From Patescibacteria group bacterium (lineage in GTDB: Bacteria > Patescibacteriota > Minisyncoccia > UBA6257 > HR35), in NCBI GenBank assembly GCA_036741875.1, contig DAINRM010000003.1:6683-70682 (forward strand): a stretch of DNA of 64,000 nucleotides. Reading direction: 5' to 3'. Every line of letters begins with the position of its first letter. Within the stretch, counting starts at the first letter, position 1. The notes under the pieces are model-generated. The model saw only the letters and a program-made list of their open reading frames with translations. It had not been told where the DNA came from and did not search any database. The translations under genes were made by a program, and so were the position numbers. Below, piece by piece: positions 1 through 64,000 of this stretch.

Positions 1-1468
<1,468 letters not shown>

Positions 1469-1579
1469 TTTAAGACATTTTAAAATTTTTAAGGCGACCT
1501 AATTTTCTAACTAATCAGGGTTTAAAAACCAAAAGAGAAAAGATTTTATACTATATGTATATTATAATTATAACATAAA

Positions 1580-1651
1580 GCCGGCGTAGCTCAGTGGCAG
1601 AGCGACCGCCTTGTAAGCGGTAGGTCGTGGGTTCAAATCCCACCGCCGGCT
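1580..1651 (+). tRNA. tRNA-Thr (anticodon TGT)
   Basis: Cloverleaf read by eye: acceptor GCCGGCG/CGCCGGC, D-arm GCTC..GAGC, anticodon stem ACCGC/GCGGT with loop CTTGTAA, T-arm GTGGG TTCAAAT CCCAC. GC-rich island in AT-rich DNA. Confidence 0.85.
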
Positions 1652-1658
1652 CAAATTT

Positions 1659-2298
1659 AATGAAAAAAGGTTTTACTTATATTGAGCTTACTTTAGTTCT
1701 TTTTCTTTTACTTGTTATTGGTGGTATAATTTTTTCTGTCATTAGAGTCAAAGAATATTTCTCTATATCAAGAGATTTAAAAAGAATAAACGATTTAGAG
1801 GTTTTGTTTAATGCTTTAAAATCTTACTCACAATCTACTTCAAAACCTGATTTAGATGGTCCCTATCTTGATTTTAGAGGTATTGATGAGGTTTGGGCAA
1901 CTATATTTATTTCTGTTCCTTTAGAATTAGAAACTTTTCCTACTTCAGCCTGCGTTTATGAAGAAAGAAGCTATGCTGTTTTTCAAGCCGATAAAAATAA
2001 TTATTTGAAAATTGATGGTAGGGGGTGGATACCTGTTGAGTTTAACAAAATTAATCCGCCTCCATTTTCTTCATTACCTGTTGATCCTTTAAATAAGTAT
2101 TCAAAAGGTTTTTACTATTTATATGCTTTTAGAAGAAATCCTCTGCAATTTGAAATTTCGGCTGCTTTAGAATCTCAAGATTTAAGATATGGAGGTAAAG
2201 GAGATAAAGTAAGTACTGATAACGGCAATGATTCTTATAGATTAGAAATAGGAACAAATTTGGATTTAATTCCTCCTTTTCCACCTCCATCTTTTTAG
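1659..2298 (+). CDS. Type IV pilin / pseudopilin-like protein with a prepilin (class III) signal peptide
   Basis: N-terminus MKKGFTYIELTLVLFLLLVIGG is a prepilin cleavage/N-methylation motif (G-F-T-x-I-E followed by a hydrophobic helix). The ORF-track start at 1627 overlaps the tRNA, so the true start is taken as the ATG at 1659. Confidence 0.6.
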
Positions 2299-2324
2299 TT
2301 TTTTGAATTAAAATAAATAAAAGT

Positions 2325-2414
2325 GGAGGGGTGCCGGAGTGGACTAACGGGACGGCCTGGAGAGCCGTGGCCCCCTTTCGGGGTCTCGTGGGTTCGAATC
2401 CCACCCCCTCCGCC
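2325..2414 (+). tRNA. tRNA-Ser (anticodon GGA), long variable arm
   Basis: Acceptor GGAGGGG/CCCCTCC, anticodon stem ACGGC/GCCGT with loop CTGGAGA, long variable arm GGCCCCCTTTCGGGGTC, T-arm GTGGG TTCGAAT CCCAC. Confidence 0.8.
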
Positions 2415-2424
2415 TTCAAAATTT

Positions 2425-4065
2425 TTATATTTTTATTTTTTTAAATAAAGGCTCTAAAGAAGTTATTTTTATTTTTTCTGCTTCTCTTAAATTTAAGAGA
2501 TATTTATCTTTTCCTATTTCGTAATTTATTTCTTCAAGTCCCATTCTTTTTCTTATCTCTGAGGAAAAATTTGGTAAAAAGGGATTTAAAAGATAAGTAA
2601 GATTAGAAATTAAAAGAAGGGAGTTGAAAATAATTTTTTTAGCAAATTCTCTTTCTTTTTTCCATGGTTCATTTTTTTCTAAATATTTATTTCCTTCTCT
2701 AACAAGATCTAAAATTAAATTAAATGATTTTGTTTCTTCTCCAAAGAAAATTATTTTTTTAACCTCATCATAAACATTTTTAATTTTTTCTATAATTTCA
2801 TTATCATATTCTTTTTTGTTTATTTCATTTCCAAGTTTTTCTTTATAAAAAGTAAAAACTCTTTGGAAAAAATTTCCTAAATTGTCGTTAAGTTCGTTAT
2901 TTATTTTCTCTTCAAAATCTTTCCATTTAAAATCAGAATCTTTATTTTCTGGGAAGATAGAAATTATGTAAAATCTTACATAGTCAGGACCGTATTTTTC
3001 TCCAAATTCTAAAGAATCAATAATAATACCTCTGCTTTTAGAAAATTTCTGTCCCTCAAGAAAAAGAAAATTGTTTACCCAAGGAAAATAAGGTAAATTG
3101 AAATTCATATGTTGTCCAAGAAGCTGACCGGGCCAAAAAAGAGTATGAAAACTAAGATTGTCCTTACCCATAAAGTAGTAATGAAAACAATTTTCATTTT
3201 GCCAAAACTCTCTAAAATCCCTATTATTTTTATTTGCCCATTCGACTGAAGCAGAAAAATAACCAATAACCGCCTCAAACCAAACATAAAAACGTTTATG
3301 CTTAAAAGATTCTAATTTCATTTCATCAGGAATTTCTTTTTCAGGAATTTCTATGCCCCAATCAAGATCTCTGGTAATAGCTCTGGGTTTTAAACCTTCT
3401 TTAAGCCAGGCAAGTGATTCTTCATAAACCCATTTTCGCCAATGCTTTTGTTCCTTAACATAACTTTCTATAAGAGGTTGAAGTTTAGCATAATCTAAAA
3501 AATAATGCTCTGTTTCTTTTAAGATAACATGTTTTTTAGTTAATTTACTTACAGGATTTATAAGTTCTCCAGGGTTTAAAACTTTTCCGCATTTTTCACA
3601 TTGATCTCCTCTTTGCTCTTCGCCTCCACAAAAAGAACATTTTCCTTCGACATATCTATCTGGTAAAAACCTATTTTCTTCTGGAGAAAAATACTGAAGT
3701 TGCTTAGCTTTAAAAATATAGCCATTTTTTAAAAGTCTTAAAAAAAATTCTTGAGTTATTTTTTTATGGTTTTCTGTAGTTGTAGAGGTAAAAATATCAA
3801 AAGTTAAGTTATAAAGTTTTAAAAGATAATGGATTTTAGGCGTATATTCACTGACAATATCTTCTGGCTTAACACCTCTTTTATCAGCTTCAACAGTAAT
3901 AGGGGTTCCGTGACAATCTGTTCCGGAAACCATAAGAGTTTCATAACCACATAAACGACAAAAGCGAGAAAAAATATCAGCAGGAAGAAGATAACCAGCT
4001 AAATGTCCTATATGCAAATCTCCGTTAACATATGGCCAAGCAGCACCTATAAAAATTTTTTGCAT
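2425..4065 (-). CDS. metG: Methionyl-tRNA synthetase
   Basis: N-terminal PYVNGDLHIGH (HIGH motif), a Zn-knuckle CSFCGGEE...CEKCGK, and KFSKSRG (KMSKS motif). Length 546 aa. Confidence 0.9.
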   Translation of the reverse strand: MQKIFIGAAWPYVNGDLHIGHLAGYLLPADIFSRFCRLCGYETLMVSGTDCHGTPITVEADKRGVKPEDIVSEYTPKIHYLLKLYNLTFDIFTSTTTENHKKITQEFFLRLLKNGYIFKAKQLQYFSPEENRFLPDRYVEGKCSFCGGEEQRGDQCEKCGKVLNPGELINPVSKLTKKHVILKETEHYFLDYAKLQPLIESYVKEQKHWRKWVYEESLAWLKEGLKPRAITRDLDWGIEIPEKEIPDEMKLESFKHKRFYVWFEAVIGYFSASVEWANKNNRDFREFWQNENCFHYYFMGKDNLSFHTLFWPGQLLGQHMNFNLPYFPWVNNFLFLEGQKFSKSRGIIIDSLEFGEKYGPDYVRFYIISIFPENKDSDFKWKDFEEKINNELNDNLGNFFQRVFTFYKEKLGNEINKKEYDNEIIEKIKNVYDEVKKIIFFGEETKSFNLILDLVREGNKYLEKNEPWKKEREFAKKIIFNSLLLISNLTYLLNPFLPNFSSEIRKRMGLEEINYEIGKDKYLLNLREAEKIKITSLEPLFKKIKI

Positions 4066-4083
4066 AAAAATTATTTTACCAAA

Positions 4084-5340
4084 CTAATCAGAAATTCTGT
4101 AAATTTCAGCTCCTACTTTTGTAAGTTTTTCTTCAATTTTTTCGTAACCTCTGTCAATTTTCTCCGCTTCATGAATAATTGTTTCTCCTTGAGCTACAAG
4201 ACCAGCAATAATTAAACTTATTCCTGATCTAATATCTAGGGACTTAACTTCTTTTCCATAAAGAGGTGTGGGACCAATAATAATAGCTCGATGGGGATCT
4301 AAAAGTTCTGTATTCGCACCCATAAGATTTAGTTCGTTCAAATAAGAAAATCTATTTTCATACATCCAATCATGAATTAAAGTAACACCTTCTGCTTGGG
4401 TAGCTAAAACTCCAAAGGGTGGTTGAGCATCAGTGGGAAATTTAGGATGATAACCAACCTGAATTTTTGTTCCTTTGAGTTTAGAAGGTTTAACAATAAT
4501 AGTTTTCTTTTTAATTTCAAAATTAACATTCATTTCTTTAGCTGTCAAAAAAACGGAATCTAAATCTTCTAAAGGAGCGTTTTCAATAGTAAGATGACTT
4601 CGAGTAGCTGAAGCTAAGGCTAAAAAGGTGGCTGTTTCGATGTAATCATAGGGAATTTCAAAAAATATTTCTTTTTTTATATTTTTACTTCGAGAAACAA
4701 TAACAAAATGTGTGCCTAAACCTTTAATCTTATACCCTAATTTTTGAATAAATTTTTCTAAGGAAATAACATGCGGTTCCAAAGCTAAAAGTTTAAGTCT
4801 GACAGGTTTAGGTGAAAAAACGCTTGCCATTAAAACAACTTCACTAGCTGTTACGCTTATCTCTTTCAAAATCACCTCAAAAGACTTAAATTTTTTAAAT
4901 TCACCTTCAATAATTCCATTTTTAATTTCAATTTCTGCTCCTAATGTTTTTAAAGCTTCAAGATGGGTTGTTATAGGCCTTGCTCCAATAATATCTCCAC
5001 CAGGAAGAGATATTTTTACTTTTCCAAAACGAAATAAAAGAGGTGCTAAAAGTAAAATAGAAGCTCTTAATTTAGAAACGAGAGGCGTTAAAAGATCGGT
5101 ATATTCTATATTTTTAGTATTTATGATCACCATTGAATCATCTCTTTCAATTTCTGCACCTAACATTTTTAAAATTTCAAGCATAACTTCAACATCGCTT
5201 ATCTGAGGAACATTTTTTAAGATCACTCTACCTGAAACCAAAAGAGAAGCAGAAATTAATGGAAGAGCAGCATTCTTGGAACCGCTAATTTTGATTTTAC
5301 CTTCAAGTTTTTTTCCTCCTTTTATTAAAAATTTAGCCAT
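4084..5340 (-). CDS. murA: UDP-N-acetylglucosamine 1-carboxyvinyltransferase
   Basis: MAKFLIKGGKKLEGKIKISGSKNAALPLISASLL is a typical MurA N-terminus. 418 aa. Confidence 0.9.
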   Translation of the reverse strand: MAKFLIKGGKKLEGKIKISGSKNAALPLISASLLVSGRVILKNVPQISDVEVMLEILKMLGAEIERDDSMVIINTKNIEYTDLLTPLVSKLRASILLLAPLLFRFGKVKISLPGGDIIGARPITTHLEALKTLGAEIEIKNGIIEGEFKKFKSFEVILKEISVTASEVVLMASVFSPKPVRLKLLALEPHVISLEKFIQKLGYKIKGLGTHFVIVSRSKNIKKEIFFEIPYDYIETATFLALASATRSHLTIENAPLEDLDSVFLTAKEMNVNFEIKKKTIIVKPSKLKGTKIQVGYHPKFPTDAQPPFGVLATQAEGVTLIHDWMYENRFSYLNELNLMGANTELLDPHRAIIIGPTPLYGKEVKSLDIRSGISLIIAGLVAQGETIIHEAEKIDRGYEKIEEKLTKVGAEIYRISD

Positions 5341-5341
5341 T

Positions 5342-6397
5342 TTACTTTAAAGATTTTAAAAAAAGATAAATTAAAAGACCTATTAAAACACCTACAGAAT
5401 TTAAAATCCAAAACCTAACAACAATTTTTGGTTCTTTCATTCCTATGGCTTTAAAATGATTATGGACAGGAGAGGAAAGAAAAATTTTTCTTTTAAAAAT
5501 CTTTTTAGAAAAAACTTGTAAAATTACTGAACCTGATTCTCCTACTAAAGTTATACCTATAAATGGCCAAAGAAGGTAAGTACCAGTAAGAAAAGAAATA
5601 ATAGCTAAAGATGAGCCTACCGAAAAAGAACCATTATTGCCATCAAAAAAAAGAGCTGGATAACTATTAAACCAAAGATAAAGCGTTAAAGAACCTAAAA
5701 GAGCCGCAAGGTATGAGGCTAAATTATATTTTTCTTCTAAAAATGAAACAAAAAGAAAAAATAAAATAATAGAAATAGCTGTGCCAGCAAAAAGTCCATC
5801 TAAACCATCTATTTCGTTAAAAGAAAGGGTTACAGCTAAAAAGATGAAAATAAAGATAAGAAAAAATAAAAAATATTCAATGTAAAATCTAAAATTTACT
5901 AATTCTATAAATTTATAATTAAGCTTTACTAAAAACCACCAAGCAAAAAAAATTCCTAAAGCAGAATAAATTAAAAGTTTTTCCTTAATACCTAATTTGA
6001 TTTTAAATCTTAATCTTCCTAAAATATCATCTAAAAGACCTAAAACACCTCCTAAAAACAAAGCAAAAATTGGAAGGTAAGTTTCTCTTCTTTCTAAAAA
6101 GTTAAGATATTCAAAAAAACCTCCAAATTTTATTTTAAAAAGATAAAAAAAGAGAGCTAATATAATAGGGGGAAGCCAAATAATTATTCCAGCAAGGGTT
6201 GGTATATTTTCCTTTTCTTTTAAAATGGTTGAAGCTATTGGTGCTCTTTTAATTCTTTCTTCATTGGCAAACTTATCACCTAATCTAAATTTAAAAGCTA
6301 ACTTAAGATAAAGAGGAACTAAAAGTAAAGAAAGAATAAAACTCAAAAGAGAATGGGTAATGATTTTAATAATTTGAAAATAAATTTCATAAGTCAT
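5342..6397 (-). CDS. mraY: Phospho-N-acetylmuramoyl-pentapeptide transferase
   Basis: Blocks NEIDGLDGLFAG, LWFNSYPALFFDG, SVILQVFSKKIFKRKIFLSSPVHNHFKAIGMKEPKIVVRFWI align to E. coli MraY (NLTDGLDGLA, LWFNTYPAQVFMGD, SVILQVGSFK...[22 protein letters not shown]). Confidence 0.85.
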   Translation of the reverse strand: MTYEIYFQIIKIITHSLLSFILSLLLVPLYLKLAFKFRLGDKFANEERIKRAPIASTILKEKENIPTLAGIIIWLPPIILALFFYLFKIKFGGFFEYLNFLERRETYLPIFALFLGGVLGLLDDILGRLRFKIKLGIKEKLLIYSALGIFFAWWFLVKLNYKFIELVNFRFYIEYFLFFLIFIFIFLAVTLSFNEIDGLDGLFAGTAISIILFFLFVSFLEEKYNLASYLAALLGSLTLYLWFNSYPALFFDGNNGSFSVGSSLAIISFLTGTYLLWPFIGITLVGESGSVILQVFSKKIFKRKIFLSSPVHNHFKAIGMKEPKIVVRFWILNSVGVLIGLLIYLFLKSLK

Positions 6398-7235
6398 AAT
6401 GATAATAGTTAGCTAAAGATTTAATGATAATTTCTGCATCTTTAAAACGATCTTGAGATTTAAAAAGAACAAGAGAAATAAAAGGAGATTCAGGAAATTT
6501 AATAATAAGTGCTAAATTTTCGCCAGACTCAGGAAGATAACCTGTTTTTCCTCCTACAATTATTTTAGAATATTTTCTTAAAAGAATGTTTGTTGTCCAA
6601 AGTCTTCTTCCATTAATATCTATATACTCTTTTCTACTTATTTCAAAAATTTCAGGTTTTTTTAAATAAAGTTTTAAAAGAATCTGAGAAAATTCATAAG
6701 GCGTTGATGAATTTTCTAAGGAAATACCGGTAGGTTCATAGATTTTAGTATTTTTAAATCCCCAGTTTTTTAAAGTATCATTAATTTTTTCAATAAAATT
6801 TTGAACTCCATAATATTCAGCTAAAAGATAAATAGAATCATTGCTTGAAGCAATTAGAGAAGCAGAAAGAAGTTCATTTAGAGTCAATTTTTCTCCTTTT
6901 TTAAAATTACCAACTTCCCCGGGTATTTCTAAAGCAGAAGATGTAAAAGAAAAAATTTCATTTTCCTTATAAACTTCTAAAGCAATGTAGGCGCTTAAAA
7001 GTTTTGTTAAAGAAGCTAAAGAAAAACTTTGATTTATATTTTTTTCATAGAGAATTTTCCCTGAATCATCCAAAATAATTAACCCTTCAGCAGAAACTTC
7101 ATCTTTTAAATTAAAAATTTTTTCGTCATTTTTTTTAAACTCTCTAACTTCAAAAAGCGGTGAAATTGTTTTTTCTGGAATTTTATTTGTCGAAAATAAA
7201 ATAGGGCTTATAAAAAAAAGCCAAATTATAAACAT
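6387..7235 (-). CDS. Serine-type D-alanyl-D-alanine carboxypeptidase (PBP5/DacA-like, low-molecular-weight PBP)
   Basis: SxxK motif (ASLTKLL) and SxN motif (ASSNDS) with an N-terminal signal/anchor. Sits within the cell-wall gene neighbourhood. Confidence 0.7.
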   Translation of the reverse strand: MFIIWLFFISPILFSTNKIPEKTISPLFEVREFKKNDEKIFNLKDEVSAEGLIILDDSGKILYEKNINQSFSLASLTKLLSAYIALEVYKENEIFSFTSSALEIPGEVGNFKKGEKLTLNELLSASLIASSNDSIYLLAEYYGVQNFIEKINDTLKNWGFKNTKIYEPTGISLENSSTPYEFSQILLKLYLKKPEIFEISRKEYIDINGRRLWTTNILLRKYSKIIVGGKTGYLPESGENLALIIKFPESPFISLVLFKSQDRFKDAEIIIKSLANYYHYDL

Positions 7236-7260
7236 TCTAAGTATATTTTATCTTGAAAAT

Positions 7261-7530
7261 TTAGCTTCTTGGAGTGTTAACTTTAATAGATAAGGCAGCA
7301 CCAACTGAAGCGCCGATAACCTTACCAATTCTTCTAACCGCATTTATTGTCGAACCTTTTCTTCCTATAATCATAGCTAAAACTTCTCTAGGACCAGTAA
7401 TTTCCATCAACACTCCTCTTTCATCAACTTTAAAGTTAAAAATAAGTTGATTTACTTTTGAAGAGTCGACCCAAAGAGAAAAAAGAGAACGAAATTTTTC
7501 TTCTAAAAGCTTGAGTTTTTCTGTTGACAT
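7261..7530 (-). CDS. KH-domain RNA-binding protein (KhpA/YlqC-like)
   Basis: 89 aa with IIGRKGSTINAVRRIGKVIGA (KH GxxG loop region). Confidence 0.6.
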   Translation of the reverse strand: MSTEKLKLLEEKFRSLFSLWVDSSKVNQLIFNFKVDERGVLMEITGPREVLAMIIGRKGSTINAVRRIGKVIGASVGAALSIKVNTPRS

Positions 7531-7585
7531 TTTTTTACCTGCTGGATTTCAGCAGTTTCTTCAAATTAATAGATGACCTTTAAGT

Positions 7586-7657
7586 AGCCGACGGCGGGAT
7601 TCGAACCCGCGACCCCCGCATTACCAGAGCGGTGCTCTGCCACTGAGCTACGCCGGC
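7586..7657 (-). tRNA. tRNA-Thr (anticodon GGT)
   Basis: Reverse complement gives GCCGGCG TA GCTC AGTGGCA GAGC A CCGCT CTGGTAA TGCGG ... GCGGG TTCGAAT CCCGC CGTCGGC with anticodon loop CTGGTAA. Confidence 0.8.
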
Positions 7658-7667
7658 GATAAATTAA

Positions 7668-7865
7668 TTATAAACTAAAATGGTGTTCTTTTAAAACTTT
7701 TAAAATCATTTCCGTTTCTTCCTCTTTATTTTTTAAAATTTTTTGCCAAAGTTCTTTACATTTTTTGCATTTACCAGCATCTTTTAAATAAAACTTTTTA
7801 ATTCTATATATGCTTCTTCGATCTTGAACTAATTGGCTGAAAAGATTATAAAGATGATTTTCCAT
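7668..7865 (-). CDS. Hypothetical small protein (65 aa)
   Basis: ORF only. Contains a CKKCKE motif. No recognisable family. Confidence 0.3.
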   Translation of the reverse strand: MENHLYNLFSQLVQDRRSIYRIKKFYLKDAGKCKKCKELWQKILKNKEEETEMILKVLKEHHFSL

Positions 7866-7901
7866 GGTTTTAATTTAAGAATAATTCGACCTGTTTTTAT
7901 T

Positions 7902-9542
7902 TTAACCTTTTTCTAAAAATTTTTTTAAACTTTCTGCTCTTTCTTTTACTTTTTCCTCTTCCCCTCTTCGAGCAAACTCGTATTCATTAAAATCTACAAA
8001 CAAATATTTTGAAATTAAAGGATAAATTCTTTTAATGATTCTTGCTTTTTCTTGTTCTACTTTTCTATAATCAGGATGACCTTGAGGAGTAGTTCTTAGT
8101 TCCACTTCCCAGAAAAATTCTCGAAGGTTTTGATACTGGATAAATCTAATTTTATGTAAAAACAAAACTGTATATTGAGAAACAAAGATATTAATTTTAC
8201 TTAATTTTTCATAAAGATTTTCAGAAAGCGAGATAATTTTTTCTGCTTCCTTTTCAAGACCTATTTCTTTATAAAAGTCTGGTATTTCAAAGCCTTCTTC
8301 AATACTAAAAATTTTATTTATGAGAGTTTGCATTCTATGTCTTTGTAAATCTCTCCAAGCTCCTATATTTGTTTTTATTTCAAATTTTAGATAAACAAGT
8401 TCTAAAGCTCTTGGCATTTTTTGCCAGCGATATTTTCTATCTTTTAAAATTTCTTCTAAAACTTCTTCTTTTTCTTGAAGAGAAAGCTTTCTCACTTTAC
8501 TTAAAACAAAATCAAAGGGTTCTTTAACTAAGGGATAAAGAAGACCAGCTAAAATTTTATTTTCACCATCTTCATCGTAGGCTAAAAGCTTTATATTTTC
8601 GTTTAGATCTATTTTTTCTTCTTTCCATTTAATTTTTTCTAAAACCTTAAGTAACCTTAAACTTCTTTCGCCTAAATACTTCTGATAATTTATTGATTCT
8701 TCTTTTTCTATCCTTCTTAAAAAAGCAGGTATAACTTTACTTAGCTCTTCATAAGCTCTTTTACCAGCCCATCTTATTTCTTCTAAGGGGTGAAATAAGG
8801 ATCTATTAATTAAATATTCAAAAGCCTGACCGTTTCCAAAAAAAGAAACTTGACCTAGAGTGGCAAGAGGAAGAATTCTTCTACATTCATCAAAAGTTTT
8901 TGCTTTTAAAACCCTTTCTTTTTCTTCAGGGTATTTTTCTATAAGATAATTAAAGTATTTTTCTTTTGAAGCAATATAAAAATCAAAAATAGCATTCATT
9001 ACTTTTTCATAATCATTTTTTAAACTAGCTTTTTCTACTTCTGGGGGTAAGAAGTAAAGATAATGATTATTTACTTTCTCACCAAAATCTACATATCTTG
9101 TTGATTTTTCTATGGGAGCTATACCAATTCTTTGATTTTCAAAATGTTTAATAGCTATTTGTGAAAGAGATGAAAAAACAAGATGAACACCAGCCATTTG
9201 AGATATGGAATCATCTCCGTACTCAGCTAACCATTTTATATAAAAATCTCGTGCTTTGGGATTAGCAAATAAAATTTCATAACCATAGCTATGAAGAAAA
9301 TCAATAAAATTTTTCCAAGCTCTTCCGTATTCTGATTCTAAAAATGGCTTAACAAATTCATTTAAAAAGACAACTCTTAAATCATCTTTGCTTCTTGAAG
9401 CTCGAGAAGATAAAGCTCCAACAACTTCAGGAGGAAGTAAAACAACTGAATAAACTGATTTATCTAAGTTAGTAAAAAAGGGCTCTAGGTAATATTTTTC
9501 TTCTTCAGTAAATTCAGGTTTTTTAAAAAGAATTTCTTCCAT
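7902..9542 (-). CDS. ThyX-like protein (FAD-dependent thymidylate synthase family), apparent tandem duplication of the ThyX fold in one 546-aa chain
   Basis: N-half contains SRASRS (ThyX ARVS-like), KHFENQRIGIAPIEKSTRY (degenerate RHR...SxRY) and CRRILPLATLGQVSFFGNGQAFEYLINRSLFHPLEEIRWAGKRAYEE (ThyX ARxxLPLAT...NxRSLxHF...EIR block). C-half contains AWRDLQRHRMQT (intact RHR) and NLREFFWEVELRTTPQGHPDYRKVEQE. Confidence 0.55.
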   Translation of the reverse strand: MEEILFKKPEFTEEEKYYLEPFFTNLDKSVYSVVLLPPEVVGALSSRASRSKDDLRVVFLNEFVKPFLESEYGRAWKNFIDFLHSYGYEILFANPKARDFYIKWLAEYGDDSISQMAGVHLVFSSLSQIAIKHFENQRIGIAPIEKSTRYVDFGEKVNNHYLYFLPPEVEKASLKNDYEKVMNAIFDFYIASKEKYFNYLIEKYPEEKERVLKAKTFDECRRILPLATLGQVSFFGNGQAFEYLINRSLFHPLEEIRWAGKRAYEELSKVIPAFLRRIEKEESINYQKYLGERSLRLLKVLEKIKWKEEKIDLNENIKLLAYDEDGENKILAGLLYPLVKEPFDFVLSKVRKLSLQEKEEVLEEILKDRKYRWQKMPRALELVYLKFEIKTNIGAWRDLQRHRMQTLINKIFSIEEGFEIPDFYKEIGLEKEAEKIISLSENLYEKLSKINIFVSQYTVLFLHKIRFIQYQNLREFFWEVELRTTPQGHPDYRKVEQEKARIIKRIYPLISKYLFVDFNEYEFARRGEEEKVKERAESLKKFLEKG

Positions 9543-11310
9543 TTTCTAAAAATCTTTCATAATAAATATACATTATTTTTTTAAATAAAGGAAGAGAAAC
9601 AACTGAACCGTAGGGTACTTCTTCTACAAGTAAAGTAGCACAAAATTCAGGTTTTTCATAGGGACCAAACCCAGAAAAAATAGCATTAAGTTTTTGTTTT
9701 CCTAAAATTTGTGGAGAGCCACTTTTGCCAGCTAAAGAAAAAGGAAGATCATTTAAAATCTTAGCCGTACCTTGAGTCACCGTCATTCTCATACCTTTTC
9801 TCACTATTTCAAAGTTTTCTTGAGAAATTATATTTTCTTTTAAAATTTCTGGAGTTTTTTTAATTATTTTATTTTCTTCTAAAGAAACAATTTTTTTAAC
9901 TAAAAAAGGTTTATAGATTTTACCATAAGCAAAATAACAGTTCCAAAGATTTATTTGAAGAGGAGTTACTAAAAGATCTCCTTGACCTATAGAAACGTTA
10001 TAAGTATCACCGAGTCTCCAAGAAGAAAGATTTTTATTTTGTTCAAGAGGAAGAATACCTCTTTTTTCTCCCAGAAGATCAATACCGCTTTTTTCTCCTA
10101 AACCAAATTTTTTAAAATAAAAATTAATTTTTTCAATACCTAAGCCTTTTCTTATAGGAATTTCTTCAGAAGGATAAGGATAACCTCCACCAACAGCATA
10201 AAAATAAATATTAACAGAATCAGAAATAGCTTTATAGATATCTGTCCAGCCATGAACTTTATTATCTTTAAAAACAGAATAAACTCCAGGAAAATAAGGA
10301 TGAGGAATTTTTAATTCTCCCGAAGAATAAATTTTTGTTTGGGGCGTAACTATTTTTTCTTCAAGAGCAGCTGAAGCTATAATGGTTTTAATAGTTGAAC
10401 CAGGTGAGTAAAGTCCCGAAATGACTCTGTTAAAAAATGGTTTTCGAGGATCATTTAAAATTTTAATAAATTCTTCTTTTCTTTCAAAAAGAGTATTAGG
10501 ATCAAAAGAAGGATAAGAGATAAGAGATAAAACTTCACCATTTTGAGGATCAGTTAAAACAAAAGCACCACTTTTGTATCCATTTTCTTCAAAATAATTT
10601 CTCATTTCTTCATAAACTTTTTCTTGAAAATCTTTGTCTAAAGTAAGATAAATATCTTGACCGGGGAGAGGTTCTTCTTCATAAATTTTTACTAAACCAT
10701 TTTTTGTTTTTTTAAAAACTATTTTTCCTAATTTTCCCTTTAAAATTTCATCATAATAAGCTTCAATACCTTCTTTACCTTCAAATTCTAAACTATTTTT
10801 CTCTGAAAGAGCTACATAACCTAAAACATTACCCCAAGCTTCATTTACGTAATAAACTCTTTTATAACTTGGAATTATAAAAATATGAGGATAGTCTTCT
10901 TTTCTTGACAAAATTTTGTTTACTTTATCTAAATCTAAAAATCTAATAATAATTTCATCTCCCCAATAAAAATAAAGAGGTTTTTCTTCTTTTATAATCT
11001 CTTCTAAAATTTTCTTTTCATGATCTTCTAACTTTTTAAGATGAGCATAAACATCGTAAGTTTTTTTTGAATCGGCTAAAATTTTTCCATTGCGATCATA
11101 AATCTTACCCCTGGGAGGAAAATAGAAAAAAGTTAAATAATTTGATGATTCTAAAATTTCTTTAGCACGATTTTTATAAAAAAATTGAAAATTTAAAAAG
11201 TTAAAAATTGTTAAAAGAAAAACAAACAAAAAGAAAAATATCAAATAAGAAAAATTAAATTTTATCGGAGAAAATATTTTTTTACCTGAAGGAAGAAATA
11301 AATCATCCAT
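9523..11310 (-). CDS. mrdA: Penicillin-binding protein 2 (elongasome transpeptidase)
   Basis: SxxK (SPGSTIKT), SxN (SDSVN) and KSG (GKSGSP) motifs with an N-terminal membrane anchor. Located directly downstream of mreBCD. Confidence 0.8.
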   Translation of the reverse strand: MDDLFLPSGKKIFSPIKFNFSYLIFFFLFVFLLTIFNFLNFQFFYKNRAKEILESSNYLTFFYFPPRGKIYDRNGKILADSKKTYDVYAHLKKLEDHEKKILEEIIKEEKPLYFYWGDEIIIRFLDLDKVNKILSRKEDYPHIFIIPSYKRVYYVNEAWGNVLGYVALSEKNSLEFEGKEGIEAYYDEILKGKLGKIVFKKTKNGLVKIYEEEPLPGQDIYLTLDKDFQEKVYEEMRNYFEENGYKSGAFVLTDPQNGEVLSLISYPSFDPNTLFERKEEFIKILNDPRKPFFNRVISGLYSPGSTIKTIIASAALEEKIVTPQTKIYSSGELKIPHPYFPGVYSVFKDNKVHGWTDIYKAISDSVNIYFYAVGGGYPYPSEEIPIRKGLGIEKINFYFKKFGLGEKSGIDLLGEKRGILPLEQNKNLSSWRLGDTYNVSIGQGDLLVTPLQINLWNCYFAYGKIYKPFLVKKIVSLEENKIIKKTPEILKENIISQENFEIVRKGMRMTVTQGTAKILNDLPFSLAGKSGSPQILGKQKLNAIFSGFGPYEKPEFCATLLVEEVPYGSVVSLPLFKKIMYIYYERFLENGRNSF

Positions 11311-11311
11311 T

Positions 11312-11713
11312 TTAAATAATCTTTAAAATTAGTTTCCAAAAAGCAAAAAAGATAAAAAGAGGAATAAGGTTATATATAAAAATTTTAAAAGAAAAAAGAA
11401 GTGATAGTTTTAAAGAAAAAATTAAAAAGATATTAAAAAAAGTAAAGTAAAGAAATAGAAAAAAATTATTTTCTAAAGGAAATATTTTAGAAAGAATTTT
11501 AATAATCAAAAAAAGGAAAGCATAAATTAAAAGAAAAAAACCTAAATTTTTGACATAAAAAAGATCGTAAAAAAATGAAGAGAAAAAAAGAAAGAGAAAA
11601 AAATTTTTTTCTTGTGAAGTTATAAAAAAATACCAAAGAAAAAAGTTAGCCCAAAAAATTTGTGGGATAAAAAAACTTAAAAGAGAAAGAAAAACGAGTG
11701 AAAAATAAATCAT
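11312..11713 (-). CDS. mreD: Rod shape-determining protein MreD (polytopic membrane protein)
   Basis: 133 aa, highly hydrophobic and F/L-rich. Call rests on its position between mreC and PBP2. Confidence 0.5.
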   Translation of the reverse strand: MIYFSLVFLSLLSFFIPQIFWANFFLWYFFITSQEKNFFLFLFFSSFFYDLFYVKNLGFFLLIYAFLFLIIKILSKIFPLENNFFLFLYFTFFNIFLIFSLKLSLLFSFKIFIYNLIPLFIFFAFWKLILKII

Positions 11714-12414
11714 TTAAAGAGATAAAAATTTTTACCATCAAAAATACCTTCTAATTTAACTATTAATTTTTCTTCTTTGTTTGTTTTTTTAATTTCATAA
11801 AGACTACCAACCAAAAAGTTAGGAGGAAAGATATTGTCTTGACCATAAGTAAAGATAGGAGAATCTTTTTTTATTTCTCTTGGTGAAGATAAAACAACCT
11901 CTAAAAAACCATCACCATTGGTTTCTCCTATTCCTAAAAACTCACCATTGATATCACTAACATTAAATTCAATTTCTGGATAAAGTAAAGATTTAACTAC
12001 CATAAAGCTTTTATTTTTTTTAAGAACAAAACCTATTAAAGTTAAATTAGAATCAACAATGATATCTCCTTCATTAGCTAAAGGATGAGTTTCAAAATAA
12101 AAATAACCATAAGGATCTCTTTTTAAAAATTCTATTTTTTTAAGATTTTTTAATTCGCTAATTTTTTTATTTTCTTCATCGACAGATTTTAAATTAAGCT
12201 TTATTTGTGAAAGTTCTTGTAAAAGATTAAAATATTTTTCTTGATAAATATCTTCTTTTTTATTTAAAACAAAAATATTTTCCAAAATATCAGTAAAAAT
12301 TTTTTGAATTTTTAAAGAAAATAGTTGGATTTTATTTATTTCTTCAGCAAAAACAAAAGTACTTAAACCAAGAAAAATTAAGGCTATGGTAATATAAATT
12401 AAAAATAATCTCAT
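11710..12414 (-). CDS. mreC: Rod shape-determining protein MreC
   Basis: N-terminal anchor, coiled-coil region, and C-terminal YGQDNIFPPNFLVGSLYEI resembling the conserved MreC G..FP.G.pVG motif. Position after mreB. Confidence 0.65.
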   Translation of the reverse strand: MRLFLIYITIALIFLGLSTFVFAEEINKIQLFSLKIQKIFTDILENIFVLNKKEDIYQEKYFNLLQELSQIKLNLKSVDEENKKISELKNLKKIEFLKRDPYGYFYFETHPLANEGDIIVDSNLTLIGFVLKKNKSFMVVKSLLYPEIEFNVSDINGEFLGIGETNGDGFLEVVLSSPREIKKDSPIFTYGQDNIFPPNFLVGSLYEIKKTNKEEKLIVKLEGIFDGKNFYLFK

Positions 12415-13430
12415 TAGAAAGTAAGTAAGATTTTTTGATAACGACTAAAATCTTCTATTATTTTACCAATTCCTCTAATTACTGAAAACTTTGGTTCTTC
12501 AATTAAATTAACTTTAACTTTTACTTCTTTTTCTAAAAAAGCATCTATCCCTTCAATTAAAGATCCTCCTCCGCCTAAAAAGAGTCCTAAATTACTTATA
12601 TCACCTAAAAGATCGGGAGGGGCAGAATTAATGATATCTTTAAGATGATTGGCTATTTCTAAAAGAGATTCGAAAAGACTTTCGCGAAGGTCTTGAGAAG
12701 TAAAAACTACTTCTTTGGGAAGTCCGGAATAGATATCTCTTCCTTTAACAACGAAACTTGGTGATGTTTTATTATTTATTGAACTTATAGTCATTTTTAT
12801 ATTTTCTGCCTGACTTTCACCAATGATTACCTCATATTTTTCCTTAAGATAATTTATAATATTTTGATTAAATGTCTCTCCACCAATCCTGATACTTTTA
12901 CCTATTACAATTCCACCTAAGGAAATTAAGGCGATATCTGTCGTTCCTCCACCAATATCAACCACCAAAAATCCTTTTGCTTCTTCAATCTCTAAATTAG
13001 CTCCTAAAGCAAAAGCAATTGGTTCTTCAACTAAATAAACTTTTTTAGCCCCAGCACCAATACCTACATCAATAACTCCTCTTTTTTGAACCTCGGTAAG
13101 TCCTAAGGGTACACCAATTAAAAATTTTGTTCCTAAAAGAGCAAAGTATTCTTTTTTAATTTCTTCTAAAAGGTAATTTAAAAAATAAAGAGCTTCATCA
13201 AAATTAGTCACAATTCCATGGGTTAGTGGTTTAATTACTTCTATATTTTCAGGATTTCTTCCCAACATTTTTCTTGCTTCCTCACCGATAGCGACAATTA
13301 AGTTTTGTCTTTTATTAAAAGCGATTACTGTAGGTACTTCTTTTAAAAATCCTTTATCTTTGAGGTAAAGCTTCGTTGAATGAGTTCCTAAATCTACTCC
13401 TAAAAAAATTTCTTTAAGAAATTTAATCAT
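12414..13430 (-). CDS. mreB: MreB/Mbl-like actin homolog
   Basis: KFLKEIFLGVDLGTHSTKLY...DIGGGTTDIALISLGG...LGGGGSLIEGI are actin-fold phosphate/adenosine motifs. Start is taken at the internal ATG (MIKFLKE), which abuts the proS stop. The ORF track begins 20 codons upstream. Confidence 0.8.
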   Translation of the reverse strand: MIKFLKEIFLGVDLGTHSTKLYLKDKGFLKEVPTVIAFNKRQNLIVAIGEEARKMLGRNPENIEVIKPLTHGIVTNFDEALYFLNYLLEEIKKEYFALLGTKFLIGVPLGLTEVQKRGVIDVGIGAGAKKVYLVEEPIAFALGANLEIEEAKGFLVVDIGGGTTDIALISLGGIVIGKSIRIGGETFNQNIINYLKEKYEVIIGESQAENIKMTISSINNKTSPSFVVKGRDIYSGLPKEVVFTSQDLRESLFESLLEIANHLKDIINSAPPDLLGDISNLGLFLGGGGSLIEGIDAFLEKEVKVKVNLIEEPKFSVIRGIGKIIEDFSRYQKILLTF

Positions 13431-13432
13431 TT

Positions 13433-14857
13433 TTAATAACTTTGAGCAAAAAGCCAACGACGTTTTGCTTCTTTTTGGCAATAAATACATTTACCTTTTT
13501 CTTCATTAAATTCAAGAGGTAAACATCTGGTTGTTGCTTTTGTTTCTTCTTTAATCTTAGTTTCACATTCTTCTCTTTCACACCAAAAAGCACTTAAAAA
13601 TCCCCTTTTTTCTTCCATAACTTTTTTAAACTCCTCATAAGAATTAACCTCAAATAAATTTTCCAAAGTGAAATTTCTTGATTTTTCTAAAAGATTAGAA
13701 AGATATTCTTCTTCTAATTTTTTTAAATTTTCTAAAAGATTTTCTAAACTTAAACTTGATTTTTCACGTATGTCTCTTCTAAAAAAAGTAATTTTCTTTT
13801 CTTCTATTTCTTTTTTACCTATTTCTAAACGAAAAGGCGCTCCTTTAAGTTCCCATTTGTTAAATTTAAATCCTGGTGTTTCTTCTGAAATATCATAAAA
13901 AACAGAAATATTTTTTTCTTTTAAAACTTCGATAATTTTTTTAGCGAAAAGATCTATTTTTTCATTATTTTCTCCATCGTAAATAGGTACAATGACAAAT
14001 TCATAAGGAGCTATTTTAGGAGGTAAAATTAGACCATATTCATCTCCGTGAACCATAAAAAGAGCACCTAGTGATCTAGTAGAAAAACCCCAAGAATTTT
14101 GCCAAACATATTTTAAAGACATATCTTTGTCTTGAAATCTAATTTCGAAAGGTATAGAAAAGTTTTGACCCAAATCATGAGAAGTACAACCTTGAAGAGC
14201 TTTTCCATCGGGCATAAGAATTTCATAAGTAAAAGTTTTAAGAGCTCCTGCAAATTTTTCCGATTCTGATTTTTGTCCAGCAAAACCAAAAATACCCAGA
14301 TATTCTTGGTAAACCTTTAAATAAACTTCTAAGGCTTTTAAAACTGTTTTCAAAGAATCTTCATGAGTAGCGTGAGCTCCGTGTCCTTCTTGCCATAAAA
14401 ATTCTGTGTTTCTTAAAAAAGGAAATGGTCTTTTTTCCCAACGAATTACATTACACCATTGATTGATAATTAAAGGAAGGTCTCGATAAGATTTTATCCA
14501 TCTTGAAAAAGCATCATACATAATTGTTTCCGATGTTGGTCTGACAATAAGCTTTTCACTTAACTCTTCACCTCCAGCATAAGTCACTACAGCTACTTCT
14601 GGAGAAAAGCCTTCTAAATGTTCTTTTTCTTTTTTTAAAAACCCCTCAGGAATAAATATAGGAAAATAAGAATTTAAAGCACCAATTTCCTCTTTTATAA
14701 ATTTATCTAAAATTTTTTGAAGATTTTCCCACAAAGCATACCCATAAGGTTTAAAAATAATGGTTCCTTTTACCGGACCATAATCAAAAACTTCTGCTTC
14801 TTTTAAAATTTCTAAATACCATTCAGAAATATTTTCTTTGTTTCTCGGATAAAACAT
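13433..14857 (-). CDS. proS: Prolyl-tRNA synthetase, archaeal/eukaryotic-type
   Basis: 474 aa. Starts MFYPRNKENISEWYLEILKEAEVFDY..., has class II motifs and a C-terminal Zn-binding tail CIYCQKEAKRRWLFAQSY ending in Tyr. Confidence 0.9.
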   Translation of the reverse strand: MFYPRNKENISEWYLEILKEAEVFDYGPVKGTIIFKPYGYALWENLQKILDKFIKEEIGALNSYFPIFIPEGFLKKEKEHLEGFSPEVAVVTYAGGEELSEKLIVRPTSETIMYDAFSRWIKSYRDLPLIINQWCNVIRWEKRPFPFLRNTEFLWQEGHGAHATHEDSLKTVLKALEVYLKVYQEYLGIFGFAGQKSESEKFAGALKTFTYEILMPDGKALQGCTSHDLGQNFSIPFEIRFQDKDMSLKYVWQNSWGFSTRSLGALFMVHGDEYGLILPPKIAPYEFVIVPIYDGENNEKIDLFAKKIIEVLKEKNISVFYDISEETPGFKFNKWELKGAPFRLEIGKKEIEEKKITFFRRDIREKSSLSLENLLENLKKLEEEYLSNLLEKSRNFTLENLFEVNSYEEFKKVMEEKRGFLSAFWCEREECETKIKEETKATTRCLPLEFNEEKGKCIYCQKEAKRRWLFAQSY

Positions 14858-15897
14858 TACTCAAATAATTTTAAAACATCTTTTAAAGTAATAAAAATAA
14901 GAAGCAGAAAAAGAAAAATAAAACCTAGGGTATGAATTAAAGCTTCAAATTTAATTTCTAGCCTCTTTTTAAAAGTTACTTCTGTTAAGATAAAAATTAA
15001 TCTTCCACCGTCTAAAGCTGGAAAAGGAAGTAAGTTAAAAAAAGCAAGATAAAGAGAAAGTGTACCTATAAAATAAAGAACGTAGCCTAAACCAAATTCT
15101 TTTATGTTTCGATAATAACTAAAAATACCTATCGGGCCAACAATTTCTGCTTGTATTTTTTCTTTAAAGAAAATACTTTTAAAAATTGAGTAAAAACCAA
15201 GAAAAATATTTTTTGTTTGTCTAAAGACTTCATGAGCAGCATACAGAAAATTTAAAGGTAAAGGTTTTTTAACCAACTTAAAATTAGAAAGGTAGATTCC
15301 TAAAACAGCATTTTTCTTAAGTGGTTTTTCTGGTATAATGACCTCGAATTTTTCTTCTTTGCCCTCCCTTGTCACCAAAAATAAAACTTTTTCACCAAGA
15401 TTTTCTTTTAAAAAATTTGAGACTTCTTGAGGATTTTTAAAATAAAAAATTTTGCCTTCTTTTTCTATGCTTTCAATAATATCACCTCTCTTGAAAACAT
15501 TTTTAAAATGACTTTCTTCTAAAAAACCTGTAATTATTACTTTATCCGAAGATTGTGGAAAGGAAATTAAATAACTTAAAGAAAAAAGAAAGTAAGCTAA
15601 AAAAATATTCATAAGAATTCCTCCTGTCACAATAAAAAATCTTATTTTAGGAGAGGAAGCTAAAAAACCACCTTCTTCTATTTCTTCCTCTCCTTTAAGC
15701 TTAACAAAACCACCCAAAAGTAGAACTCCTAAACTATATAAGGTCTCACCGATTTTTTTTGTAAAAATAAAGGGAGGAAAACCCAAAGAAAAATGTAAAA
15801 CAGGAATTTTATATTTTTTGGCAAAAAGAAAATGTCCAAATTCATGAACAAAAATAATTAAATTTAAGAAAAATAGAAATGTAAGGATCTCAATCAT
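14857..15897 (-). CDS. rseP: Site-2 (RIP) zinc metalloprotease RseP/M50 family
   Basis: HEFGH motif near the N-terminus and LNLLPFPALDGGRL (LDG motif). Multi-TM. Confidence 0.8.
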   Translation of the reverse strand: MIEILTFLFFLNLIIFVHEFGHFLFAKKYKIPVLHFSLGFPPFIFTKKIGETLYSLGVLLLGGFVKLKGEEEIEEGGFLASSPKIRFFIVTGGILMNIFLAYFLFSLSYLISFPQSSDKVIITGFLEESHFKNVFKRGDIIESIEKEGKIFYFKNPQEVSNFLKENLGEKVLFLVTREGKEEKFEVIIPEKPLKKNAVLGIYLSNFKLVKKPLPLNFLYAAHEVFRQTKNIFLGFYSIFKSIFFKEKIQAEIVGPIGIFSYYRNIKEFGLGYVLYFIGTLSLYLAFFNLLPFPALDGGRLIFILTEVTFKKRLEIKFEALIHTLGFIFLFLLLIFITLKDVLKLFE

Positions 15898-16433
15898 AGG
15901 ATTTCTTTTTCCTTGAGTTGGAAAATTTCTTCGACAGACTTGTTAAATCTTTCTATTTCTTCATCAACTTTTTCTCTTGTTTTATAAAAATCATCCTCAG
16001 AAATCTCACCTTTTTCTTTTTTATTTCTAAGTTCCTTTAAAAATTCATCTCTTAATTTTCTAGCTTTAATTCTTATTTCTTCTTTAAGTTCAGCTAAGGT
16101 TTTTAAAATTCTCTTCTTTGTTTCTTCTGTTAAAGGAGGAAATTTTATAATCAAAGATTTTCTTTCTCTTGAAAGATTAAGACCGAGATTTTTATTTCTT
16201 AATCCAGACTCAATCTCTCCTAAAGAGTTTTCATCAAAAGCTTCAAAACGAAAAGTTAAATGATCTAATTGGGAAATAAAACCTAAAGATTTTAAAGGAT
16301 AATCTCTACCATAAATTTCGATTTCCAAATTTTCTAAAAAAGAAAGACCTAAACGATGACCTCTAATTTCACTTAATTTTGCTTTAAGTTCACTAACTAA
16401 GTTATCTAAATTTTTTTTAAATTCTTGTAACAT
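15894..16433 (-). CDS. frr: Ribosome recycling factor
   Basis: 179 aa with an RRF-like charged C-terminal helix region ...EETKKRILKTLAELKEEIRIKARKLRDEFLKELR.... Confidence 0.85.
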   Translation of the reverse strand: MLQEFKKNLDNLVSELKAKLSEIRGHRLGLSFLENLEIEIYGRDYPLKSLGFISQLDHLTFRFEAFDENSLGEIESGLRNKNLGLNLSRERKSLIIKFPPLTEETKKRILKTLAELKEEIRIKARKLRDEFLKELRNKKEKGEISEDDFYKTREKVDEEIERFNKSVEEIFQLKEKEIL

Positions 16434-16441
16434 TGAGATTT

Positions 16442-16594
16442 TTATTTCAAATTTCGACTCGGTGATTTAATAATTTCTTCTTTAAAATTTTCAAACTCTT
16501 TTTGAAAAGATGTTGAGGTAATTAAAATTTTAAATAAGAAAAGAATTAAAACAATCAAAAAAAATTTTTTTAAAGTTTGCCAAGCTTTATCCAT
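16442..16594 (-). CDS. Possible small membrane protein (50 aa), absent from the ORF track
   Basis: ATG at 16592-16594 through TAA at 16442-16444 gives MDKAWQTLKKFFLIVLILFLFKILITSTSFQKEFENFKEEIIKSPSRNLK, with one predicted TM. It fills the 153-nt gap between holB and frr. Confidence 0.2.
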   Translation of the reverse strand: MDKAWQTLKKFFLIVLILFLFKILITSTSFQKEFENFKEEIIKSPSRNLK

Positions 16595-17441
16595 AGCTTA
16601 AAATTAAACTTGTAAGTTGAAGGAACCAATTATAATCTTGATCAGTTTCACTGTAAAGATCAAGAAGGTCTTTTATTTCAAAGAGATGTTTTTGATTAAT
16701 TTCTTTTAAAGAAACAGCTTTTTCTATAAGTTCTTTTCTTTTTTTAAGAATTAAAAGCTCAATGATTTCTTTATAAATTTTATTAATTTTTTCGCTAAAA
16801 TCTAAATTTTTTTCTAAGTCAAAATAGTTAAAAACATTTCTTAAAAGCTCTATTTTTTCTAAGGAAGTTGCTTGAAAATAAAAATTTTTATAAAAAGTAA
16901 TTTTTTGCTTATTTTTAATAAGATTATATGCTTTACCTGGTTGATAAGGAAAAAAGGAAAAAGCAAAATCAATGTCTGCTTCTGAAAAATTTTTTTCCTT
17001 AAGAAATTTTAAAGTAAGTTCTTGAGGAACTAAAGAAAATTTAATTTCTAAACTTCGAGATCTTATTGTAGGTAAAATTTTCTTTTTTTGATGGGAAATA
17101 AAAACAAAAAGAGTATCTGAAACTGGTTCTTCAATAGTTTTTAAAAGCACGTTTTGACTTTCTTCTTTAAATTTATGTATTTCATCGATTAGAATAATTC
17201 TTTTATTTTTTGGTTTAGTTAAAGTAATTTTACCTATGAATCTGGCTGAATCGATACTAAAAATTTTTTTATCTGATTTAAAGATTATATATTCCCATTC
17301 ATTTTTTTTGTCTTTTAAAATTTCTTTCACAAAAGAAAATTTTCCTATTCCTTCAGGACCAAAAATTAAAAGAGCTCCTCTTTTTTCTAATAATAACCAT
17401 TCTTTTACTAAGTTTTGTTCTTTTTCATTACCATAAATCAT
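16587..17441 (-). CDS. holB: DNA polymerase III delta-prime subunit-like AAA+ clamp-loader protein
   Basis: LLIFGPEGIGKFSFVKEIL (Walker A-like), IILIDEIHKF (Walker B), TLFVFISHQKKKILPTIRSRS (sensor / SRC-like). Confidence 0.7.
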   Translation of the reverse strand: MIYGNEKEQNLVKEWLLLEKRGALLIFGPEGIGKFSFVKEILKDKKNEWEYIIFKSDKKIFSIDSARFIGKITLTKPKNKRIILIDEIHKFKEESQNVLLKTIEEPVSDTLFVFISHQKKKILPTIRSRSLEIKFSLVPQELTLKFLKEKNFSEADIDFAFSFFPYQPGKAYNLIKNKQKITFYKNFYFQATSLEKIELLRNVFNYFDLEKNLDFSEKINKIYKEIIELLILKKRKELIEKAVSLKEINQKHLFEIKDLLDLYSETDQDYNWFLQLTSLILSYG

Positions 17442-18445
17442 GAAGTTAATCTTTTATAAATATCAATTTTTTCTAAGACCTTACCTGTTCCTCTAGCTAC
17501 AGCAAAAAGAGGATTTTCAGCAATAAAAGTTTTAATAGAAGTTTGTGAAGAAATAAGTTCGTCAATTTTTCTTAAAAGAGCTCCACCACCAGAAAGAACA
17601 ATACCTTTTTCCATAATGTCAGCCACAAGTTCTGGTGGTGTATTGGCTAAAACTCTCTTAATGCCACTGATAATTTCTTTAAGTTCCTTTTGAAGAGCTT
17701 CAGCTACATGAGAAGAAGTTATCTCCACACTTTTAGGAAGTCCGGTTAGATAATCAATGCCATTAACAATCATTTTAAGATCTTCTTGATTTTTATGATT
17801 TTTAAAAGGTAAAGCACTGCCTATTTGGATTTTAATCTGTTCTGCAGTTCTTTCTCCTATAGCTAAATTAAATTTTCTTTTAAGATACTCTCTAATAGCT
17901 TCATCCATTTTATCGCCAGCAATTTTAAGAGATTCAAAAGTCACAATACCACCTAAAGAAATAACAGCTATTTCTGTAGTTCCTCCTCCGATATTGACAA
18001 TCATATTTCCTGAAGGTGTTTGAATAGGCATTTCTGCACCAAGAGCAGCTAAAAGGGGTTCTTTGATAGGATAAACTTCACGAGCACCAGCTTCAAGACC
18101 TGCATCAATGATAGCTTTCTTTTCTGTAGAACTAATACCTGCAGGTACAGAAACAACTAAAGTTGGTTTAAAAAATTTAGTGATTTTGATTTTATTTAAG
18201 AAATATTTTAAAATAGCTAAAGTAGCTTGGTAATCAGCAATAACACCCTCTTTAAGTGGTCTATAAATCTTAATTTCTCTGGGGGTTTTACCGATCATCT
18301 CTTTAGCTTCTCTACCAACAGCAATAATTTTTCTAGATTTTTCATCATAAGCAACAACCGTGGGTTCGCTAATTATCACTCCTTTTTCTGGAAGATAAAC
18401 GTTAGAATTGGCTGTACCCAGGTCAATACCTATTTTAAGAAACAT
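17438..18445 (-). CDS. mreB: Rod shape-determining protein MreB
   Basis: MFLKIGIDLGTANSNVYLPEKGVIISEPTVVAYDEK...NIGGGTTEIAVISLGG...LSGGGALLRKIDELI is canonical MreB. Confidence 0.9.
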   Translation of the reverse strand: MFLKIGIDLGTANSNVYLPEKGVIISEPTVVAYDEKSRKIIAVGREAKEMIGKTPREIKIYRPLKEGVIADYQATLAILKYFLNKIKITKFFKPTLVVSVPAGISSTEKKAIIDAGLEAGAREVYPIKEPLLAALGAEMPIQTPSGNMIVNIGGGTTEIAVISLGGIVTFESLKIAGDKMDEAIREYLKRKFNLAIGERTAEQIKIQIGSALPFKNHKNQEDLKMIVNGIDYLTGLPKSVEITSSHVAEALQKELKEIISGIKRVLANTPPELVADIMEKGIVLSGGGALLRKIDELISSQTSIKTFIAENPLFAVARGTGKVLEKIDIYKRLTS

Positions 18446-20183
18446 GGATAAAAAAATTTATCTAATTGCTAATATTATACCATTAATTACGTTGCCTCCC
18501 AACTCTCCTGATTACTTTACCTATTTTACCGAAAAGACTATAAATAAAGGAAACATTGTTGAAATTGATTTTAGAAAAAAGAAGGTTTTAGGTATTGTTT
18601 ATGAAATAAAAAGTTTAGAAAAGGTAAGAAAAGATATTTTAGAAATTTTACCTAAAATTAAAAAGGTTTTAAGGGTTGTTAAAGAAAAGAGTCTTATTGA
18701 CGAAGATGAGTTTGAATTTGCTAAATTCTTGTCTAATTATTTTGGTTTTTCCTATTCTTCTGTTTTTAATTTTTTTTTCTTTCCTTCAAAAAAATTTTTA
18801 GATTTAAATTTTGAAGAGATTAAACTAAAGAAAAAAAGAGATTTTAAGATTAATTTTTTTGAAAATTTGAACTCAAAAATATTAAGAAAAAAAAGAAGTT
18901 TAATCATTGTTCCTGAAAAAAGTTTTTCTAAAGAAGTTGAAGAGTTTTTAAAAAAAGAAGGTGTCTCTTATAAAATCTTCATTCCTCCATGGAGCAAAAA
19001 CAAAATTGAAGAAATTTCAAGGGAACTTATTGAGAATAAAAAAATTGCCTTAATTATTTCTAAAAATTTGATTTTTTTGCCCTGGAAAAATATAGATCAA
19101 ATAGTAGTTTATCGAGAAGGAAGTTTTTTCTACTATGACTCTTTTAAAAAAATAAATTTTGATTATCGAGAAATAATTAAAAAACTATCTGAAATAAAAA
19201 AAATCGAACTAACTTTTATAGATAAATTTCCTAGTTTAGAAAAAATAAAAGCTTTAAAAATAAAACCTTCATTAAATTTAAAATTCAATGTCTTAAACAG
19301 TTTAGATGAAGCCCTGCAAAGCATTAAAAATTTTTCAAGGGTTATTATCTTTCTTCCGCAAAAAATTTCTTCAGTAGTAAGATGCTTAAATTGTTTTAAT
19401 TTGCTTAAATGCCCCAAATGTGAAGGTAATCTTTTTTTTGACGAAGGAAAATTTTTTTGTTTTCAATGTCTTAAAGAAGTTAGATTAGAAAAAAATGAAT
19501 GTCCTTTTTGTTTAAAACCCCTAGAAATATCTTTTAAAAAAATAGGTGCTAGAGTTTTATATGAATATCTTAAAAAAAATTATCATGAGGTTTATTTAGT
19601 AGAAAAAAAAGGTAAAAAGTTTTTTGAAAATATTGAAAAAAAAGAAAGATTTATTCTTTTAGGAAGTTTAAGTTTAATTTCTGGTTATTTAAAAGAAGCT
19701 GATGTTTCTTATTTCTTTAATTTTGAAAATTTTTATCTCTCCTCGGATCCCTTTTTAAGAGAAAAGTATTTAAGAATTTTGAATTTTTTAAAGGAAAAAA
19801 CAAAAAGAGTATTTTTAATTTCTTCAATAAGAAATCCTGAATGGGAAAAGTCTTTTTTAGAAGGTGATTACATAGAAAAACTTCTTAAAGAAAGGGAACT
19901 TCTTCGGTTAAATCCTTTTTACAAAGTAATTAAGCTTATTAAAAGTTCAAGTAATTTTTATCTTCTTCAAAATAATATGGTTAAAATTTCTAAAGAACTT
20001 AAAGAAAAAATTAAAGGAAAGGATGTAGAAGTTTTAGGACCTATTTTTTCTAAACCTTATCGGATAAAAAAAAGATTTTTCTTAGAAATAATTCTCAGAA
20101 GTCAAAAAGAAGAAATAAAAATAAGAGAAATTGTAAAAGAGTATGGTTTTGAAAAAATTAAAATTAATCCTTTAGAGATTTAA
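18444..20183 (+). CDS. priA: Primosomal protein N' (PriA) homolog with degenerate helicase ATPase motifs
   Basis: PriA-like N-terminal 3'BD block (IYLIANIIPL...GNIVEIDFRKKKVLGIVYEI) and LIIVPEKSFSKEVEEF (PriA LVLVPEI block). Double Cys4 Zn finger CLNCFNLLKCPKCEG...CFQCLKEV...CPFC. C-terminal blocks ILLGSLS, NPFYKVIKLI, VLGPIFSKPYRIKKRFFLEIIL. Walker A GxGKT is absent and DEEH is replaced by YREG. Confidence 0.6.
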   Translation: MDKKIYLIANIIPLITLPPNSPDYFTYFTEKTINKGNIVEIDFRKKKVLGIVYEIKSLEKVRKDILEILPKIKKVLRVVKEKSLIDEDEFEFAKFLSNYFGFSYSSVFNFFFFPSKKFLDLNFEEIKLKKKRDFKINFFENLNSKILRKKRSLIIVPEKSFSKEVEEFLKKEGVSYKIFIPPWSKNKIEEISRELIENKKIALIISKNLIFLPWKNIDQIVVYREGSFFYYDSFKKINFDYREIIKKLSEIKKIELTFIDKFPSLEKIKALKIKPSLNLKFNVLNSLDEALQSIKNFSRVIIFLPQKISSVVRCLNCFNLLKCPKCEGNLFFDEGKFFCFQCLKEVRLEKNECPFCLKPLEISFKKIGARVLYEYLKKNYHEVYLVEKKGKKFFENIEKKERFILLGSLSLISGYLKEADVSYFFNFENFYLSSDPFLREKYLRILNFLKEKTKRVFLISSIRNPEWEKSFLEGDYIEKLLKERELLRLNPFYKVIKLIKSSSNFYLLQNNMVKISKELKEKIKGKDVEVLGPIFSKPYRIKKRFFLEIILRSQKEEIKIREIVKEYGFEKIKINPLEI

Positions 20184-20786
20184 TTTACTTTTAACCTCTT
20201 CCCAAATTCTTTTATGAACCTCTTTGACATTTCCTTCTCCATTAATTTCTTTTATTTCTCCTCTTTTTTTCAAAAAATTAATAGCGGGTAAAGTATACTT
20301 TTTAAAAAACTCAAGTCTTATTCTAATTTTTTCTTCTACATCTAAATTGTCTTCTCTTTTTCTTAAAAGAGCTCTTTTAAAAACTTCTTCTTCACTTATT
20401 TTGAGATAAATAAAAAGATAATTTAATTTTAACTTTTTAACTAGGTTAAGATAAGTTTTGGCTTCTTTGATGCTTCGAGGACCGCCTAAAATAATAAGGC
20501 TTTTTTTGTTATCTAAGTTTTTCTCTATTCTGTTTTTCATAAGATAAGAAACTAAATCAAAAGAAACAAGTCTTCCACTAAATCTATTTTCTTTTTCCTT
20601 TTTAATGTTAATATTTTTCTTCCCTACTTTTAAATAGTTCTTTTTATAACTTTTGAAAAATTCATCTAAAACCTCCGAAACATTTATTTTTTTAGCTTTA
20701 AGTTTTTTAGCTAAAAGTGAAGCTTGTGTATCTTTACCAGAAGCAGGTTCTCCTGTTAAAAAAACTACGATTTTTTTAAATTTCAT
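20172..20786 (-). CDS. adk: Adenylate kinase-like nucleoside monophosphate kinase (divergent; short, no recognisable LID insert)
   Basis: P-loop VVFLTGEPASGKDTQASLLAKKL (compare adenylate kinase GPPGAGKGTQA). Lies immediately after secY, the canonical adk position. Confidence 0.55.
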   Translation of the reverse strand: MKFKKIVVFLTGEPASGKDTQASLLAKKLKAKKINVSEVLDEFFKSYKKNYLKVGKKNINIKKEKENRFSGRLVSFDLVSYLMKNRIEKNLDNKKSLIILGGPRSIKEAKTYLNLVKKLKLNYLFIYLKISEEEVFKRALLRKREDNLDVEEKIRIRLEFFKKYTLPAINFLKKRGEIKEINGEGNVKEVHKRIWEEVKSKLNL

Positions 20787-22050
20787 ATCTTCTTAAGGAA
20801 ATTTCAGCTTCTACTTGTTTGATTGTTTCTAGGGCTACAGAAATTAAAATAAGAAGTGAGGTTCCTCCTATAGCTAAATATTGTGTTTGGGTAAGATAAG
20901 AAGTAAGGTAGGGTAAAATAGCTATAAAACCTAAAAATATACCACCAAAAAAATTTATTTTATTAATAGAGTCAGTTAAATATTTTTCGGTTTCTTTTCC
21001 TGGTCTAATTCCTGGAATAAAAACACCACTTCTTTGAAGATTTTTAGAAATTTCTTCTGGATTAAAAACTGTATGGGTGTAAAAATAAGTAAAGCCGAAA
21101 ACTAAGAAGAAATAAACAAAAATAAAAATAAAAGGATTATTTAAAATTTTAATTAATTCTCCAGCAAAATAATTCAAAAATTCCAATTTAAAAAGATATA
21201 AAAATTGAGCTAAAGTTTGTGGAAAAGCAATAAAAGCCAAAGCAAAGAAAATAGGAATCACGCCTGCTTGCGTTATTTTTAAAGGAAGATAAGTTGAAGC
21301 ACCACCATATATTCTTATTCCCGCTACTCTTTTAGGAGAAACAAGAGGTATTCTTTTTTCTGCTTCATTGATAAAAGTAACTAAAACTATTAAAGAAAAA
21401 GCTAGAATAAGAAAAGGTATGTAAATTAAGAATTTTTCATAAGTAAAGGTTGTAAAAAATAAAAATAATGAACCAGCAAGAGAAGAAATGATACCTGTAA
21501 AAACAATTAAAGAAATACCATTTCCAAGTTTTTGTTCAGTAATAAGTTCGCCAATCCACATAATAATAAGAGAGCCAACAGTCAAAATAAAAGCATCTCT
21601 CAAGATTTCAAAAAAAGATTCAAAAACAACTAAATTATTTAAACTTAAAAGGTTAAGAAAACCTATTCCTTGGATAAAGGAGATAACAGCAGTAAGATAT
21701 CTGGTATATTGATTTATTTTGTATCTTCCATATTCACCTTCTTCATGATAAAGTTTTTTAAGTTTAGGAACAACAGAAGTTAGAAGTTGAATAATAATTG
21801 AAGCAGTAATATAAGGGCTTACACCTAAAAGAGCTATAGAAGCATTAGCCAAAATACCTCCAGAAAAAATATTAAGAAGCCCTAAAAATTGGTTGGCTGA
21901 AAAAAGTTCTTTATATCTTTCTAAATCGACATCTGGTAGAGGAATATGAGCAAAAAATCTATAAATAAAAAGTAAAAGTAAGATAATCAAAAATCTTTTT
22001 CTAAGATCCTTTATTTTAAAAAGATTAACAAAAGCTTTAAAAAACTTCAT
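20776..22050 (-). CDS. secY: Preprotein translocase subunit SecY
   Basis: 424 aa, 10-TM. Sits at the end of the spc ribosomal operon after rplO. Confidence 0.9.
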   Translation of the reverse strand: MKFFKAFVNLFKIKDLRKRFLIILLLLFIYRFFAHIPLPDVDLERYKELFSANQFLGLLNIFSGGILANASIALLGVSPYITASIIIQLLTSVVPKLKKLYHEEGEYGRYKINQYTRYLTAVISFIQGIGFLNLLSLNNLVVFESFFEILRDAFILTVGSLIIMWIGELITEQKLGNGISLIVFTGIISSLAGSLFLFFTTFTYEKFLIYIPFLILAFSLIVLVTFINEAEKRIPLVSPKRVAGIRIYGGASTYLPLKITQAGVIPIFFALAFIAFPQTLAQFLYLFKLEFLNYFAGELIKILNNPFIFIFVYFFLVFGFTYFYTHTVFNPEEISKNLQRSGVFIPGIRPGKETEKYLTDSINKINFFGGIFLGFIAILPYLTSYLTQTQYLAIGGTSLLILISVALETIKQVEAEISLRRYEI

Positions 22051-22481
22051 CTTATCTCGCTTTGGCTTTTTTTAATTTCCTCTAAAGCTTTTTTAGAAAA
22101 AATTAATTCTTTAGAAAAAATTAATGGTTTTGTCAGTGTCCCCTTGCCTAAGATTTTGATTTTAAAGGTTTTCCAACTTTTAGGAATCTTAATTATTTTT
22201 CTTTCTTGAAGACTTTTAAAATCAACAAATTCTTTTTCCTTAAAACCCTTATCTATTTTTTCTAAATTAACTTCAATAATTTTTCTCTCAATTCTTTTGT
22301 TACCAACTCCTCGAAGTTTGGGGAATTTTAAAATAACATCTCTTAAAGCTGGTCTAATTTTAGCACCAGCTCGCGCTTTTTGTCCTTTTATTCCTCTTCC
22401 TGAATAATTTCCCCTTTTTCCGCCTCTACCGATTCTTTTGCTTTTCTTTAACTTAAAATTAATTTGATGTATTTGTACCAT
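22047..22481 (-). CDS. rplO: 50S ribosomal protein L15
   Basis: KRIGRGGKRGNYSGRGIKGQKARAG glycine/arginine-rich L15 N-terminus. Confidence 0.85.
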   Translation of the reverse strand: MVQIHQINFKLKKSKRIGRGGKRGNYSGRGIKGQKARAGAKIRPALRDVILKFPKLRGVGNKRIERKIIEVNLEKIDKGFKEKEFVDFKSLQERKIIKIPKSWKTFKIKILGKGTLTKPLIFSKELIFSKKALEEIKKSQSEIR

Positions 22482-22971
22482 TTTTTGTTTTAATTTTTAA
22501 TAAGTCTTTTAATTTTATCTTATTTTCATAAGTTTTTGACAGTTTTTCTAAAGCTTTAATAGTAGCTAAAGCATTAACAAGGTTATTTTTAGTAACTCCT
22601 AAAATTTTTGAAGAAACATCTGTATAGCCAGCTAGATAAAGAACAGATCTGACTACACTTCCAGCAATAAGTCCTTTACCGGGTTTAGCAGGTTTTATTA
22701 AAACTTTAGCACTTTTATATTTTGCTTCTACTTCAAAAGGAACAGTACCATTTACAATAGGAACTTTAACGAGACTCTTCATTGCTTCATTAACTGCTTT
22801 TCTTATAGCTTCGGAAGTATCATAACCCTTACCAATACCTAAACCTACCTCGCCATTTCGATTTCCTACAACAACAACTGCTCTAATTCTTAAAGTTTTA
22901 CCTCCTTCAGTTACTTTTGCTACCCTAGCTAAATCAATAACAATTTGTTCGTAACCAGATTTTTCAACCAT
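22459..22971 (-). CDS. rpsE: 30S ribosomal protein S5
   Basis: RVAKVTEGGKTLRIRAVVVVGNRNGEVGLGIGKG... is an S5 signature. Overlaps rplO by 23 nt, leaving no room for rpmD. Confidence 0.9.
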   Translation of the reverse strand: MVEKSGYEQIVIDLARVAKVTEGGKTLRIRAVVVVGNRNGEVGLGIGKGYDTSEAIRKAVNEAMKSLVKVPIVNGTVPFEVEAKYKSAKVLIKPAKPGKGLIAGSVVRSVLYLAGYTDVSSKILGVTKNNLVNALATIKALEKLSKTYENKIKLKDLLKIKTKNGTNTSN

Positions 22972-22975
22972 TAAT

Positions 22976-23332
22976 TTAAAATTCTATACCTTTTTCTCTT
23001 AATTTTTCGGCAAAAATTTTTATTCGACCTTTATAACTAAAACCACCTCTATCAAAAACAATTTTATTAATTTGTTTTTCTTTAAGCCTTTCAGCTAAAA
23101 TCTCAGCTAATTTAGAAATTTTTTCTTTTCGAGAAACTTTTAAATCTCTAAATTCTAAGGTAGAAGCAGAAACAAGCGTTCTTCCTTGAGTATCATCAAT
23201 AACTTGAGTATATAAATGATTATTTGATCTAAAAACGCTAAGTCTTGGTCTTTCCGGTGTTCCTGAAATTTTCTTTCTAATTCTTAAATGCCTTCTTATT
23301 CTTCTATCCTTTTTGCTTTCTTTTTTTTTCAT
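22976..23332 (-). CDS. rplR: 50S ribosomal protein L18
   Basis: Basic N-terminus RRIRRHLRIRKKISGTPERPRLSVFRSNNHLYTQVIDD is typical of L18. Confidence 0.85.
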   Translation of the reverse strand: MKKKESKKDRRIRRHLRIRKKISGTPERPRLSVFRSNNHLYTQVIDDTQGRTLVSASTLEFRDLKVSRKEKISKLAEILAERLKEKQINKIVFDRGGFSYKGRIKIFAEKLREKGIEF

Positions 23333-23333
23333 G

Positions 23334-23891
23334 TTACTTTCCTAATTTTTTAACTGGTTTAGTAGGAATAAATTCGCCCTCGTACATAAAACCCTTTAAG
23401 TGATATCTGTCTGCAGGTTTTAAAGCTTTTATTTTAGCAGCAAAATTGCCAACTTTCTCTTTTTCGATGCCCTTAATGTAAATTAAAAATCTTCCTTTTT
23501 CTCCTTTTACTTCTACTTCAAGATCTCGAGGAATTTCAATTGTCACTGGATGAGAAAAACCTAGCTTGAAAAAAATTTCCCTTCCTTTAACTTCAGCAAA
23601 ATAACCTAATCCTTGTAAAATAAGAGTCTTAACAAATCCTTGAGTAACTCCGATAATTTTATTTTGAAGCAATGCTCTCAATGTTCCCCAAAGAGCTCTT
23701 GTTTTTTTATCCAATTCATCAACTTTGGGAAGGATTTTAATTTCTCCATTTTCGAAAACTAAATTAAAAACATTTTTAGGATAAAGAAAATTTGTTTCTC
23801 CTTTAGGACCCCTTATTTTTAAAATGCCATCAATTTCTTCAATTTTAACTTCTTGAGGAATTTTAATTGGTTTTTTACCTATTTTTGACAT
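23334..23891 (-). CDS. rplF: 50S ribosomal protein L6
   Basis: MSKIGKKPIKIPQEVKIE... with two L6 domains. 185 aa. Confidence 0.9.
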   Translation of the reverse strand: MSKIGKKPIKIPQEVKIEEIDGILKIRGPKGETNFLYPKNVFNLVFENGEIKILPKVDELDKKTRALWGTLRALLQNKIIGVTQGFVKTLILQGLGYFAEVKGREIFFKLGFSHPVTIEIPRDLEVEVKGEKGRFLIYIKGIEKEKVGNFAAKIKALKPADRYHLKGFMYEGEFIPTKPVKKLGK

Positions 23892-24289
23892 TAATAAATT
23901 TCACAAATAACTTCGCCGCCTAATTTTCTTCTTTTAGCCTCAATATCGGTCATCACACCTCGAGAAGTAGAAATAATTCTAAAACCAAAACCACTTCTTA
24001 CTGGTTTAAAATCTCTATAACCCATATAAACTCTTCTTCCTGGTTTAGAAACTCTTACAAGATTTTCAATTAGAGGCTCACCGTTTTCGTCATACTTTAA
24101 AGTTAAAACTATAAATTTCTTGCCGTTTTCTTCTTTAACCTTAAAATCTTGGATAAGTTCTTTTTCTTTTAAAATTTTTGAAATAGCTAATTTCATCTTT
24201 GAATAAGGAACTTCAATCTTCTTTTTCTTCACGCGCAAAGCATTTCTAATTCTTGTTAAAAAGTCAGCTATCGGATCAGTCATTACCAT
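23891..24289 (-). CDS. rpsH: 30S ribosomal protein S8
   Basis: MVMTDPIADFLTRIRNA is a canonical S8 N-terminus. Confidence 0.9.
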   Translation of the reverse strand: MVMTDPIADFLTRIRNALRVKKKKIEVPYSKMKLAISKILKEKELIQDFKVKEENGKKFIVLTLKYDENGEPLIENLVRVSKPGRRVYMGYRDFKPVRSGFGFRIISTSRGVMTDIEAKRRKLGGEVICEIY

Positions 24290-24290
24290 T

Positions 24291-24476
24291 TTACCAACTT
24301 GCTTTTTTAAGCCCGGGAATTTCTCCCCGATGAGCCATTTCTCTTAAACAAATTCGACACAAATTAAAATCTCTAAAATAACCTCTTGTTCTTCCACAGC
24401 GAAAGCAAAAATTTCTTTTTCTTGTTTTAAATTTTGGTTCTTTTTTCCAACGCTCTATTTGTGCTTTGCTTGGCAT
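24291..24476 (-). CDS. rpsZ: 30S ribosomal protein S14 type Z (zinc-binding)
   Basis: 61 aa with [20 protein letters not shown] (Cys4). Confidence 0.9.
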
Positions 24477-25027
24477 TATTTTTTAATAGGAAAACCTAAG
24501 ACCTCCCAAAGTTTTAGGTTTTCTTCTTTTGTTTTGCCCGAAGCGACTAAATTTACTTCAAAACCAAAGCTATATTTAATTTTATCAGAAATTGTCTCCG
24601 GAAAGACATTTGCCTCTTTAAGACCTAAATTAATGTTTCCCTTAACATCAAAATTTTTAGATGTTAAACCTTTAAAATCTTTAGCTCGAGGAAGAGCATA
24701 AGTCAAAAGCCTCTCTATAAAATCTAAAAGTCTCTTTTTTCTAAGAGTGACTAAAAGAGCTACAGGCATTCCTTTTCTTAACTTAAAACCAGCTACAGAT
24801 TTTTTAGCTAAAACAACTTTAGGTTTTTGACCGGTTATCATAGAAAGAATAAAACTGGCATCTTCAATAATTCTTTCTTTATTTTCCGGAGAATTAGCAA
24901 CCATTTTACCTATGCCAATTTGAACTATTCCTTTAACAGGTCTAGGCACCCTTAAATCATTTTCTATCTTAAGCTCTTCTTTAAGTTTGGGAATTATTTC
25001 TTTATAAAAACTTTCTTTTAAAGCCAT
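24476..25027 (-). CDS. rplE: 50S ribosomal protein L5
   Basis: 183 aa. [16 protein letters not shown]...[16 protein letters not shown] matches the L5 family. Confidence 0.9.
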
Positions 25028-25029
25028 TT

Positions 25030-25347
25030 TTAAATTGATTTATTACATTTTTTACAATATCTGACCTTCTTTTCTCTTTCAAACTTAAAACCTACTTTAG
25101 TAGGCTTTGAACATGATGGACAAATTAGTCTCACATTAGCCCAGGAAAGAGGAGCAGGTATTTCAACAATTTTTCCTTTTTCCCCAACTCTTTTAGGTTT
25201 AAGATGCTTTTTGACTAAATTAACTCCTTCAACAATAATTCTTGCCTCTTTAGGAATAACTTTAATCACTTTCCCTTTCTTTCCTTTATCTTTACCTTTC
25301 ACAATTAAAACTGTATCTCCTTTTTTTATTTTTTGCATTTTAAACAA
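25030..25347 (-). CDS. rplX: 50S ribosomal protein L24 (KOW), with a Cys4 zinc-ribbon-like C-terminus
   Basis: MQKIKKGDTVLIVKGKDKGKKGKVIKV KOW motif. C-terminus CPSCSKPTKVGFKFEREKKVRYCKKC. Confidence 0.85.
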   Translation of the reverse strand: MFKMQKIKKGDTVLIVKGKDKGKKGKVIKVIPKEARIIVEGVNLVKKHLKPKRVGEKGKIVEIPAPLSWANVRLICPSCSKPTKVGFKFEREKKVRYCKKCNKSI

Positions 25348-25708
25348 GTTCGACAGCTAAATTAGCGATCTTGTCATAACCTAATTCCTTAATTTCTCTT
25401 GGTATAGGACCAAAAATTCTTGTTCCATAAATATCTTTATCTCCTTTCAAAATCACACAAGCATTTTCCTCAAATCTTATATAAGTACCATCTTTTCTTT
25501 TAAAAGGTTTTTTCTGTCTAACTACCAAACATCTTACTACCATTCCTTTTTGAATTTCTCTTCTTGGCTCAGCTTCTTTGACAGAACAAGTAATAATATC
25601 ACCAATTTCTGCATAACGAGCATTTCCTTTACCAACAATACCAATACATTGAAGCTTGATAGCTCCAGAATTATCTGCACATTTTAAAATTGTTCTTCTT
25701 TGGATCAT
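25340..25708 (-). CDS. rplN: 50S ribosomal protein L14
   Basis: MIQRRTILKCADNSGA... is a canonical L14 start. Confidence 0.9.
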   Translation of the reverse strand: MIQRRTILKCADNSGAIKLQCIGIVGKGNARYAEIGDIITCSVKEAEPRREIQKGMVVRCLVVRQKKPFKRKDGTYIRFEENACVILKGDKDIYGTRIFGPIPREIKELGYDKIANLAVELV

Positions 25709-25950
25709 TTTTCTTCTTTTTTAATAATTTTTACTAAGCGCCACCTTTTAAGTTTAGAAATTGGTCTTGTTTCTTCAATTAAAACTACATCACCTTTACG
25801 AGATTCTTCTTTTTCGTCATGTACGTAATACTTGGTTCGATGACGATAATATTTTTTATAAAGAGGATGCTTTATTAAAGTCTCGCTGATAATCACTCTT
25901 GTTTTTTGCATCTTGTCTGAAATAACTTTACCAACAACTTTTTTTCTCAT
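25705..25950 (-). CDS. rpsQ: 30S ribosomal protein S17
   Basis: 81 aa. GKVISDKMQKTRVIISETLIKHPLYKKY is S17-like. Confidence 0.85.
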   Translation of the reverse strand: MRKKVVGKVISDKMQKTRVIISETLIKHPLYKKYYRHRTKYYVHDEKEESRKGDVVLIEETRPISKLKRWRLVKIIKKEEK

Positions 25951-26150
25951 TTTTGTCTTAGTTTTTCATTAATGACCGTAAGAACTCTAGCTAAATCTTT
26001 TCTTGCAAATTTTAAAAGATGTGGTTTATCTAATTTTTTCAAAACTTTCATCATTTTCAATTCTTGAATTTTCCTTCTTAACTCTTTTTCCAACTTTCTA
26101 AGTTCTTCGATTGTTTTTTCTCTAAGTTCTTTAGCTTTCATTTTATTCAC
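25947..26150 (-). CDS. rpmC: 50S ribosomal protein L29
   Basis: 67 aa. MKAKELREKTIEELRKLEKELRRKIQEL helical L29 pattern. Position between L16 and S17. Confidence 0.8.
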   Translation of the reverse strand: MNKMKAKELREKTIEELRKLEKELRRKIQELKMMKVLKKLDKPHLLKFARKDLARVLTVINEKLRQK

Positions 26151-26553
26151 TTACAATTTTTGTCCTTACCGAAAGTTTATGTTGGACCCTTTTAAGTAAG
26201 TTTTTAAGATCATCTTTAGGAAGACCAGCTACTTCAAACATTACTGTTCCTGGCTTAACAATAGCTACATAAGTTTCAACATCTCCTTTTCCGCCACCCA
26301 TCCTTACTTCAGGAGGTTTTTTAGTTTTTGGTTTATGAGGAAAAATTCTTAACCAATATCTTCCTTTTTTACCTAAACCCCTTTTAAGTTCGTTTATAGC
26401 TGCTTCAATTTCTTTAGCATCAACCATCTTTGTTTCCAAAGCTTTAAGACCCATTTCGCCAAAACTTAAAAGATGTCCTTTAGTAATAATTCTTCTCTTA
26501 AGAGATCTTCCTTTAAAAGCTTTTCGATACTTTAACTTTCTAGGCTGAAACAT
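26143..26553 (-). CDS. rplP: 50S ribosomal protein L16
   Basis: MFQPRKLKYRKAFKGR... is a canonical L16 start. Confidence 0.9.
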   Translation of the reverse strand: MFQPRKLKYRKAFKGRSLKRRIITKGHLLSFGEMGLKALETKMVDAKEIEAAINELKRGLGKKGRYWLRIFPHKPKTKKPPEVRMGGGKGDVETYVAIVKPGTVMFEVAGLPKDDLKNLLKRVQHKLSVRTKIVSE

Positions 26554-27223
26554 TTTCTAAATAACCCTTTTTATCGCCCCTATAAAGCCAAACTTTAACA
26601 CCATTAGTTCCATATTTTGTCATTATAACTTTAAAACCATAATCAATATCAGCTGTTAGTTTAGAAAGAGGAAGTTTGCCATAAGTAAGAGTTTCTTCTC
26701 TAGAAATATCAGCACCATCTATTCTACCTGAAACTTTTATTTTTATTCCTTGAATTTCTTTAATTTCCTTAACTTGGTTGAGAATATTTTTCATAGCTGT
26801 TCTTGTTTTAACACCTTTTTCAATTTGAATAGCTATTTGTTCAGCAAGATACTGAGCATAAAGATAAGGTTTTTTAACTTCAACAACATTAATATCAAGA
26901 GAAGGATAGGAAAGTTTTGTTTTTTGAAAGAAGGGTTTAAGTACTTTTTCTAATCTTTTATAAAGATTTTTTAAATTTTGTCCATCTTTACCAACAATAA
27001 TACCTGGTTTAGCAGCATAAATTTCAACTTTACATTGATCTAAACTTTTTCTTTCAATTATGACATCAATAATTCCATGGCGAGGAAACATATTTTCTAT
27101 TTCTTTTCTAATAAGATAGTCTGCTTGCAAAAAAATAGGATAATACTTACTAAAGAACCATCTCGATCTCCAATTTCTATTAATTCCTATTCTTAAAGCA
27201 TATGGTGGTACTTTATGACCCAT
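26540..27223 (-). CDS. rpsC: 30S ribosomal protein S3
   Basis: [23 protein letters not shown] is a canonical S3 start. KH domain present. Confidence 0.9.
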   Translation of the reverse strand: MGHKVPPYALRIGINRNWRSRWFFSKYYPIFLQADYLIRKEIENMFPRHGIIDVIIERKSLDQCKVEIYAAKPGIIVGKDGQNLKNLYKRLEKVLKPFFQKTKLSYPSLDINVVEVKKPYLYAQYLAEQIAIQIEKGVKTRTAMKNILNQVKEIKEIQGIKIKVSGRIDGADISREETLTYGKLPLSKLTADIDYGFKVIMTKYGTNGVKVWLYRGDKKGYLENVSA

Positions 27224-27554
27224 CTTTGGAAGCTAAGATAATTTCTATATGCGACGTTCGTTTTCTAATTAGACCAACTCTTCCTAAGGCTTTAAAACGA
27301 TATCTTTTATAAACAGGCCCTTTATTTACAGTAATATTTTTTATATAAAGCTTTTCTTTTGTTAAACCCTGATTCAAAGCATTAGTTATAGCTGATTTTA
27401 AAAGTTTTAAAATTGCCTTAGCTGCTTTTTTATTTCGAAAAAGAAGTTCTTTTTCAGCTCTTTCCACATCAAGACCTTTAACAATTTTAGCTACAAGCCT
27501 TACCTTTCTTGGCGACATTCTAAAATATTTTAAAACAGCTTTTACTTCTTTCAT
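27213..27554 (-). CDS. rplV: 50S ribosomal protein L22
   Basis: 113 aa. [23 protein letters not shown] is L22-like. Confidence 0.85.
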
Positions 27555-27874
27555 TTTTGAAGAGTTCCTTGAGCGCTTAATTTCTTTTCTAATTCCCTGG
27601 CTGCTTTACCTCCATGTCTTATAAACTTCCTTGTTGGTGCAAATTCTCCTAATCGATGACCTACCATATCATCAATAACTTTAACCTTTACAAATTGCTT
27701 ACCGTTATGAACTTCAAAAACTAAACCAATCATCTCTGGGGTAATTGTGGAAGCACGAGAATAAGTTCGAATAGGATGCTTATCCCAATCTTCTCTTGGC
27801 AAAGCTTTAACCTTCATAACTTTCTTTAAAAGTTTTTTATCTACAAAGGGACCTTTTTTTAAACTTCTACCCAT
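27551..27874 (-). CDS. rpsS: 30S ribosomal protein S19
   Basis: [19 protein letters not shown]...[11 protein letters not shown] is canonical S19. Confidence 0.9.
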
Positions 27875-27876
27875 TT

Positions 27877-28722
27877 TTATTTTTTCTTGGATCTTCTTTG
27901 AATAATAAATTTATTTGAAGGTTTTCTAGGATTTCTAGTTTTTCGACCACCAGTGACATTTCCCCATTTATCCTTTGGCTTTCTTGTTCCTCTTGTTGTT
28001 TTTCCTTCTCCACCACCATAAGGATGATCTCTAGCATTCATAGCTGAACCTCTAACATTTGGCCTGATTCCTTTCCATCTGTTTCTACCAGCTTTACCTA
28101 TTCTTACATTTCTATGATCTGAATTGGAGACTCTACCAACAGTAGCATAACACTCTTTATGTATTTTTCTTATTTCTCCAGAAGGCATTTTTATAATAGC
28201 ATAATCTCCTTCTATACCCATCATCACAGCAAAACTGCCAGCCGAACGAACAAGTTTTCCCCCAGAACCAGGAAAAATTTCTATTTCGTAAATTTCTGTT
28301 CCGGGATTAATATTTTTTAATGGAAGTCTATTTCCTAATTTTATTTCTACATTTTCACCGCATAAAATTGTATCTCCAACTCTTATTCCTTCAGGAGCTA
28401 GATGATATCTTCTTTCACCATCAAAATAACATACTCTCATAATAAAAGCGGTTCTATTAGGATCATATTCAATAGTTTCTACTTTCGCGGCAACGTTTTT
28501 TTTATCTAATCTTGAAAAGTCAACAAGTCTATAAAGTCTTCGATGATAAGGATTAGCTCTGAATCTTACCGTAATTCTTCCTTGATTATTTCTGGCTGTT
28601 CTTTTTTTTAAAGAAACTAAAAGAGGTTTATAAGGCTCATTTTCTGTCAAAACAGATTTGTAATCAATAACTGTCTTAACAATTTTACTTTTACTTCTTG
28701 ATTTAACTGTTTTCACTGGCAT
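27877..28722 (-). CDS. rplB: 50S ribosomal protein L2
   Basis: 281 aa. [30 protein letters not shown] is an L2 signature. Confidence 0.9.
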
Positions 28723-28773
28723 TTTTAAAACAAAAATAAAAAAGCGCTTTTTTAATTATAACATAAACACACT

Positions 28774-29175
28774 TTATTCGAAAAGAGGTATTCTTTCTCC
28801 TTTTTCTAAAAAGACAATAGCTTTCTTAAATTTTGGTCTTAATGTTTTTATTCTTACGATGGTTCCTCTAACTCTTTTTTGATAATTAATAGTTCTTATT
28901 TTTTTTACTTTAACGCCGAAAAGTTTTTTAATAATGTTTTTTATTTGATTTTTATTTAGTTTAGGATCAACAAGAAAAGTATAGGCATTATTCTCTCTTA
29001 TAAGCTTCATAGACTTTTCAGAAAAAAGGGGTACAAAAAGATAATTTTCAGAAAGAGAGTCTTTCAAAGATAATTCTATCTTTTCTTCGCTAAGTTTTTC
29101 TTCCCTTTCTTTTTCTTCTTCTTTCTTTTTCTTTCCCCAAATTTTTCCTCCCCAAATTTTATCCCAAAGAGACAT
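28774..29175 (-). CDS. rplW: 50S ribosomal protein L23 with a roughly 38-aa K/E-rich N-terminal extension
   Basis: C-terminal roughly 95 aa (FVPLFSEKSMKLIRENNAYTFLVDPKLNKNQIKNIIKKLFGVKV...) align to L23. N-terminal extension MSLWDKIWGGKIWGKKKKEEEKEREEKLSEEK. Confidence 0.8.
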   Translation of the reverse strand: MSLWDKIWGGKIWGKKKKEEEKEREEKLSEEKIELSLKDSLSENYLFVPLFSEKSMKLIRENNAYTFLVDPKLNKNQIKNIIKKLFGVKVKKIRTINYQKRVRGTIVRIKTLRPKFKKAIVFLEKGERIPLFE

Positions 29176-29177
29176 TT

Positions 29178-29825
29178 TTAAATCTTAAAAGTTTCTTTAA
29201 TTTTTTCTATCGCCCCTTTTTCCAAAAAAACATATTTATGATTTAAAAGATAAAGAATATTTAAATTGCGTGCTTCGATAGCAAAAGCATAAGGAAGATT
29301 TCTTGTTCCTTTAATAACTTCCTTTTTATTATTTTCTAAAACAAGTAAAACTGTTTCTCTTTTCTTTTTTGTTTTTCTCTCTTTTAAAAATTTTTCAAGA
29401 AGTTTTGCCATTTCTTTTGTTTTTCCATTTACAAAATCAAAATTTTCAAATATTTTTAAATAATTATTTCTTAATTTTTCTGCTAAAACCATAAGAATAG
29501 CTTTTCTTTTCATTTTTTTGTTTATTTTTAAAGTTCTCTTTTTTTCTTTTCTCGGACCAAAGGTTACACCACCACCTTTCCAAAGAGGTGATCTTATTGA
29601 TCCATGTCTAGCTCTTCCTGTATGTTTTTGAGGCCATGGTTTTCTGCCGCCTCCTCTTACCTCAGCTCTTGTTTTAGTGTGAGCATAAGGAAAGTAAGAA
29701 TTCATCATCTGCCATCTGACTACTTGATGCACTAAATTTTCATTAAATTCTAAATTAGCAATCTTTTCAGGAAATTCAATTTCTTCAACTATCTTGCCTT
29801 CTTTGTCATACACAGGTAACTTCAT
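29178..29825 (-). CDS. rplD: 50S ribosomal protein L4
   Basis: 215 aa. Position between L3 and L23. RGGGRKPWPQKHTGRARHGSIRSPLWKGGGVTFGP is an L4 signature. Confidence 0.85.
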   Translation of the reverse strand: MKLPVYDKEGKIVEEIEFPEKIANLEFNENLVHQVVRWQMMNSYFPYAHTKTRAEVRGGGRKPWPQKHTGRARHGSIRSPLWKGGGVTFGPRKEKKRTLKINKKMKRKAILMVLAEKLRNNYLKIFENFDFVNGKTKEMAKLLEKFLKERKTKKKRETVLLVLENNKKEVIKGTRNLPYAFAIEARNLNILYLLNHKYVFLEKGAIEKIKETFKI

Positions 29826-29833
29826 TTTAATTT

Positions 29834-30517
29834 TTAAACTTTAATTAATTTAGAAATTTTTTTAGTTAAGAAAATATTACCTTTATTAGAAAGAAAATTA
29901 CTTCTTATTTCAACGATTTTTTTATTAGCTCCAGGTACACTACCTTTAACAACTAAAAGATGGTGTTCTGGTAAAATATCAACAATTTCTAAATTTTTAA
30001 CTGTTACTCTTAAGGGAGAAATTTTACCTGCCATTTTTTTTCCTTTAATAACTCTCTGAGGATTGGTTCCCCCTATTGATCCAGGATGTCTTAATCTATC
30101 TTCTTGTCCATGACTTTTTGGTCCACCGCTAAAGCCATGTCTTTTAACTACTCCTTGAAATCCTTTAGCCTTTCTTTCAGCTGAAATATTTACATATTCA
30201 CCACTTTGAAAAATATCAACGTCCAAAACATCACCCATTTTAAATTCAGGATCAAAAGGAAGTCGAAATTCTCTAATAACTTCAAAATTTCCTAAATCTT
30301 TCAACATGCCTTTAAGGGGTTTTGGCAAATTTTTTTTATATCCAAAACCTAATAAAACTGAAGAATAACCATCTTTTTCTTTAGTTTTTACACCTACAAC
30401 ATAATTAGGGCCAGCTAAAATAACTGTAACCGGCACTAAAAAATCATTCTTAAAAATTTGAGTCATACCTATTTTTCTGCCTAATAAAAATTTTGGTTTT
30501 AAATTTAATTTTTCCAT
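29834..30517 (-). CDS. rplC: 50S ribosomal protein L3
   Basis: 227 aa. KIGMTQIF...AGPNYVVGVKT... is L3-like. Confidence 0.9.
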   Translation of the reverse strand: MEKLNLKPKFLLGRKIGMTQIFKNDFLVPVTVILAGPNYVVGVKTKEKDGYSSVLLGFGYKKNLPKPLKGMLKDLGNFEVIREFRLPFDPEFKMGDVLDVDIFQSGEYVNISAERKAKGFQGVVKRHGFSGGPKSHGQEDRLRHPGSIGGTNPQRVIKGKKMAGKISPLRVTVKNLEIVDILPEHHLLVVKGSVPGANKKIVEIRSNFLSNKGNIFLTKKISKLIKV

Positions 30518-30546
30518 TTTAAAATTTTCAGCAAAAGTTTTAAGTC

Positions 30547-30876
30547 TTAAATAAGTTTAATTTCTACCTCGATACCAGCTGGTAAATCTAAAGAGTTAAG
30601 CAGTTCTAAAACTCTTTGTGAAGGATTGATAATATCTATAATTCTTTTATGAATAACAATTTCAAATTGCTCTCGAGAATCTTTATAAATAAAAGGAGAA
30701 CGATTCACTGTATATCTTCGATATTCGGTAGGTAATGGTATTGGTCCTTTAATAGAAATACCTTCTTTACTTAAAAGACTAACAATTTCTTTAAGATACT
30801 TATCTAAAAGTCTGTGGTCATAAGATTTAAATCTAATCCTAACTCTATTTTCTGTCTTTGAGGTTACTTTAGGCAT
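30547..30876 (-). CDS. rpsJ: 30S ribosomal protein S10
   Basis: 109 aa. RIRFKSYDHRLLD...PIPLPTEYRRYTVNRSPFIYKDSREQFE is an S10 signature. Confidence 0.9.
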   Translation of the reverse strand: MPKVTSKTENRVRIRFKSYDHRLLDKYLKEIVSLLSKEGISIKGPIPLPTEYRRYTVNRSPFIYKDSREQFEIVIHKRIIDIINPSQRVLELLNSLDLPAGIEVEIKLI

Positions 30877-30885
30877 TTTTTATTT

Positions 30886-32082
30886 TTACTTCATTATTTT
30901 AGTTACCACACCTGCACCAACAGTTTTACCACCCTCTCGAATAGCAAACCTTAATCCTTCCTCTAAGGCAATAGGATAAATAAGTGTTACTTTTATTTTA
31001 GCATTATCTCCAGGATTAATAAATTCAATACCTTCTGAAAGTTTTATTTCACCAGTCACGTCAGTAGTTCGGAAATAGAATTGTGGTTTATATCCTGAAG
31101 TAAAAGGAGTATGCCTACCTCCTTCTTCTGGCGTAAGAACATAGACTTCTGCTTCAAATTCAGTATGGGGAGTAATAGTTCCTGGCTTAGCTACCACCAT
31201 TCCTCTTTCTACATCTTCTTTTTTAACACCTCTTAAAAGAAGACCAACATTGTCTCCAGCAATAGCTTCATCCATATCTTTATGAAACATTTGAATACCA
31301 GTAACCACTGTTTTAAATGGCTCATGTCTTAAACCAACAACTTCAACTTCTTCGTTTAAAGCAATTTTACCTCTTTCAACTCTTCCTGTAACAACCGTAC
31401 CTCTACCTTCAATAAGAAAGACATCTTCGATAGGCATTAAAAATGGTTTATCAATTTCTCTTAGTGGCTCGGGAATATAGTTGTCTAAAGCATCAAGAAG
31501 TTCTAAAATTGGCTTTACCCAAGGATCATCAAGTGATTTTGCTTCTAAAGCTTTCAAAGCTGAACCACGAATAACTGGAACTTCGTCTCCTGGGTAACCA
31601 TGTTTTTTAAGCTCAGCTCTAACATCTTCTTCAACTAAATCAAGAAGTTCTATATCTTGTACCATATCAACTTTATTAATAAAAACAACAATAGCGGGCA
31701 CATTAACTTGACGAGCAAGTAAAATATGTTCTCTTGTTTGAGCCATAACTCCGTCATTAGCGGCAACAACTAAAATAGCGCCATCCATTTGAGCTGCTCC
31801 GACAATCATGTTTTTAACATAGTCAGCGTGTCCAGGGCAGTCAATATGAGCATAATGTCTTTTATCTGTTTCATATTCACAATGGTGAATATTAATGGTA
31901 ATTCCTCGAGCTCTTTCTTCTGGAGCTTTGTCAATTTCTTCATATGTCAAAGCTTTTTCTACTAAACCCTTGAGTTTTAGAACATGCAAGATAGCTGCTG
32001 TTAAGGTTGTTTTACCATGATCAATATGACCAATAGTACCCACATTAAGATGAGGTTTTGTTCTTTCAAATTTTGCTGCCAT
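30886..32082 (-). CDS. tuf: Elongation factor Tu
   Basis: [31 protein letters not shown]...[13 protein letters not shown] is canonical EF-Tu. Confidence 0.95.
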
Positions 32083-32165
32083 TTTAAATTTAATGAGAAA
32101 AATAAAAAAGCGACCTCAATATTTGAATTAATTTTAACATAAAAATCTTACTAAAGTCAATAAAA

Positions 32166-33998
32166 TCATGGTTCAGCTTTTTTAGAAATTCTTAAATCTT
32201 CGAAAATATTTAAAACCTCTTCTATACTTTTTTCACCTACATCGCCTTTATTTCTCACTCTTAAAGAAACGCTACCATTCTTTTCTTCTTTTTCACCTAC
32301 TACTAAAATAAATGGAATTCTTTCTTCTTCAGCAATTAAAATTCTTTTTGATAGGGTTTCTTCGCTTCTTACCTCGCCATAAAAATTCTTAGATTTTAAA
32401 ACCTCATTTACTTTAAAAGCATATTTTAAATTTCTATCACTTATGGGCAAAATGACATATTCTATAGGCGAAAGCCAGAAAGGAAGGTTACCCTTAGTTG
32501 CTTCTAAAAGAAAACCTATAAATCTTTCATAAGAGCCTAAAATAGCTCGATGGATAATAATTGGGTAGGCCTTTTTGTTTTCCTTATTTATATAATAAAG
32601 ATCCATTCTCTTAGGAACTAAAATATCTACTTGAATTGTAGCGATTGTTTCTTCTTTACCATAAATATTTCTTGTCTGAATATCAAGTTTGGGACCATAA
32701 AAAGCAGCTTCTCCTAAAACGGGAACAAGTCCCAGATTTTTCTTTTTACAAGCAGATTCTATAATCTTACTTGCCCATTTCCAAAGTTTTAAATCTCCTC
32801 CATATTTTTCTTTATTTTTGCCTTTAAAATCAGGAAGTGAAAGCCTAAACCAGTATTTTCCTTCAAAAACTTTAATTTCTTTAAAAACTTCAAGAAAAAG
32901 ATCAACAACACCTAAAAACTCTTCTTCTAAATTTTCTTCAGTGACGTAAATATGGGAATCATTTTGTGTGATAGGTCCACGAACTCTCATAAGTCCATAG
33001 GTTTCACCAGATTTTTCAACGCGATAAACTGGTCCAGCCTCAGCTAAACGTAGGGGAAGATCTCGGTAACTTTTAACAAGCTCTAAATAAATCATATGGT
33101 GATGGGGACAATTCATAGGTTTTAGATAAAAATTATCACCTTCAGGATCGATGACTTTATACATATCGTTTTGATAATATTTAAGATGTCCACTTTTTTC
33201 ATAAAGACGCCAAGAGGCAATGTGTGGTGTAGAAACATATTTATAACCTCTTTTCTCTTCCTTTTCTCGCATATAGCTTAAAAGTTTATATTTAATTCTT
33301 TCTCCATTAGGCAAAAGGAGAGGAAGTCCCTTACCAACATATTCGGAAACCATAAAAATTTTTAGTTTTTCTCCTAAAGCCCTATGATTATATTTTTCTA
33401 TTTCTTCTTGTATTTTCAAGTATTTTTCTAATTCTTCTTTTGTTTCAAAAGCGGCTCCATAAATTCTCGTCAGCATTGGATTATTTTCATCGCCCCTCCA
33501 ATAAGCACCAGCAATTTTTATAAGTTTGAAAGCTTCGGGGTTTATTTCTTTTGTATTTTTTACATGACCACCGCGACAAAGATCAACAAAATCACCAGTA
33601 AAATAAATAGTCACCTTATTTATTTTTTTTGCTTTCTTTTTTTTAGCCTTAATTAAACTAATCTTTTTATAATCTGTAGTTCCATAAGTTTTTAAGTCTT
33701 TAATAAGTTCTAGTTTAAAGGGTTGATCTTTAAAAATTTTTTCTGCTTCTTTAAAAGAGACTTTTTTACCCTTAAAGGTTAATTTTTGATTAATTATTTC
33801 TTTCATCAAACTTTCTAATTTTTCTAAATAGCTTTCATCTATTTTAAAGGAAAAAAGAATATCATAGTAAAAACCACTTTCTGTTGTTGGACCTATTCCT
33901 AATTTTGCTTGAGGATCAATCTTTAAAGCTGCCGCAGCTAAAATATGAGCCAAAGAATGCCTCAAACTATCAAGTTTATTTTTATTTTTCTTTGGCAT
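32166..33998 (-). CDS. thrS: Threonyl-tRNA synthetase
   Basis: N2/editing domain motif LRHSLAHILAAAA. Class II core with the Zn-binding residues CPHHH. Confidence 0.85.
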   Translation of the reverse strand: MPKKNKNKLDSLRHSLAHILAAAALKIDPQAKLGIGPTTESGFYYDILFSFKIDESYLEKLESLMKEIINQKLTFKGKKVSFKEAEKIFKDQPFKLELIKDLKTYGTTDYKKISLIKAKKKKAKKINKVTIYFTGDFVDLCRGGHVKNTKEINPEAFKLIKIAGAYWRGDENNPMLTRIYGAAFETKEELEKYLKIQEEIEKYNHRALGEKLKIFMVSEYVGKGLPLLLPNGERIKYKLLSYMREKEEKRGYKYVSTPHIASWRLYEKSGHLKYYQNDMYKVIDPEGDNFYLKPMNCPHHHMIYLELVKSYRDLPLRLAEAGPVYRVEKSGETYGLMRVRGPITQNDSHIYVTEENLEEEFLGVVDLFLEVFKEIKVFEGKYWFRLSLPDFKGKNKEKYGGDLKLWKWASKIIESACKKKNLGLVPVLGEAAFYGPKLDIQTRNIYGKEETIATIQVDILVPKRMDLYYINKENKKAYPIIIHRAILGSYERFIGFLLEATKGNLPFWLSPIEYVILPISDRNLKYAFKVNEVLKSKNFYGEVRSEETLSKRILIAEEERIPFILVVGEKEEKNGSVSLRVRNKGDVGEKSIEEVLNIFEDLRISKKAEP

Positions 33999-34167
33999 TT
34001 TTTATGTATAAAAGAAAAATTATTATCGCCACATCAATTAAACCTAAAATAAGAAAAAGATAATAGCTTTTATTATAAAAGAATTTTAAATTTAAAAAAA
34101 GAAAAATTGTCAGAATAAAATCTGCTGTTAAAAAACCTAAAAGGAAATTAATCATTTTAAATTTCAA
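33982..34167 (-). CDS. Hypothetical small two-TM membrane protein (61 aa)
   Basis: ORF with two hydrophobic segments. Overlaps the thrS start and the dtd stop. Confidence 0.25.
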   Translation of the reverse strand: MKFKMINFLLGFLTADFILTIFLFLNLKFFYNKSYYLFLILGLIDVAIIIFLLYIKNAKEK

Positions 34168-34573
34168 TGATAAAATTTATCGGCCCGATATTTATATAAG
34201 AAATTTCTAAAAAAGAGCCAAATTCTTTATAAAAAACTTCGTAACCTAAATTTTGCCAAATCTTAACAAAATCATTAAAAATTTTTTTAGCTTTTTCTGG
34301 CTCTAAAGCTTGATTGAAATTTATTCTAAATTTTTCAAAGTTGGCTAACAAAGTAATATTAGAAATAAAAATAAGTATTGGTTTTAAATCTTTAATTTTT
34401 TGGAAAAACTTTCCTTCTTTATCAACAATCTGTAAATTTTCTAAATAATTAACAATTTCTTTTAAATTTTTATTCTCATCTCCCTTTTCAATGCCAACAA
34501 AAATTAAAAAACCCTCATTTATTTCTATTTCATCAATTTTTAAATTTTTAATTTTTTGAATTAAAAGTTTCAT
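34157..34573 (-). CDS. dtd: D-aminoacyl-tRNA deacylase
   Basis: MKLLIQKI..GFLIFVGIEKGD (DTD MIALIQRV..GLLVLLGVEKDD), ILIFISNITLLAN (DTD SQFTLAAD block) and C-terminal INIGPINFIIEI (DTD NDGPVTFWLQV). Confidence 0.7.
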   Translation of the reverse strand: MKLLIQKIKNLKIDEIEINEGFLIFVGIEKGDENKNLKEIVNYLENLQIVDKEGKFFQKIKDLKPILIFISNITLLANFEKFRINFNQALEPEKAKKIFNDFVKIWQNLGYEVFYKEFGSFLEISYINIGPINFIIEI

Positions 34574-36336
34574 TTTATTTTTAAAATTTTAATTAAAACT
34601 TTGTTAGGTACTTTTACTTTACCTTTAAAAAGTTTTTCCAATTTCTTTTTACCTTTCTTTTGTTTTTGCCAAAGTTTCATTTTTCTTGTTCTATCACCAC
34701 CATAAAGCCAACCAGCAATATCTCTATAAATAGCTGGTACAGTTTCTCTAGCTATAATTCTTCCACCAATTTTTGCTTGGAGTTTTATGGGAAATTCTTG
34801 TCTTTCTAGGTTTTCTTTTAAAGAAAGAAGAATTTTTCGAGCTACTTTTTCTGCTTTATTTTTAGGCAAAATTCGAGAAAGACTAGGTTCAATTTCTTCA
34901 GCAATTAAAATGTCAAGTTTTACTAAATCACTTTTTTCATAACACAAAAATTCCCATCTTAAAGAAGCATATCCAGAAGAAACAGATTTTAGGTCATCGA
35001 AAAATCCCGAGATTAATTCATCTAAGGGCATTTTAGCTTTTATCTTTACAAAAATTTTTTCTGTATTGACATATAAAATCTCTCCTCTGTTTTCTCTTAT
35101 TATTTCTAAAATGTTATTTAAATATTGTGGTGGGGTAAAAATTTCTACCTCCGTTTTTGGTTCTTGAATTTCTAAAATTTTATCTTCAGGAGGAAGTTCA
35201 TTGGGGTTTTTAATTTCTTTAATCTCTCCATTTTTGAGTTTTACTAAATATTTAACAGAGGGCATAGTAATTATAATTTCTGTATTAAATTCTCTTTTTA
35301 GTCTTTCTTCAAAAATTTCTAAATGTAAGAGCCCTAAACAACCTATATTAAAACCTCTACCAAAAAGAGGATGGCTTGCTGGTTCAACAAAAAGAGAAGG
35401 ATCATTAAGTCTTAGTTTGTTTAAACTTTCTTTAAAAGTATCAAAACTAATTTCTTCTGAAGGATAAACAGAAGCAAAAATATTTGATTGAGGACTTTTA
35501 TAACCAGATAGAGGTTCAGTTTCTAAATCTAAAGTAATGGTCTCTCCAATAGTTAAAATTCCTGAGTCTTTTATTCCTGTAGCAATAAAACCAATCATAC
35601 CTTCTTTAAGTTCTTCTATTTCTTTAAGATCAGGTTTAAAAATTCCTACTTCAATAATTTTAAATTTAAATTTTTTCTGTCTTAAAAAGGCAATTTGATC
35701 TTTTTTAAACTTTCCTGAAAAAACTCTAACATGAGCAATAATACCTCTATAAGGATCAAAATGGGAATCAAAGATTAAAGCTTTAGTTTTTTCTTCTTTT
35801 AACTTTGGTGGTTTAATTTCTTCAATAATGCCATTTAAAAGTTCTTCTACCCCTGTTCCATATTTTGCTGAAACTAAATAAATTTTTTCCTTACTTGTTA
35901 ATTCTTTAATTTCTTCAATTAGATTTTCTAAATTTGGTATTTCCAGATCAATTTTATTTATTGCTGGGATAATTTCTAGATTCTGACTTTTAGCTATTTC
36001 TAAATTAGCTATGGTTTGGGCTTGAATTCCTTGAGTACCATCAACAAGTAATACAGCTCCCTCTACAGCAGCTAAAGCTCGAGAAACCTCATAAGCAAAA
36101 TCAACATGTCCTGGAGTATCAATTAAGTTAAGAAGATAACCCTTATATTCCATGGTTACTGGTTGCATTTTAATAGTAATTCCTCTTTCTCTTTCAAGAG
36201 AAAGTCTATCAAGATGTTGGGGCTTAAGTTTATCCTTAGGAACTGTACCGGTAATTTCCAAAAACCTATCTGCTAAAGTTGATTTCCCATGATCTATATG
36301 AGCAATAATAGCAAAATTTCTTATTTTATTAATCAT
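34570..36336 (-). CDS. lepA: Elongation factor 4 (LepA)
   Basis: MINKIRNFAIIAHIDHGKSTLADRFLEITG... is canonical LepA. 588 aa. Confidence 0.95.
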   Translation of the reverse strand: MINKIRNFAIIAHIDHGKSTLADRFLEITGTVPKDKLKPQHLDRLSLERERGITIKMQPVTMEYKGYLLNLIDTPGHVDFAYEVSRALAAVEGAVLLVDGTQGIQAQTIANLEIAKSQNLEIIPAINKIDLEIPNLENLIEEIKELTSKEKIYLVSAKYGTGVEELLNGIIEEIKPPKLKEEKTKALIFDSHFDPYRGIIAHVRVFSGKFKKDQIAFLRQKKFKFKIIEVGIFKPDLKEIEELKEGMIGFIATGIKDSGILTIGETITLDLETEPLSGYKSPQSNIFASVYPSEEISFDTFKESLNKLRLNDPSLFVEPASHPLFGRGFNIGCLGLLHLEIFEERLKREFNTEIIITMPSVKYLVKLKNGEIKEIKNPNELPPEDKILEIQEPKTEVEIFTPPQYLNNILEIIRENRGEILYVNTEKIFVKIKAKMPLDELISGFFDDLKSVSSGYASLRWEFLCYEKSDLVKLDILIAEEIEPSLSRILPKNKAEKVARKILLSLKENLERQEFPIKLQAKIGGRIIARETVPAIYRDIAGWLYGGDRTRKMKLWQKQKKGKKKLEKLFKGKVKVPNKVLIKILKIK

Positions 36337-36337
36337 T

Positions 36338-39300
36338 TTACTCTAGAAATAACATATTTTCTCCGTAAATTTTAAAGAAATAATCCTTATCCTCACATTT
36401 TATAAAGAAATAAACATTTTCTGGCTCTATTATCTCAAACTCATAAATTTTTTGAGGCTCTAAGAAGTAGTTTTCATATTCATCTCGGTAAAATTCATAA
36501 TAGGCAAAATTATATTCGTTTTTGCAAATTTTATCTCCTGTTTCTTTGTATTTTAAATTTAAAATCTTTTCTCCTTCTTCACTTTTAACTTTTATCTTTA
36601 AATCATTAAAACCTTGACCATCATCTCTTTTTTCTATAATTCTCAAATTGATAAGTTGATAACCCTTAGAATTATTTTCAAATGAAATTTTTTTTACTTC
36701 TCCGTTTTCATCTTCAAAAAACTTTATTTCTTTTAAGGGAATTTCGGGGTTATTATTGTATCCTGAAAATTTATAAGATAAAGTCGTTGAGGAGATTTCT
36801 GTTTCTTCTGACTTATAAAGAGAAAGATTAATTACATAATCCAGATTCAAAAAAAGATCACTAGGGCTTAAATCAATTTTAAATGAATTAAAGGTTAACG
36901 GTTTAAATCTTATTTCATCTAGATAAGAATTATTTAAAACATAAAAAAGAGATGTGGTTTCATAATAAGCTGGAGAAAGCCAACTCAAAACAAGTTCAAA
37001 TTGATGATAGGGTTTTTCTTTTGTTTCTTTAATACTATTATCAAAGGAAATTAAGGTATAAGTAGTAGAATCTTTTTTAAGTTCTAAATTGGGTTTATTA
37101 ATAGTTTTAAAAACTTTTTTTACGATCTGAGAATTGTAGGGAACTCCATCAGAAAAAACAAAAGTCTCTCTTATTAAATAGTTATAATCGTCATCAAAAG
37201 CTATATAGCCATTTCCAAGATTTTCTAACTCTTCTTGATTTAAAACTTCTTCATGGCTAATTTTTTTTCTTTCTATCACTTTATTTTCAGGTGGATTTTC
37301 TAAGCAATTAAAATTTTCTACATCACCCCAACATAAATAATCAATTAATTTATCATTATTATCAAAAAGTGCTAAACCATTATCATAAGTTAAACCATAA
37401 ACTGATGATGTAGGATAGATATAATCTGCAGAAATATTAAGGGTATTACATGTTTCCTTATTCACGATTAAAAAATAAGAAAATGGTTGAATAACAGCTT
37501 TAATTTTAGTAGGAGCCACTAGATTTAAATTGCTATAATTTCCATTCCTGGTTATCTTTTTAAGATACCAACCCGAAAGATCTATAGGAAATTCGTTGGG
37601 GTTGTAAAATTCAATAAATTCTCCTTGATTATTATCAACTCCCTTAACTATTTTGACTTTAGAAATAAGTATTTTTCCCTCATTTCTAGCATTTTCAAAG
37701 TTATCTTGTGAATGATCTATTACATGACATTCCGCTATTTGATCTTGAAAACATAAGTTTTTAGGAAATAAAACTTCAGTAGATGTTGAAGCTTGATTTT
37801 CATCATCAATAAGATCTTTAATAAAAACAAAAAACTTTATTGAAGAAGGCAAGCAATTTTCAAAGGGGATTTTAATTAAATAATCTTTAGTAGAAGAGCT
37901 TAAAGAAAAAGTGGAAGTTAGATAATTAAACAAAGAAAGATCGCTTAGGTCTGAAGAGGTTGAAACTTTAATTTCAAAATAATAATTTGATGAAAAATCT
38001 TGATCAGCGTTTAAGGAAAAATTAATTTCCAAGAATTTACCCTCTGATGAAGTTGAAATATTAACATCAAAATTTTGAAAAGTTATTTCACTTAAATCAA
38101 CAAAGTCATTTCGAGGAAGATCGGTAAAGAATGAATTTTTAGGAGAAGGTTGATGAAGCCATAAATCTTTTGAGTTATTATCAGTATCTTGAAAGTTTTT
38201 TCTTTGAATTGATTTATTATCAAAAGATTGAGCTATAAAGGGCGAATTTTCATATTGATAAATTTTTTCAATATTATCTCCATAACCAATTAAATCTGAA
38301 ATTTCTCCATTTGGTTTTCTTAAGATAATAACGTTATTATTAGCGATTGAATAACTTTCTGCATAAGATAAATCTCCTTGATATTTTTCTTTTGTTGATG
38401 AAGAAGTAATAAGGAAATAACTATAAGGTTTTATTTTGCCTTTAAATTTTGAAGAAGGAATAAGAGTTGTTAATTTTGGAGTTGAGTTTGGGTTTTGCCT
38501 TGAGGCATATTTTTCTAAACTCCAGCAAGTTAAATCTATTTCTTCGTTATTAGGGTTATAAAGCTCTATAAATTCATCTTTAGTCTCATCATCAGTTTCA
38601 AATTGAATTTCATTGATAATTATTTTGGGATAGTTTTTATTCTTGTAATCATCACAAAAGTCTTTTTTGCTACTTAAATTTGAAAAACTTCGGCCTCCAC
38701 CATAACTTAAAGTAATAGGCTTATTATTATTATTTTCTTGATTTATATTATTTTGAGAAAGTTCTTTATCAGATGTCTTTTGGGTTGAAGTAGATAAAAT
38801 TTTTGTAGAAGTTGTTAAAATTTTTGAAATTTCATTTAAGACATTTGCTATATTTGAATTTGAATTATCTTGACTTTCTTTGTTTTTACGTTGATTTTTG
38901 GGTTTTTTATAAACCTCGTAAGAATAAAATGTAATGTCTCGATTTGAAGTAATTAAATTTTGATTTAAATCTCGGTTTTGATTTTGATTTTCTAAAGAAG
39001 TTAGCTTTTTGTTTTCTGAAGTTAGGGCTTTATTCGTTTTAACTTCAGTAATGTTTTTGGAAGTAATAATAGCCGGAGTAGAATTAAAATATTTAACTGA
39101 CATAGTCTTAATTGACATTTCTAAAAATCTTTTTTTCATTTCAAGTTCAGCTAATTTCCTTTCTTTTTGTAAAGCAACTTTATCTTTAATACATTCCTTC
39201 TTTTTCTTAATAGGCCAATCATTATCAGTACATTCAGTATAATTTGTTCTAATTTTTGAAAGAGAGCAAGAAAAATCGGTGGAAGGACAATTATAAACAA

Positions 39301-39922
39301 AAATTGTGTCATCTAAAATTTGATCCCATTCTTCACGTTTACTTTGATAATCTTTAAAATATTCTAAATTAGGATTATATCTTCTAATTGCTTTTTCTTC
39401 ATCTTCGTTAATTCCATCATACTTTAATTTTATTGCTGCTGCATAAAGAGAATCTTCTAAATTCCAGGGATTTTTATTTTGAAGTTCTTTATATTGAAGC
39501 CAAGTTGTAGGTTGAAACTGAGTATAGCCAATCCCAAAATCAGGAGAAAATGGAACTTTATTAATATCTAAGCCTAAATTAGAAGTAATTTTTTCTAAAG
39601 TAGAATACTGTTGATGACACCATTGAGTTCGAGCTTCGATGGAATAACAATTTGTACCATTTATAGGTGGTATTAAACTTTTTAAATATTCGCAATACTT
39701 AACACAAGCAGTAATATTTTTATCTTTCGAACCTAAATTTCTACCTAAATCTTTTCCAAATCCACTTTCTTTTTCAATTATTGTCAAAATATAACTTGGT
39801 GTTTTTAATCCCACAATTTTGTATGCCTTATCTATTGCTTCAATAACTCTTTTCCATTCTAAAGCAAAAACTAAACCAATAAATAAAAACAAAAGCAAAA
39901 TAATTGCTTTTGTTTTATTCAT
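36338..39922 (-). CDS. Large (1194 aa) secreted/cell-surface protein: N-terminal MltB-like lytic transglycosylase domain, low-complexity N/S/T-rich linker, and two lamin-tail domains (LTD)
   Basis: Signal peptide MNKTKAIILLLFLFIGLVFA. LT-like block IIEKESGFGKDLG...GIGYTQFQPTTW (compare MltB ES...GAMGQxQFMPSTW). LTD1 KIIINEIQFETDDETKDEFIELYNPNNEEIDLTCWSL. LTD2 KILISKVKIVKGVDNNQGEFIEFYNPNEFPIDLSGWYL. Confidence 0.6.
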   Translation of the reverse strand: MNKTKAIILLLFLFIGLVFALEWKRVIEAIDKAYKIVGLKTPSYILTIIEKESGFGKDLGRNLGSKDKNITACVKYCEYLKSLIPPINGTNCYSIEARTQWCHQQYSTLEKITSNLGLDINKVPFSPDFGIGYTQFQPTTWLQYKELQNKNPWNLEDSLYAAAIKLKYDGINEDEEKAIRRYNPNLEYFKDYQSKREEWDQILDDTIFVYNCPSTDFSCSLSKIRTNYTECTDNDWPIKKKKECIKDKVALQKERKLAELEMKKRFLEMSIKTMSVKYFNSTPAIITSKNITEVKTNKALTSENKKLTSLENQNQNRDLNQNLITSNRDITFYSYEVYKKPKNQRKNKESQDNSNSNIANVLNEISKILTTSTKILSTSTQKTSDKELSQNNINQENNNNKPITLSYGGGRSFSNLSSKKDFCDDYKNKNYPKIIINEIQFETDDETKDEFIELYNPNNEEIDLTCWSLEKYASRQNPNSTPKLTTLIPSSKFKGKIKPYSYFLITSSSTKEKYQGDLSYAESYSIANNNVIILRKPNGEISDLIGYGDNIEKIYQYENSPFIAQSFDNKSIQRKNFQDTDNNSKDLWLHQPSPKNSFFTDLPRNDFVDLSEITFQNFDVNISTSSEGKFLEINFSLNADQDFSSNYYFEIKVSTSSDLSDLSLFNYLTSTFSLSSSTKDYLIKIPFENCLPSSIKFFVFIKDLIDDENQASTSTEVLFPKNLCFQDQIAECHVIDHSQDNFENARNEGKILISKVKIVKGVDNNQGEFIEFYNPNEFPIDLSGWYLKKITRNGNYSNLNLVAPTKIKAVIQPFSYFLIVNKETCNTLNISADYIYPTSSVYGLTYDNGLALFDNNDKLIDYLCWGDVENFNCLENPPENKVIERKKISHEEVLNQEELENLGNGYIAFDDDYNYLIRETFVFSDGVPYNSQIVKKVFKTINKPNLELKKDSTTYTLISFDNSIKETKEKPYHQFELVLSWLSPAYYETTSLFYVLNNSYLDEIRFKPLTFNSFKIDLSPSDLFLNLDYVINLSLYKSEETEISSTTLSYKFSGYNNNPEIPLKEIKFFEDENGEVKKISFENNSKGYQLINLRIIEKRDDGQGFNDLKIKVKSEEGEKILNLKYKETGDKICKNEYNFAYYEFYRDEYENYFLEPQKIYEFEIIEPENVYFFIKCEDKDYFFKIYGENMLFLE

Positions 39923-40613
39923 TTTTTTCTATAAATTTAAAGGTTTTAATGAAATCTTCTAATTTTTCGAGAGTATATCCGGGAATTCCGCCGGTTATTT
40001 CAATTGTTATAACTTTATTATCAAAAAAATACGTATAATTTATAGCTTCTGTAGATAAACCATAAACTTCGCTTTCGATGGATTCTGTATATTTATAAAA
40101 TTCAAGACCGCTATTAGTTAAAAATTTATCTGCATTTTTTACCGCTTGCTTCTTGTTTTCTACAAACTTAGGATCATCAAAAATATAAATACTATAGACA
40201 TGCCACCAAGATCTTGGCATGCCTATTTCATATCTTCCAGGATCATCAAAATAAAGAACTCTTGTATCTCTTGTTTGGTTCAATATTAACTCCTTTGGCA
40301 CTTCTATCTGATAACCTTCGGCATGATTAATAACTAATTTTCTGTCTCCCAGAGGAATGATTTCTACTCCTTCAAGCTGAATGTCTGTTGAAGTAGAAAT
40401 AAAATTTTCAAAACTCAAAATATTAGTTATTTTTTCTGTGTATTTTTCTTCGTCAAATTTTTGAATTCTTTCTATGTCTTTGTTTACTTTTTCAAGCTCT
40501 TTTTGAGTTTCTATTAGTTTTTGTCTTGGAAGATAAACTTGGAAATAATAGAAAGAAGATAAAAAAATTAAAACAAAGATAAAGAATAAAATTAGAAAAA
40601 TTTTCCCTTTCAT
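39915..40613 (-). CDS. Hypothetical membrane-anchored protein (232 aa) with a coiled-coil region and an extracytoplasmic domain
   Basis: N-terminal TM (ILFFIFVLIFLSSFYYF). Overlaps the start of the 1194-aa gene by 8 nt, so the two are likely co-transcribed. Confidence 0.4.
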   Translation of the reverse strand: MKGKIFLILFFIFVLIFLSSFYYFQVYLPRQKLIETQKELEKVNKDIERIQKFDEEKYTEKITNILSFENFISTSTDIQLEGVEIIPLGDRKLVINHAEGYQIEVPKELILNQTRDTRVLYFDDPGRYEIGMPRSWWHVYSIYIFDDPKFVENKKQAVKNADKFLTNSGLEFYKYTESIESEVYGLSTEAINYTYFFDNKVITIEITGGIPGYTLEKLEDFIKTFKFIEKNE

Positions 40614-40703
40614 ATTTTAAAAAATTATATAAAACAAAAAAATTAAATTTTCAAAAAAATTTTGTGAAAAACTAAAAACTATAAATTTTTAAACTCAAAG
40701 AAA

Positions 40704-41039
40704 TTATACTTCTTTATTTTGAAATTCTTGTAATTTTTTCTTTTCTTTTATTTTTTCTATCTTTCTTATAGCCCAACTTTCAAGTTTTAAAGATTCGATT
40801 TTAATTCTCATAAGAATTTTTTCAAAAAAATTTAAAAGAAGATAGTAAATAAAATTTAAAAATGGTGAATAAATTTTTTTGGCGAAGTTTAATCTAAAGA
40901 TTCTTATTTTGTTTTGAAGTTTAAGCCATTCAATATAGTCTTTTCTTTCAAGTTTTATATTTTTAGTTTGAAAATAAAGATAAACTATGCCTAAAAATAA
41001 AGAAAGAAAACTTAAGAAGATTAAAATAAAATTAATCAT
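40704..41039 (-). CDS. Hypothetical small membrane protein (111 aa)
   Basis: ORF with an N-terminal TM. Overlaps the tsf start by 8 nt. Confidence 0.35.
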   Translation of the reverse strand: MINFILIFLSFLSLFLGIVYLYFQTKNIKLERKDYIEWLKLQNKIRIFRLNFAKKIYSPFLNFIYYLLLNFFEKILMRIKIESLKLESWAIRKIEKIKEKKKLQEFQNKEV

Positions 41040-41622
41040 CTAAAGAAAGTCTTACAAATCTTCCTATTTCTATTTTTTCTCCAAATTTATTAACATAACT
41101 ATTTATAAGATCTCTAATCTTAATATTTTCATCTCTAAAATAAGGCTGATCTAAGAGAGAAACTTCTTCTAACCATTTTTCTAATTTTCCTTTAAAAATA
41201 GATTCTTGAACTTCTTGAGGTTTGTTTTCTAAACCAGCTAAAAATTCTTTTCTTTTTTCTTCTAAAACTTCTTGAGGAATATGTTCTAAAGAAATGTAAA
41301 GTGGCTTTAAAGCAGCAACTTGAATAGCTAATTCATAAGCTAATTTTTTAAATTCCTCGTTTTGAGCTACAAAGTCAGTTTCACATTTAAGTTCGAGCAA
41401 AGAAGCTATTCTGCCGTTAAAATGAACGTAAGCAGCCACTCTGCCTTGTGAAGTTTTAACCTCTTTCTTTTTTTCTAAAAGAGATTCTCCTTTTTTTCTT
41501 AAATACTCCTCTGCTTTTTCTAAATCATAGTTTGAATTTTGAAGAGCTTCTAAACATTTCCCCAAGGGGGCACCTGTTTTTTCTCTTAAAACTTTTACCT
41601 TTTCCAAGATTTCTTTATCCAT
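41032..41622 (-). CDS. tsf: Elongation factor Ts
   Basis: MDKEILEKVKVLREKTGAPLGKCLEALQNSNYDLEKAEEYLRKKG is the EF-Ts UBA-like N-terminus. Follows rpsB. Confidence 0.85.
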   Translation of the reverse strand: MDKEILEKVKVLREKTGAPLGKCLEALQNSNYDLEKAEEYLRKKGESLLEKKKEVKTSQGRVAAYVHFNGRIASLLELKCETDFVAQNEEFKKLAYELAIQVAALKPLYISLEHIPQEVLEEKRKEFLAGLENKPQEVQESIFKGKLEKWLEEVSLLDQPYFRDENIKIRDLINSYVNKFGEKIEIGRFVRLSLDD

Positions 41623-41630
41623 TATTTTAT

Positions 41631-42347
41631 TTAACTATTTAATTTTGACTTAATTTTTTCTTCTAACCAGTTTATTACAAACGAGATACTTCGAGGAGCT
41701 TTGTCATTACAAGGAACAAAATAATTAACTCCGGTTATATCATTATCAGAACCAGCTAAGGCAAAAATAGGTATTTTAAGCTTAAGAGCTTCTCTTTTAG
41801 CAGTGAGATGAGATGGATGAGCTAAATTAACAATAAAAAGAGCGTCTGGAAGTTTTTCTAATTTAATTACCCCGCTATAAATATTTTTTAACTTATTAAG
41901 TTCTCTTTCAAGTTTTGATCTTTCTTTTGGAGGATATTCCTCTAACTCTTTGGTTTCTTCTTTTTTAAGTAAATCTTTAAAATAAGCTAAACGGGAAAGA
42001 GAAGTTGAAAAATTTGTTAAAAAACCGCCAACCCACTTATAATTCATATAAGGCTGATTAAAGGTTAAAGCAAAATTAGCTACTCTTGAAGAAGCTGCTG
42101 GCGTTATAGCTACAAAAAGAATTGTTTTTTCTGATTTTAGGTAATCTGTTAAAGCATTAGCCATTTCGTTCATTTTTTGAAAAGTTAATTGAAGATTAAA
42201 AATTTCAATATTATATAAAGTATTAATCAAAAATGGTCTCATCGTTGGATGAGTATATTTTTTAGCTCTTCCATACTGAACACCAGCTTTTTGCATTTCT
42301 TCAAAAATTGTTCTTTCTTCTGTGATCATGATTATTTTTTGATTCAT
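41631..42347 (-). CDS. rpsB: 30S ribosomal protein S2
   Basis: 238 aa S2 family (MITEERTIFEEMQKAGVQYGRAKKYTHPTMRPFL...). The rpsB-tsf arrangement is canonical. Confidence 0.85.
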   Translation of the reverse strand: MNQKIIMITEERTIFEEMQKAGVQYGRAKKYTHPTMRPFLINTLYNIEIFNLQLTFQKMNEMANALTDYLKSEKTILFVAITPAASSRVANFALTFNQPYMNYKWVGGFLTNFSTSLSRLAYFKDLLKKEETKELEEYPPKERSKLERELNKLKNIYSGVIKLEKLPDALFIVNLAHPSHLTAKREALKLKIPIFALAGSDNDITGVNYFVPCNDKAPRSISFVINWLEEKIKSKLNS

Positions 42348-42389
42348 AATTTTTTATTTTATCAAAAAAATTGTTATAATTAAATTACT

Positions 42390-42602
42390 ATGAAAAAGAA
42401 AATTCATCCTCAATATATTCTAACAAAAGTAAGGTGTGCTTGTGGCGCTGAATATGAAGTTTACGGAACAAAAAAAGAAATTTTTGTAGAAGCTTGCAAA
42501 AGTTGTTCTCCTCTTTTTACTGGTAAAGAAGAAACAAAAGTTATTATTGGTAGAGTTGAAAAATTTGTTAAAAAATATTCTAAAAAGAAAAAAGAGGAGT
42601 AA
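42390..42602 (+). CDS. rpmE: 50S ribosomal protein L31
   Basis: MKKKIHPQYILTKVRCACGAEYEVYGTKK...CKSCSP is an L31 Cys motif. Confidence 0.85.
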   Translation: MKKKIHPQYILTKVRCACGAEYEVYGTKKEIFVEACKSCSPLFTGKEETKVIIGRVEKFVKKYSKKKKEE

Positions 42603-42637
42603 TTTAAATTATAACTTAGTTCTTTAAAAATTTAAAA

Positions 42638-43372
42638 ATGGAAAACAAAGAAATTCAGAGTATTTATTTTGAAATTAGAGCTGGTGTAGGTGGCGAAGAG
42701 GCTTCTCTTTTTGCTCGTGATCTTTGGAGAATGTATAGTAAGTTTTTTGATAGAAGGGGTTGGAAATATAGAATCTTAGATATCTCTGAAAGCGATTTAG
42801 GTGGCATAAAAACTTTAGTAGCGGAGGTTACTGGTGAACGTGTTTATGATCTTTTAAAACAAGAAGCTGGTGTTCATCGAGTTCAAAGAATTCCTATCAC
42901 AGAAAAAAGTGGAAGAATTCATACCTCTACTGCTTCAGTGGCTATTTTACCAAAACTTTCTTTACCTCAAATTCAAATAAAAGAATCTGATATAGAAATA
43001 GAATTTTTTAGATCTGGTGGACCTGGAGGACAAAATGTAAATAAGGTAGAAACTGCTGTAAGAATAAGACATAAACCCACAGGAATTGTTGTTTCTTGTC
43101 AAGTAGAAAGAAGTCAGCAAAGAAATAGAGAAATTGCTATGGAAATGTTAAAAAACAAAATATGGCAAATGGAACAAGAAAAAATTTTAGGAAACTTAAC
43201 AGAAGAAAGAAGAAAACAAATAGGTTCGCAAGAAAGATCTGAAAAAATTAGAACTTACAACTTTCCTCAAAATAGAGTGACTGACCACAGAATAAATAAA
43301 AGCTGGTATGATTTAGACGAAATTATGGAAGGAAAATTAGATAAAATAATTGAAGCTTTCCAAAAAAAGTAA
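42638..43372 (+). CDS. prfA: Class I peptide chain release factor, RF1-like (PxT = PIT, GGQ present), lacking the N-terminal domain 1
   Basis: 244 aa. Aligns to E. coli RF1 from about residue 107 onward: [22 protein letters not shown]; [20 protein letters not shown]; [28 protein letters not shown]; [13 protein letters not shown]. Only 35 nt separate it from rpmE upstream. Confidence 0.75.
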
Positions 43373-43394
43373 GTTGATTTATAATTTAAATAAG

Positions 43395-43466
43395 GGCACG
43401 GTGGCGGAGTGGTTACGCAGCGGTCTGCAAAACCGCTTTACGCCGGTTCGAATCCGGCCCGTGCCT
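43395..43466 (+). tRNA. tRNA-Cys (anticodon GCA), discriminator U73
   Basis: Acceptor GGCACGG/CCGTGCC, anticodon stem GCGGT/ACCGC with loop CTGCAAA, T-arm GCCGG TTCGAAT CCGGC, and a 3-bp D-stem. Confidence 0.75.
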
Positions 43467-43470
43467 CGAA

Positions 43471-44259
43471 TTATAAATATCCGATTTCTTTAAGATAATC
43501 TCTATACTCCCATTCCCAAAGAGTTTTACAACCAAGAAAGGCTTTAAAATCTTCTTCAACATTATCAAAAGCTTTAAGTTCCCATTCTCCTAAAATATCA
43601 CCAAACTTATGATCGCAAAAGGCATCACCACCTTCTATTTTTGAACCCATCTTTCTTAATTTCATCACCGCTCCACATTTTTCACAAATTCTTTTTTGAT
43701 TAATTCTTAAAACATATCTCTTTTCTAAGGGTTTAAGAAGAGGAATTTTTCTTCCTTTTTCATCTCTAAAAAATCCTTCTTCATTTAAGGCCATAAAATA
43801 AGCTGATGTTTGAAGTCTATAATCCTCGTAAATACTTTGAGAAGTTTTAATATCAATTAAAGAAAATTGCCCATCAAGTTCACCAATAATATCAAAAGTT
43901 CCAGCATAACGATGAAGAAAATGAACTGTTTTTTTCTCTAACCAGTCTTCTCTGGAAAAAAAAGAGTGATTTTTAAGAAAATCTTCGAAAGCTTTTTTAA
44001 TACCTTCATATTCTGGAGGAACAATAATTTGTCTTCTTTGTATAAAGCTTTCAATAATTTCATGAATTATTTTCCCTTCATCAGCTGCTTTTATTTTTTT
44101 GTTAGTAGCTTCTTTAAAGTTTGGTGCCTCAGCATAAAAATAGTAAAGAGCAGGCTTACTTTTAATTTCACAAATTTTTGTTACCCGTGGATACCAGGTG
44201 TTATCTATTATATAACCAAATTCTTTTTTAAATTCTTCAAGATTATTTATTTTATTCAT
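43471..44259 (-). CDS. PD-(D/E)xK nuclease of the RecB/Cas4-like family with a putative 4-Cys cluster
   Basis: GTFDIIGELDGQFSLIDIKTS (D...D/E-x-K), QTSAYFMAL (QxxxY). Cys pattern: one N-terminal Cys (RVTKICEIK) plus CEKCGAVMKLRKMGSKIEGGDAFC at the C-terminus. Confidence 0.6.
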   Translation of the reverse strand: MNKINNLEEFKKEFGYIIDNTWYPRVTKICEIKSKPALYYFYAEAPNFKEATNKKIKAADEGKIIHEIIESFIQRRQIIVPPEYEGIKKAFEDFLKNHSFFSREDWLEKKTVHFLHRYAGTFDIIGELDGQFSLIDIKTSQSIYEDYRLQTSAYFMALNEEGFFRDEKGRKIPLLKPLEKRYVLRINQKRICEKCGAVMKLRKMGSKIEGGDAFCDHKFGDILGEWELKAFDNVEEDFKAFLGCKTLWEWEYRDYLKEIGYL

Positions 44260-44262
44260 CTT

Positions 44263-44940
44263 TTAAAAATATCTTAAATAATTCGTCCAAAGTTCATAAA
44301 TTTTAGCTGTGGTTAAAACATCGCCTAAAGCGTAATAAACTAAACTTTTATAATCTTTATTTTTTATAATATCTCTTACTTTTTTACCATCAAATTTTTC
44401 CTTAGGATCTTCTAAGCCAAAAGAAAAGGCTGTCAATTTTAAACTTAGTTTTTGAATTCTATTATTAAAACTTAGTTTTTCATAAAGATCGATATGATAT
44501 TCTTTATCTAAAATAGCGTAGGTTGGTCTAATTTTGTGTTTTAAAGAACGATAAAGTAAAAAAGGTATATCAAATTTATTACCATTGAAAGTGATAATTT
44601 CCTGATAATTAGGAACAATTTCCCAAAATTTTTTTATTAATTCTTCTTCTGAGCTAAACCTTTTAAAATCTATCAAATTTTCTGACCAATCTTCAATTTC
44701 CTCTTTACTTTGAAAATAAACAGCTCCTCTTTGAGTATCTGGATTATAAAAACTAATAGCCACTATTTCGCTAAATTGTGGTAAGAGAGAGATTTTTTCA
44801 TTAATAATTTCAATAAGATCTTCTCTTGATTTTTCTTTGAAATCATTAGAAAATTTTTCTAAAAGATATTCTTGAATTTCTATGGGAAGTTCAGCAAATT
44901 CTGGTCCATAAGTTTCGATGTCGAAAATTAATTTTTGCAT
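44263..44940 (-). CDS. DEDDy-type 3'-5' exonuclease (RNase H-like fold, related to the PolB exonuclease domain; YprB/RNase_H_2-like)
   Basis: Exo I LIFDIETYG, Exo II ITFNGNKFDIPFLLYRS, Exo III YYALGDVLTTAKIYE. Confidence 0.65.
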   Translation of the reverse strand: MQKLIFDIETYGPEFAELPIEIQEYLLEKFSNDFKEKSREDLIEIINEKISLLPQFSEIVAISFYNPDTQRGAVYFQSKEEIEDWSENLIDFKRFSSEEELIKKFWEIVPNYQEIITFNGNKFDIPFLLYRSLKHKIRPTYAILDKEYHIDLYEKLSFNNRIQKLSLKLTAFSFGLEDPKEKFDGKKVRDIIKNKDYKSLVYYALGDVLTTAKIYELWTNYLRYF

Positions 44941-44946
44941 TTAATA

Positions 44947-45429
44947 ATGATGTATGAATTAGTTACTTTTCCTAATGATATTTTAAAACAAAAAACGGTT
45001 GAGGTAAAAGAGATAGATAAAAGCATAAAAAAAATTGTTAGTGAAATGAAAAAAATTATGAAAAAACATCATGGAGTTGGTTTAGCAGCTAATCAAATAG
45101 GTCTCAATCTTTCTATTTTTATTGCTGAAGACAAAGATAAAATTTTAACTTTTATTAATCCTAAAATTATAAAATTTGAAGGAGAAAAAATTTTACTTGA
45201 AGAAGGTTGTCTTTCTCTTCCAGAAATTTGGGGAAAAATAAAAAGATATCCTAAGGTAGAGGTAGAATATATAGATCTTTTTGGTAAAAAAAGAAAAATA
45301 AAAGCTAAGGGTCTTTTAGCTCAAATTATTCAACATGAAATTGATCATCTAAATGGAATACTTTTTGCTGAAAAAGCAGAAAAACTTTATAAATTCGAAG
45401 AAATTAATAAAGATGAAATATTCAAATAA
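44947..45429 (+). CDS. def: Peptide deformylase
   Basis: GVGLAANQIG, EGCLSLPE and HEIDHLNG are the three PDF motifs. The ORF-track start at 44935 is a TTG, so the ATG at 44947 is preferred. Confidence 0.9.
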   Translation: MMYELVTFPNDILKQKTVEVKEIDKSIKKIVSEMKKIMKKHHGVGLAANQIGLNLSIFIAEDKDKILTFINPKIIKFEGEKILLEEGCLSLPEIWGKIKRYPKVEVEYIDLFGKKRKIKAKGLLAQIIQHEIDHLNGILFAEKAEKLYKFEEINKDEIFK

Positions 45430-46392
45430 ATGAAAAAGATTTTACCTATAATTTTTTTTAGCTCATCAAGATTTGGTATTTACGTTTTAAAGGAGTTTTT
45501 AAAATTTTATAAGATTCTTTTAATTTTTACCCTACCAGCTAAAAGTAAGGGAAGAGGACTTAAGGTTTCCCCTAATGAAGTTTATCTTTTTGCTTTAAAA
45601 GAAAAAATACCTGTTTTAGAAATAAAAAATTGGGATGAAGTTAAAAAGGAGCTTAATTTAATAAAACCTTTAGCTGGAGTAATTGCCGGGTTTGGAAAAA
45701 TTATACCTAAAGAAATTATAGAGATTTTTCCATTGGGCATTTTAAATGTTCACCCTTCTCTTCTTCCAAAATATAGAGGCCCAAATCCTATAAGAGAAAC
45801 AATTTTAAATGGTGATCAAGAAACAGGGGTAACTATTTTTTTAATTGACGAACTTGTAGATCATGGACCTATAGTTGCTCAAGAAGGTATATTTCTCAAA
45901 GGAAAAGAAAATTATCTTGAACTTGAAGAAAATTTAGGAAAATTGGGTGGTTTTAAGCTTAGAGAAATTATTGAACCATTTTTAGAAAAGAAAATAGAGT
46001 TAATACCTCAAGATGAAACTAAAGCAACTTATACAAGAAAAATAAAATTTGAAGATGGGTATTTAGATTTTAAAGATCCTTATGAAATTTGGTATAGAAA
46101 AATAAGAGCTTTAAATCCTGAGCCAGGAACTTATATTTACATTTGGCATAAAGGAATAAAGAAAATACTGAAAATTTTTTCCATAGAGAAAATTGATGAA
46201 AAAAATTTAGATGAAAAAACAAAAGAAATAAACTTAGGAGATTTTTTTAGATATAAAAATGAATTAGGTCTTAAAATTAATGGAAGTTATATAGTTATAC
46301 ACGAACTTCAGCTTCAAGACAGAAAAAAAATGAGTTCAAAGGAATTTTTAAATGGTTACCCCTTAGAAAGCTTTAGTTTAGTTAAAAATTAA
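45430..46392 (+). CDS. fmt: Methionyl-tRNA formyltransferase
   Basis: ILNVHPSLLPKYRGPNPIRETILNGDQETGVTIF is the formyltransferase core. def-fmt operon. Confidence 0.9.
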   Translation: MKKILPIIFFSSSRFGIYVLKEFLKFYKILLIFTLPAKSKGRGLKVSPNEVYLFALKEKIPVLEIKNWDEVKKELNLIKPLAGVIAGFGKIIPKEIIEIFPLGILNVHPSLLPKYRGPNPIRETILNGDQETGVTIFLIDELVDHGPIVAQEGIFLKGKENYLELEENLGKLGGFKLREIIEPFLEKKIELIPQDETKATYTRKIKFEDGYLDFKDPYEIWYRKIRALNPEPGTYIYIWHKGIKKILKIFSIEKIDEKNLDEKTKEINLGDFFRYKNELGLKINGSYIVIHELQLQDRKKMSSKEFLNGYPLESFSLVKN

Positions 46393-46955
46393 TAAAGATT
46401 TTTATTTGGACCAACCTCATAAAGCGTATTTTGATTACCTCCATCGTTTATCATAGCACTAGTATCTCCTTCAAGTCTTGCGTTTAATTCATATTCCCCA
46501 ACATCACTTGTGCAAACAAAAGCGTAAAGATAACCAACTCCTCCAATGGTTCTATTTATAGGATCTAAAGGAAGAGATGATAAATTAACTAAAGTAGAAG
46601 AAGCTAAATTAACATATCTTACCCAGCCGGTTCCATTAATAGCGGTACTAGTTGTTCCTGTAGCCGTATAACCTGCAGGAATTGCCGGCCAACCAGATGG
46701 ATTGCTGGTTCTAGTTTCTGAAAAAGAAATAGTGTTTCCTGGACACCAACTTAGAGAAACAGAAGGATTTTGCATTGCATCAGCTAAATATATATCTATA
46801 GCTCTTTGAACATTATTTAAATCTCCTTTTCTTTGAGTATCTCTAGCTCTTATAAATATCTCTTGTGGTCTAATAACGACAATAAGAACCCCCGCTAAAA
46901 TAGAAATTAAAGCTAAGACTATTAAAAGTTCCATTAAAGTAAAACCTTTTTTCAT
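46389..46955 (-). CDS. Type IV pilin-like protein with a prepilin signal
   Basis: MKKGFTLMELLIVLALISILAGVLIVVI is a class III signal peptide (G/FTLxE). Confidence 0.65.
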   Translation of the reverse strand: MKKGFTLMELLIVLALISILAGVLIVVIRPQEIFIRARDTQRKGDLNNVQRAIDIYLADAMQNPSVSLSWCPGNTISFSETRTSNPSGWPAIPAGYTATGTTSTAINGTGWVRYVNLASSTLVNLSSLPLDPINRTIGGVGYLYAFVCTSDVGEYELNARLEGDTSAMINDGGNQNTLYEVGPNKNLY

Positions 46956-47019
46956 ATTTTAATATTTAAAATTAATTTGACCTAAAGATAAATTTATTAT
47001 AATACAAAATACAAAAAAT

Positions 47020-47511
47020 GTGTATAATTTAATTAAGATGCTTTCTGGTTTCAAAAGGGCTAACGGTGAGATTTTAAATAAGGAGGATCTTTTAAAATCA
47101 ATAGAAAATTTTATAAAAGAAAATAAAAATTTTGAATATAAAGTTATGGTGGGTACTGACTCAGAAATGTTTGAAAAAAAAGTAGAATTTATTTCTGTCA
47201 TAGCAGTGCATAGAATTGGCAGAGGAGGAAGATTTTTTTGGAAAAAGACTTTTTTTAATAAACCTTTAGCTTTATATGACAGGCTTTGGCAAGAAGCTAT
47301 AATTTCTTTAAATATTAGTGAAGAACTTATAAAAGAATTAAATAAAAGAGATGTGATTTTTTCTTTTGAACTTCATTTAGATTTAGGAACAAATGGAAAA
47401 AGTCATTCTACTATTAGAGAAATTATAAGCTTGGTAAAAAGTTACGGTTTTGAAGTTAAAACAAAACCATTTTCTTATGCTGCTTCTAAAGTTGCCGATA
47501 AACTTCTTTAA
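47020..47511 (+). CDS. Hypothetical protein (163 aa), possibly an RNase H-like fold
   Basis: ORF only. EYKVMVGTDSE...ISVIAVHRIGRGGRFFW resembles the beta-strand + Asp start of RNase H-like families (DUF458/YkuK-like). Not verified. Confidence 0.35.
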   Translation: MYNLIKMLSGFKRANGEILNKEDLLKSIENFIKENKNFEYKVMVGTDSEMFEKKVEFISVIAVHRIGRGGRFFWKKTFFNKPLALYDRLWQEAIISLNISEELIKELNKRDVIFSFELHLDLGTNGKSHSTIREIISLVKSYGFEVKTKPFSYAASKVADKLL

Positions 47512-47588
47512 TTTTCTTGAAATTAATCTAAAAAAGCTTTATAATTTATTTTACTGGGGCTCGTTGAAGTTTTTTGACGGCTCCTCTC

Positions 47589-47612
47589 TGCCCTGCCTTT
47601 AGAGGCAGGGCG
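47589..47612 (+). other. GC-rich hairpin (GCCCTGCC-TTTAGA-GGCAGGGC) immediately upstream of tRNA-Lys
   Basis: An 8-bp perfect GC-rich stem, unusual in this AT-rich genome, 4 nt before the tRNA 5' end. No downstream T-run, so not a classic terminator. Confidence 0.3.
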
Positions 47613-47615
47613 AAA

Positions 47616-47688
47616 GCCCCCGTAGCTCAATTGGTAGAGCAACGGCCTTTTAAGCCGGTGGTTGCAGGTTCGAGTCCTGCCGGGGGCA
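47616..47688 (+). tRNA. tRNA-Lys (anticodon TTT)
   Basis: Acceptor GCCCCCG/CGGGGGC, D-arm GCTC AATTGGTA GAGC, anticodon loop CTTTTAA, T-arm GCAGG TTCGAGT CCTGC. Confidence 0.85.
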
Positions 47689-47693
47689 CAAAA

Positions 47694-48257
47694 ATGTTAA
47701 AAATCTTTAAAAGAGAGAAAGACAAAAAAGCAGAAAGTTATAGAAATGAAGGATACATTCCTGGTATTATTTATGGACCAAACCTAGAATCAACACCGAT
47801 AATAGCTCCGAAAAAGGATTTTTTAAAATTTTATGAAAATTATGAATCTGGTCTTTTTGAGGTTTATTTAGATGAAAGAAAAATTTTAGGAATTTTACAA
47901 GAAGTTCAGTTTCATCCTATCACAGATGAAATTATACATTTTGATATTTTTGTTCCTTCTCTAAAAGAAAAAATTACCACAAAAGTTCCCTTAGAATTTG
48001 TGGGTGAAGCTCCTGGTATTAGACTTGGTGGTATCGTTAATATAAGCTTAGAAGAGTTAGAAATTGAGTGTTTACCACAAGACATTCCTCGAGCTATCTA
48101 TGTTGATCTAAGTGTTTTAAAAAATATAGGAGATACTATTTATGTAAAAGATTTAAAAATACCTCATAATATAAAGGTTTTAATTAGTCCAGAAAACCCT
48201 GTAGCTACCTTAATAGAAGAAGCTAAAGTAGAAGAAGAAACAGAGGCTTCTTCATAA
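47694..48257 (+). CDS. rplY: 50S ribosomal protein L25 / general stress protein Ctc
   Basis: MLKIFKREKDKKAESYRNEGYIPGIIYGPN... is L25-like. The ORF-track start at 47574 runs through the tRNA, so the ATG at 47694 is used. Confidence 0.8.
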   Translation: MLKIFKREKDKKAESYRNEGYIPGIIYGPNLESTPIIAPKKDFLKFYENYESGLFEVYLDERKILGILQEVQFHPITDEIIHFDIFVPSLKEKITTKVPLEFVGEAPGIRLGGIVNISLEELEIECLPQDIPRAIYVDLSVLKNIGDTIYVKDLKIPHNIKVLISPENPVATLIEEAKVEEETEASS

Positions 48258-48259
48258 AA

Positions 48260-49660
48260 ATGAAAAAAATTGAAGACATAAAACCTAAAAGCTTAGCTTT
48301 TTTTAATTTTAAAAGAAAAAATAATTATTTTTATTTTTTAAATGCTAAAGATTTAAAAATCATTTTTTTAATCTTACTTTTTATAGGAATTAATTTTGCC
48401 TTTGCTCCGCTTTCATTCACCCAAATAACACAAAAAACTCTTCCTCCTGAACTTGAAGCTAAAAAGAAATCATTAGAAGCCCAGCTTCAAGAAGTTTTAA
48501 AAGAAATAGAAAATTACAAAAAAGAAATAAACAAAATAAGAAGTCAAAAAAGAAGCATACAGCAAGAAATAAACTTAGTCAATTCACAGATAAAAAAAAC
48601 AGAACTTGAAATTCAAGCAATTAATTTACAGATAAAAAATTTAAATAAAAAAATAGAAGAAACAAAAAAATCAATTAACCTTACTGAAGAAAAAATTAAA
48701 AAATCTAAAGATTATCTTTTAGTTTCATTAAGATATTACTATCAATTAAGACAAAGAAGCATTATTGAAGTATTTTTAGCCGAAGCAAGACTTTCGGATT
48801 ATTTTAGTCAATTTTATTATCTCCAAAAAGTTCAAGAAAGTATTAACAACGAATTAGACAAATTAAAAGAACTTAATGAGATTTTGAATAAACAAAAAAC
48901 TAAATTAGAAAATCAACTTGAAGAGCAAAATAATCTTTTAATGCTTTCAAAAATAAAATACCAGGAGCTTCAAGAGTTAAAAAATGAAAAAAATAAACTT
49001 TTGGCTCAGGCACAAAAACTTGAAAGAGAATATAGCAAAAAATTAGAAGAGTCAGAAAGAACTGCAACACAGATAAGACAAGAAATTTATAAATTAGCAG
49101 GAGGAGCTGGACCAATTACTTTTGGTGAGGCTTATGAATATGCAAAAATCGTAGAAAAATATACTGGCGTAAGGCCAGCTTTTCTTTTAGCTGTTTTACA
49201 TTATGAGTCAAAATTAGGACAAAATGTAGGAACTTGTCATTATAAAGAAGCCATGAAACCATCGGAAAGACCTATTTTTGAAGAGATAGTTAAAGAACTG
49301 GGTTTAGATCCTAATAAAATGCCTGTTTCTTGTAAACCTTGGTATGGTTGGGGTGGTGCTATGGGTCCTGCTCAATTTATACCCTCAACATGGATGAAAT
49401 ATAAAGAACGAATTGCTAGAATTACCGGAAATAATCCGCCTTCTCCTTGGAATATTTTAGATTCTTTTGTAGCTGCTGGACTTTATCTTAAAGATGCTGG
49501 AGCAGACGCAAGAAATTACTCTTCAGAATGGAAAGCAGCTATGATATATTTTGCTGGCTCTAATTGGAACAATCCTTCTTTAAGATTTTATGGAGATGAT
49601 GTAATGTCAATTGCTCAAAGATTTGAAGAAGATATCAGAATTTTGGAAAGAAGTAAGTAA
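48260..49660 (+). CDS. Secreted coiled-coil protein with a C-terminal MltB-like lytic transglycosylase domain
   Basis: N-terminal TM/signal, then a long heptad-rich region (about residues 60-270). C-terminal AFLLAVLHYESKLGQNVG...GWGGAMGPAQFIPSTW (compare MltB ES...GAMGQTQFMPSTW). Confidence 0.6.
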   Translation: MKKIEDIKPKSLAFFNFKRKNNYFYFLNAKDLKIIFLILLFIGINFAFAPLSFTQITQKTLPPELEAKKKSLEAQLQEVLKEIENYKKEINKIRSQKRSIQQEINLVNSQIKKTELEIQAINLQIKNLNKKIEETKKSINLTEEKIKKSKDYLLVSLRYYYQLRQRSIIEVFLAEARLSDYFSQFYYLQKVQESINNELDKLKELNEILNKQKTKLENQLEEQNNLLMLSKIKYQELQELKNEKNKLLAQAQKLEREYSKKLEESERTATQIRQEIYKLAGGAGPITFGEAYEYAKIVEKYTGVRPAFLLAVLHYESKLGQNVGTCHYKEAMKPSERPIFEEIVKELGLDPNKMPVSCKPWYGWGGAMGPAQFIPSTWMKYKERIARITGNNPPSPWNILDSFVAAGLYLKDAGADARNYSSEWKAAMIYFAGSNWNNPSLRFYGDDVMSIAQRFEEDIRILERSK

Positions 49661-51199
49661 AAAAACTAAACTTGACATTGACCAAGTTTGAATAAGAGAA
49701 CCTTCACTTTTTCTTTCTTTAGCAGAGCTAAGTTCACTTGAATAACCTAAAATTCCGTCTTTTAATAGATCAGTTAGAGAAGAATAAATTATTTTATTTA
49801 TTATCTTTTTGTATTTTTTTTCATTTAAATTTTTCAAATTCCAAGCAAAAACGTTATTTAAAAAATACCACGAATCGCCAGAATGATAACTTGATGGGTT
49901 TTCTCCTGTATGTTCATCAAAAAATCCTTTTTCTTTAAAACTCAAAGTACTTATACCTCCCCAATTCAAAAAGTACTCCTCAATAAAATTTTCAAATATC
50001 AAAGACCATTCTTTTTTACTCAAAAGCTCTGGCATAAAAAAATAAACTAAAATAAGGTTAACATCTTTTAAGTTTTTCATTTTTTCTTTTAAAAGCTTTA
50101 AATAAAAATTATATTTTTGAAAATATTCTTTTTCTTTTAAACCGAGTCTTTTAAGAACCTTAAGATAAAGCGCATATATTTCCATAGCTTCTTTTCTTTC
50201 AAGACTGTCCATCCAAGTAGCTTGTGGCGGAAGATTTAAATTATTTTCTTTTAAAAATTCTTTTTCCCAAAGTTTTAAAAACTTTTTTATTAAATTAAAA
50301 TAATATTCTATATCTTCATCAGAAAGATTGATAAAAATAAAAAGCAAGGTGTCAGCAGAAATGTTTCCATTAGGCTTATTTAGATTCCATATTTCTTCAA
50401 GATTAAAAAAATATTTATAAATAAATTTTTTCTGGTTTAAAAATTTTTTCAAAAAATATAAAGAAAGAAGTTCATCTCTAAACCAATTTTCAAAAAACCA
50501 AGGAAAACCGGCAGGTAAATAATTCTCTAAAACAAGATTATTTAAACGAGAGATAAAAAAATTTAAATAAATATTATCAGAAAAACTAAAGGGTTCTAAA
50601 AAATAGCAAGCTTTTTCTTCTAAAATCTTTATTTGTAAAAAATTAGTTTTTGTTTTTAAATCACCAAAAACCCACCATTTAAAGATAGATGAGTTTCTTT
50701 TCTTATCAAAATCCATTTCTTTTTCATACCATCTCTCTTCAAATTCTATAAAATTAGAAGATTCAATTAAAATATCAAAAATTTTTTTATTTTCAAAATA
50801 AAAACTAAAAATAAAAGTATTAGAATTCAATTTTTCAAATTTTATTTGTCTTAAAAAGGGATTAGAATTAAAAATAAAATTGCTATCAAAAGAAATAGAA
50901 ATTTCTTCAAAATTTAAAGTTCTAATTTCTAAAGAATTTTTTTCTCTTAAAGAAAAATAAATCTGATTATTATCAGTTTCTAAAAAAACTTCAAATGGAG
51001 AAACAATATTTATTTCTCTTATTTTAGAAGAAATTCTTACTTCATCAACAAATCTAAAAGGTTTTTCCTTAAAATAAAAACCACCAAAAAATCTACTTTT
51101 TTCAATAGAAAAAATAAACCAAAGATTATCTTTTTTAAGAAAAAATTTGTCAGTTAGGCTTTCTAAAGAAAGACCTATTTCTAAAAAATTAACCCTCAT
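49607..51199 (-). CDS. Glycogen debranching enzyme-like amylo-alpha-1,6-glucosidase (GDE_C-type (alpha/alpha)6 barrel)
   Basis: LPAGFPWFFENWFRDE (GyPWF..WGRD block), ISADTLLFIF, PPQATWMDS, YHSGDSWYF (YHNGxVWP block). Confidence 0.7.
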   Translation of the reverse strand: MRVNFLEIGLSLESLTDKFFLKKDNLWFIFSIEKSRFFGGFYFKEKPFRFVDEVRISSKIREINIVSPFEVFLETDNNQIYFSLREKNSLEIRTLNFEEISISFDSNFIFNSNPFLRQIKFEKLNSNTFIFSFYFENKKIFDILIESSNFIEFEERWYEKEMDFDKKRNSSIFKWWVFGDLKTKTNFLQIKILEEKACYFLEPFSFSDNIYLNFFISRLNNLVLENYLPAGFPWFFENWFRDELLSLYFLKKFLNQKKFIYKYFFNLEEIWNLNKPNGNISADTLLFIFINLSDEDIEYYFNLIKKFLKLWEKEFLKENNLNLPPQATWMDSLERKEAMEIYALYLKVLKRLGLKEKEYFQKYNFYLKLLKEKMKNLKDVNLILVYFFMPELLSKKEWSLIFENFIEEYFLNWGGISTLSFKEKGFFDEHTGENPSSYHSGDSWYFLNNVFAWNLKNLNEKKYKKIINKIIYSSLTDLLKDGILGYSSELSSAKERKSEGSLIQTWSMSSLVFLLTSFQNSDIFFKSLSN

Positions 51200-52970
51200 T
51201 TAATCGTTTAATTATCTTTTCATACATTTCAAAATAGTTTTTTACCATTTCTTCCCAATCAAAATGTGAGGCTAAAACCCTAGCTTCATACTTATTTTGT
51301 ATTCTTTCAATTCTTTTCATCTTAACTATTTCCAACATCATTTGAGCTAAATCCTCAGTAATTTCATCATTTTTTCTTCCTTTTCTTCTTAAAATCCATA
51401 TACCCGGAAAATCTCTTTTGATAAGTCTTTTTTCTTCAAGATAATTAGCAAAACCAGTTAGATCACTGGTAATTGTCATCACTCCTGCAGCCAAACTTTC
51501 TAAAGGAGTATATCCCCACGGTTCATAGTAAGAAGGGAAAACACCTAAATGGCAGCCGTTAATAGCGTCATAATAATTAAGATTTAAAAATCCATCAGTA
51601 GTATTCAAATAAATAGGATAAAGAATAATTTTTACCCTATCATCTTCTTTATTTAAAAGATCTTCTTGTTTAAAAAGTTTTATAAATTCATTATTCTCAG
51701 ACAAAATGTGTGTAGAAAGAGGCGGATCTTGAGAAGTTTTAATTTGATTTAAAATTCTTTGGATTTCTAAAATTTCTTCTGAAGAAAAAAGATCCTCTAA
51801 GGTAAGATTATAGTTTCTATGTAAGAGGGAATGTAAAATTTTTGAATTAATTTCATTTTTTATACTCTCAAAATATTCTTCTAAGCTCTTGTAAATAATA
51901 AGATTATTTAAAATTTCATGATTGACATCTTTAATTTCATCAGGCACAAAAAAGAAAAAGAAAATATTTTTATTAATATTTTCTTCTTTCATTTTTCTAT
52001 TTAAAATACTCAAGGCTCTAATAATAATATCAAAACCTTTGTTAGTAATTTCTTTTCTTCCACTAGTGAAGAAAAGAAGTGAGTTTTCTGCAGGACAATG
52101 TTTTTTAAAGTAAGGAGTAAAAAGATAAAGCAAAAATTCTAAAATAATATTTTTATTTTTACGGTGCTGATTAGAAATTTCTTCAAAGGTTGGAAAACGT
52201 GAAAGATCAAAACCGTTAGGTAAAATAAAATCAATTTTTCTCCCTAAAATAATTTCGGCCTCTTCTTTAACTACTTGGCTAATGGTAGCAAAATAATCTG
52301 CTTTTTCTGCTGATCTTTTCTCTACCATATGTTTAGCTTCAATACCGTATTCATAAGCTTTAGATAAAGGATCAATTTCTTTAAGTTTTTCCCAGATCTC
52401 AAAATTTAAAGAAGAAAGAGTTCTTCCTACTACTGTAGCGTGGGTCATAAAAATCTTGATAATAGGAAGATCTATGGAAAAAAGAAGAGCGAAACCAGAA
52501 AGCCATTCATGAAAATGAAAAATAGAATATTTAAATTCTTCCCTTTTACTCATCTCTTCAATAAAATCACTTACTGCTCTTGACCAAGCTAAAGGATAGT
52601 TATAATCGTCACCAGTTCTTAGAGAATCAATTTGAAACTTGACCCAAAGTTCATATTTCAAATAGTTAACCTGGGTTAAATATTTAGAAAAGTCTATTAA
52701 AAAAACTTTTGGTCTGCCCTCAATTAACCATTCTCCATAATAAACCATAACTCCTTTAGCATATAAATCATTAATAATAGGTTCAAAATTTTCTGGTGGT
52801 TTTAAAAAATGAAATTCTGTTTCATTTTTAGCACCTAAATATGGGCCAATTAAAAAATAAAAATCTCCATATCTCTTTTTTATATACTTAGCTTTACTTG
52901 AAAGAACCGTATAAATACCTCCTACTTTATTGGCAACTTCCCAACTAACTTCGAAAATATACCTTGACAT
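51189..52970 (-). CDS. Glycogen synthase, GT3 family (eukaryote-like)
   Basis: IFEVSWEVANKVGGIYTVLSSKAKYIKKRYGDFYFLIGPY is near-identical in pattern to the eukaryotic glycogen synthase N-terminus (FEVAWEVANKVGGIYTV...DNYFLVGPY). Further along, YYGEWLIEGRPKVFLIDF. Confidence 0.8.
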   Translation of the reverse strand: MSRYIFEVSWEVANKVGGIYTVLSSKAKYIKKRYGDFYFLIGPYLGAKNETEFHFLKPPENFEPIINDLYAKGVMVYYGEWLIEGRPKVFLIDFSKYLTQVNYLKYELWVKFQIDSLRTGDDYNYPLAWSRAVSDFIEEMSKREEFKYSIFHFHEWLSGFALLFSIDLPIIKIFMTHATVVGRTLSSLNFEIWEKLKEIDPLSKAYEYGIEAKHMVEKRSAEKADYFATISQVVKEEAEIILGRKIDFILPNGFDLSRFPTFEEISNQHRKNKNIILEFLLYLFTPYFKKHCPAENSLLFFTSGRKEITNKGFDIIIRALSILNRKMKEENINKNIFFFFFVPDEIKDVNHEILNNLIIYKSLEEYFESIKNEINSKILHSLLHRNYNLTLEDLFSSEEILEIQRILNQIKTSQDPPLSTHILSENNEFIKLFKQEDLLNKEDDRVKIILYPIYLNTTDGFLNLNYYDAINGCHLGVFPSYYEPWGYTPLESLAAGVMTITSDLTGFANYLEEKRLIKRDFPGIWILRRKGRKNDEITEDLAQMMLEIVKMKRIERIQNKYEARVLASHFDWEEMVKNYFEMYEKIIKRLNEG

Positions 52971-54138
52971 TTGATTCGTTAATTCTTAATTTTAAATCTT
53001 CTAAAACATTTCTAAAATTAAGATAAGCATCGTAAGGGGTTTCATAAGGACTAAAGTATTTATGTACATCTCCATCAGCAAACCATTTTGTACACATATA
53101 ATAAAAATGGTCAGCAGTTTGAAGATTTCTCCATATTTCTTTAAGATGAAAGGGTATTTTATTTTCTAAAGAGTAAAGAAGCTCTAAACATTCTCTTTGC
53201 ATTTCGTTCCCTAACCAAGCAGTAAGATCTCTTTCGGTATCAGCCCAAGTAATAGGCGATTTAGAAGAAAATATATCTCTTGTCGGATATTTTTTAATAA
53301 CCTCACTTGGTAAAGAAAATTCTAAATCTTTATATTTTAAAACTTCAAAAGGTAAAGTTTTTAAAAACTCAAAGATACCAGTTTCTGGCCATTGGTGTTC
53401 TCCAAAAGTTTCAAAATCCATAAAAAGATTAATCACTTCTCCATTGCCATTAAAAGCATTAAGCCAACTAGAAAATTTATCAGCGGTAAGAGGCCATTCT
53501 TCCCACCATTTTGCTGAAAATCTAAAACTAATATCATCGGAAAGTTTAAAATGTCTTAATAGAAGAACAATATTTTTACCTGGATCTTCGTATAAAAATG
53601 TTGGTGATCTCCAAGATAAAATCCAGGGAACACCTTCGGCAAGCATAGCTTGGAAACCTAAGCTTTTTACTATGGAAGCTAAATCATCAAAATATATAAG
53701 TTCAGTATTAGAAAAAATAACAGGTTCTTGATTAAAAAGGTTTTTTATTAATTTTTTATGTTTAATAACTTGTTCCTTAAATTCTTTTAAGGAATAAAGA
53801 CAAGAAAGAGAATGATAATAATTTTCTCCTGTAAATTCTACAGATCCTGTTTGTGCTAATTTTTGAAGAAGTCTTATAACTTCAGGAAAATGTTTTTTTA
53901 AGTCTTCAAGTAAAATACCTGTAATTCCTAAGGAAAATTTAAATTTACCTTTGGTTTTTTTTATAATTTCTAAAAGAGTATTTAGGGTTGGCAAATAACA
54001 TTTTTTAACTATTCTTTCTAAATAGAAAACGTTTTTTTCTTCATCAAAATAATTTTTATTTTCTCCAATATCAAAAACAGTATAATGACGAAGCCTTCTT
54101 GGTTGATGAACTTTAAAATAAAAAACTACTGCGGGCAT
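52945..54138 (-). CDS. Glycoside hydrolase family 57 protein (alpha-glucan-active)
   Basis: N-terminal FYFKVHQPRRL (GH57 HQP motif) with the expected length and layout. Confidence 0.7.
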   Translation of the reverse strand: MPAVVFYFKVHQPRRLRHYTVFDIGENKNYFDEEKNVFYLERIVKKCYLPTLNTLLEIIKKTKGKFKFSLGITGILLEDLKKHFPEVIRLLQKLAQTGSVEFTGENYYHSLSCLYSLKEFKEQVIKHKKLIKNLFNQEPVIFSNTELIYFDDLASIVKSLGFQAMLAEGVPWILSWRSPTFLYEDPGKNIVLLLRHFKLSDDISFRFSAKWWEEWPLTADKFSSWLNAFNGNGEVINLFMDFETFGEHQWPETGIFEFLKTLPFEVLKYKDLEFSLPSEVIKKYPTRDIFSSKSPITWADTERDLTAWLGNEMQRECLELLYSLENKIPFHLKEIWRNLQTADHFYYMCTKWFADGDVHKYFSPYETPYDAYLNFRNVLEDLKLRINESNVKVYFRS

Positions 54139-55287
54139 TTATTTAATTAAAATTTTATTATAAAAATTAAGAAGTTCTTCGGCTGATTTTTTCCAATCGA
54201 ATTTTGTTTTTGCTTCATAAAAAAGATTTTTGGTATATTCTTTTCTTAAACTTTCATATTTTAAAATACCAACAATTTTATTAGCCATTTCTTTAACGTC
54301 CCAAAAATTAAATTTCATCATATGATTCAGATAATAACCAACGCCTGTTTGGTAAGAAACAATTACGGGTAAATAAAAATTAATTCCTTCTAAGGGAACC
54401 AAACCAAACGGATCTGCTACGGAAGGAACTACTAAAAGATCTGCTAAACTATAAACTCCCCAAAGATCTTTATCTCTTAAAAAATTGGTAAAAAGAACAT
54501 TTTCTTCGAGATGATAATTTTTTGCTATTCTTACTAAATCAAGGAACATTTCTCCTGAACCAACAATAACATATTTGACTTTAGGAATAAATTTTTTAAC
54601 CAAAGGTAGGGTGTGAAGAAAATAATCGGGTCCTTTTTGGAGTACAAGTCTACCAACAAAAAGAACAATTTTCCATTTATTTTCTTTCAAGTATCTGATG
54701 TAGAAAGGAAAGTTTTTTTCTTTATCTTCCCAATCAAATCCGTTTGGCAAAACAAAAACTTTTTCTTTAGGAATTTCATAAATGTTAATTAAAACATTTT
54801 TAGTAAATTCTCCCACTGCTAAAAGGTAGTCAGTTTTTTTAAAATATTCCTTTTCTATTTTAAAGATAATAGGATTGGGATTATTGCCCGTTCTTTCTAT
54901 TTCGGTAGAGTGTACATGAATTATAGCGGGAACATTAAAATAATCTCTCAAGAAAATAGTTGCTGGAGCGGAAAACCAATCATGACCGTGGACTAAATCT
55001 GGTTTTTCATTGTAAACAGCTAAAATTCTTTTTCCATAAGAAAAAACAAGCGAAAGGATCTCTTTGTTTAAAGGAAGTATAAATTTTTCATAATATCCTT
55101 TAGTTTTAAAATATTTTTCTGAAGCAAAGATAACCTTAAAAGGAAGATGGCTTAAAGGAAGTTTAAATGGAAGAGAAAAGGTAAGATCAATTTTTTTTGA
55201 AAGCTCTTTAGCTAAATAAAAACAGGCAACTCCTAAACCTCCGCTATTGAAAGGCGGAAGCTCCCAACCTATCATTAAAACTTTCAT
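54139..55287 (-). CDS. Glycosyltransferase, GT4/GT5 superfamily (bacterial/archaeal glycogen synthase-like)
   Basis: MKVLMIGWELPPFNSGGLGVACFYLAKEL matches the GlgA-type E..PfaKtGGLgDV N-terminal motif. GT-B fold layout. Confidence 0.65.
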   Translation of the reverse strand: MKVLMIGWELPPFNSGGLGVACFYLAKELSKKIDLTFSLPFKLPLSHLPFKVIFASEKYFKTKGYYEKFILPLNKEILSLVFSYGKRILAVYNEKPDLVHGHDWFSAPATIFLRDYFNVPAIIHVHSTEIERTGNNPNPIIFKIEKEYFKKTDYLLAVGEFTKNVLINIYEIPKEKVFVLPNGFDWEDKEKNFPFYIRYLKENKWKIVLFVGRLVLQKGPDYFLHTLPLVKKFIPKVKYVIVGSGEMFLDLVRIAKNYHLEENVLFTNFLRDKDLWGVYSLADLLVVPSVADPFGLVPLEGINFYLPVIVSYQTGVGYYLNHMMKFNFWDVKEMANKIVGILKYESLRKEYTKNLFYEAKTKFDWKKSAEELLNFYNKILIK

Positions 55288-55331
55288 TAATTACCATTTT
55301 ATTAGAAAAAAGATTAATTTTTTTTTAAAGT

Positions 55332-56210
55332 TTATGTGGATAAAAAGCTTTTTGTTTTTTCTTCTGCTTCTTTCTCGCTTTCAACCCAAACGATTTCCTT
55401 TATTTTTTTAAGTTCTCTTATTTGTTTTTTAGCAAACCTTTTTGTTTCTAAAAGACAGCCTCTCTTAGCTTCTTCAAGATCTATTTCACCTAAAACGAAT
55501 TTTCCAAACCAATCATATTCTAAACCAAAAGAAATAATTCTTTTAAAAGAAAGACCAATTTTTCTTAATTTTTTTATTTCTTCAATAATAAAGGGTATTC
55601 TTTTTTTAAGTCTTTCTTCTATTCTCCTTTCTAATTCTTCCCACGGAATTAAGATACTTAAAATAAGAAAATTAAGTTTTGGATCTTTTTTAATGGGTTC
55701 AATTTTATCTATTTTTAATATTATTTCAAGTCTTCTAATTAATCTTCTTTTGTTATTTAAATCAAGATTTTCTAGGGCTAAAGGGTTAATTTTTTTTATT
55801 TTTTCTATGAGTTCTTCATTGCTTAATTTTTCTAATTCTCTTCTCAATTTATAATCAGGTTTTACTGGAGGAAGAAGCCATCCTTCTTTTAAAGCTTTAA
55901 GATATAAAATAGTGCCTCCGCAAAAAATAGGTACTTTATCATTTTTTGTAATTTTATTTACCGCCTTATAAGCATCTTTAAGCCATCTAGCTAAAGAATA
56001 ATTTTTTCTGGGAGAGGCTACAGAAAGAAGATGGTGTTTTATTCCCTTCATTTCTTCTTTGGTAATTTTACCGCTGCCCCAATCTAAAAATTTATAAACC
56101 TGGCGGGAGTCAGCATTTATAACTTCACCATTAAATTTTTTTGCTAAATAAACAGCTAAATCAGACTTTCCTGAAGAAGTAGGGCCGGTAATAAAGATAG
56201 CTTTTTTCAT
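55332..56210 (-). CDS. miaA: tRNA dimethylallyltransferase
   Basis: AIFITGPTSSGKSDLAVYLAKKFNGEVINADSRQVYKFLDWGSGK is a MiaA P-loop plus the ADSxQVY motif. Confidence 0.85.
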   Translation of the reverse strand: MKKAIFITGPTSSGKSDLAVYLAKKFNGEVINADSRQVYKFLDWGSGKITKEEMKGIKHHLLSVASPRKNYSLARWLKDAYKAVNKITKNDKVPIFCGGTILYLKALKEGWLLPPVKPDYKLRRELEKLSNEELIEKIKKINPLALENLDLNNKRRLIRRLEIILKIDKIEPIKKDPKLNFLILSILIPWEELERRIEERLKKRIPFIIEEIKKLRKIGLSFKRIISFGLEYDWFGKFVLGEIDLEEAKRGCLLETKRFAKKQIRELKKIKEIVWVESEKEAEEKTKSFLST

Positions 56211-57262
56211 TTTCTTTTCTCCTCAAAAGAATTTAAAATACCTAAAAGCCATAAGTCGAAAATTAAATGTGAGCCACCATAGGAAAGAAAAGGTAAAGGA
56301 AGTCCAATAATAGGAAACATACCAAAATTTATAATGGTTGTTAAAATGAATTTGGCTAAGAAATAAATAATAACTAAATAAGTAAAGTTCTTAATGTTTA
56401 TATCGTTAGAAAAAAAATAAGTTTTATAAATTTCTCTTATTAAAAGAAAAATTAAGAAAAGGTAAATAAGAAAACCGAAATAACCTCTTTCCTCGATAAT
56501 AAAAGTCAAGATAAAATCAGTACTCGCTGAAGGCAAATATCCATATTTACCAATTTCTGAACTTCCTACACCTAAACCAAAAAAGTTGGTTACTCCTAAA
56601 ATAATTCTTATTTGTCTTAAATTATATTCTGTTTTTAAGGGATCTTTTCCAGAAAAAATAAAAGAAATAATTCTTTCTTTTTGATATTCTTTAAAAACAA
56701 AAAAGTAAAGAAAGAGAAAAGTAATTAAAAAAGAAATTAAAATAAAAGCCAATGTTTTTTTAGGAAGGAAAAATAAAATTGAAAAAAACCAAATAAGAAA
56801 GTAAAGAAAAACCATTCCCATATCAGGTTGAAGATAAATTAAAAAAAGATAAGGCAAAAGTAAGGAAAAGGAAAGGAAAAGATAAATGATGTTTTTTAAT
56901 TTTGAAAGATAATAAGAAAGAAAATTAGATAAAATAAGAAAGAAAGAAATTTTAGCAAATTCAGATGGTTGAAAATTAAAAGGTCCTAAATTAAACCAAC
57001 TTTTGATATGACCTGGAGTAAAGAGAACTAAAATTAAAAGAAAAAAACTAATAGTTAAGATAAAATAAAAGTAAAATTTTTCAAAAATTATTTTGTAATC
57101 AATAATCTTAAAAGAAAAAAATAAAAGAGAGCCTATAAGCCAAAAAAATATTTGTTTAAGGAAAAGATCAAACTTACCTAAAGAAAAAAGAGCTGTTAAA
57201 GAAATTATCATAAAATTTAGTAAAATAAGAGTAATGATAAGAAGTCTATTTTTTTCGATCAT
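56207..57262 (-). CDS. FtsW/RodA/SpoVE-family peptidoglycan glycosyltransferase (SEDS)
   Basis: 351 aa polytopic protein. The C-terminal block FPIIGLPLPFLSYGGSHLI is the SEDS signature. Confidence 0.8.
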   Translation of the reverse strand: MIEKNRLLIITLILLNFMIISLTALFSLGKFDLFLKQIFFWLIGSLLFFSFKIIDYKIIFEKFYFYFILTISFFLLILVLFTPGHIKSWFNLGPFNFQPSEFAKISFFLILSNFLSYYLSKLKNIIYLFLSFSLLLPYLFLIYLQPDMGMVFLYFLIWFFSILFFLPKKTLAFILISFLITFLFLYFFVFKEYQKERIISFIFSGKDPLKTEYNLRQIRIILGVTNFFGLGVGSSEIGKYGYLPSASTDFILTFIIEERGYFGFLIYLFLIFLLIREIYKTYFFSNDINIKNFTYLVIIYFLAKFILTTIINFGMFPIIGLPLPFLSYGGSHLIFDLWLLGILNSFEEKRK

Positions 57263-57410
57263 GGAAATTTTTAAAAATTTTTTTCAAAACAAAAAAGTTC
57301 AGCTTTTTATTTTTATAATTCTTATCTCTTTTTTGAGTTTTGGGATGGGATTTATGGTAGGAAGCAAATTTTATGAACCTAATCCTATTATAATTGAAAA
57401 AAATGAATAA
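57261..57410 (+). CDS. Possible small membrane protein (49 aa), absent from the ORF track
   Basis: ATG 57261 through TAA 57408-57410 gives MEIFKNFFQNKKVQLFIFIILISFLSFGMGFMVGSKFYEPNPIIIEKNE. Lies in an otherwise gene-free 260-nt gap. Confidence 0.2.
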   Translation: MEIFKNFFQNKKVQLFIFIILISFLSFGMGFMVGSKFYEPNPIIIEKNE

Positions 57411-57522
57411 GCCTTCGGAGTTTTTAGATTTTCTCGGTAAGTTAATTTTTGCTTTTTTTATTATTATTTTTGTCTTTTATTACAAATTTAAAAATAGAAT
57501 CAGAAAGTTTTTAAAGCTTTAG

Positions 57523-57608
57523 CGGAGGGGGTGGGACTCGAACCCACAAGGCCACTAAGGGCCACCGGTTTTCAAGACCGGCGCATTAGCCAATTCTGCC
57601 ACCCCTCC
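57523..57608 (-). tRNA. tRNA-Ser (anticodon TGA), long variable arm
   Basis: Reverse complement gives GGAGGGG TG GCAG AATTGGCTAA TGC G CCGGT CTTGAAA ACCGG TGGCCCTTAGTGGCCTT GTGGG TTCGAGT CCCAC CCCCTCC G. Confidence 0.8.
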
Positions 57609-57610
57609 AT

Positions 57611-57683
57611 TGCCCCCAACCGGATTCGAACCGGTATTTCCAGCCTGAGAAGCTGGTGTCCTGACCTGTTAGACGATGGGGGC
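57611..57683 (-). tRNA. tRNA-Glu (anticodon CTC)
   Basis: Reverse complement gives GCCCCCA TC GTCT AACAGGTCA GGAC A CCAGC TTCTCAG GCTGG AAAT ACCGG TTCGAAT CCGGT TGGGGGC A. Confidence 0.75.
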
Positions 57684-57687
57684 AATT

Positions 57688-57771
57688 TGGGCAGGGAGGG
57701 ATTCGAACCCTCACGGCCTTTCGGCCACAAGGTCCTAAGCCTTGTGCGTCTTCCAGTTCCGCCACCTGCCC
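57688..57771 (-). tRNA. tRNA-Leu (anticodon TAG), long variable arm
   Basis: Reverse complement gives GGGCAGG ... CAAGG CTTAGGA CCTTG TGGCCGAAAGGCCGT GAGGG TTCGAAT CCCTC CCTGCCC A. Confidence 0.8.
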
Positions 57772-57786
57772 TGTTATTTTATTATA

Positions 57787-58023
57787 TCACTCAAAGAACC
57801 TTCTTATCAAACTAGGTATAGTTAAAGAAAGAAAAATTACAATTATTCCTATAATTAAAGGCACTATTCTTGAATGAAATTCTTCTGCTCCCTTTTTACC
57901 TCCCAAAATGTATCTTAAACCAAAATAAAGAAGTAGAAAAACAAGTAAAAATAAAATAAAAGTAAAAAATAATTTAAAAAAATTAGTAAAAACTTTTAAA
58001 ACTTCTGGATGAATAAGTTCCAT
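57787..58023 (-). CDS. Small two-TM membrane protein (78 aa), shortest member of the paralogous array
   Basis: TM, loop GGKKGAEEFHSRIVPLIIG, TM. The loop is homologous to the loops of the downstream paralogs. Confidence 0.4.
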   Translation of the reverse strand: MELIHPEVLKVFTNFFKLFFTFILFLLVFLLLYFGLRYILGGKKGAEEFHSRIVPLIIGIIVIFLSLTIPSLIRRFFE

Positions 58024-58024
58024 T

Positions 58025-58678
58025 TTATCTTAAACTGAAGAAAAAATTTTCAACAAGTTTCACTACTGTAAAAGAAGAAAAGGAAATTAAAATCCCTATA
58101 GCAATATAAATAAAGTTTTTATGGATTTCAGAAGATTTCTCTGGTTTAGCTATATAATTAAAACCTGTCCAAATAAGCATAATAACTGTTGCCAAAAAGG
58201 CAGCTTTATAAAAAAGGCTTAGGAATAAATAAATAAGATAAAAAAAACATAATGACCAGGCATTTTGAGAAAGAGTAGAAGTCTCAAAAACTGAAGGAAT
58301 CTCGATACCACCACATTTTATACTTTCAGGAGGATTGTATTCTGGCAACCCTTCGGCAAAAACAAAATTAAAAATATTGAAAGAAATTAAACGAGAAATA
58401 AGTAGAACTAGAGCATAAGAAAGAAGAGCTAAGACAAGTCCTACTGCTCCCCATAAAATTCTTTTATGAATTTCGCTTGATTTTTCAGGTTTAGACATAT
58501 AAAGAAAACCAGCCCAAAAAATCATTAAAGTAGAAAAGGCAATAGCTAAGGTACTTGTGATAATTAAAACTTGATTAAAAATATAAAAGAAGCAATCCAG
58601 AAAATTTCTATTTTCACATAAAATAGGAGGCAATTCTGGAAAGGTGTTTGTTGATATTTGAGCTAAAATTTCAAACAT
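58025..58678 (-). CDS. Membrane protein (217 aa) containing two tandem copies of the Cys-pair + TM-loop-TM module
   Basis: Internal repeat: CENRNFLDCFFYI...FWAGFLYMSKPEKSSEIHKRILWGAVGLVLALL and CGGIEIP...SLCFFYL...IWTGFNYIAKPEKSSEIHKNFIYIAIGILISF. Confidence 0.5.
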   Translation of the reverse strand: MFEILAQISTNTFPELPPILCENRNFLDCFFYIFNQVLIITSTLAIAFSTLMIFWAGFLYMSKPEKSSEIHKRILWGAVGLVLALLSYALVLLISRLISFNIFNFVFAEGLPEYNPPESIKCGGIEIPSVFETSTLSQNAWSLCFFYLIYLFLSLFYKAAFLATVIMLIWTGFNYIAKPEKSSEIHKNFIYIAIGILISFSSFTVVKLVENFFFSLR

Positions 58679-58696
58679 TCATCAATTTTATTAAGT

Positions 58697-59065
58697 TTAT
58701 TGAGTTTGAAATCCTAAAAGTCTTCCTATTAGCCAAGCTATTGCAAAAGAAAGAAGTGCTACTATAATACCGACAATAGCAAAAAGAATTTTACTTCTAG
58801 CCTTACCAACTTCTTCTGCTTTTTCTCCAGAAGTCATAAATGCCCAAGCGGCTCTAAAGATTTCGAAAGCACCCCACGCTAAGGCTATAAAACCCAGTAA
58901 ATAAAAAACGCTTCTAACAACACAAATTATTCTTTGAATTATATCTCCATATTGAGTGATACAGTTAGAAATAATAGGAATTTCCTCTATAGGACCTTGA
59001 GCATAAGTTGGAACAATATGAAAAATAGTTAAAAATAAGGTTAGAATTATAATTAATTTTCTCAT
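58697..59065 (-). CDS. Small secreted two-TM membrane protein (122 aa), paralog family member
   Basis: Signal peptide MRKLIIILTLFLTIFHIVPTYAQG. Cys pair CITQYGDIIQRIIC. TM, loop FMTSGEKAEEVGKARSKILFAIVG, TM. Confidence 0.5.
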   Translation of the reverse strand: MRKLIIILTLFLTIFHIVPTYAQGPIEEIPIISNCITQYGDIIQRIICVVRSVFYLLGFIALAWGAFEIFRAAWAFMTSGEKAEEVGKARSKILFAIVGIIVALLSFAIAWLIGRLLGFQTQ

Positions 59066-59137
59066 TTTTTAATCTACAAAAATTTCGACCCTTTTTAAAT
59101 TTTAAAATAAATTTTAAAATAAAAAAACAAAAATTTG

Positions 59138-59533
59138 TTAAAAACTCGGACCTCCAAAAATAAATCTAATTAATGTAAAAACTCCGGAAATAATAAGCAA
59201 AACAATATAACCAACAACAGCATTTTTAATATATCTCCAACCGATATCCCTTGCTTCTGGTTTAAAAGTAATTAGCAAAAACCAAAACCCTCCAATAATA
59301 ATTAAGGCAGTCAGTGAAAAAGGAGCTAAATATAGAATAAAATTCCAAACTCTTTGTATAAATTCCATTAAAGAAACAAATTCACAAGGTTCTTTACCAA
59401 ATATACCTGGAGGACAAGGATTTATTGTTACTTCTGTCCAGGTAACAACAACTTCTCCTGGTTTTTTCATTTCTATCTGAGCCAAACTTAAACTGAAGAT
59501 TAAAAATAAAGTTAAAAATAAAAATTTTCTCAT
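59138..59533 (-). CDS. Small secreted two-TM membrane protein (131 aa), paralog family member
   Basis: Signal peptide MRKFLFLTLFLIFSLSLA. Cys pair NPCPPGIFGKEPCEF. TM, loop TFKPEARDIGWRYIKNAVVG, TM. Confidence 0.5.
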   Translation of the reverse strand: MRKFLFLTLFLIFSLSLAQIEMKKPGEVVVTWTEVTINPCPPGIFGKEPCEFVSLMEFIQRVWNFILYLAPFSLTALIIIGGFWFLLITFKPEARDIGWRYIKNAVVGYIVLLIISGVFTLIRFIFGGPSF

Positions 59534-59922
59534 GGTCCGAAAATTATTCTTTCTATTTGATCTTTAATAAGATCTCCTAAGAGAACAATAACAATACCTA
59601 CCGGAGTCCAAGTAAGTATTTTCCAGGCTGTTGCTATATTTTTTAGACCAAAAAATGGTGTTGTTATAAGATAAATAGCTGCTCCAAAAAAAGCGATTAC
59701 CATTAAAATTAAGGCAAAACTTTTAAGAAGTTCTAAAATATCAAAAATACATTTAAAAATTTGTTCTGTCGCTGATTTAGCTCCACTTCCACATCTTAAG
59801 CTAGAATAAATAGGTTCTCTAAAAAAATTCAGAATCGAATAAAATGGATCTTGGTTTTCTTCACTTGAAAAAACGAAGTTTATCACAAAGATTATCAAAA
59901 ATAAAAAAATTATTTTTTTCAT
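59530..59922 (-). CDS. Small secreted two-TM membrane protein (130 aa), paralog family member
   Basis: Signal peptide MKKIIFLFLIIFVINFVFS. Cys pair RCGSGAKSATEQIFKC. TM, loop PFFGLKNIATAWKILTWTPVG, TM. Confidence 0.5.
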   Translation of the reverse strand: MKKIIFLFLIIFVINFVFSSEENQDPFYSILNFFREPIYSSLRCGSGAKSATEQIFKCIFDILELLKSFALILMVIAFFGAAIYLITTPFFGLKNIATAWKILTWTPVGIVIVLLGDLIKDQIERIIFGP

Positions 59923-59928
59923 TATGCT

Positions 59929-60288
59929 TTAATATTTTAATTTAGGACCAAAAAATTCCAAAACAAAATCAAAAATAACACCAATACTCAAAAGTAAAAT
60001 ATAACCTACAATAGCTGTTTTAATCATATCCTTACCTCTTTTTTCTAAATCAGGTCTCGGACCTCCGAACATCCATAAAAAGGAGCCTATAACGGAAACC
60101 AAAACAGAAAACCAAAAACCAATAAAAACAGCAAAAGAAAGAAGTCTTCTAATATTTATAAAAATTTCTTCAACAGTGCAAGGGTCATTTTGACAATAAA
60201 TAATTCCTCTAGAAAAATCTTCATTTTGGAGAAAGGCTAAATTAGGTAAAGTAAGAAAAAAAAGAATAAATAAAATAATTTTTCTCAT
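59929..60288 (-). CDS. Small secreted two-TM membrane protein (119 aa), paralog family member
   Basis: Signal peptide MRKIILFILFFLTLPNLAF. Cys pair YCQNDPC. TM, loop FGGPRPDLEKRGKDMIKTAIVGY, TM. Confidence 0.5.
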   Translation of the reverse strand: MRKIILFILFFLTLPNLAFLQNEDFSRGIIYCQNDPCTVEEIFINIRRLLSFAVFIGFWFSVLVSVIGSFLWMFGGPRPDLEKRGKDMIKTAIVGYILLLSIGVIFDFVLEFFGPKLKY

Positions 60289-61473
60289 TTAAAATTTTAA
60301 ATTCAATAAAAACAAGGCTCTTCGTCCTTCTTCTTTATTATTTTCCCAAATATTCAAAATATTTTCAAAATCATCATAATTTTCATGAGAAATAAACCCT
60401 AAGTATGAAGAACCAAAAATGGCTCCTTTAATAAAAGCTTCTTTTTTCTCAGACAAATTTTGAAAAGAAAAGTTGGGTACGAGATCAAATTTTTCTATAA
60501 ATTCTTCATAATTTTTTCCACTAAAAAGCCAATTAAAAAAATAAAGAGAGATTTCTTTTTTTTGTGAAGCTTTGGGCAAAACAAAATAAAAAACTTTTAC
60601 AAAATTTTTAGATGAGGGTGGAAATGTTTCTATAGGGTTTTGATAAATCTCATATTCTATTCTAGGATTTAATTTAAGAATTTTTTTAAGATCTTCATAA
60701 AAAACAAAAGCTGAAGCTGATTTTATTGAAGAAAAAAGACTTATTTCGTCTTTACCTAGATTTCTTGCTAAAGCAAAATAGGGAGAGTTTTCATCGCTAT
60801 AACTAAAATAGGTATCAATAGCTTCTTGGAGAGAAGATTTTTTTAGAGACTTTAAAACTAAAATAATTTCTTTTTTATTTTTGATTTCTTTTGTTCCTAA
60901 GGAGACGAGATAAAAATCTCTATAACCTCTATTTTTAAAATCCTCTAGAAGCTCGTTTAATTCTTCTAACGTTTTAGGAGGATCATAATTTAAAAACTGA
61001 AAAACTTTTTTGTTATAAACAAAAAGAAGTGAATCAATATTCACGGGAAGACCAAATAAATCGATTTCTTCTTGAAAAAATTTTTTAGGCAAATTTAATT
61101 TTTTGTTCCATCCTTCCTCTAAATATTTTCTATTTCTAAAAACAAAATAGTTAGGTGCGTAAATAATATCAGGTGGGTTATTTTCGGCTAAAGAATAAAT
61201 AAATTTTTTTTCTAAATCATCGAATTTTATTTCTTCATAATCTATCCTTAAACAATATTTAGCGGCAAAAGGAGAAATAAAATTTAAAAAATCATTCCTA
61301 TCAAAAGAAGCCCAAATTATTAAATTAGTGTTAAAACAAGTTTTTGGTTTTCCTTCTTTAGATGGTTTCAAAAAAATATAGCCTATAAAAAGGATAACAA
61401 TAGTAAGTAAAATAAGTTGTATTCTAACATCTGTCAAAATTTTATTTTTTATTTCTTCTAAACTAAATCTCAT
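60289..61473 (-). CDS. Membrane-anchored extracellular solute-binding protein-like (SBP family 1 / sugar-binding type), orphan
   Basis: N-terminal TM. LIIWASFDRNDFLNFISPFAAKY, DIIYAPNYFVF and GLPVNIDSLLFVYNKKVF...PPKTLEELNELL match conserved SBP_bac_1 blocks. No permease or ATPase genes are adjacent. Confidence 0.55.
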   Translation of the reverse strand: MRFSLEEIKNKILTDVRIQLILLTIVILFIGYIFLKPSKEGKPKTCFNTNLIIWASFDRNDFLNFISPFAAKYCLRIDYEEIKFDDLEKKFIYSLAENNPPDIIYAPNYFVFRNRKYLEEGWNKKLNLPKKFFQEEIDLFGLPVNIDSLLFVYNKKVFQFLNYDPPKTLEELNELLEDFKNRGYRDFYLVSLGTKEIKNKKEIILVLKSLKKSSLQEAIDTYFSYSDENSPYFALARNLGKDEISLFSSIKSASAFVFYEDLKKILKLNPRIEYEIYQNPIETFPPSSKNFVKVFYFVLPKASQKKEISLYFFNWLFSGKNYEEFIEKFDLVPNFSFQNLSEKKEAFIKGAIFGSSYLGFISHENYDDFENILNIWENNKEEGRRALFLLNLKF

Positions 61474-61991
61474 TTTTGAAAAACTAAAAGATAAAAACCA
61501 GGGTATTCCTTTCTTTCTAATATTTTAAAGCCTATTTCATTACAAATTTTTTCAACTTCTTCTTGAGAATGGACTTTTTGACCAGAAAATAAAAAGTTTG
61601 AACTTTGAGGTTCATAAATTATTAAAAAACTATTATTTTTTATAACCCTAAAAGCTTCTTTAATTATTTTTTGTGGTTCTTTTGATTGATATAAAACTTG
61701 AGAAATAAAGACAAAATCAACTTGATTATTAGCTAAACCCGAATTTTTTTCTAAATCTTGTTTTAAAAATCTTATATTCTTCACTCCTAAGTTGTTGGCA
61801 AATTCTTGTGCTGATTTTAACTCATCTTCTAGAACATCTATAGCATAAATTGTTCCTGATGGTAAAACACTTTGCGCTAAAAGAATTGAAAAATAACCGC
61901 TTCCACATCCAAAATCGGCACCATTCATATTAGCAGCTATATACTTTTTCTCCTTTAAATACTTAACAATTTCTCCTGGTTTAGTAAACAT
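61470..61991 (-). CDS. Class I SAM-dependent methyltransferase (173 aa)
   Basis: GADFGCGSGYFSILLAQ (motif I GxGxG) and FDFVFISQVLY (motif II/III region). Confidence 0.7.
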   Translation of the reverse strand: MFTKPGEIVKYLKEKKYIAANMNGADFGCGSGYFSILLAQSVLPSGTIYAIDVLEDELKSAQEFANNLGVKNIRFLKQDLEKNSGLANNQVDFVFISQVLYQSKEPQKIIKEAFRVIKNNSFLIIYEPQSSNFLFSGQKVHSQEEVEKICNEIGFKILERKEYPGFYLLVFQK

Positions 61992-64000
61992 TAAAAAATA
62001 AAAACAGAGTTAATTTCATTTACTCCTTGAATTTTTTTGGGAGCATTAATTCTTTTAACTAAAGGAATTTCTTTAAGATTTATTTTCTTTATTGCCCCAT
62101 CATTTAAAATAACTTCTTTTTCTTCTTTTACTACTTTAGCAAAAATAAGAGAGCCATACTTATCTTTTTCAAAAATAAAAAGACCCTTACCTCCTCTTTG
62201 TTGAGTTTTTATATCTTTTATCTCAAAAAATTTAACAAACCCCTTACTGAAAAACAAAATAAGCCTTTCTCCATCTTTAACACCGCTAAAAAGAGCTTCA
62301 CCTTTTACTCCTTTTACTCCTTTAGCCTGTTTTTTTTGAATTGGTAAATTATCTTTAAAAATTAGAATAGAACCTTCTGAAGTAATAACAAAAATTTCCT
62401 CACCTCCTTTAATTTCAAAAGCAGAAATAACTTCATCATTAGCTTTAAGTTTTATTCCTACAATGCCACTTTTTCTGTTTGAAAAAACTTCTTCTTTTTC
62501 TATTTTCTTAACTAAGCCCTTTTTAGTAAACAAAATTAAATTTTTAAATCTTGAAGGAAAGATAGAAACTATTTTATCGCCGCTATCTAAAGTTATAAAA
62601 GATTCTAAATATTTTTGATCTTTTTTATAAAGTTCATAAGCATTGAGGAAATAAATTTTTCCTTTTGATGTTGCTATTAAAAGATAATCTTTTGTATTTA
62701 AAAGAAAAACTTTTTTAGGAAAAATTTTATTTTTAATAAGTTTATCAAGATCTAATTTTGTTTCCTCAAAAGTAAAAATTTGATTTTTATCAGAAATTAA
62801 AAGTAAAAAGGTTTTTTCTTCAATAATTTTTTTCTCTTCCTTAATTTCTTCATAAACAATTTTTGTTATTCTTTCTGATTTATATTTATTTATAATTTCA
62901 TCAGCTTCTTTAATGATAATTTCGTCGATTTTTTTAGGATTTTTTAAAATAAGCTCTAATTCTTGAATAAGACTTCTTCTTTCTTTAAGTTCTTCTAAAA
63001 TTTTATGTCTTTCCATTTGCGTTAAAGTTCGAAGCGGCATTTCTAAAATAGCATCAGCTTGCTTTTCTGAAAGCTTAAATTTCTTCATTAAATTTTCTAA
63101 GGCTTCTTTTTTGTCTTTTGATTTTTTAATAGTTTCAATAACTCTATCTAGGTTTTCTAAAGCTTTATCAAAACCTTCTAAAAGATGAACTCTTTCTTTA
63201 TTTTTTTCTAAATCAAATTTTGTTCTCCTTTTAATAACTTCTCTTCGATGGTTTATCCACGTAAGGAGAAGTTCTTTTAAATTAAATGTTTTAGGTTGAA
63301 TTCCGTTTTCTAAAGCAATAAAATTAAAATAAAAAGTTTTTTGAAGAGAAGTAAGTCTATAGAGATCTTTTTTCACTTTATCTCTATCAGCATCTGGTTT
63401 AATTTCAATAACAATTCTAATACCTTCTTTATTTGATTCATCTCTTACATCTTTAATTTCGGGAACTATTTTTTCTAAAGTAAGATTAGCTATCTCTTTA
63501 ACCAGCTCTGCCTTGCTTGTTTGCCAAGGAATTGATTTAATAACCAAAAATTCTTTACCTCTTTTGGTTTCTTCAACTTCTATTTCTCCTCTAATAATAA
63601 TACCTCCTTTTCCTTCGCTATAAGCTTTTTCAAGTTTTTCTCCTGCATAGACAATACCTCCTGTAGGAAAGTCTGGTCCTTTAATTATTTTTAAGAGCTC
63701 TTTAACAGTTATTTTTTCATTTTTAATAATTTCTTTAGCTGCTTGCATAACTTCAGTTAAATTATGAGGAGGAATATTTGTTGCCATACCAACAGCAATT
63801 CCCATTGAACCATTAATCATCAAATTAGGTATCTTTGATGGCAAAACCACCGGTTCTTCTCTAGTATTATCATAATTAGGTCTAAAATCAACAGTTTCTT
63901 TATCAATATCAGCAAGCATTTCAACAGCAAACTGAGAAAGTTTAGTTTCTGTGTATCTATAAGCAGCTGGAGGATCTCCATCTATAGAACCAAAATTTCC
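61991..64000 (-). CDS. gyrA: DNA gyrase subunit A. The C-terminal two-thirds lie in the window; the N-terminus runs off the window end (partial).
   Basis: Frame stays open to position 64000 (upstream translation ...GNFGSIDGDPPAAYRYTETKLSQFAVEMLADIDKETVDF...). NGSMGIAVGMATNIPPHNL. The GyrA box QQRGGKG in the CTD distinguishes GyrA from ParC. Confidence 0.9.
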   Translation of the reverse strand, partial: GNFGSIDGDPPAAYRYTETKLSQFAVEMLADIDKETVDFRPNYDNTREEPVVLPSKIPNLMINGSMGIAVGMATNIPPHNLTEVMQAAKEIIKNEKITVKELLKIIKGPDFPTGGIVYAGEKLEKAYSEGKGGIIIRGEIEVEETKRGKEFLVIKSIPWQTSKAELVKEIANLTLEKIVPEIKDVRDESNKEGIRIVIEIKPDADRDKVKKDLYRLTSLQKTFYFNFIALENGIQPKTFNLKELLLTWINHRREVIKRRTKFDLEKNKERVHLLEGFDKALENLDRVIETIKKSKDKKEALENLMKKFKLSEKQADAILEMPLRTLTQMERHKILEELKERRSLIQELELILKNPKKIDEIIIKEADEIINKYKSERITKIVYEEIKEEKKIIEEKTFLLLISDKNQIFTFEETKLDLDKLIKNKIFPKKVFLLNTKDYLLIATSKGKIYFLNAYELYKKDQKYLESFITLDSGDKIVSIFPSRFKNLILFTKKGLVKKIEKEEVFSNRKSGIVGIKLKANDEVISAFEIKGGEEIFVITSEGSILIFKDNLPIQKKQAKGVKGVKGEALFSGVKDGERLILFFSKGFVKFFEIKDIKTQQRGGKGLFIFEKDKYGSLIFAKVVKEEKEVILNDGAIKKINLKEIPLVKRINAPKKIQGVNEINSVFIF

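Follow-up and report, generated by a model that had tools for sequence, protein, structure and literature searches.

The window, that is, the whole 64,000-nucleotide stretch of DNA analyzed here, carries at positions 57787-60288 six minus-strand open reading frames (ORFs) of the same orientation, in which a single type of two-helix hairpin module is encoded seven times. The initial annotation had described six such genes with seven module copies; the ORF coordinates bear this out, and the Cys motifs and loop strings that it quoted are all found in the sequences. Gene F (59929-60288, minus strand, 119 aa) encodes a signal peptide, a Cys pair (YCQNDPC) and a two-helix hairpin. Gene E (59530-59922, 130 aa) is likewise composed of a signal peptide, a Cys pair and a hairpin and is the most divergent paralogue, and gene D (59138-59533, 131 aa) features a signal peptide, a conserved KPGEVVVTWT...CPPGIFGKEPC ectodomain and a hairpin. 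Gene C (58697-59065, 122 aa) contains a signal peptide, a Cys pair and a hairpin with the canonical loop TSGEKAEEVGKARSKILFAIVGIIVALLS. Gene B (58025-58678, 217 aa) is a double-module pilin gene, with hairpins at approximately residues 1-108 and 109-217 and a Cys pair in each. Gene A (57787-58023, 78 aa) encodes a bare hairpin, a minimal pilin paralogue.

Shared architecture and paralogy of the modules

Hydropathy analysis identifies two transmembrane (TM)-like segments in each module, separated by a short charged loop. The module had been defined in the initial annotation as a signal peptide, a Cys pair and two TM helices. The hairpin part of this definition holds; N-terminal Sec-type signal peptides are restricted to C, D, E and F, being absent from A, B and the second module of B, and the Cys pair is present in six of the seven modules, gene A having no Cys. 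Structural modeling with AlphaFold2 yielded the anticipated hairpin for gene C (helices at residues 42-78 and 83-116; pLDDT 74), and four long helices for gene B at low confidence (pLDDT only 49.5).

Pairwise identity among the six genes is low (16-31 %). Judged by sequence comparison, the paralogy of the array modules is nevertheless far above chance, with E-values of 2.8e-15 between the two modules of gene B (B1 and B2), 2.9e-12 between B1 and C, 4.6e-8 between D and F, and 3.8e-8 between A and B2. The B1-B2 match, together with two separate T4SS_pilin stretches reported by Pfam, establishes the internal duplication proposed for gene B. Gene E is the weakest member, and no BLAST link was found between it and its paralogues in the array.

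[quoted passage not shown]

The gathering score of the Pfam family PF18895 ('Type IV secretion system pilin', T4SS_pilin; 26.6 bits) is passed by genes B (38.6 bits, in two stretches), D (27.4 bits) and F (27.5 bits). Genes A (21.8 bits) and E (13.4 bits) score below this cut-off, and gene C has no Pfam match by itself. Precomputed labels in a public protein collection agree in assigning B, D and F to PF18895. Genes A, C and E are joined to the family through orthologues, BLAST or profile–profile matches, where profile matches among transmembrane proteins are inflated by composition bias. The HR35 orthologue of gene C is PF18895-positive, and BLAST connects gene C to PF18895-positive proteins of other Patescibacteria with E-values from 1e-7 to 2e-15. 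In an alignment that contains it (A3), 19 of the 25 members match PF18895, and gene C lies in register with canonical members from arrays linked to VirB4 and VirB6. Gene C is also the paralogue nearest to the family consensus, from which the A, B, D, E and F groups have diverged far. Gene E is linked by BLAST to a PF18895-positive protein (P0030, E=1.7e-8). The profile–profile check suggested in the initial annotation gave matches of A, D, E and F to the pilin family alignment at hhalign probabilities of 91-98 %, scores that TM composition inflates: 97.6 % each for D and F, 95.4 % for A (E=1.9e-8) and 91 % for E (E=9e-7).

The related family PF04956 (TrbC/VirB2; gathering score 27.9 bits) was reached by none of the six genes; the best score was that of gene B (25.6 bits, sub-threshold but in register, covering profile positions 50-96 of 98), followed by gene A (14.9 bits), with no match for the others. 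The profile of the pilin-like conjugal transfer protein Mbov_0395 (NCBIfam NF045849) matched B at 32.2 bits and C at 21.7 bits, both under its 40-bit cut-off. A search with the family profile finds 91,538 cluster representatives, and none of the family's members has a solved structure.

On these sequence criteria, the six genes form a chromosomal array that comprises seven VirB2/TrbC-like pilin modules and belongs to the Patescibacteria branch of the superfamily (PF18895). The resemblance to VirB2/TrbC-type pilins of type IV secretion systems (T4SS) proposed in the initial annotation thus stands, given the PF18895 matches of B, D and F and the sub-threshold TrbC/VirB2 match of B; its statement that no established family is recognized does not. 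Nor is the view supported that the Cys pair and the high copy number are atypical: both are common among the relatives examined, and at least two Cys residues precede the first helix in 16 of the 35 other family members examined.

Transcription context and neighboring genes

The array is preceded by a gene for a membrane-anchored, MalE-like solute-binding-protein (SBP) homologue (60289..61473, minus strand, 394 aa). This ORF matches SBP_bac_8 (39.3 bits) and SBP_bac_1 (35.3 bits) above their cut-offs of 27 and 26, and its distant PDB matches are maltose- and sugar-binding proteins. Among the ORFs of the window that were scanned, no permease or ATPase gene for the SBP was found. Next comes a gene for a Class I SAM-dependent methyltransferase (61470..61991, minus strand, 173 aa; Methyltransf_31, 83.4 bits), which shares 4 nt with the SBP gene and 1 nt with the GyrA gene, in agreement with the 4-nt and 1-nt overlaps noted initially. 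Its position is conserved in all relatives covering that part of the locus; membership of the methyltransferase in the array system is unproven. Co-transcription of the array with these two genes, as originally suggested, is plausible from the tight packing and invariant order. As an argument for a common function this linkage is unspecific, because synteny extends back to FtsH: in relatives, the whole stretch from the array through the methyltransferase and GyrA genes to FtsH is also conserved.

Within the array, the genes of related loci abut or overlap except at one point, a spacer of 72-117 nt between D and C that is kept in all relatives. Here it holds a -10-like box followed by GGTCG (59086..59110, minus strand), which may serve C-B-A as an internal promoter or 5' leader. 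Across the eight loci aligned, the box reads TGnTAtAAT in relatives and TAAAAT here, and the GGTCG that follows is invariant.

The genes for tRNA-Ser, tRNA-Glu and tRNA-Leu (57522-57771) also lie on the minus strand and therefore follow the array in the direction of transcription, whereas the first description placed them upstream. A promoter-like site (57781..57810, minus strand; TTGATA-18-TG-TATAAT, 11 of 12 matches) is situated in the 3' end of gene A, directly before the tRNA-Leu gene, and belongs to the context of the array rather than to the array proper. From its sequence, it appears to mark the downstream boundary of the array transcription unit, and the tRNA genes seem to have their own promoter-like site.

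Phylogenetic distribution, gene order and selection

The source organism is a member of the geothermal HR35/HRBIN35 lineage. Its close relatives bear the names Ca. Paceibacterota, Minisyncoccia or bacterium HR35, in agreement with the earlier guess of an episymbiont-like bacterium. The gene order GyrA-MTase-SBP-F-E-D-C-B-A, where MTase is the methyltransferase, is identical in all related loci of sufficient length. Wherever a related locus extends to the SBP gene, this gene lies directly upstream of the array, at SBP identities down to 34 %. Module number, order and identity are constant in the two clades compared, which span at least six species-level lineages, and no gain, loss or shuffling of modules was seen among the related loci compared.

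For each of the six genes, 1:1 orthologues occur in other genomes, with conserved Cys pairs and dN/dS values of 0.07-0.49 (0.07-0.32 for A, 0.08-0.14 for D and 0.15-0.38 for F). Each paralogue is under purifying selection, and the genes are real rather than an assembly artifact, a possibility raised in the initial annotation. Gene C evolves fastest, with 45 % identity to its HR35 orthologue compared with 63-78 % for the other paralogues.

Besides the two modules of gene B, F and E are fused in the sister clade, in one ORF of 236-250 aa (loci L015 and L027-L032). The four Cys residues of gene B are invariant among its orthologues, and its module junction reads FNFVFA↓EG, a motif that is similar to a signal-peptidase site and conserved in nine orthologues from both clades. 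More generally, the fused modules (B and the sister-clade F-E) retain a V/A/L-x-A↓Q/E motif at the junction, where signal peptidase may, to judge from the motif, cut them into single pilins. Public data also contain polypeptides with many fused pilin modules, up to 17.

Comparison with known pilin arrays and T4SS

The initial annotation considered the locus a candidate novel system. Divergent VirB2-like arrays of 2-11 genes have, however, been published for Patescibacteria (PMC12102498, PMC10633639, PMC12857230), and the present array is a fresh example of this known type, not a new system. Quinonero-Coronel et al. (2025, PMC12102498) reported 441 arrays in 383 assemblies, with 2-11 genes and approximately 25 % mean identity, defining a 'VirB2 array' as 2-11 VirB2-like genes that are in tandem or have one non-pilin gene between them; the six adjacent genes described here, with their low identity, form such an array. 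As in that survey, where detection relied on PF18895 and PF04956, the array is tandem and chromosomal and has no relaxase. The published arrays differ in being most abundant in Microgenomatia and Saccharimonadia. HR35 and its assembly GCA_002898235 are not named in the part of the supplementary text that was available, and a text search of the paper found nothing on fusions of pilin modules, on Cys pairs in pilins or on a solute-binding protein linked to them.

The closest experimentally studied counterpart is Candidatus Southlakia epibionticum ML1 (Saccharimonadia), in which a six-gene pilin series is essential (Wang et al. 2023, PMC10633639; PMC12857230). Both loci consist of six tandem, sequence-divergent VirB2-like (PF18895) genes on the chromosome of a monoderm member of the Patescibacteria, with a signal peptide and a two-helix hairpin. 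In S. epibionticum the array lies inside a T4SS cluster, beside VirB6-, VirB3/PrgI- and VirB4-like genes, whereas the 76-kb contig that comprises the window and its flanks yielded no gene for VirB4, VirB6, PrgI/VirB3, a TraC-like protein or a coupling protein; one of the genes here is, moreover, a two-module fusion. Two further Saccharimonadia loci (L010 and L012) have six-gene PF18895 arrays that adjoin TrbL_3/VirB6, PrgI, TraC-like and VirB4 genes, and they share Cys pairs in several copies with the present array. In the Saccharimonadia arrays every copy resembles the family consensus, whereas only gene C does so here, and the two sets show no 1:1 correspondence. Other PF18895 arrays occur at locus L009 and on a JGI contig.

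The pilins VirB2 (Agrobacterium T-pilus), TrbC (RP4) and TraA (F) resemble the proteins described here in being small pre-proteins with a leader, two hydrophobic helices and a short charged loop. These classical pilins, for which cyclization or acetylation is known, serve diderm systems with one major pilin gene in the T4SS operon, in contrast to the six-gene array and the sub-threshold PF04956 scores found here. Mbov_0395 of Mycoplasma ICEs is likewise a monoderm pilin-like hairpin, but it is encoded in single copy inside a mobile element.

Detachment from other T4SS genes is, among the features compared, specific to the HR35/HRBIN35 lineage: in the related loci L015-L037, too, no VirB4, VirB6, PrgI or TraC-like gene was found within 10 kb of the array. 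The MalE-like gene that always precedes the array and the module fusions (B, and F-E in the sister clade) are likewise specific to this lineage. The Patescibacteria survey found VirB4 in 2,417 of 3,035 assemblies, and pilin genes lie near virB4 in only 1,135 of 1,948 assemblies (PMC12102498), so linkage to virB4 is not obligatory for pilin genes.

Proposed function and alternative interpretations

Taken as a whole, the locus is probably best explained as a VirB2-like pilin array that serves a T4SS encoded elsewhere in the genome and supplies the specialized subunits of a heteromeric structure. By analogy with VirB2, TraA and TrbC, the proteins would insert into the cytoplasmic membrane with both termini on the outer side and the loop on the inner side, a topology that is assumed for A and B, given their absent signal peptides; the extracytoplasmic Cys pairs would, again by analogy, form disulfides. 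A VirB4-driven, monoderm-type T4SS from elsewhere in the genome could then extract and assemble the subunits, and the product might be a pilus or a short conduit touching the host cell of the episymbiont. Gene C is proposed as the major subunit because it has the canonical sequence, the conserved spacer with its promoter-like -10 box and the fastest evolution; the other five genes would supply minor or adaptor subunits. For the family as a whole, functional evidence consists of Tn-seq essentiality in one species only (PMC10633639, PMC12857230). In the Patescibacteria pilin literature surveyed, neither a pilus of such proteins nor a requirement for them in substrate transfer has been demonstrated, and a review mentions only a 'potential to elaborate conjugative pili' (PMC12857230).

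A first alternative is co-option: this lineage would have recruited the pilin-like hairpins into an envelope complex that works independently of a T4SS and together with the anchored MalE-like protein, such as an uptake conduit for host-derived glycans that spans the membrane or cell wall. The separation of the array from all T4SS genes on the contig and in relatives would suit such a complex, as would its invariant adjacency to an SBP gene that diverges to 34 % identity, the lack of an ABC permease beside the SBP among the ORFs scanned, and the distance of five paralogue groups from the family consensus. However, the FtsH-GyrA-methyltransferase region is syntenic too, so that the adjacency may be inherited order only; approximately 40 % of the Patescibacteria assemblies with VirB2-like genes likewise carry them away from virB4 (PMC12102498); and the Patescibacteria pilin literature surveyed gives no pilin–SBP system. 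We regard co-option as unlikely. An extended form of it, in which the HR35 hairpins are expressed and work with the MalE-like protein as a fixed seven-module heteromeric conduit for host-derived glycans, the fused genes are polyproteins cut at signal-peptidase motifs, and 'polypilins' of up to 17 modules are widespread and undescribed, has a slimmer chance of being correct.

The array could also be a rapidly varying surface-antigen or host-range cassette with interchangeable copies, an idea put forward for VirB2 paralogues in Bartonella and Anaplasma and offered for Patescibacteria arrays in PMC12102498. The tandem amplification and divergence seen in Bartonella and Anaplasma phagocytophilum (described in PMC12102498) are shared by the present array, and the faster evolution of gene C would fit a variable component. 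Against this, the set is fixed in number, order and identity across both clades and the species-level lineages compared, with no rearrangement of modules; dN/dS is below 0.5 for every gene; and the fusions join specific neighbors (F-E and B1-B2). The seven modules persist as 1:1 orthologues in a fixed order and therefore point to a heteromeric structure with specialized subunits rather than an antigenic-variation cassette, a reading that we consider highly unlikely.

Finally, it is scarcely credible that the genes encode small peptides of another kind, secreted or membrane-active and with no relation to secretion systems, whether holins, phage remnants, or class II bacteriocins and their immunity proteins. 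The likeness in small hydrophobic products, signal peptides, Cys pairs and tandem copies is superficial. The initial annotation had named confident matches to known holins or phage proteins as grounds for rejecting its own proposal. PHROGs gave no match for five of the proteins and a single one for F (E=0.006), to a family without assigned function; Pfam gave no holin or bacteriocin match, and the surroundings of the array yielded no phage, exporter or immunity genes. Together with the positive PF18895 matches, the stable chromosomal position and the 1:1 orthology across species, these results largely refute the peptide reading.

Biological significance

Few envelope features specific to Patescibacteria have experimental support; VirB2-like pilin arrays, being essential in S. 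epibionticum, are one of them. The HR35 lineage adds to this picture a detached array with a constant MalE-like neighbor, and the B and F-E fusions with signal-peptidase-like junctions; these features leave the basic classification as a PF18895 array unchanged. The lineage indicates that such an array can lie far from T4SS genes and next to a binding protein, and its fixed seven-module set under purifying selection favors a heteromeric structure of specialized subunits over interchangeable antigenic variants. The conserved junction motifs and the many-module polypeptides provide testable handles on pilin processing and assembly.

Organization and transcription of the array

Six ORFs on the minus strand, placed as in the initial annotation, make up the array: pilin A (57787-58023), the double-module pilin B (58025-58678; modules B1 and B2), and pilins C (58697-59065), D (59138-59533), E (59530-59922) and F (59929-60288). 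The genes run head to tail, with a 4-nt overlap between D and E and gaps of 0, 1, 6 and 18 nt; only between D and C is this tight packing interrupted, by a spacer of 72 nt. Hydropathy analysis identified two TM-like segments per module, and four in B. Pairwise BLAST among the seven modules gave values of 2.8e-15 for B1 versus B2, 2.9e-12 for B1 versus C, 4.6e-8 for D versus F and 3.8e-8 for A versus B2, confirming that the modules are paralogues and that B is internally duplicated, as claimed. An assembly artefact was rejected, as the array recurs in independent assemblies. A signal peptide and a conserved Cys pair had been assigned to every module. N-terminal signal peptides are present in C, D, E and F only, and conserved Cys pairs lie directly before helix 1 in six of the seven modules, all except that of A, which is devoid of Cys.

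The tRNA-Ser/Glu/Leu genes (57522-57771) had been described as preceding the array; since they occupy the same strand, they lie 3' of it in the direction of transcription. The D-C spacer, the only sizeable intergenic spacer in the array, is kept in all relatives, and comparison with the equivalent spacers of related loci (L002, L006, L015, L018, L025, L029 and L032) revealed a conserved motif at 59086-59110 (minus strand), in which a TGnTAtAAT-like box is followed by an invariant GGTCG. This suggests an internal promoter or 5' leader for C-B-A. A strong promoter-like site with a near-consensus extended -10 element (TTGATA-18-TG-TATAAT; 57810..57781, minus strand) overlaps the final codons and stop of A, ends nine bases before tRNA-Leu, and probably belongs to the tRNA genes themselves. 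Promoter-like sites are no commoner here than in shuffled sequence (18 versus 19.3), and therefore only these two, backed by conservation or position, are reported. A terminator scan of 57300-62300 found none.

Family membership and predicted structure

The initial annotation had perceived a VirB2/TrbC-like layout and recognized no established family. Its structural intuition was right, and the family is PF18895 (type IV secretion system pilin; gathering score 26.6 bits): in a Pfam scan, B matched at 38.6 bits over two stretches, D at 27.4 bits and F at 27.5 bits, all above the gathering score, while A (21.8 bits) and E (13.4 bits) fell under it and C had no match. The same PF18895 label is already attached to these pilins in a public protein collection. 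B additionally gave sub-threshold matches to TrbC/VirB2 (25.6 bits; cut-off 27.9) and to NF045849, a pilin-like family of Mycoplasma ICEs. No match to a viral family was found for the array proteins in PHROGs, and a holin, bacteriocin or phage origin was rejected after this search.

When a large protein collection was searched by profile, with all seven modules as queries, 49 proteins were retrieved: for B, C, D, E and F alike, orthologues at 58-89 % identity, and, beyond these, more remote Patescibacteria proteins positive for PF18895. C shows direct BLAST similarity to PF18895-positive proteins (E from 1e-7 to 2e-15) and aligns with them in register across both helices and the intervening loop, SGGD/E..V.KAR..I..AIVGIIVALLA; 19 of the 25 sequences in this alignment match PF18895. 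C is the most canonical member of the array. Orthologue alignments of A, D, E and F matched the family alignment in register with hhalign probabilities of 95, 97.6, 91 and 97.6 %, respectively, values somewhat inflated by transmembrane composition; E is the weakest case for family membership.

The AlphaFold2 model of C is a helical hairpin, with helices at residues 42-78 and 83-116 (pLDDT 74). For B, a model based on five sequences contains four long helices at low confidence (pLDDT 49.5) and serves for secondary structure only. Fold searches were uninformative because helical hairpins are ubiquitous, and no structure has been solved for any relative.

Lineage and conservation of gene order

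The window derives from a metagenomic contig of 76,157 bp. Its EF-Tu and methyltransferase have counterparts of at least 90 % identity that bear the names Candidatus Paceibacterota or Pacebacteria, Minisyncoccia and "bacterium HR35", and genomes with the same array are labeled Ca. Paceibacterota, Patescibacteria group bacterium or bacterium HR35. Among them is ERB_C1, which originates from a geothermal site and is classified in GTDB family HR35, genus HRBIN35 (PMC11657696). Both the G+C content, low at about 28 %, and the compact set of housekeeping genes fit placement in the HR35 lineage.

The order GyrA - methyltransferase (61470-61991) - anchored MalE-like binding protein (60289-61473) - F - E - D - C - B - A does not vary in any related locus long enough to reveal it. 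These loci span two clades, between which the binding proteins share only 34 % identity, and include four species-representative genomes. Downstream of the array the content varies, with tRNAs and RodA here, rpoBC in HR35 and MetRS in the second clade. Within this fixed order every paralogue is constrained: each is matched 1:1 by an orthologue and evolves under purifying selection (dN/dS 0.07-0.49). C diverges fastest, with 45 % identity to its HR35 orthologue versus 63-78 % for the other paralogues. A profile scan of genome contigs with the binding-protein alignment gave no match, though HR35 is in that collection and was found by the pilin D scan.

In some relatives, F, D or E carries a long extra N-terminal ectodomain (L036:8998-9561, L015:11838-12482, P0028 and P0029) rich in Cys (CxCC motifs) or proline repeats (PSQPSQP), making the exposed N-terminal region the variable part of otherwise fixed subunits. 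Inteins also occur among these genomes. The FtsH of the window's organism contains one (L001:110-2569, ~2-4.6 kb past the right window end), HR35 FtsH contains two together with a LAGLIDADG domain (L006:1-3803), and the sister-clade GyrA (1,218 aa) contains one with a LAGLIDADG endonuclease (L028:380-4036); gyrA in L015 is called as two ORFs (L015:2307-5453).

Fused modules and polypilins

B has two modules in every relative; in the second clade a single ORF of 236-250 aa also unites F and E. Every fusion junction consists of a short hydrophobic stub ending in V/A/L-x-A and followed by Q, E or D, as in FNFVFA|EG here, FNFAYA|QI, KIVLA|QT and KIVLA|DT (L027). The same pattern ends the N-terminal signal peptides of the array, for which cleavage is predicted after TYA, SLA, VFS and AFL. 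As helix 2 would run from inside to outside, a signal peptidase cut directly after it is topologically possible; combined with the junction motif, this suggests that the fused genes may be polyprotein precursors.

A broad PF18895-like profile gave 91,538 matches among 50 %-identity cluster representatives. The top matches (P0211-P0360) are "polypilins", single polypeptides with one signal peptide and 2-17 hairpin modules head to tail, for example P0215 (1775 aa) and P0211 (552 aa). A text search of the 2025 survey of Patescibacteria T4SSs found fused pilin modules nowhere mentioned (PMC12102498).

Known pilin arrays and separation from T4SS genes

The locus had been proposed as a candidate novel system; it is of a known kind, as pilin arrays have been published for Patescibacteria. 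Quinonero-Coronel et al. (2025) surveyed 3,035 assemblies with PF18895 and PF04956, detecting VirB4 in 2,417 and VirB2-like pilins in 1,948, near virB4 in 1,135 of the latter (PMC12102498). In the T4SS cluster of Southlakia epibionticum, a predicted pilin series is essential by Tn-seq (Wang et al. 2023, PMC10633639), and a 2025 review describes this series as six VirB2-like pilins conserved in structure and divergent in sequence (PMC12857230). The HR35 lineage has apparently not been catalogued for such arrays, neither HR35 nor GCA_002898235 occurring in the supplementary files of PMC12102498.

In two Saccharimonadia-type loci (L010 and L012), six PF18895 genes adjoin TrbL_3/VirB6, PrgI, TraC-like and VirB4 genes; further arrays were found in L009 and one JGI contig. 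At least two Cys precede helix 1 in 16 of 35 other family members examined. Cys pairs and high copy number, previously considered atypical, are therefore common among the relatives examined and no anomaly. None of the six Saccharimonadia pilins proved to be a 1:1 orthologue of a paralogue group described here; all six best match the canonical profile, partly because that profile includes related sequences.

Unlike these canonical arrays beside T4SS genes, the array of the HR35 lineage is detached from them. HMM and phmmer searches of 22 related loci (L015-L037) found none of VirB4, VirB6, PrgI and TraC-like genes at distances of up to 10 kb from the array. A Pfam scan of all window ORFs of at least 200 aa left two without a family match (1627-2298 and 39915-40613); the others are housekeeping genes, including those for aminoacyl-tRNA synthetases, PBP2, MreB/C, RodA, MiaA, glycogen enzymes, GyrA and ribosomal proteins. 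The other 12 kb of the contig carries FtsH, an S1 protein, GroES/EL and similar genes; a look-up with a 418-aa gene of the EPSP-synthase family showed only housekeeping genes in the left 6.7 kb of the contig. A search of 5.8 billion proteins for a VirB4 of the same lineage, with the N-terminal 357 aa of the Saccharimonadia VirB4 (L012) as query, was uninformative: the 120 matches listed, with 77-86 % identity to this query, were all Saccharimonadia-type, those with names being Saccharibacteria/Saccharimonadia.

Several other window genes deserve mention. Two proteins with weak matches to the SLT_2 lytic transglycosylase family (23.0 and 25.1 bits; Pfam cut-off 24.3), one of 1,194 aa with Lamin-tail domains (36338-39922, minus) and one of 466 aa with a coiled-coil region (48260-49660, plus), could be VirB1-like cell-wall openers, with no T4SS gene adjacent. 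A type IV pilin or pseudopilin of 188 aa, of another kind than the VirB2-like array, is encoded at 46389-46955 (minus) and bears the prokaryotic N-terminal methylation motif (PF07963). Two MreB paralogues (12414-13490 and 17438-18445, both minus), along with MreC, PBP2 and RodA, show that this ultra-small bacterium retains the full rod-shape machinery. A peptide-chain release factor ORF (42638-43372, plus) encodes only 244 aa and begins at about position 98 of the PCRF domain, its usual N-terminal domain thus being apparently absent; a 70-aa ORF just upstream (42390-42602; MKKKIHPQY...) is L31-like by eye, and no separate ORF resembling the missing part was seen there.

Proposed function

By analogy with VirB2/TraA/TrbC biology and the Patescibacteria literature, the pilins would be inserted in the membrane such that the charged loop faces inward and both termini outward, and the Cys pairs would form disulfides outside the cell. 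A VirB4-driven, monoderm-type T4SS encoded elsewhere would then extract and polymerize them into a pilus or short conduit for contact with a host cell. The main rival proposes that the hairpins work with the neighboring binding protein and independently of a T4SS; against it, this adjacency is conserved no more than the surrounding housekeeping synteny. Antigenic variation, the reading proposed for such arrays in general, is argued against by a module set that is here fixed and non-redundant, which argues instead for a heteromeric structure whose major subunit would be C. Of moderate interest as lineage-specific features are the detachment from T4SS genes, the binding-protein neighbor, the fixed seven-module set and the fusions with conserved junction motifs.
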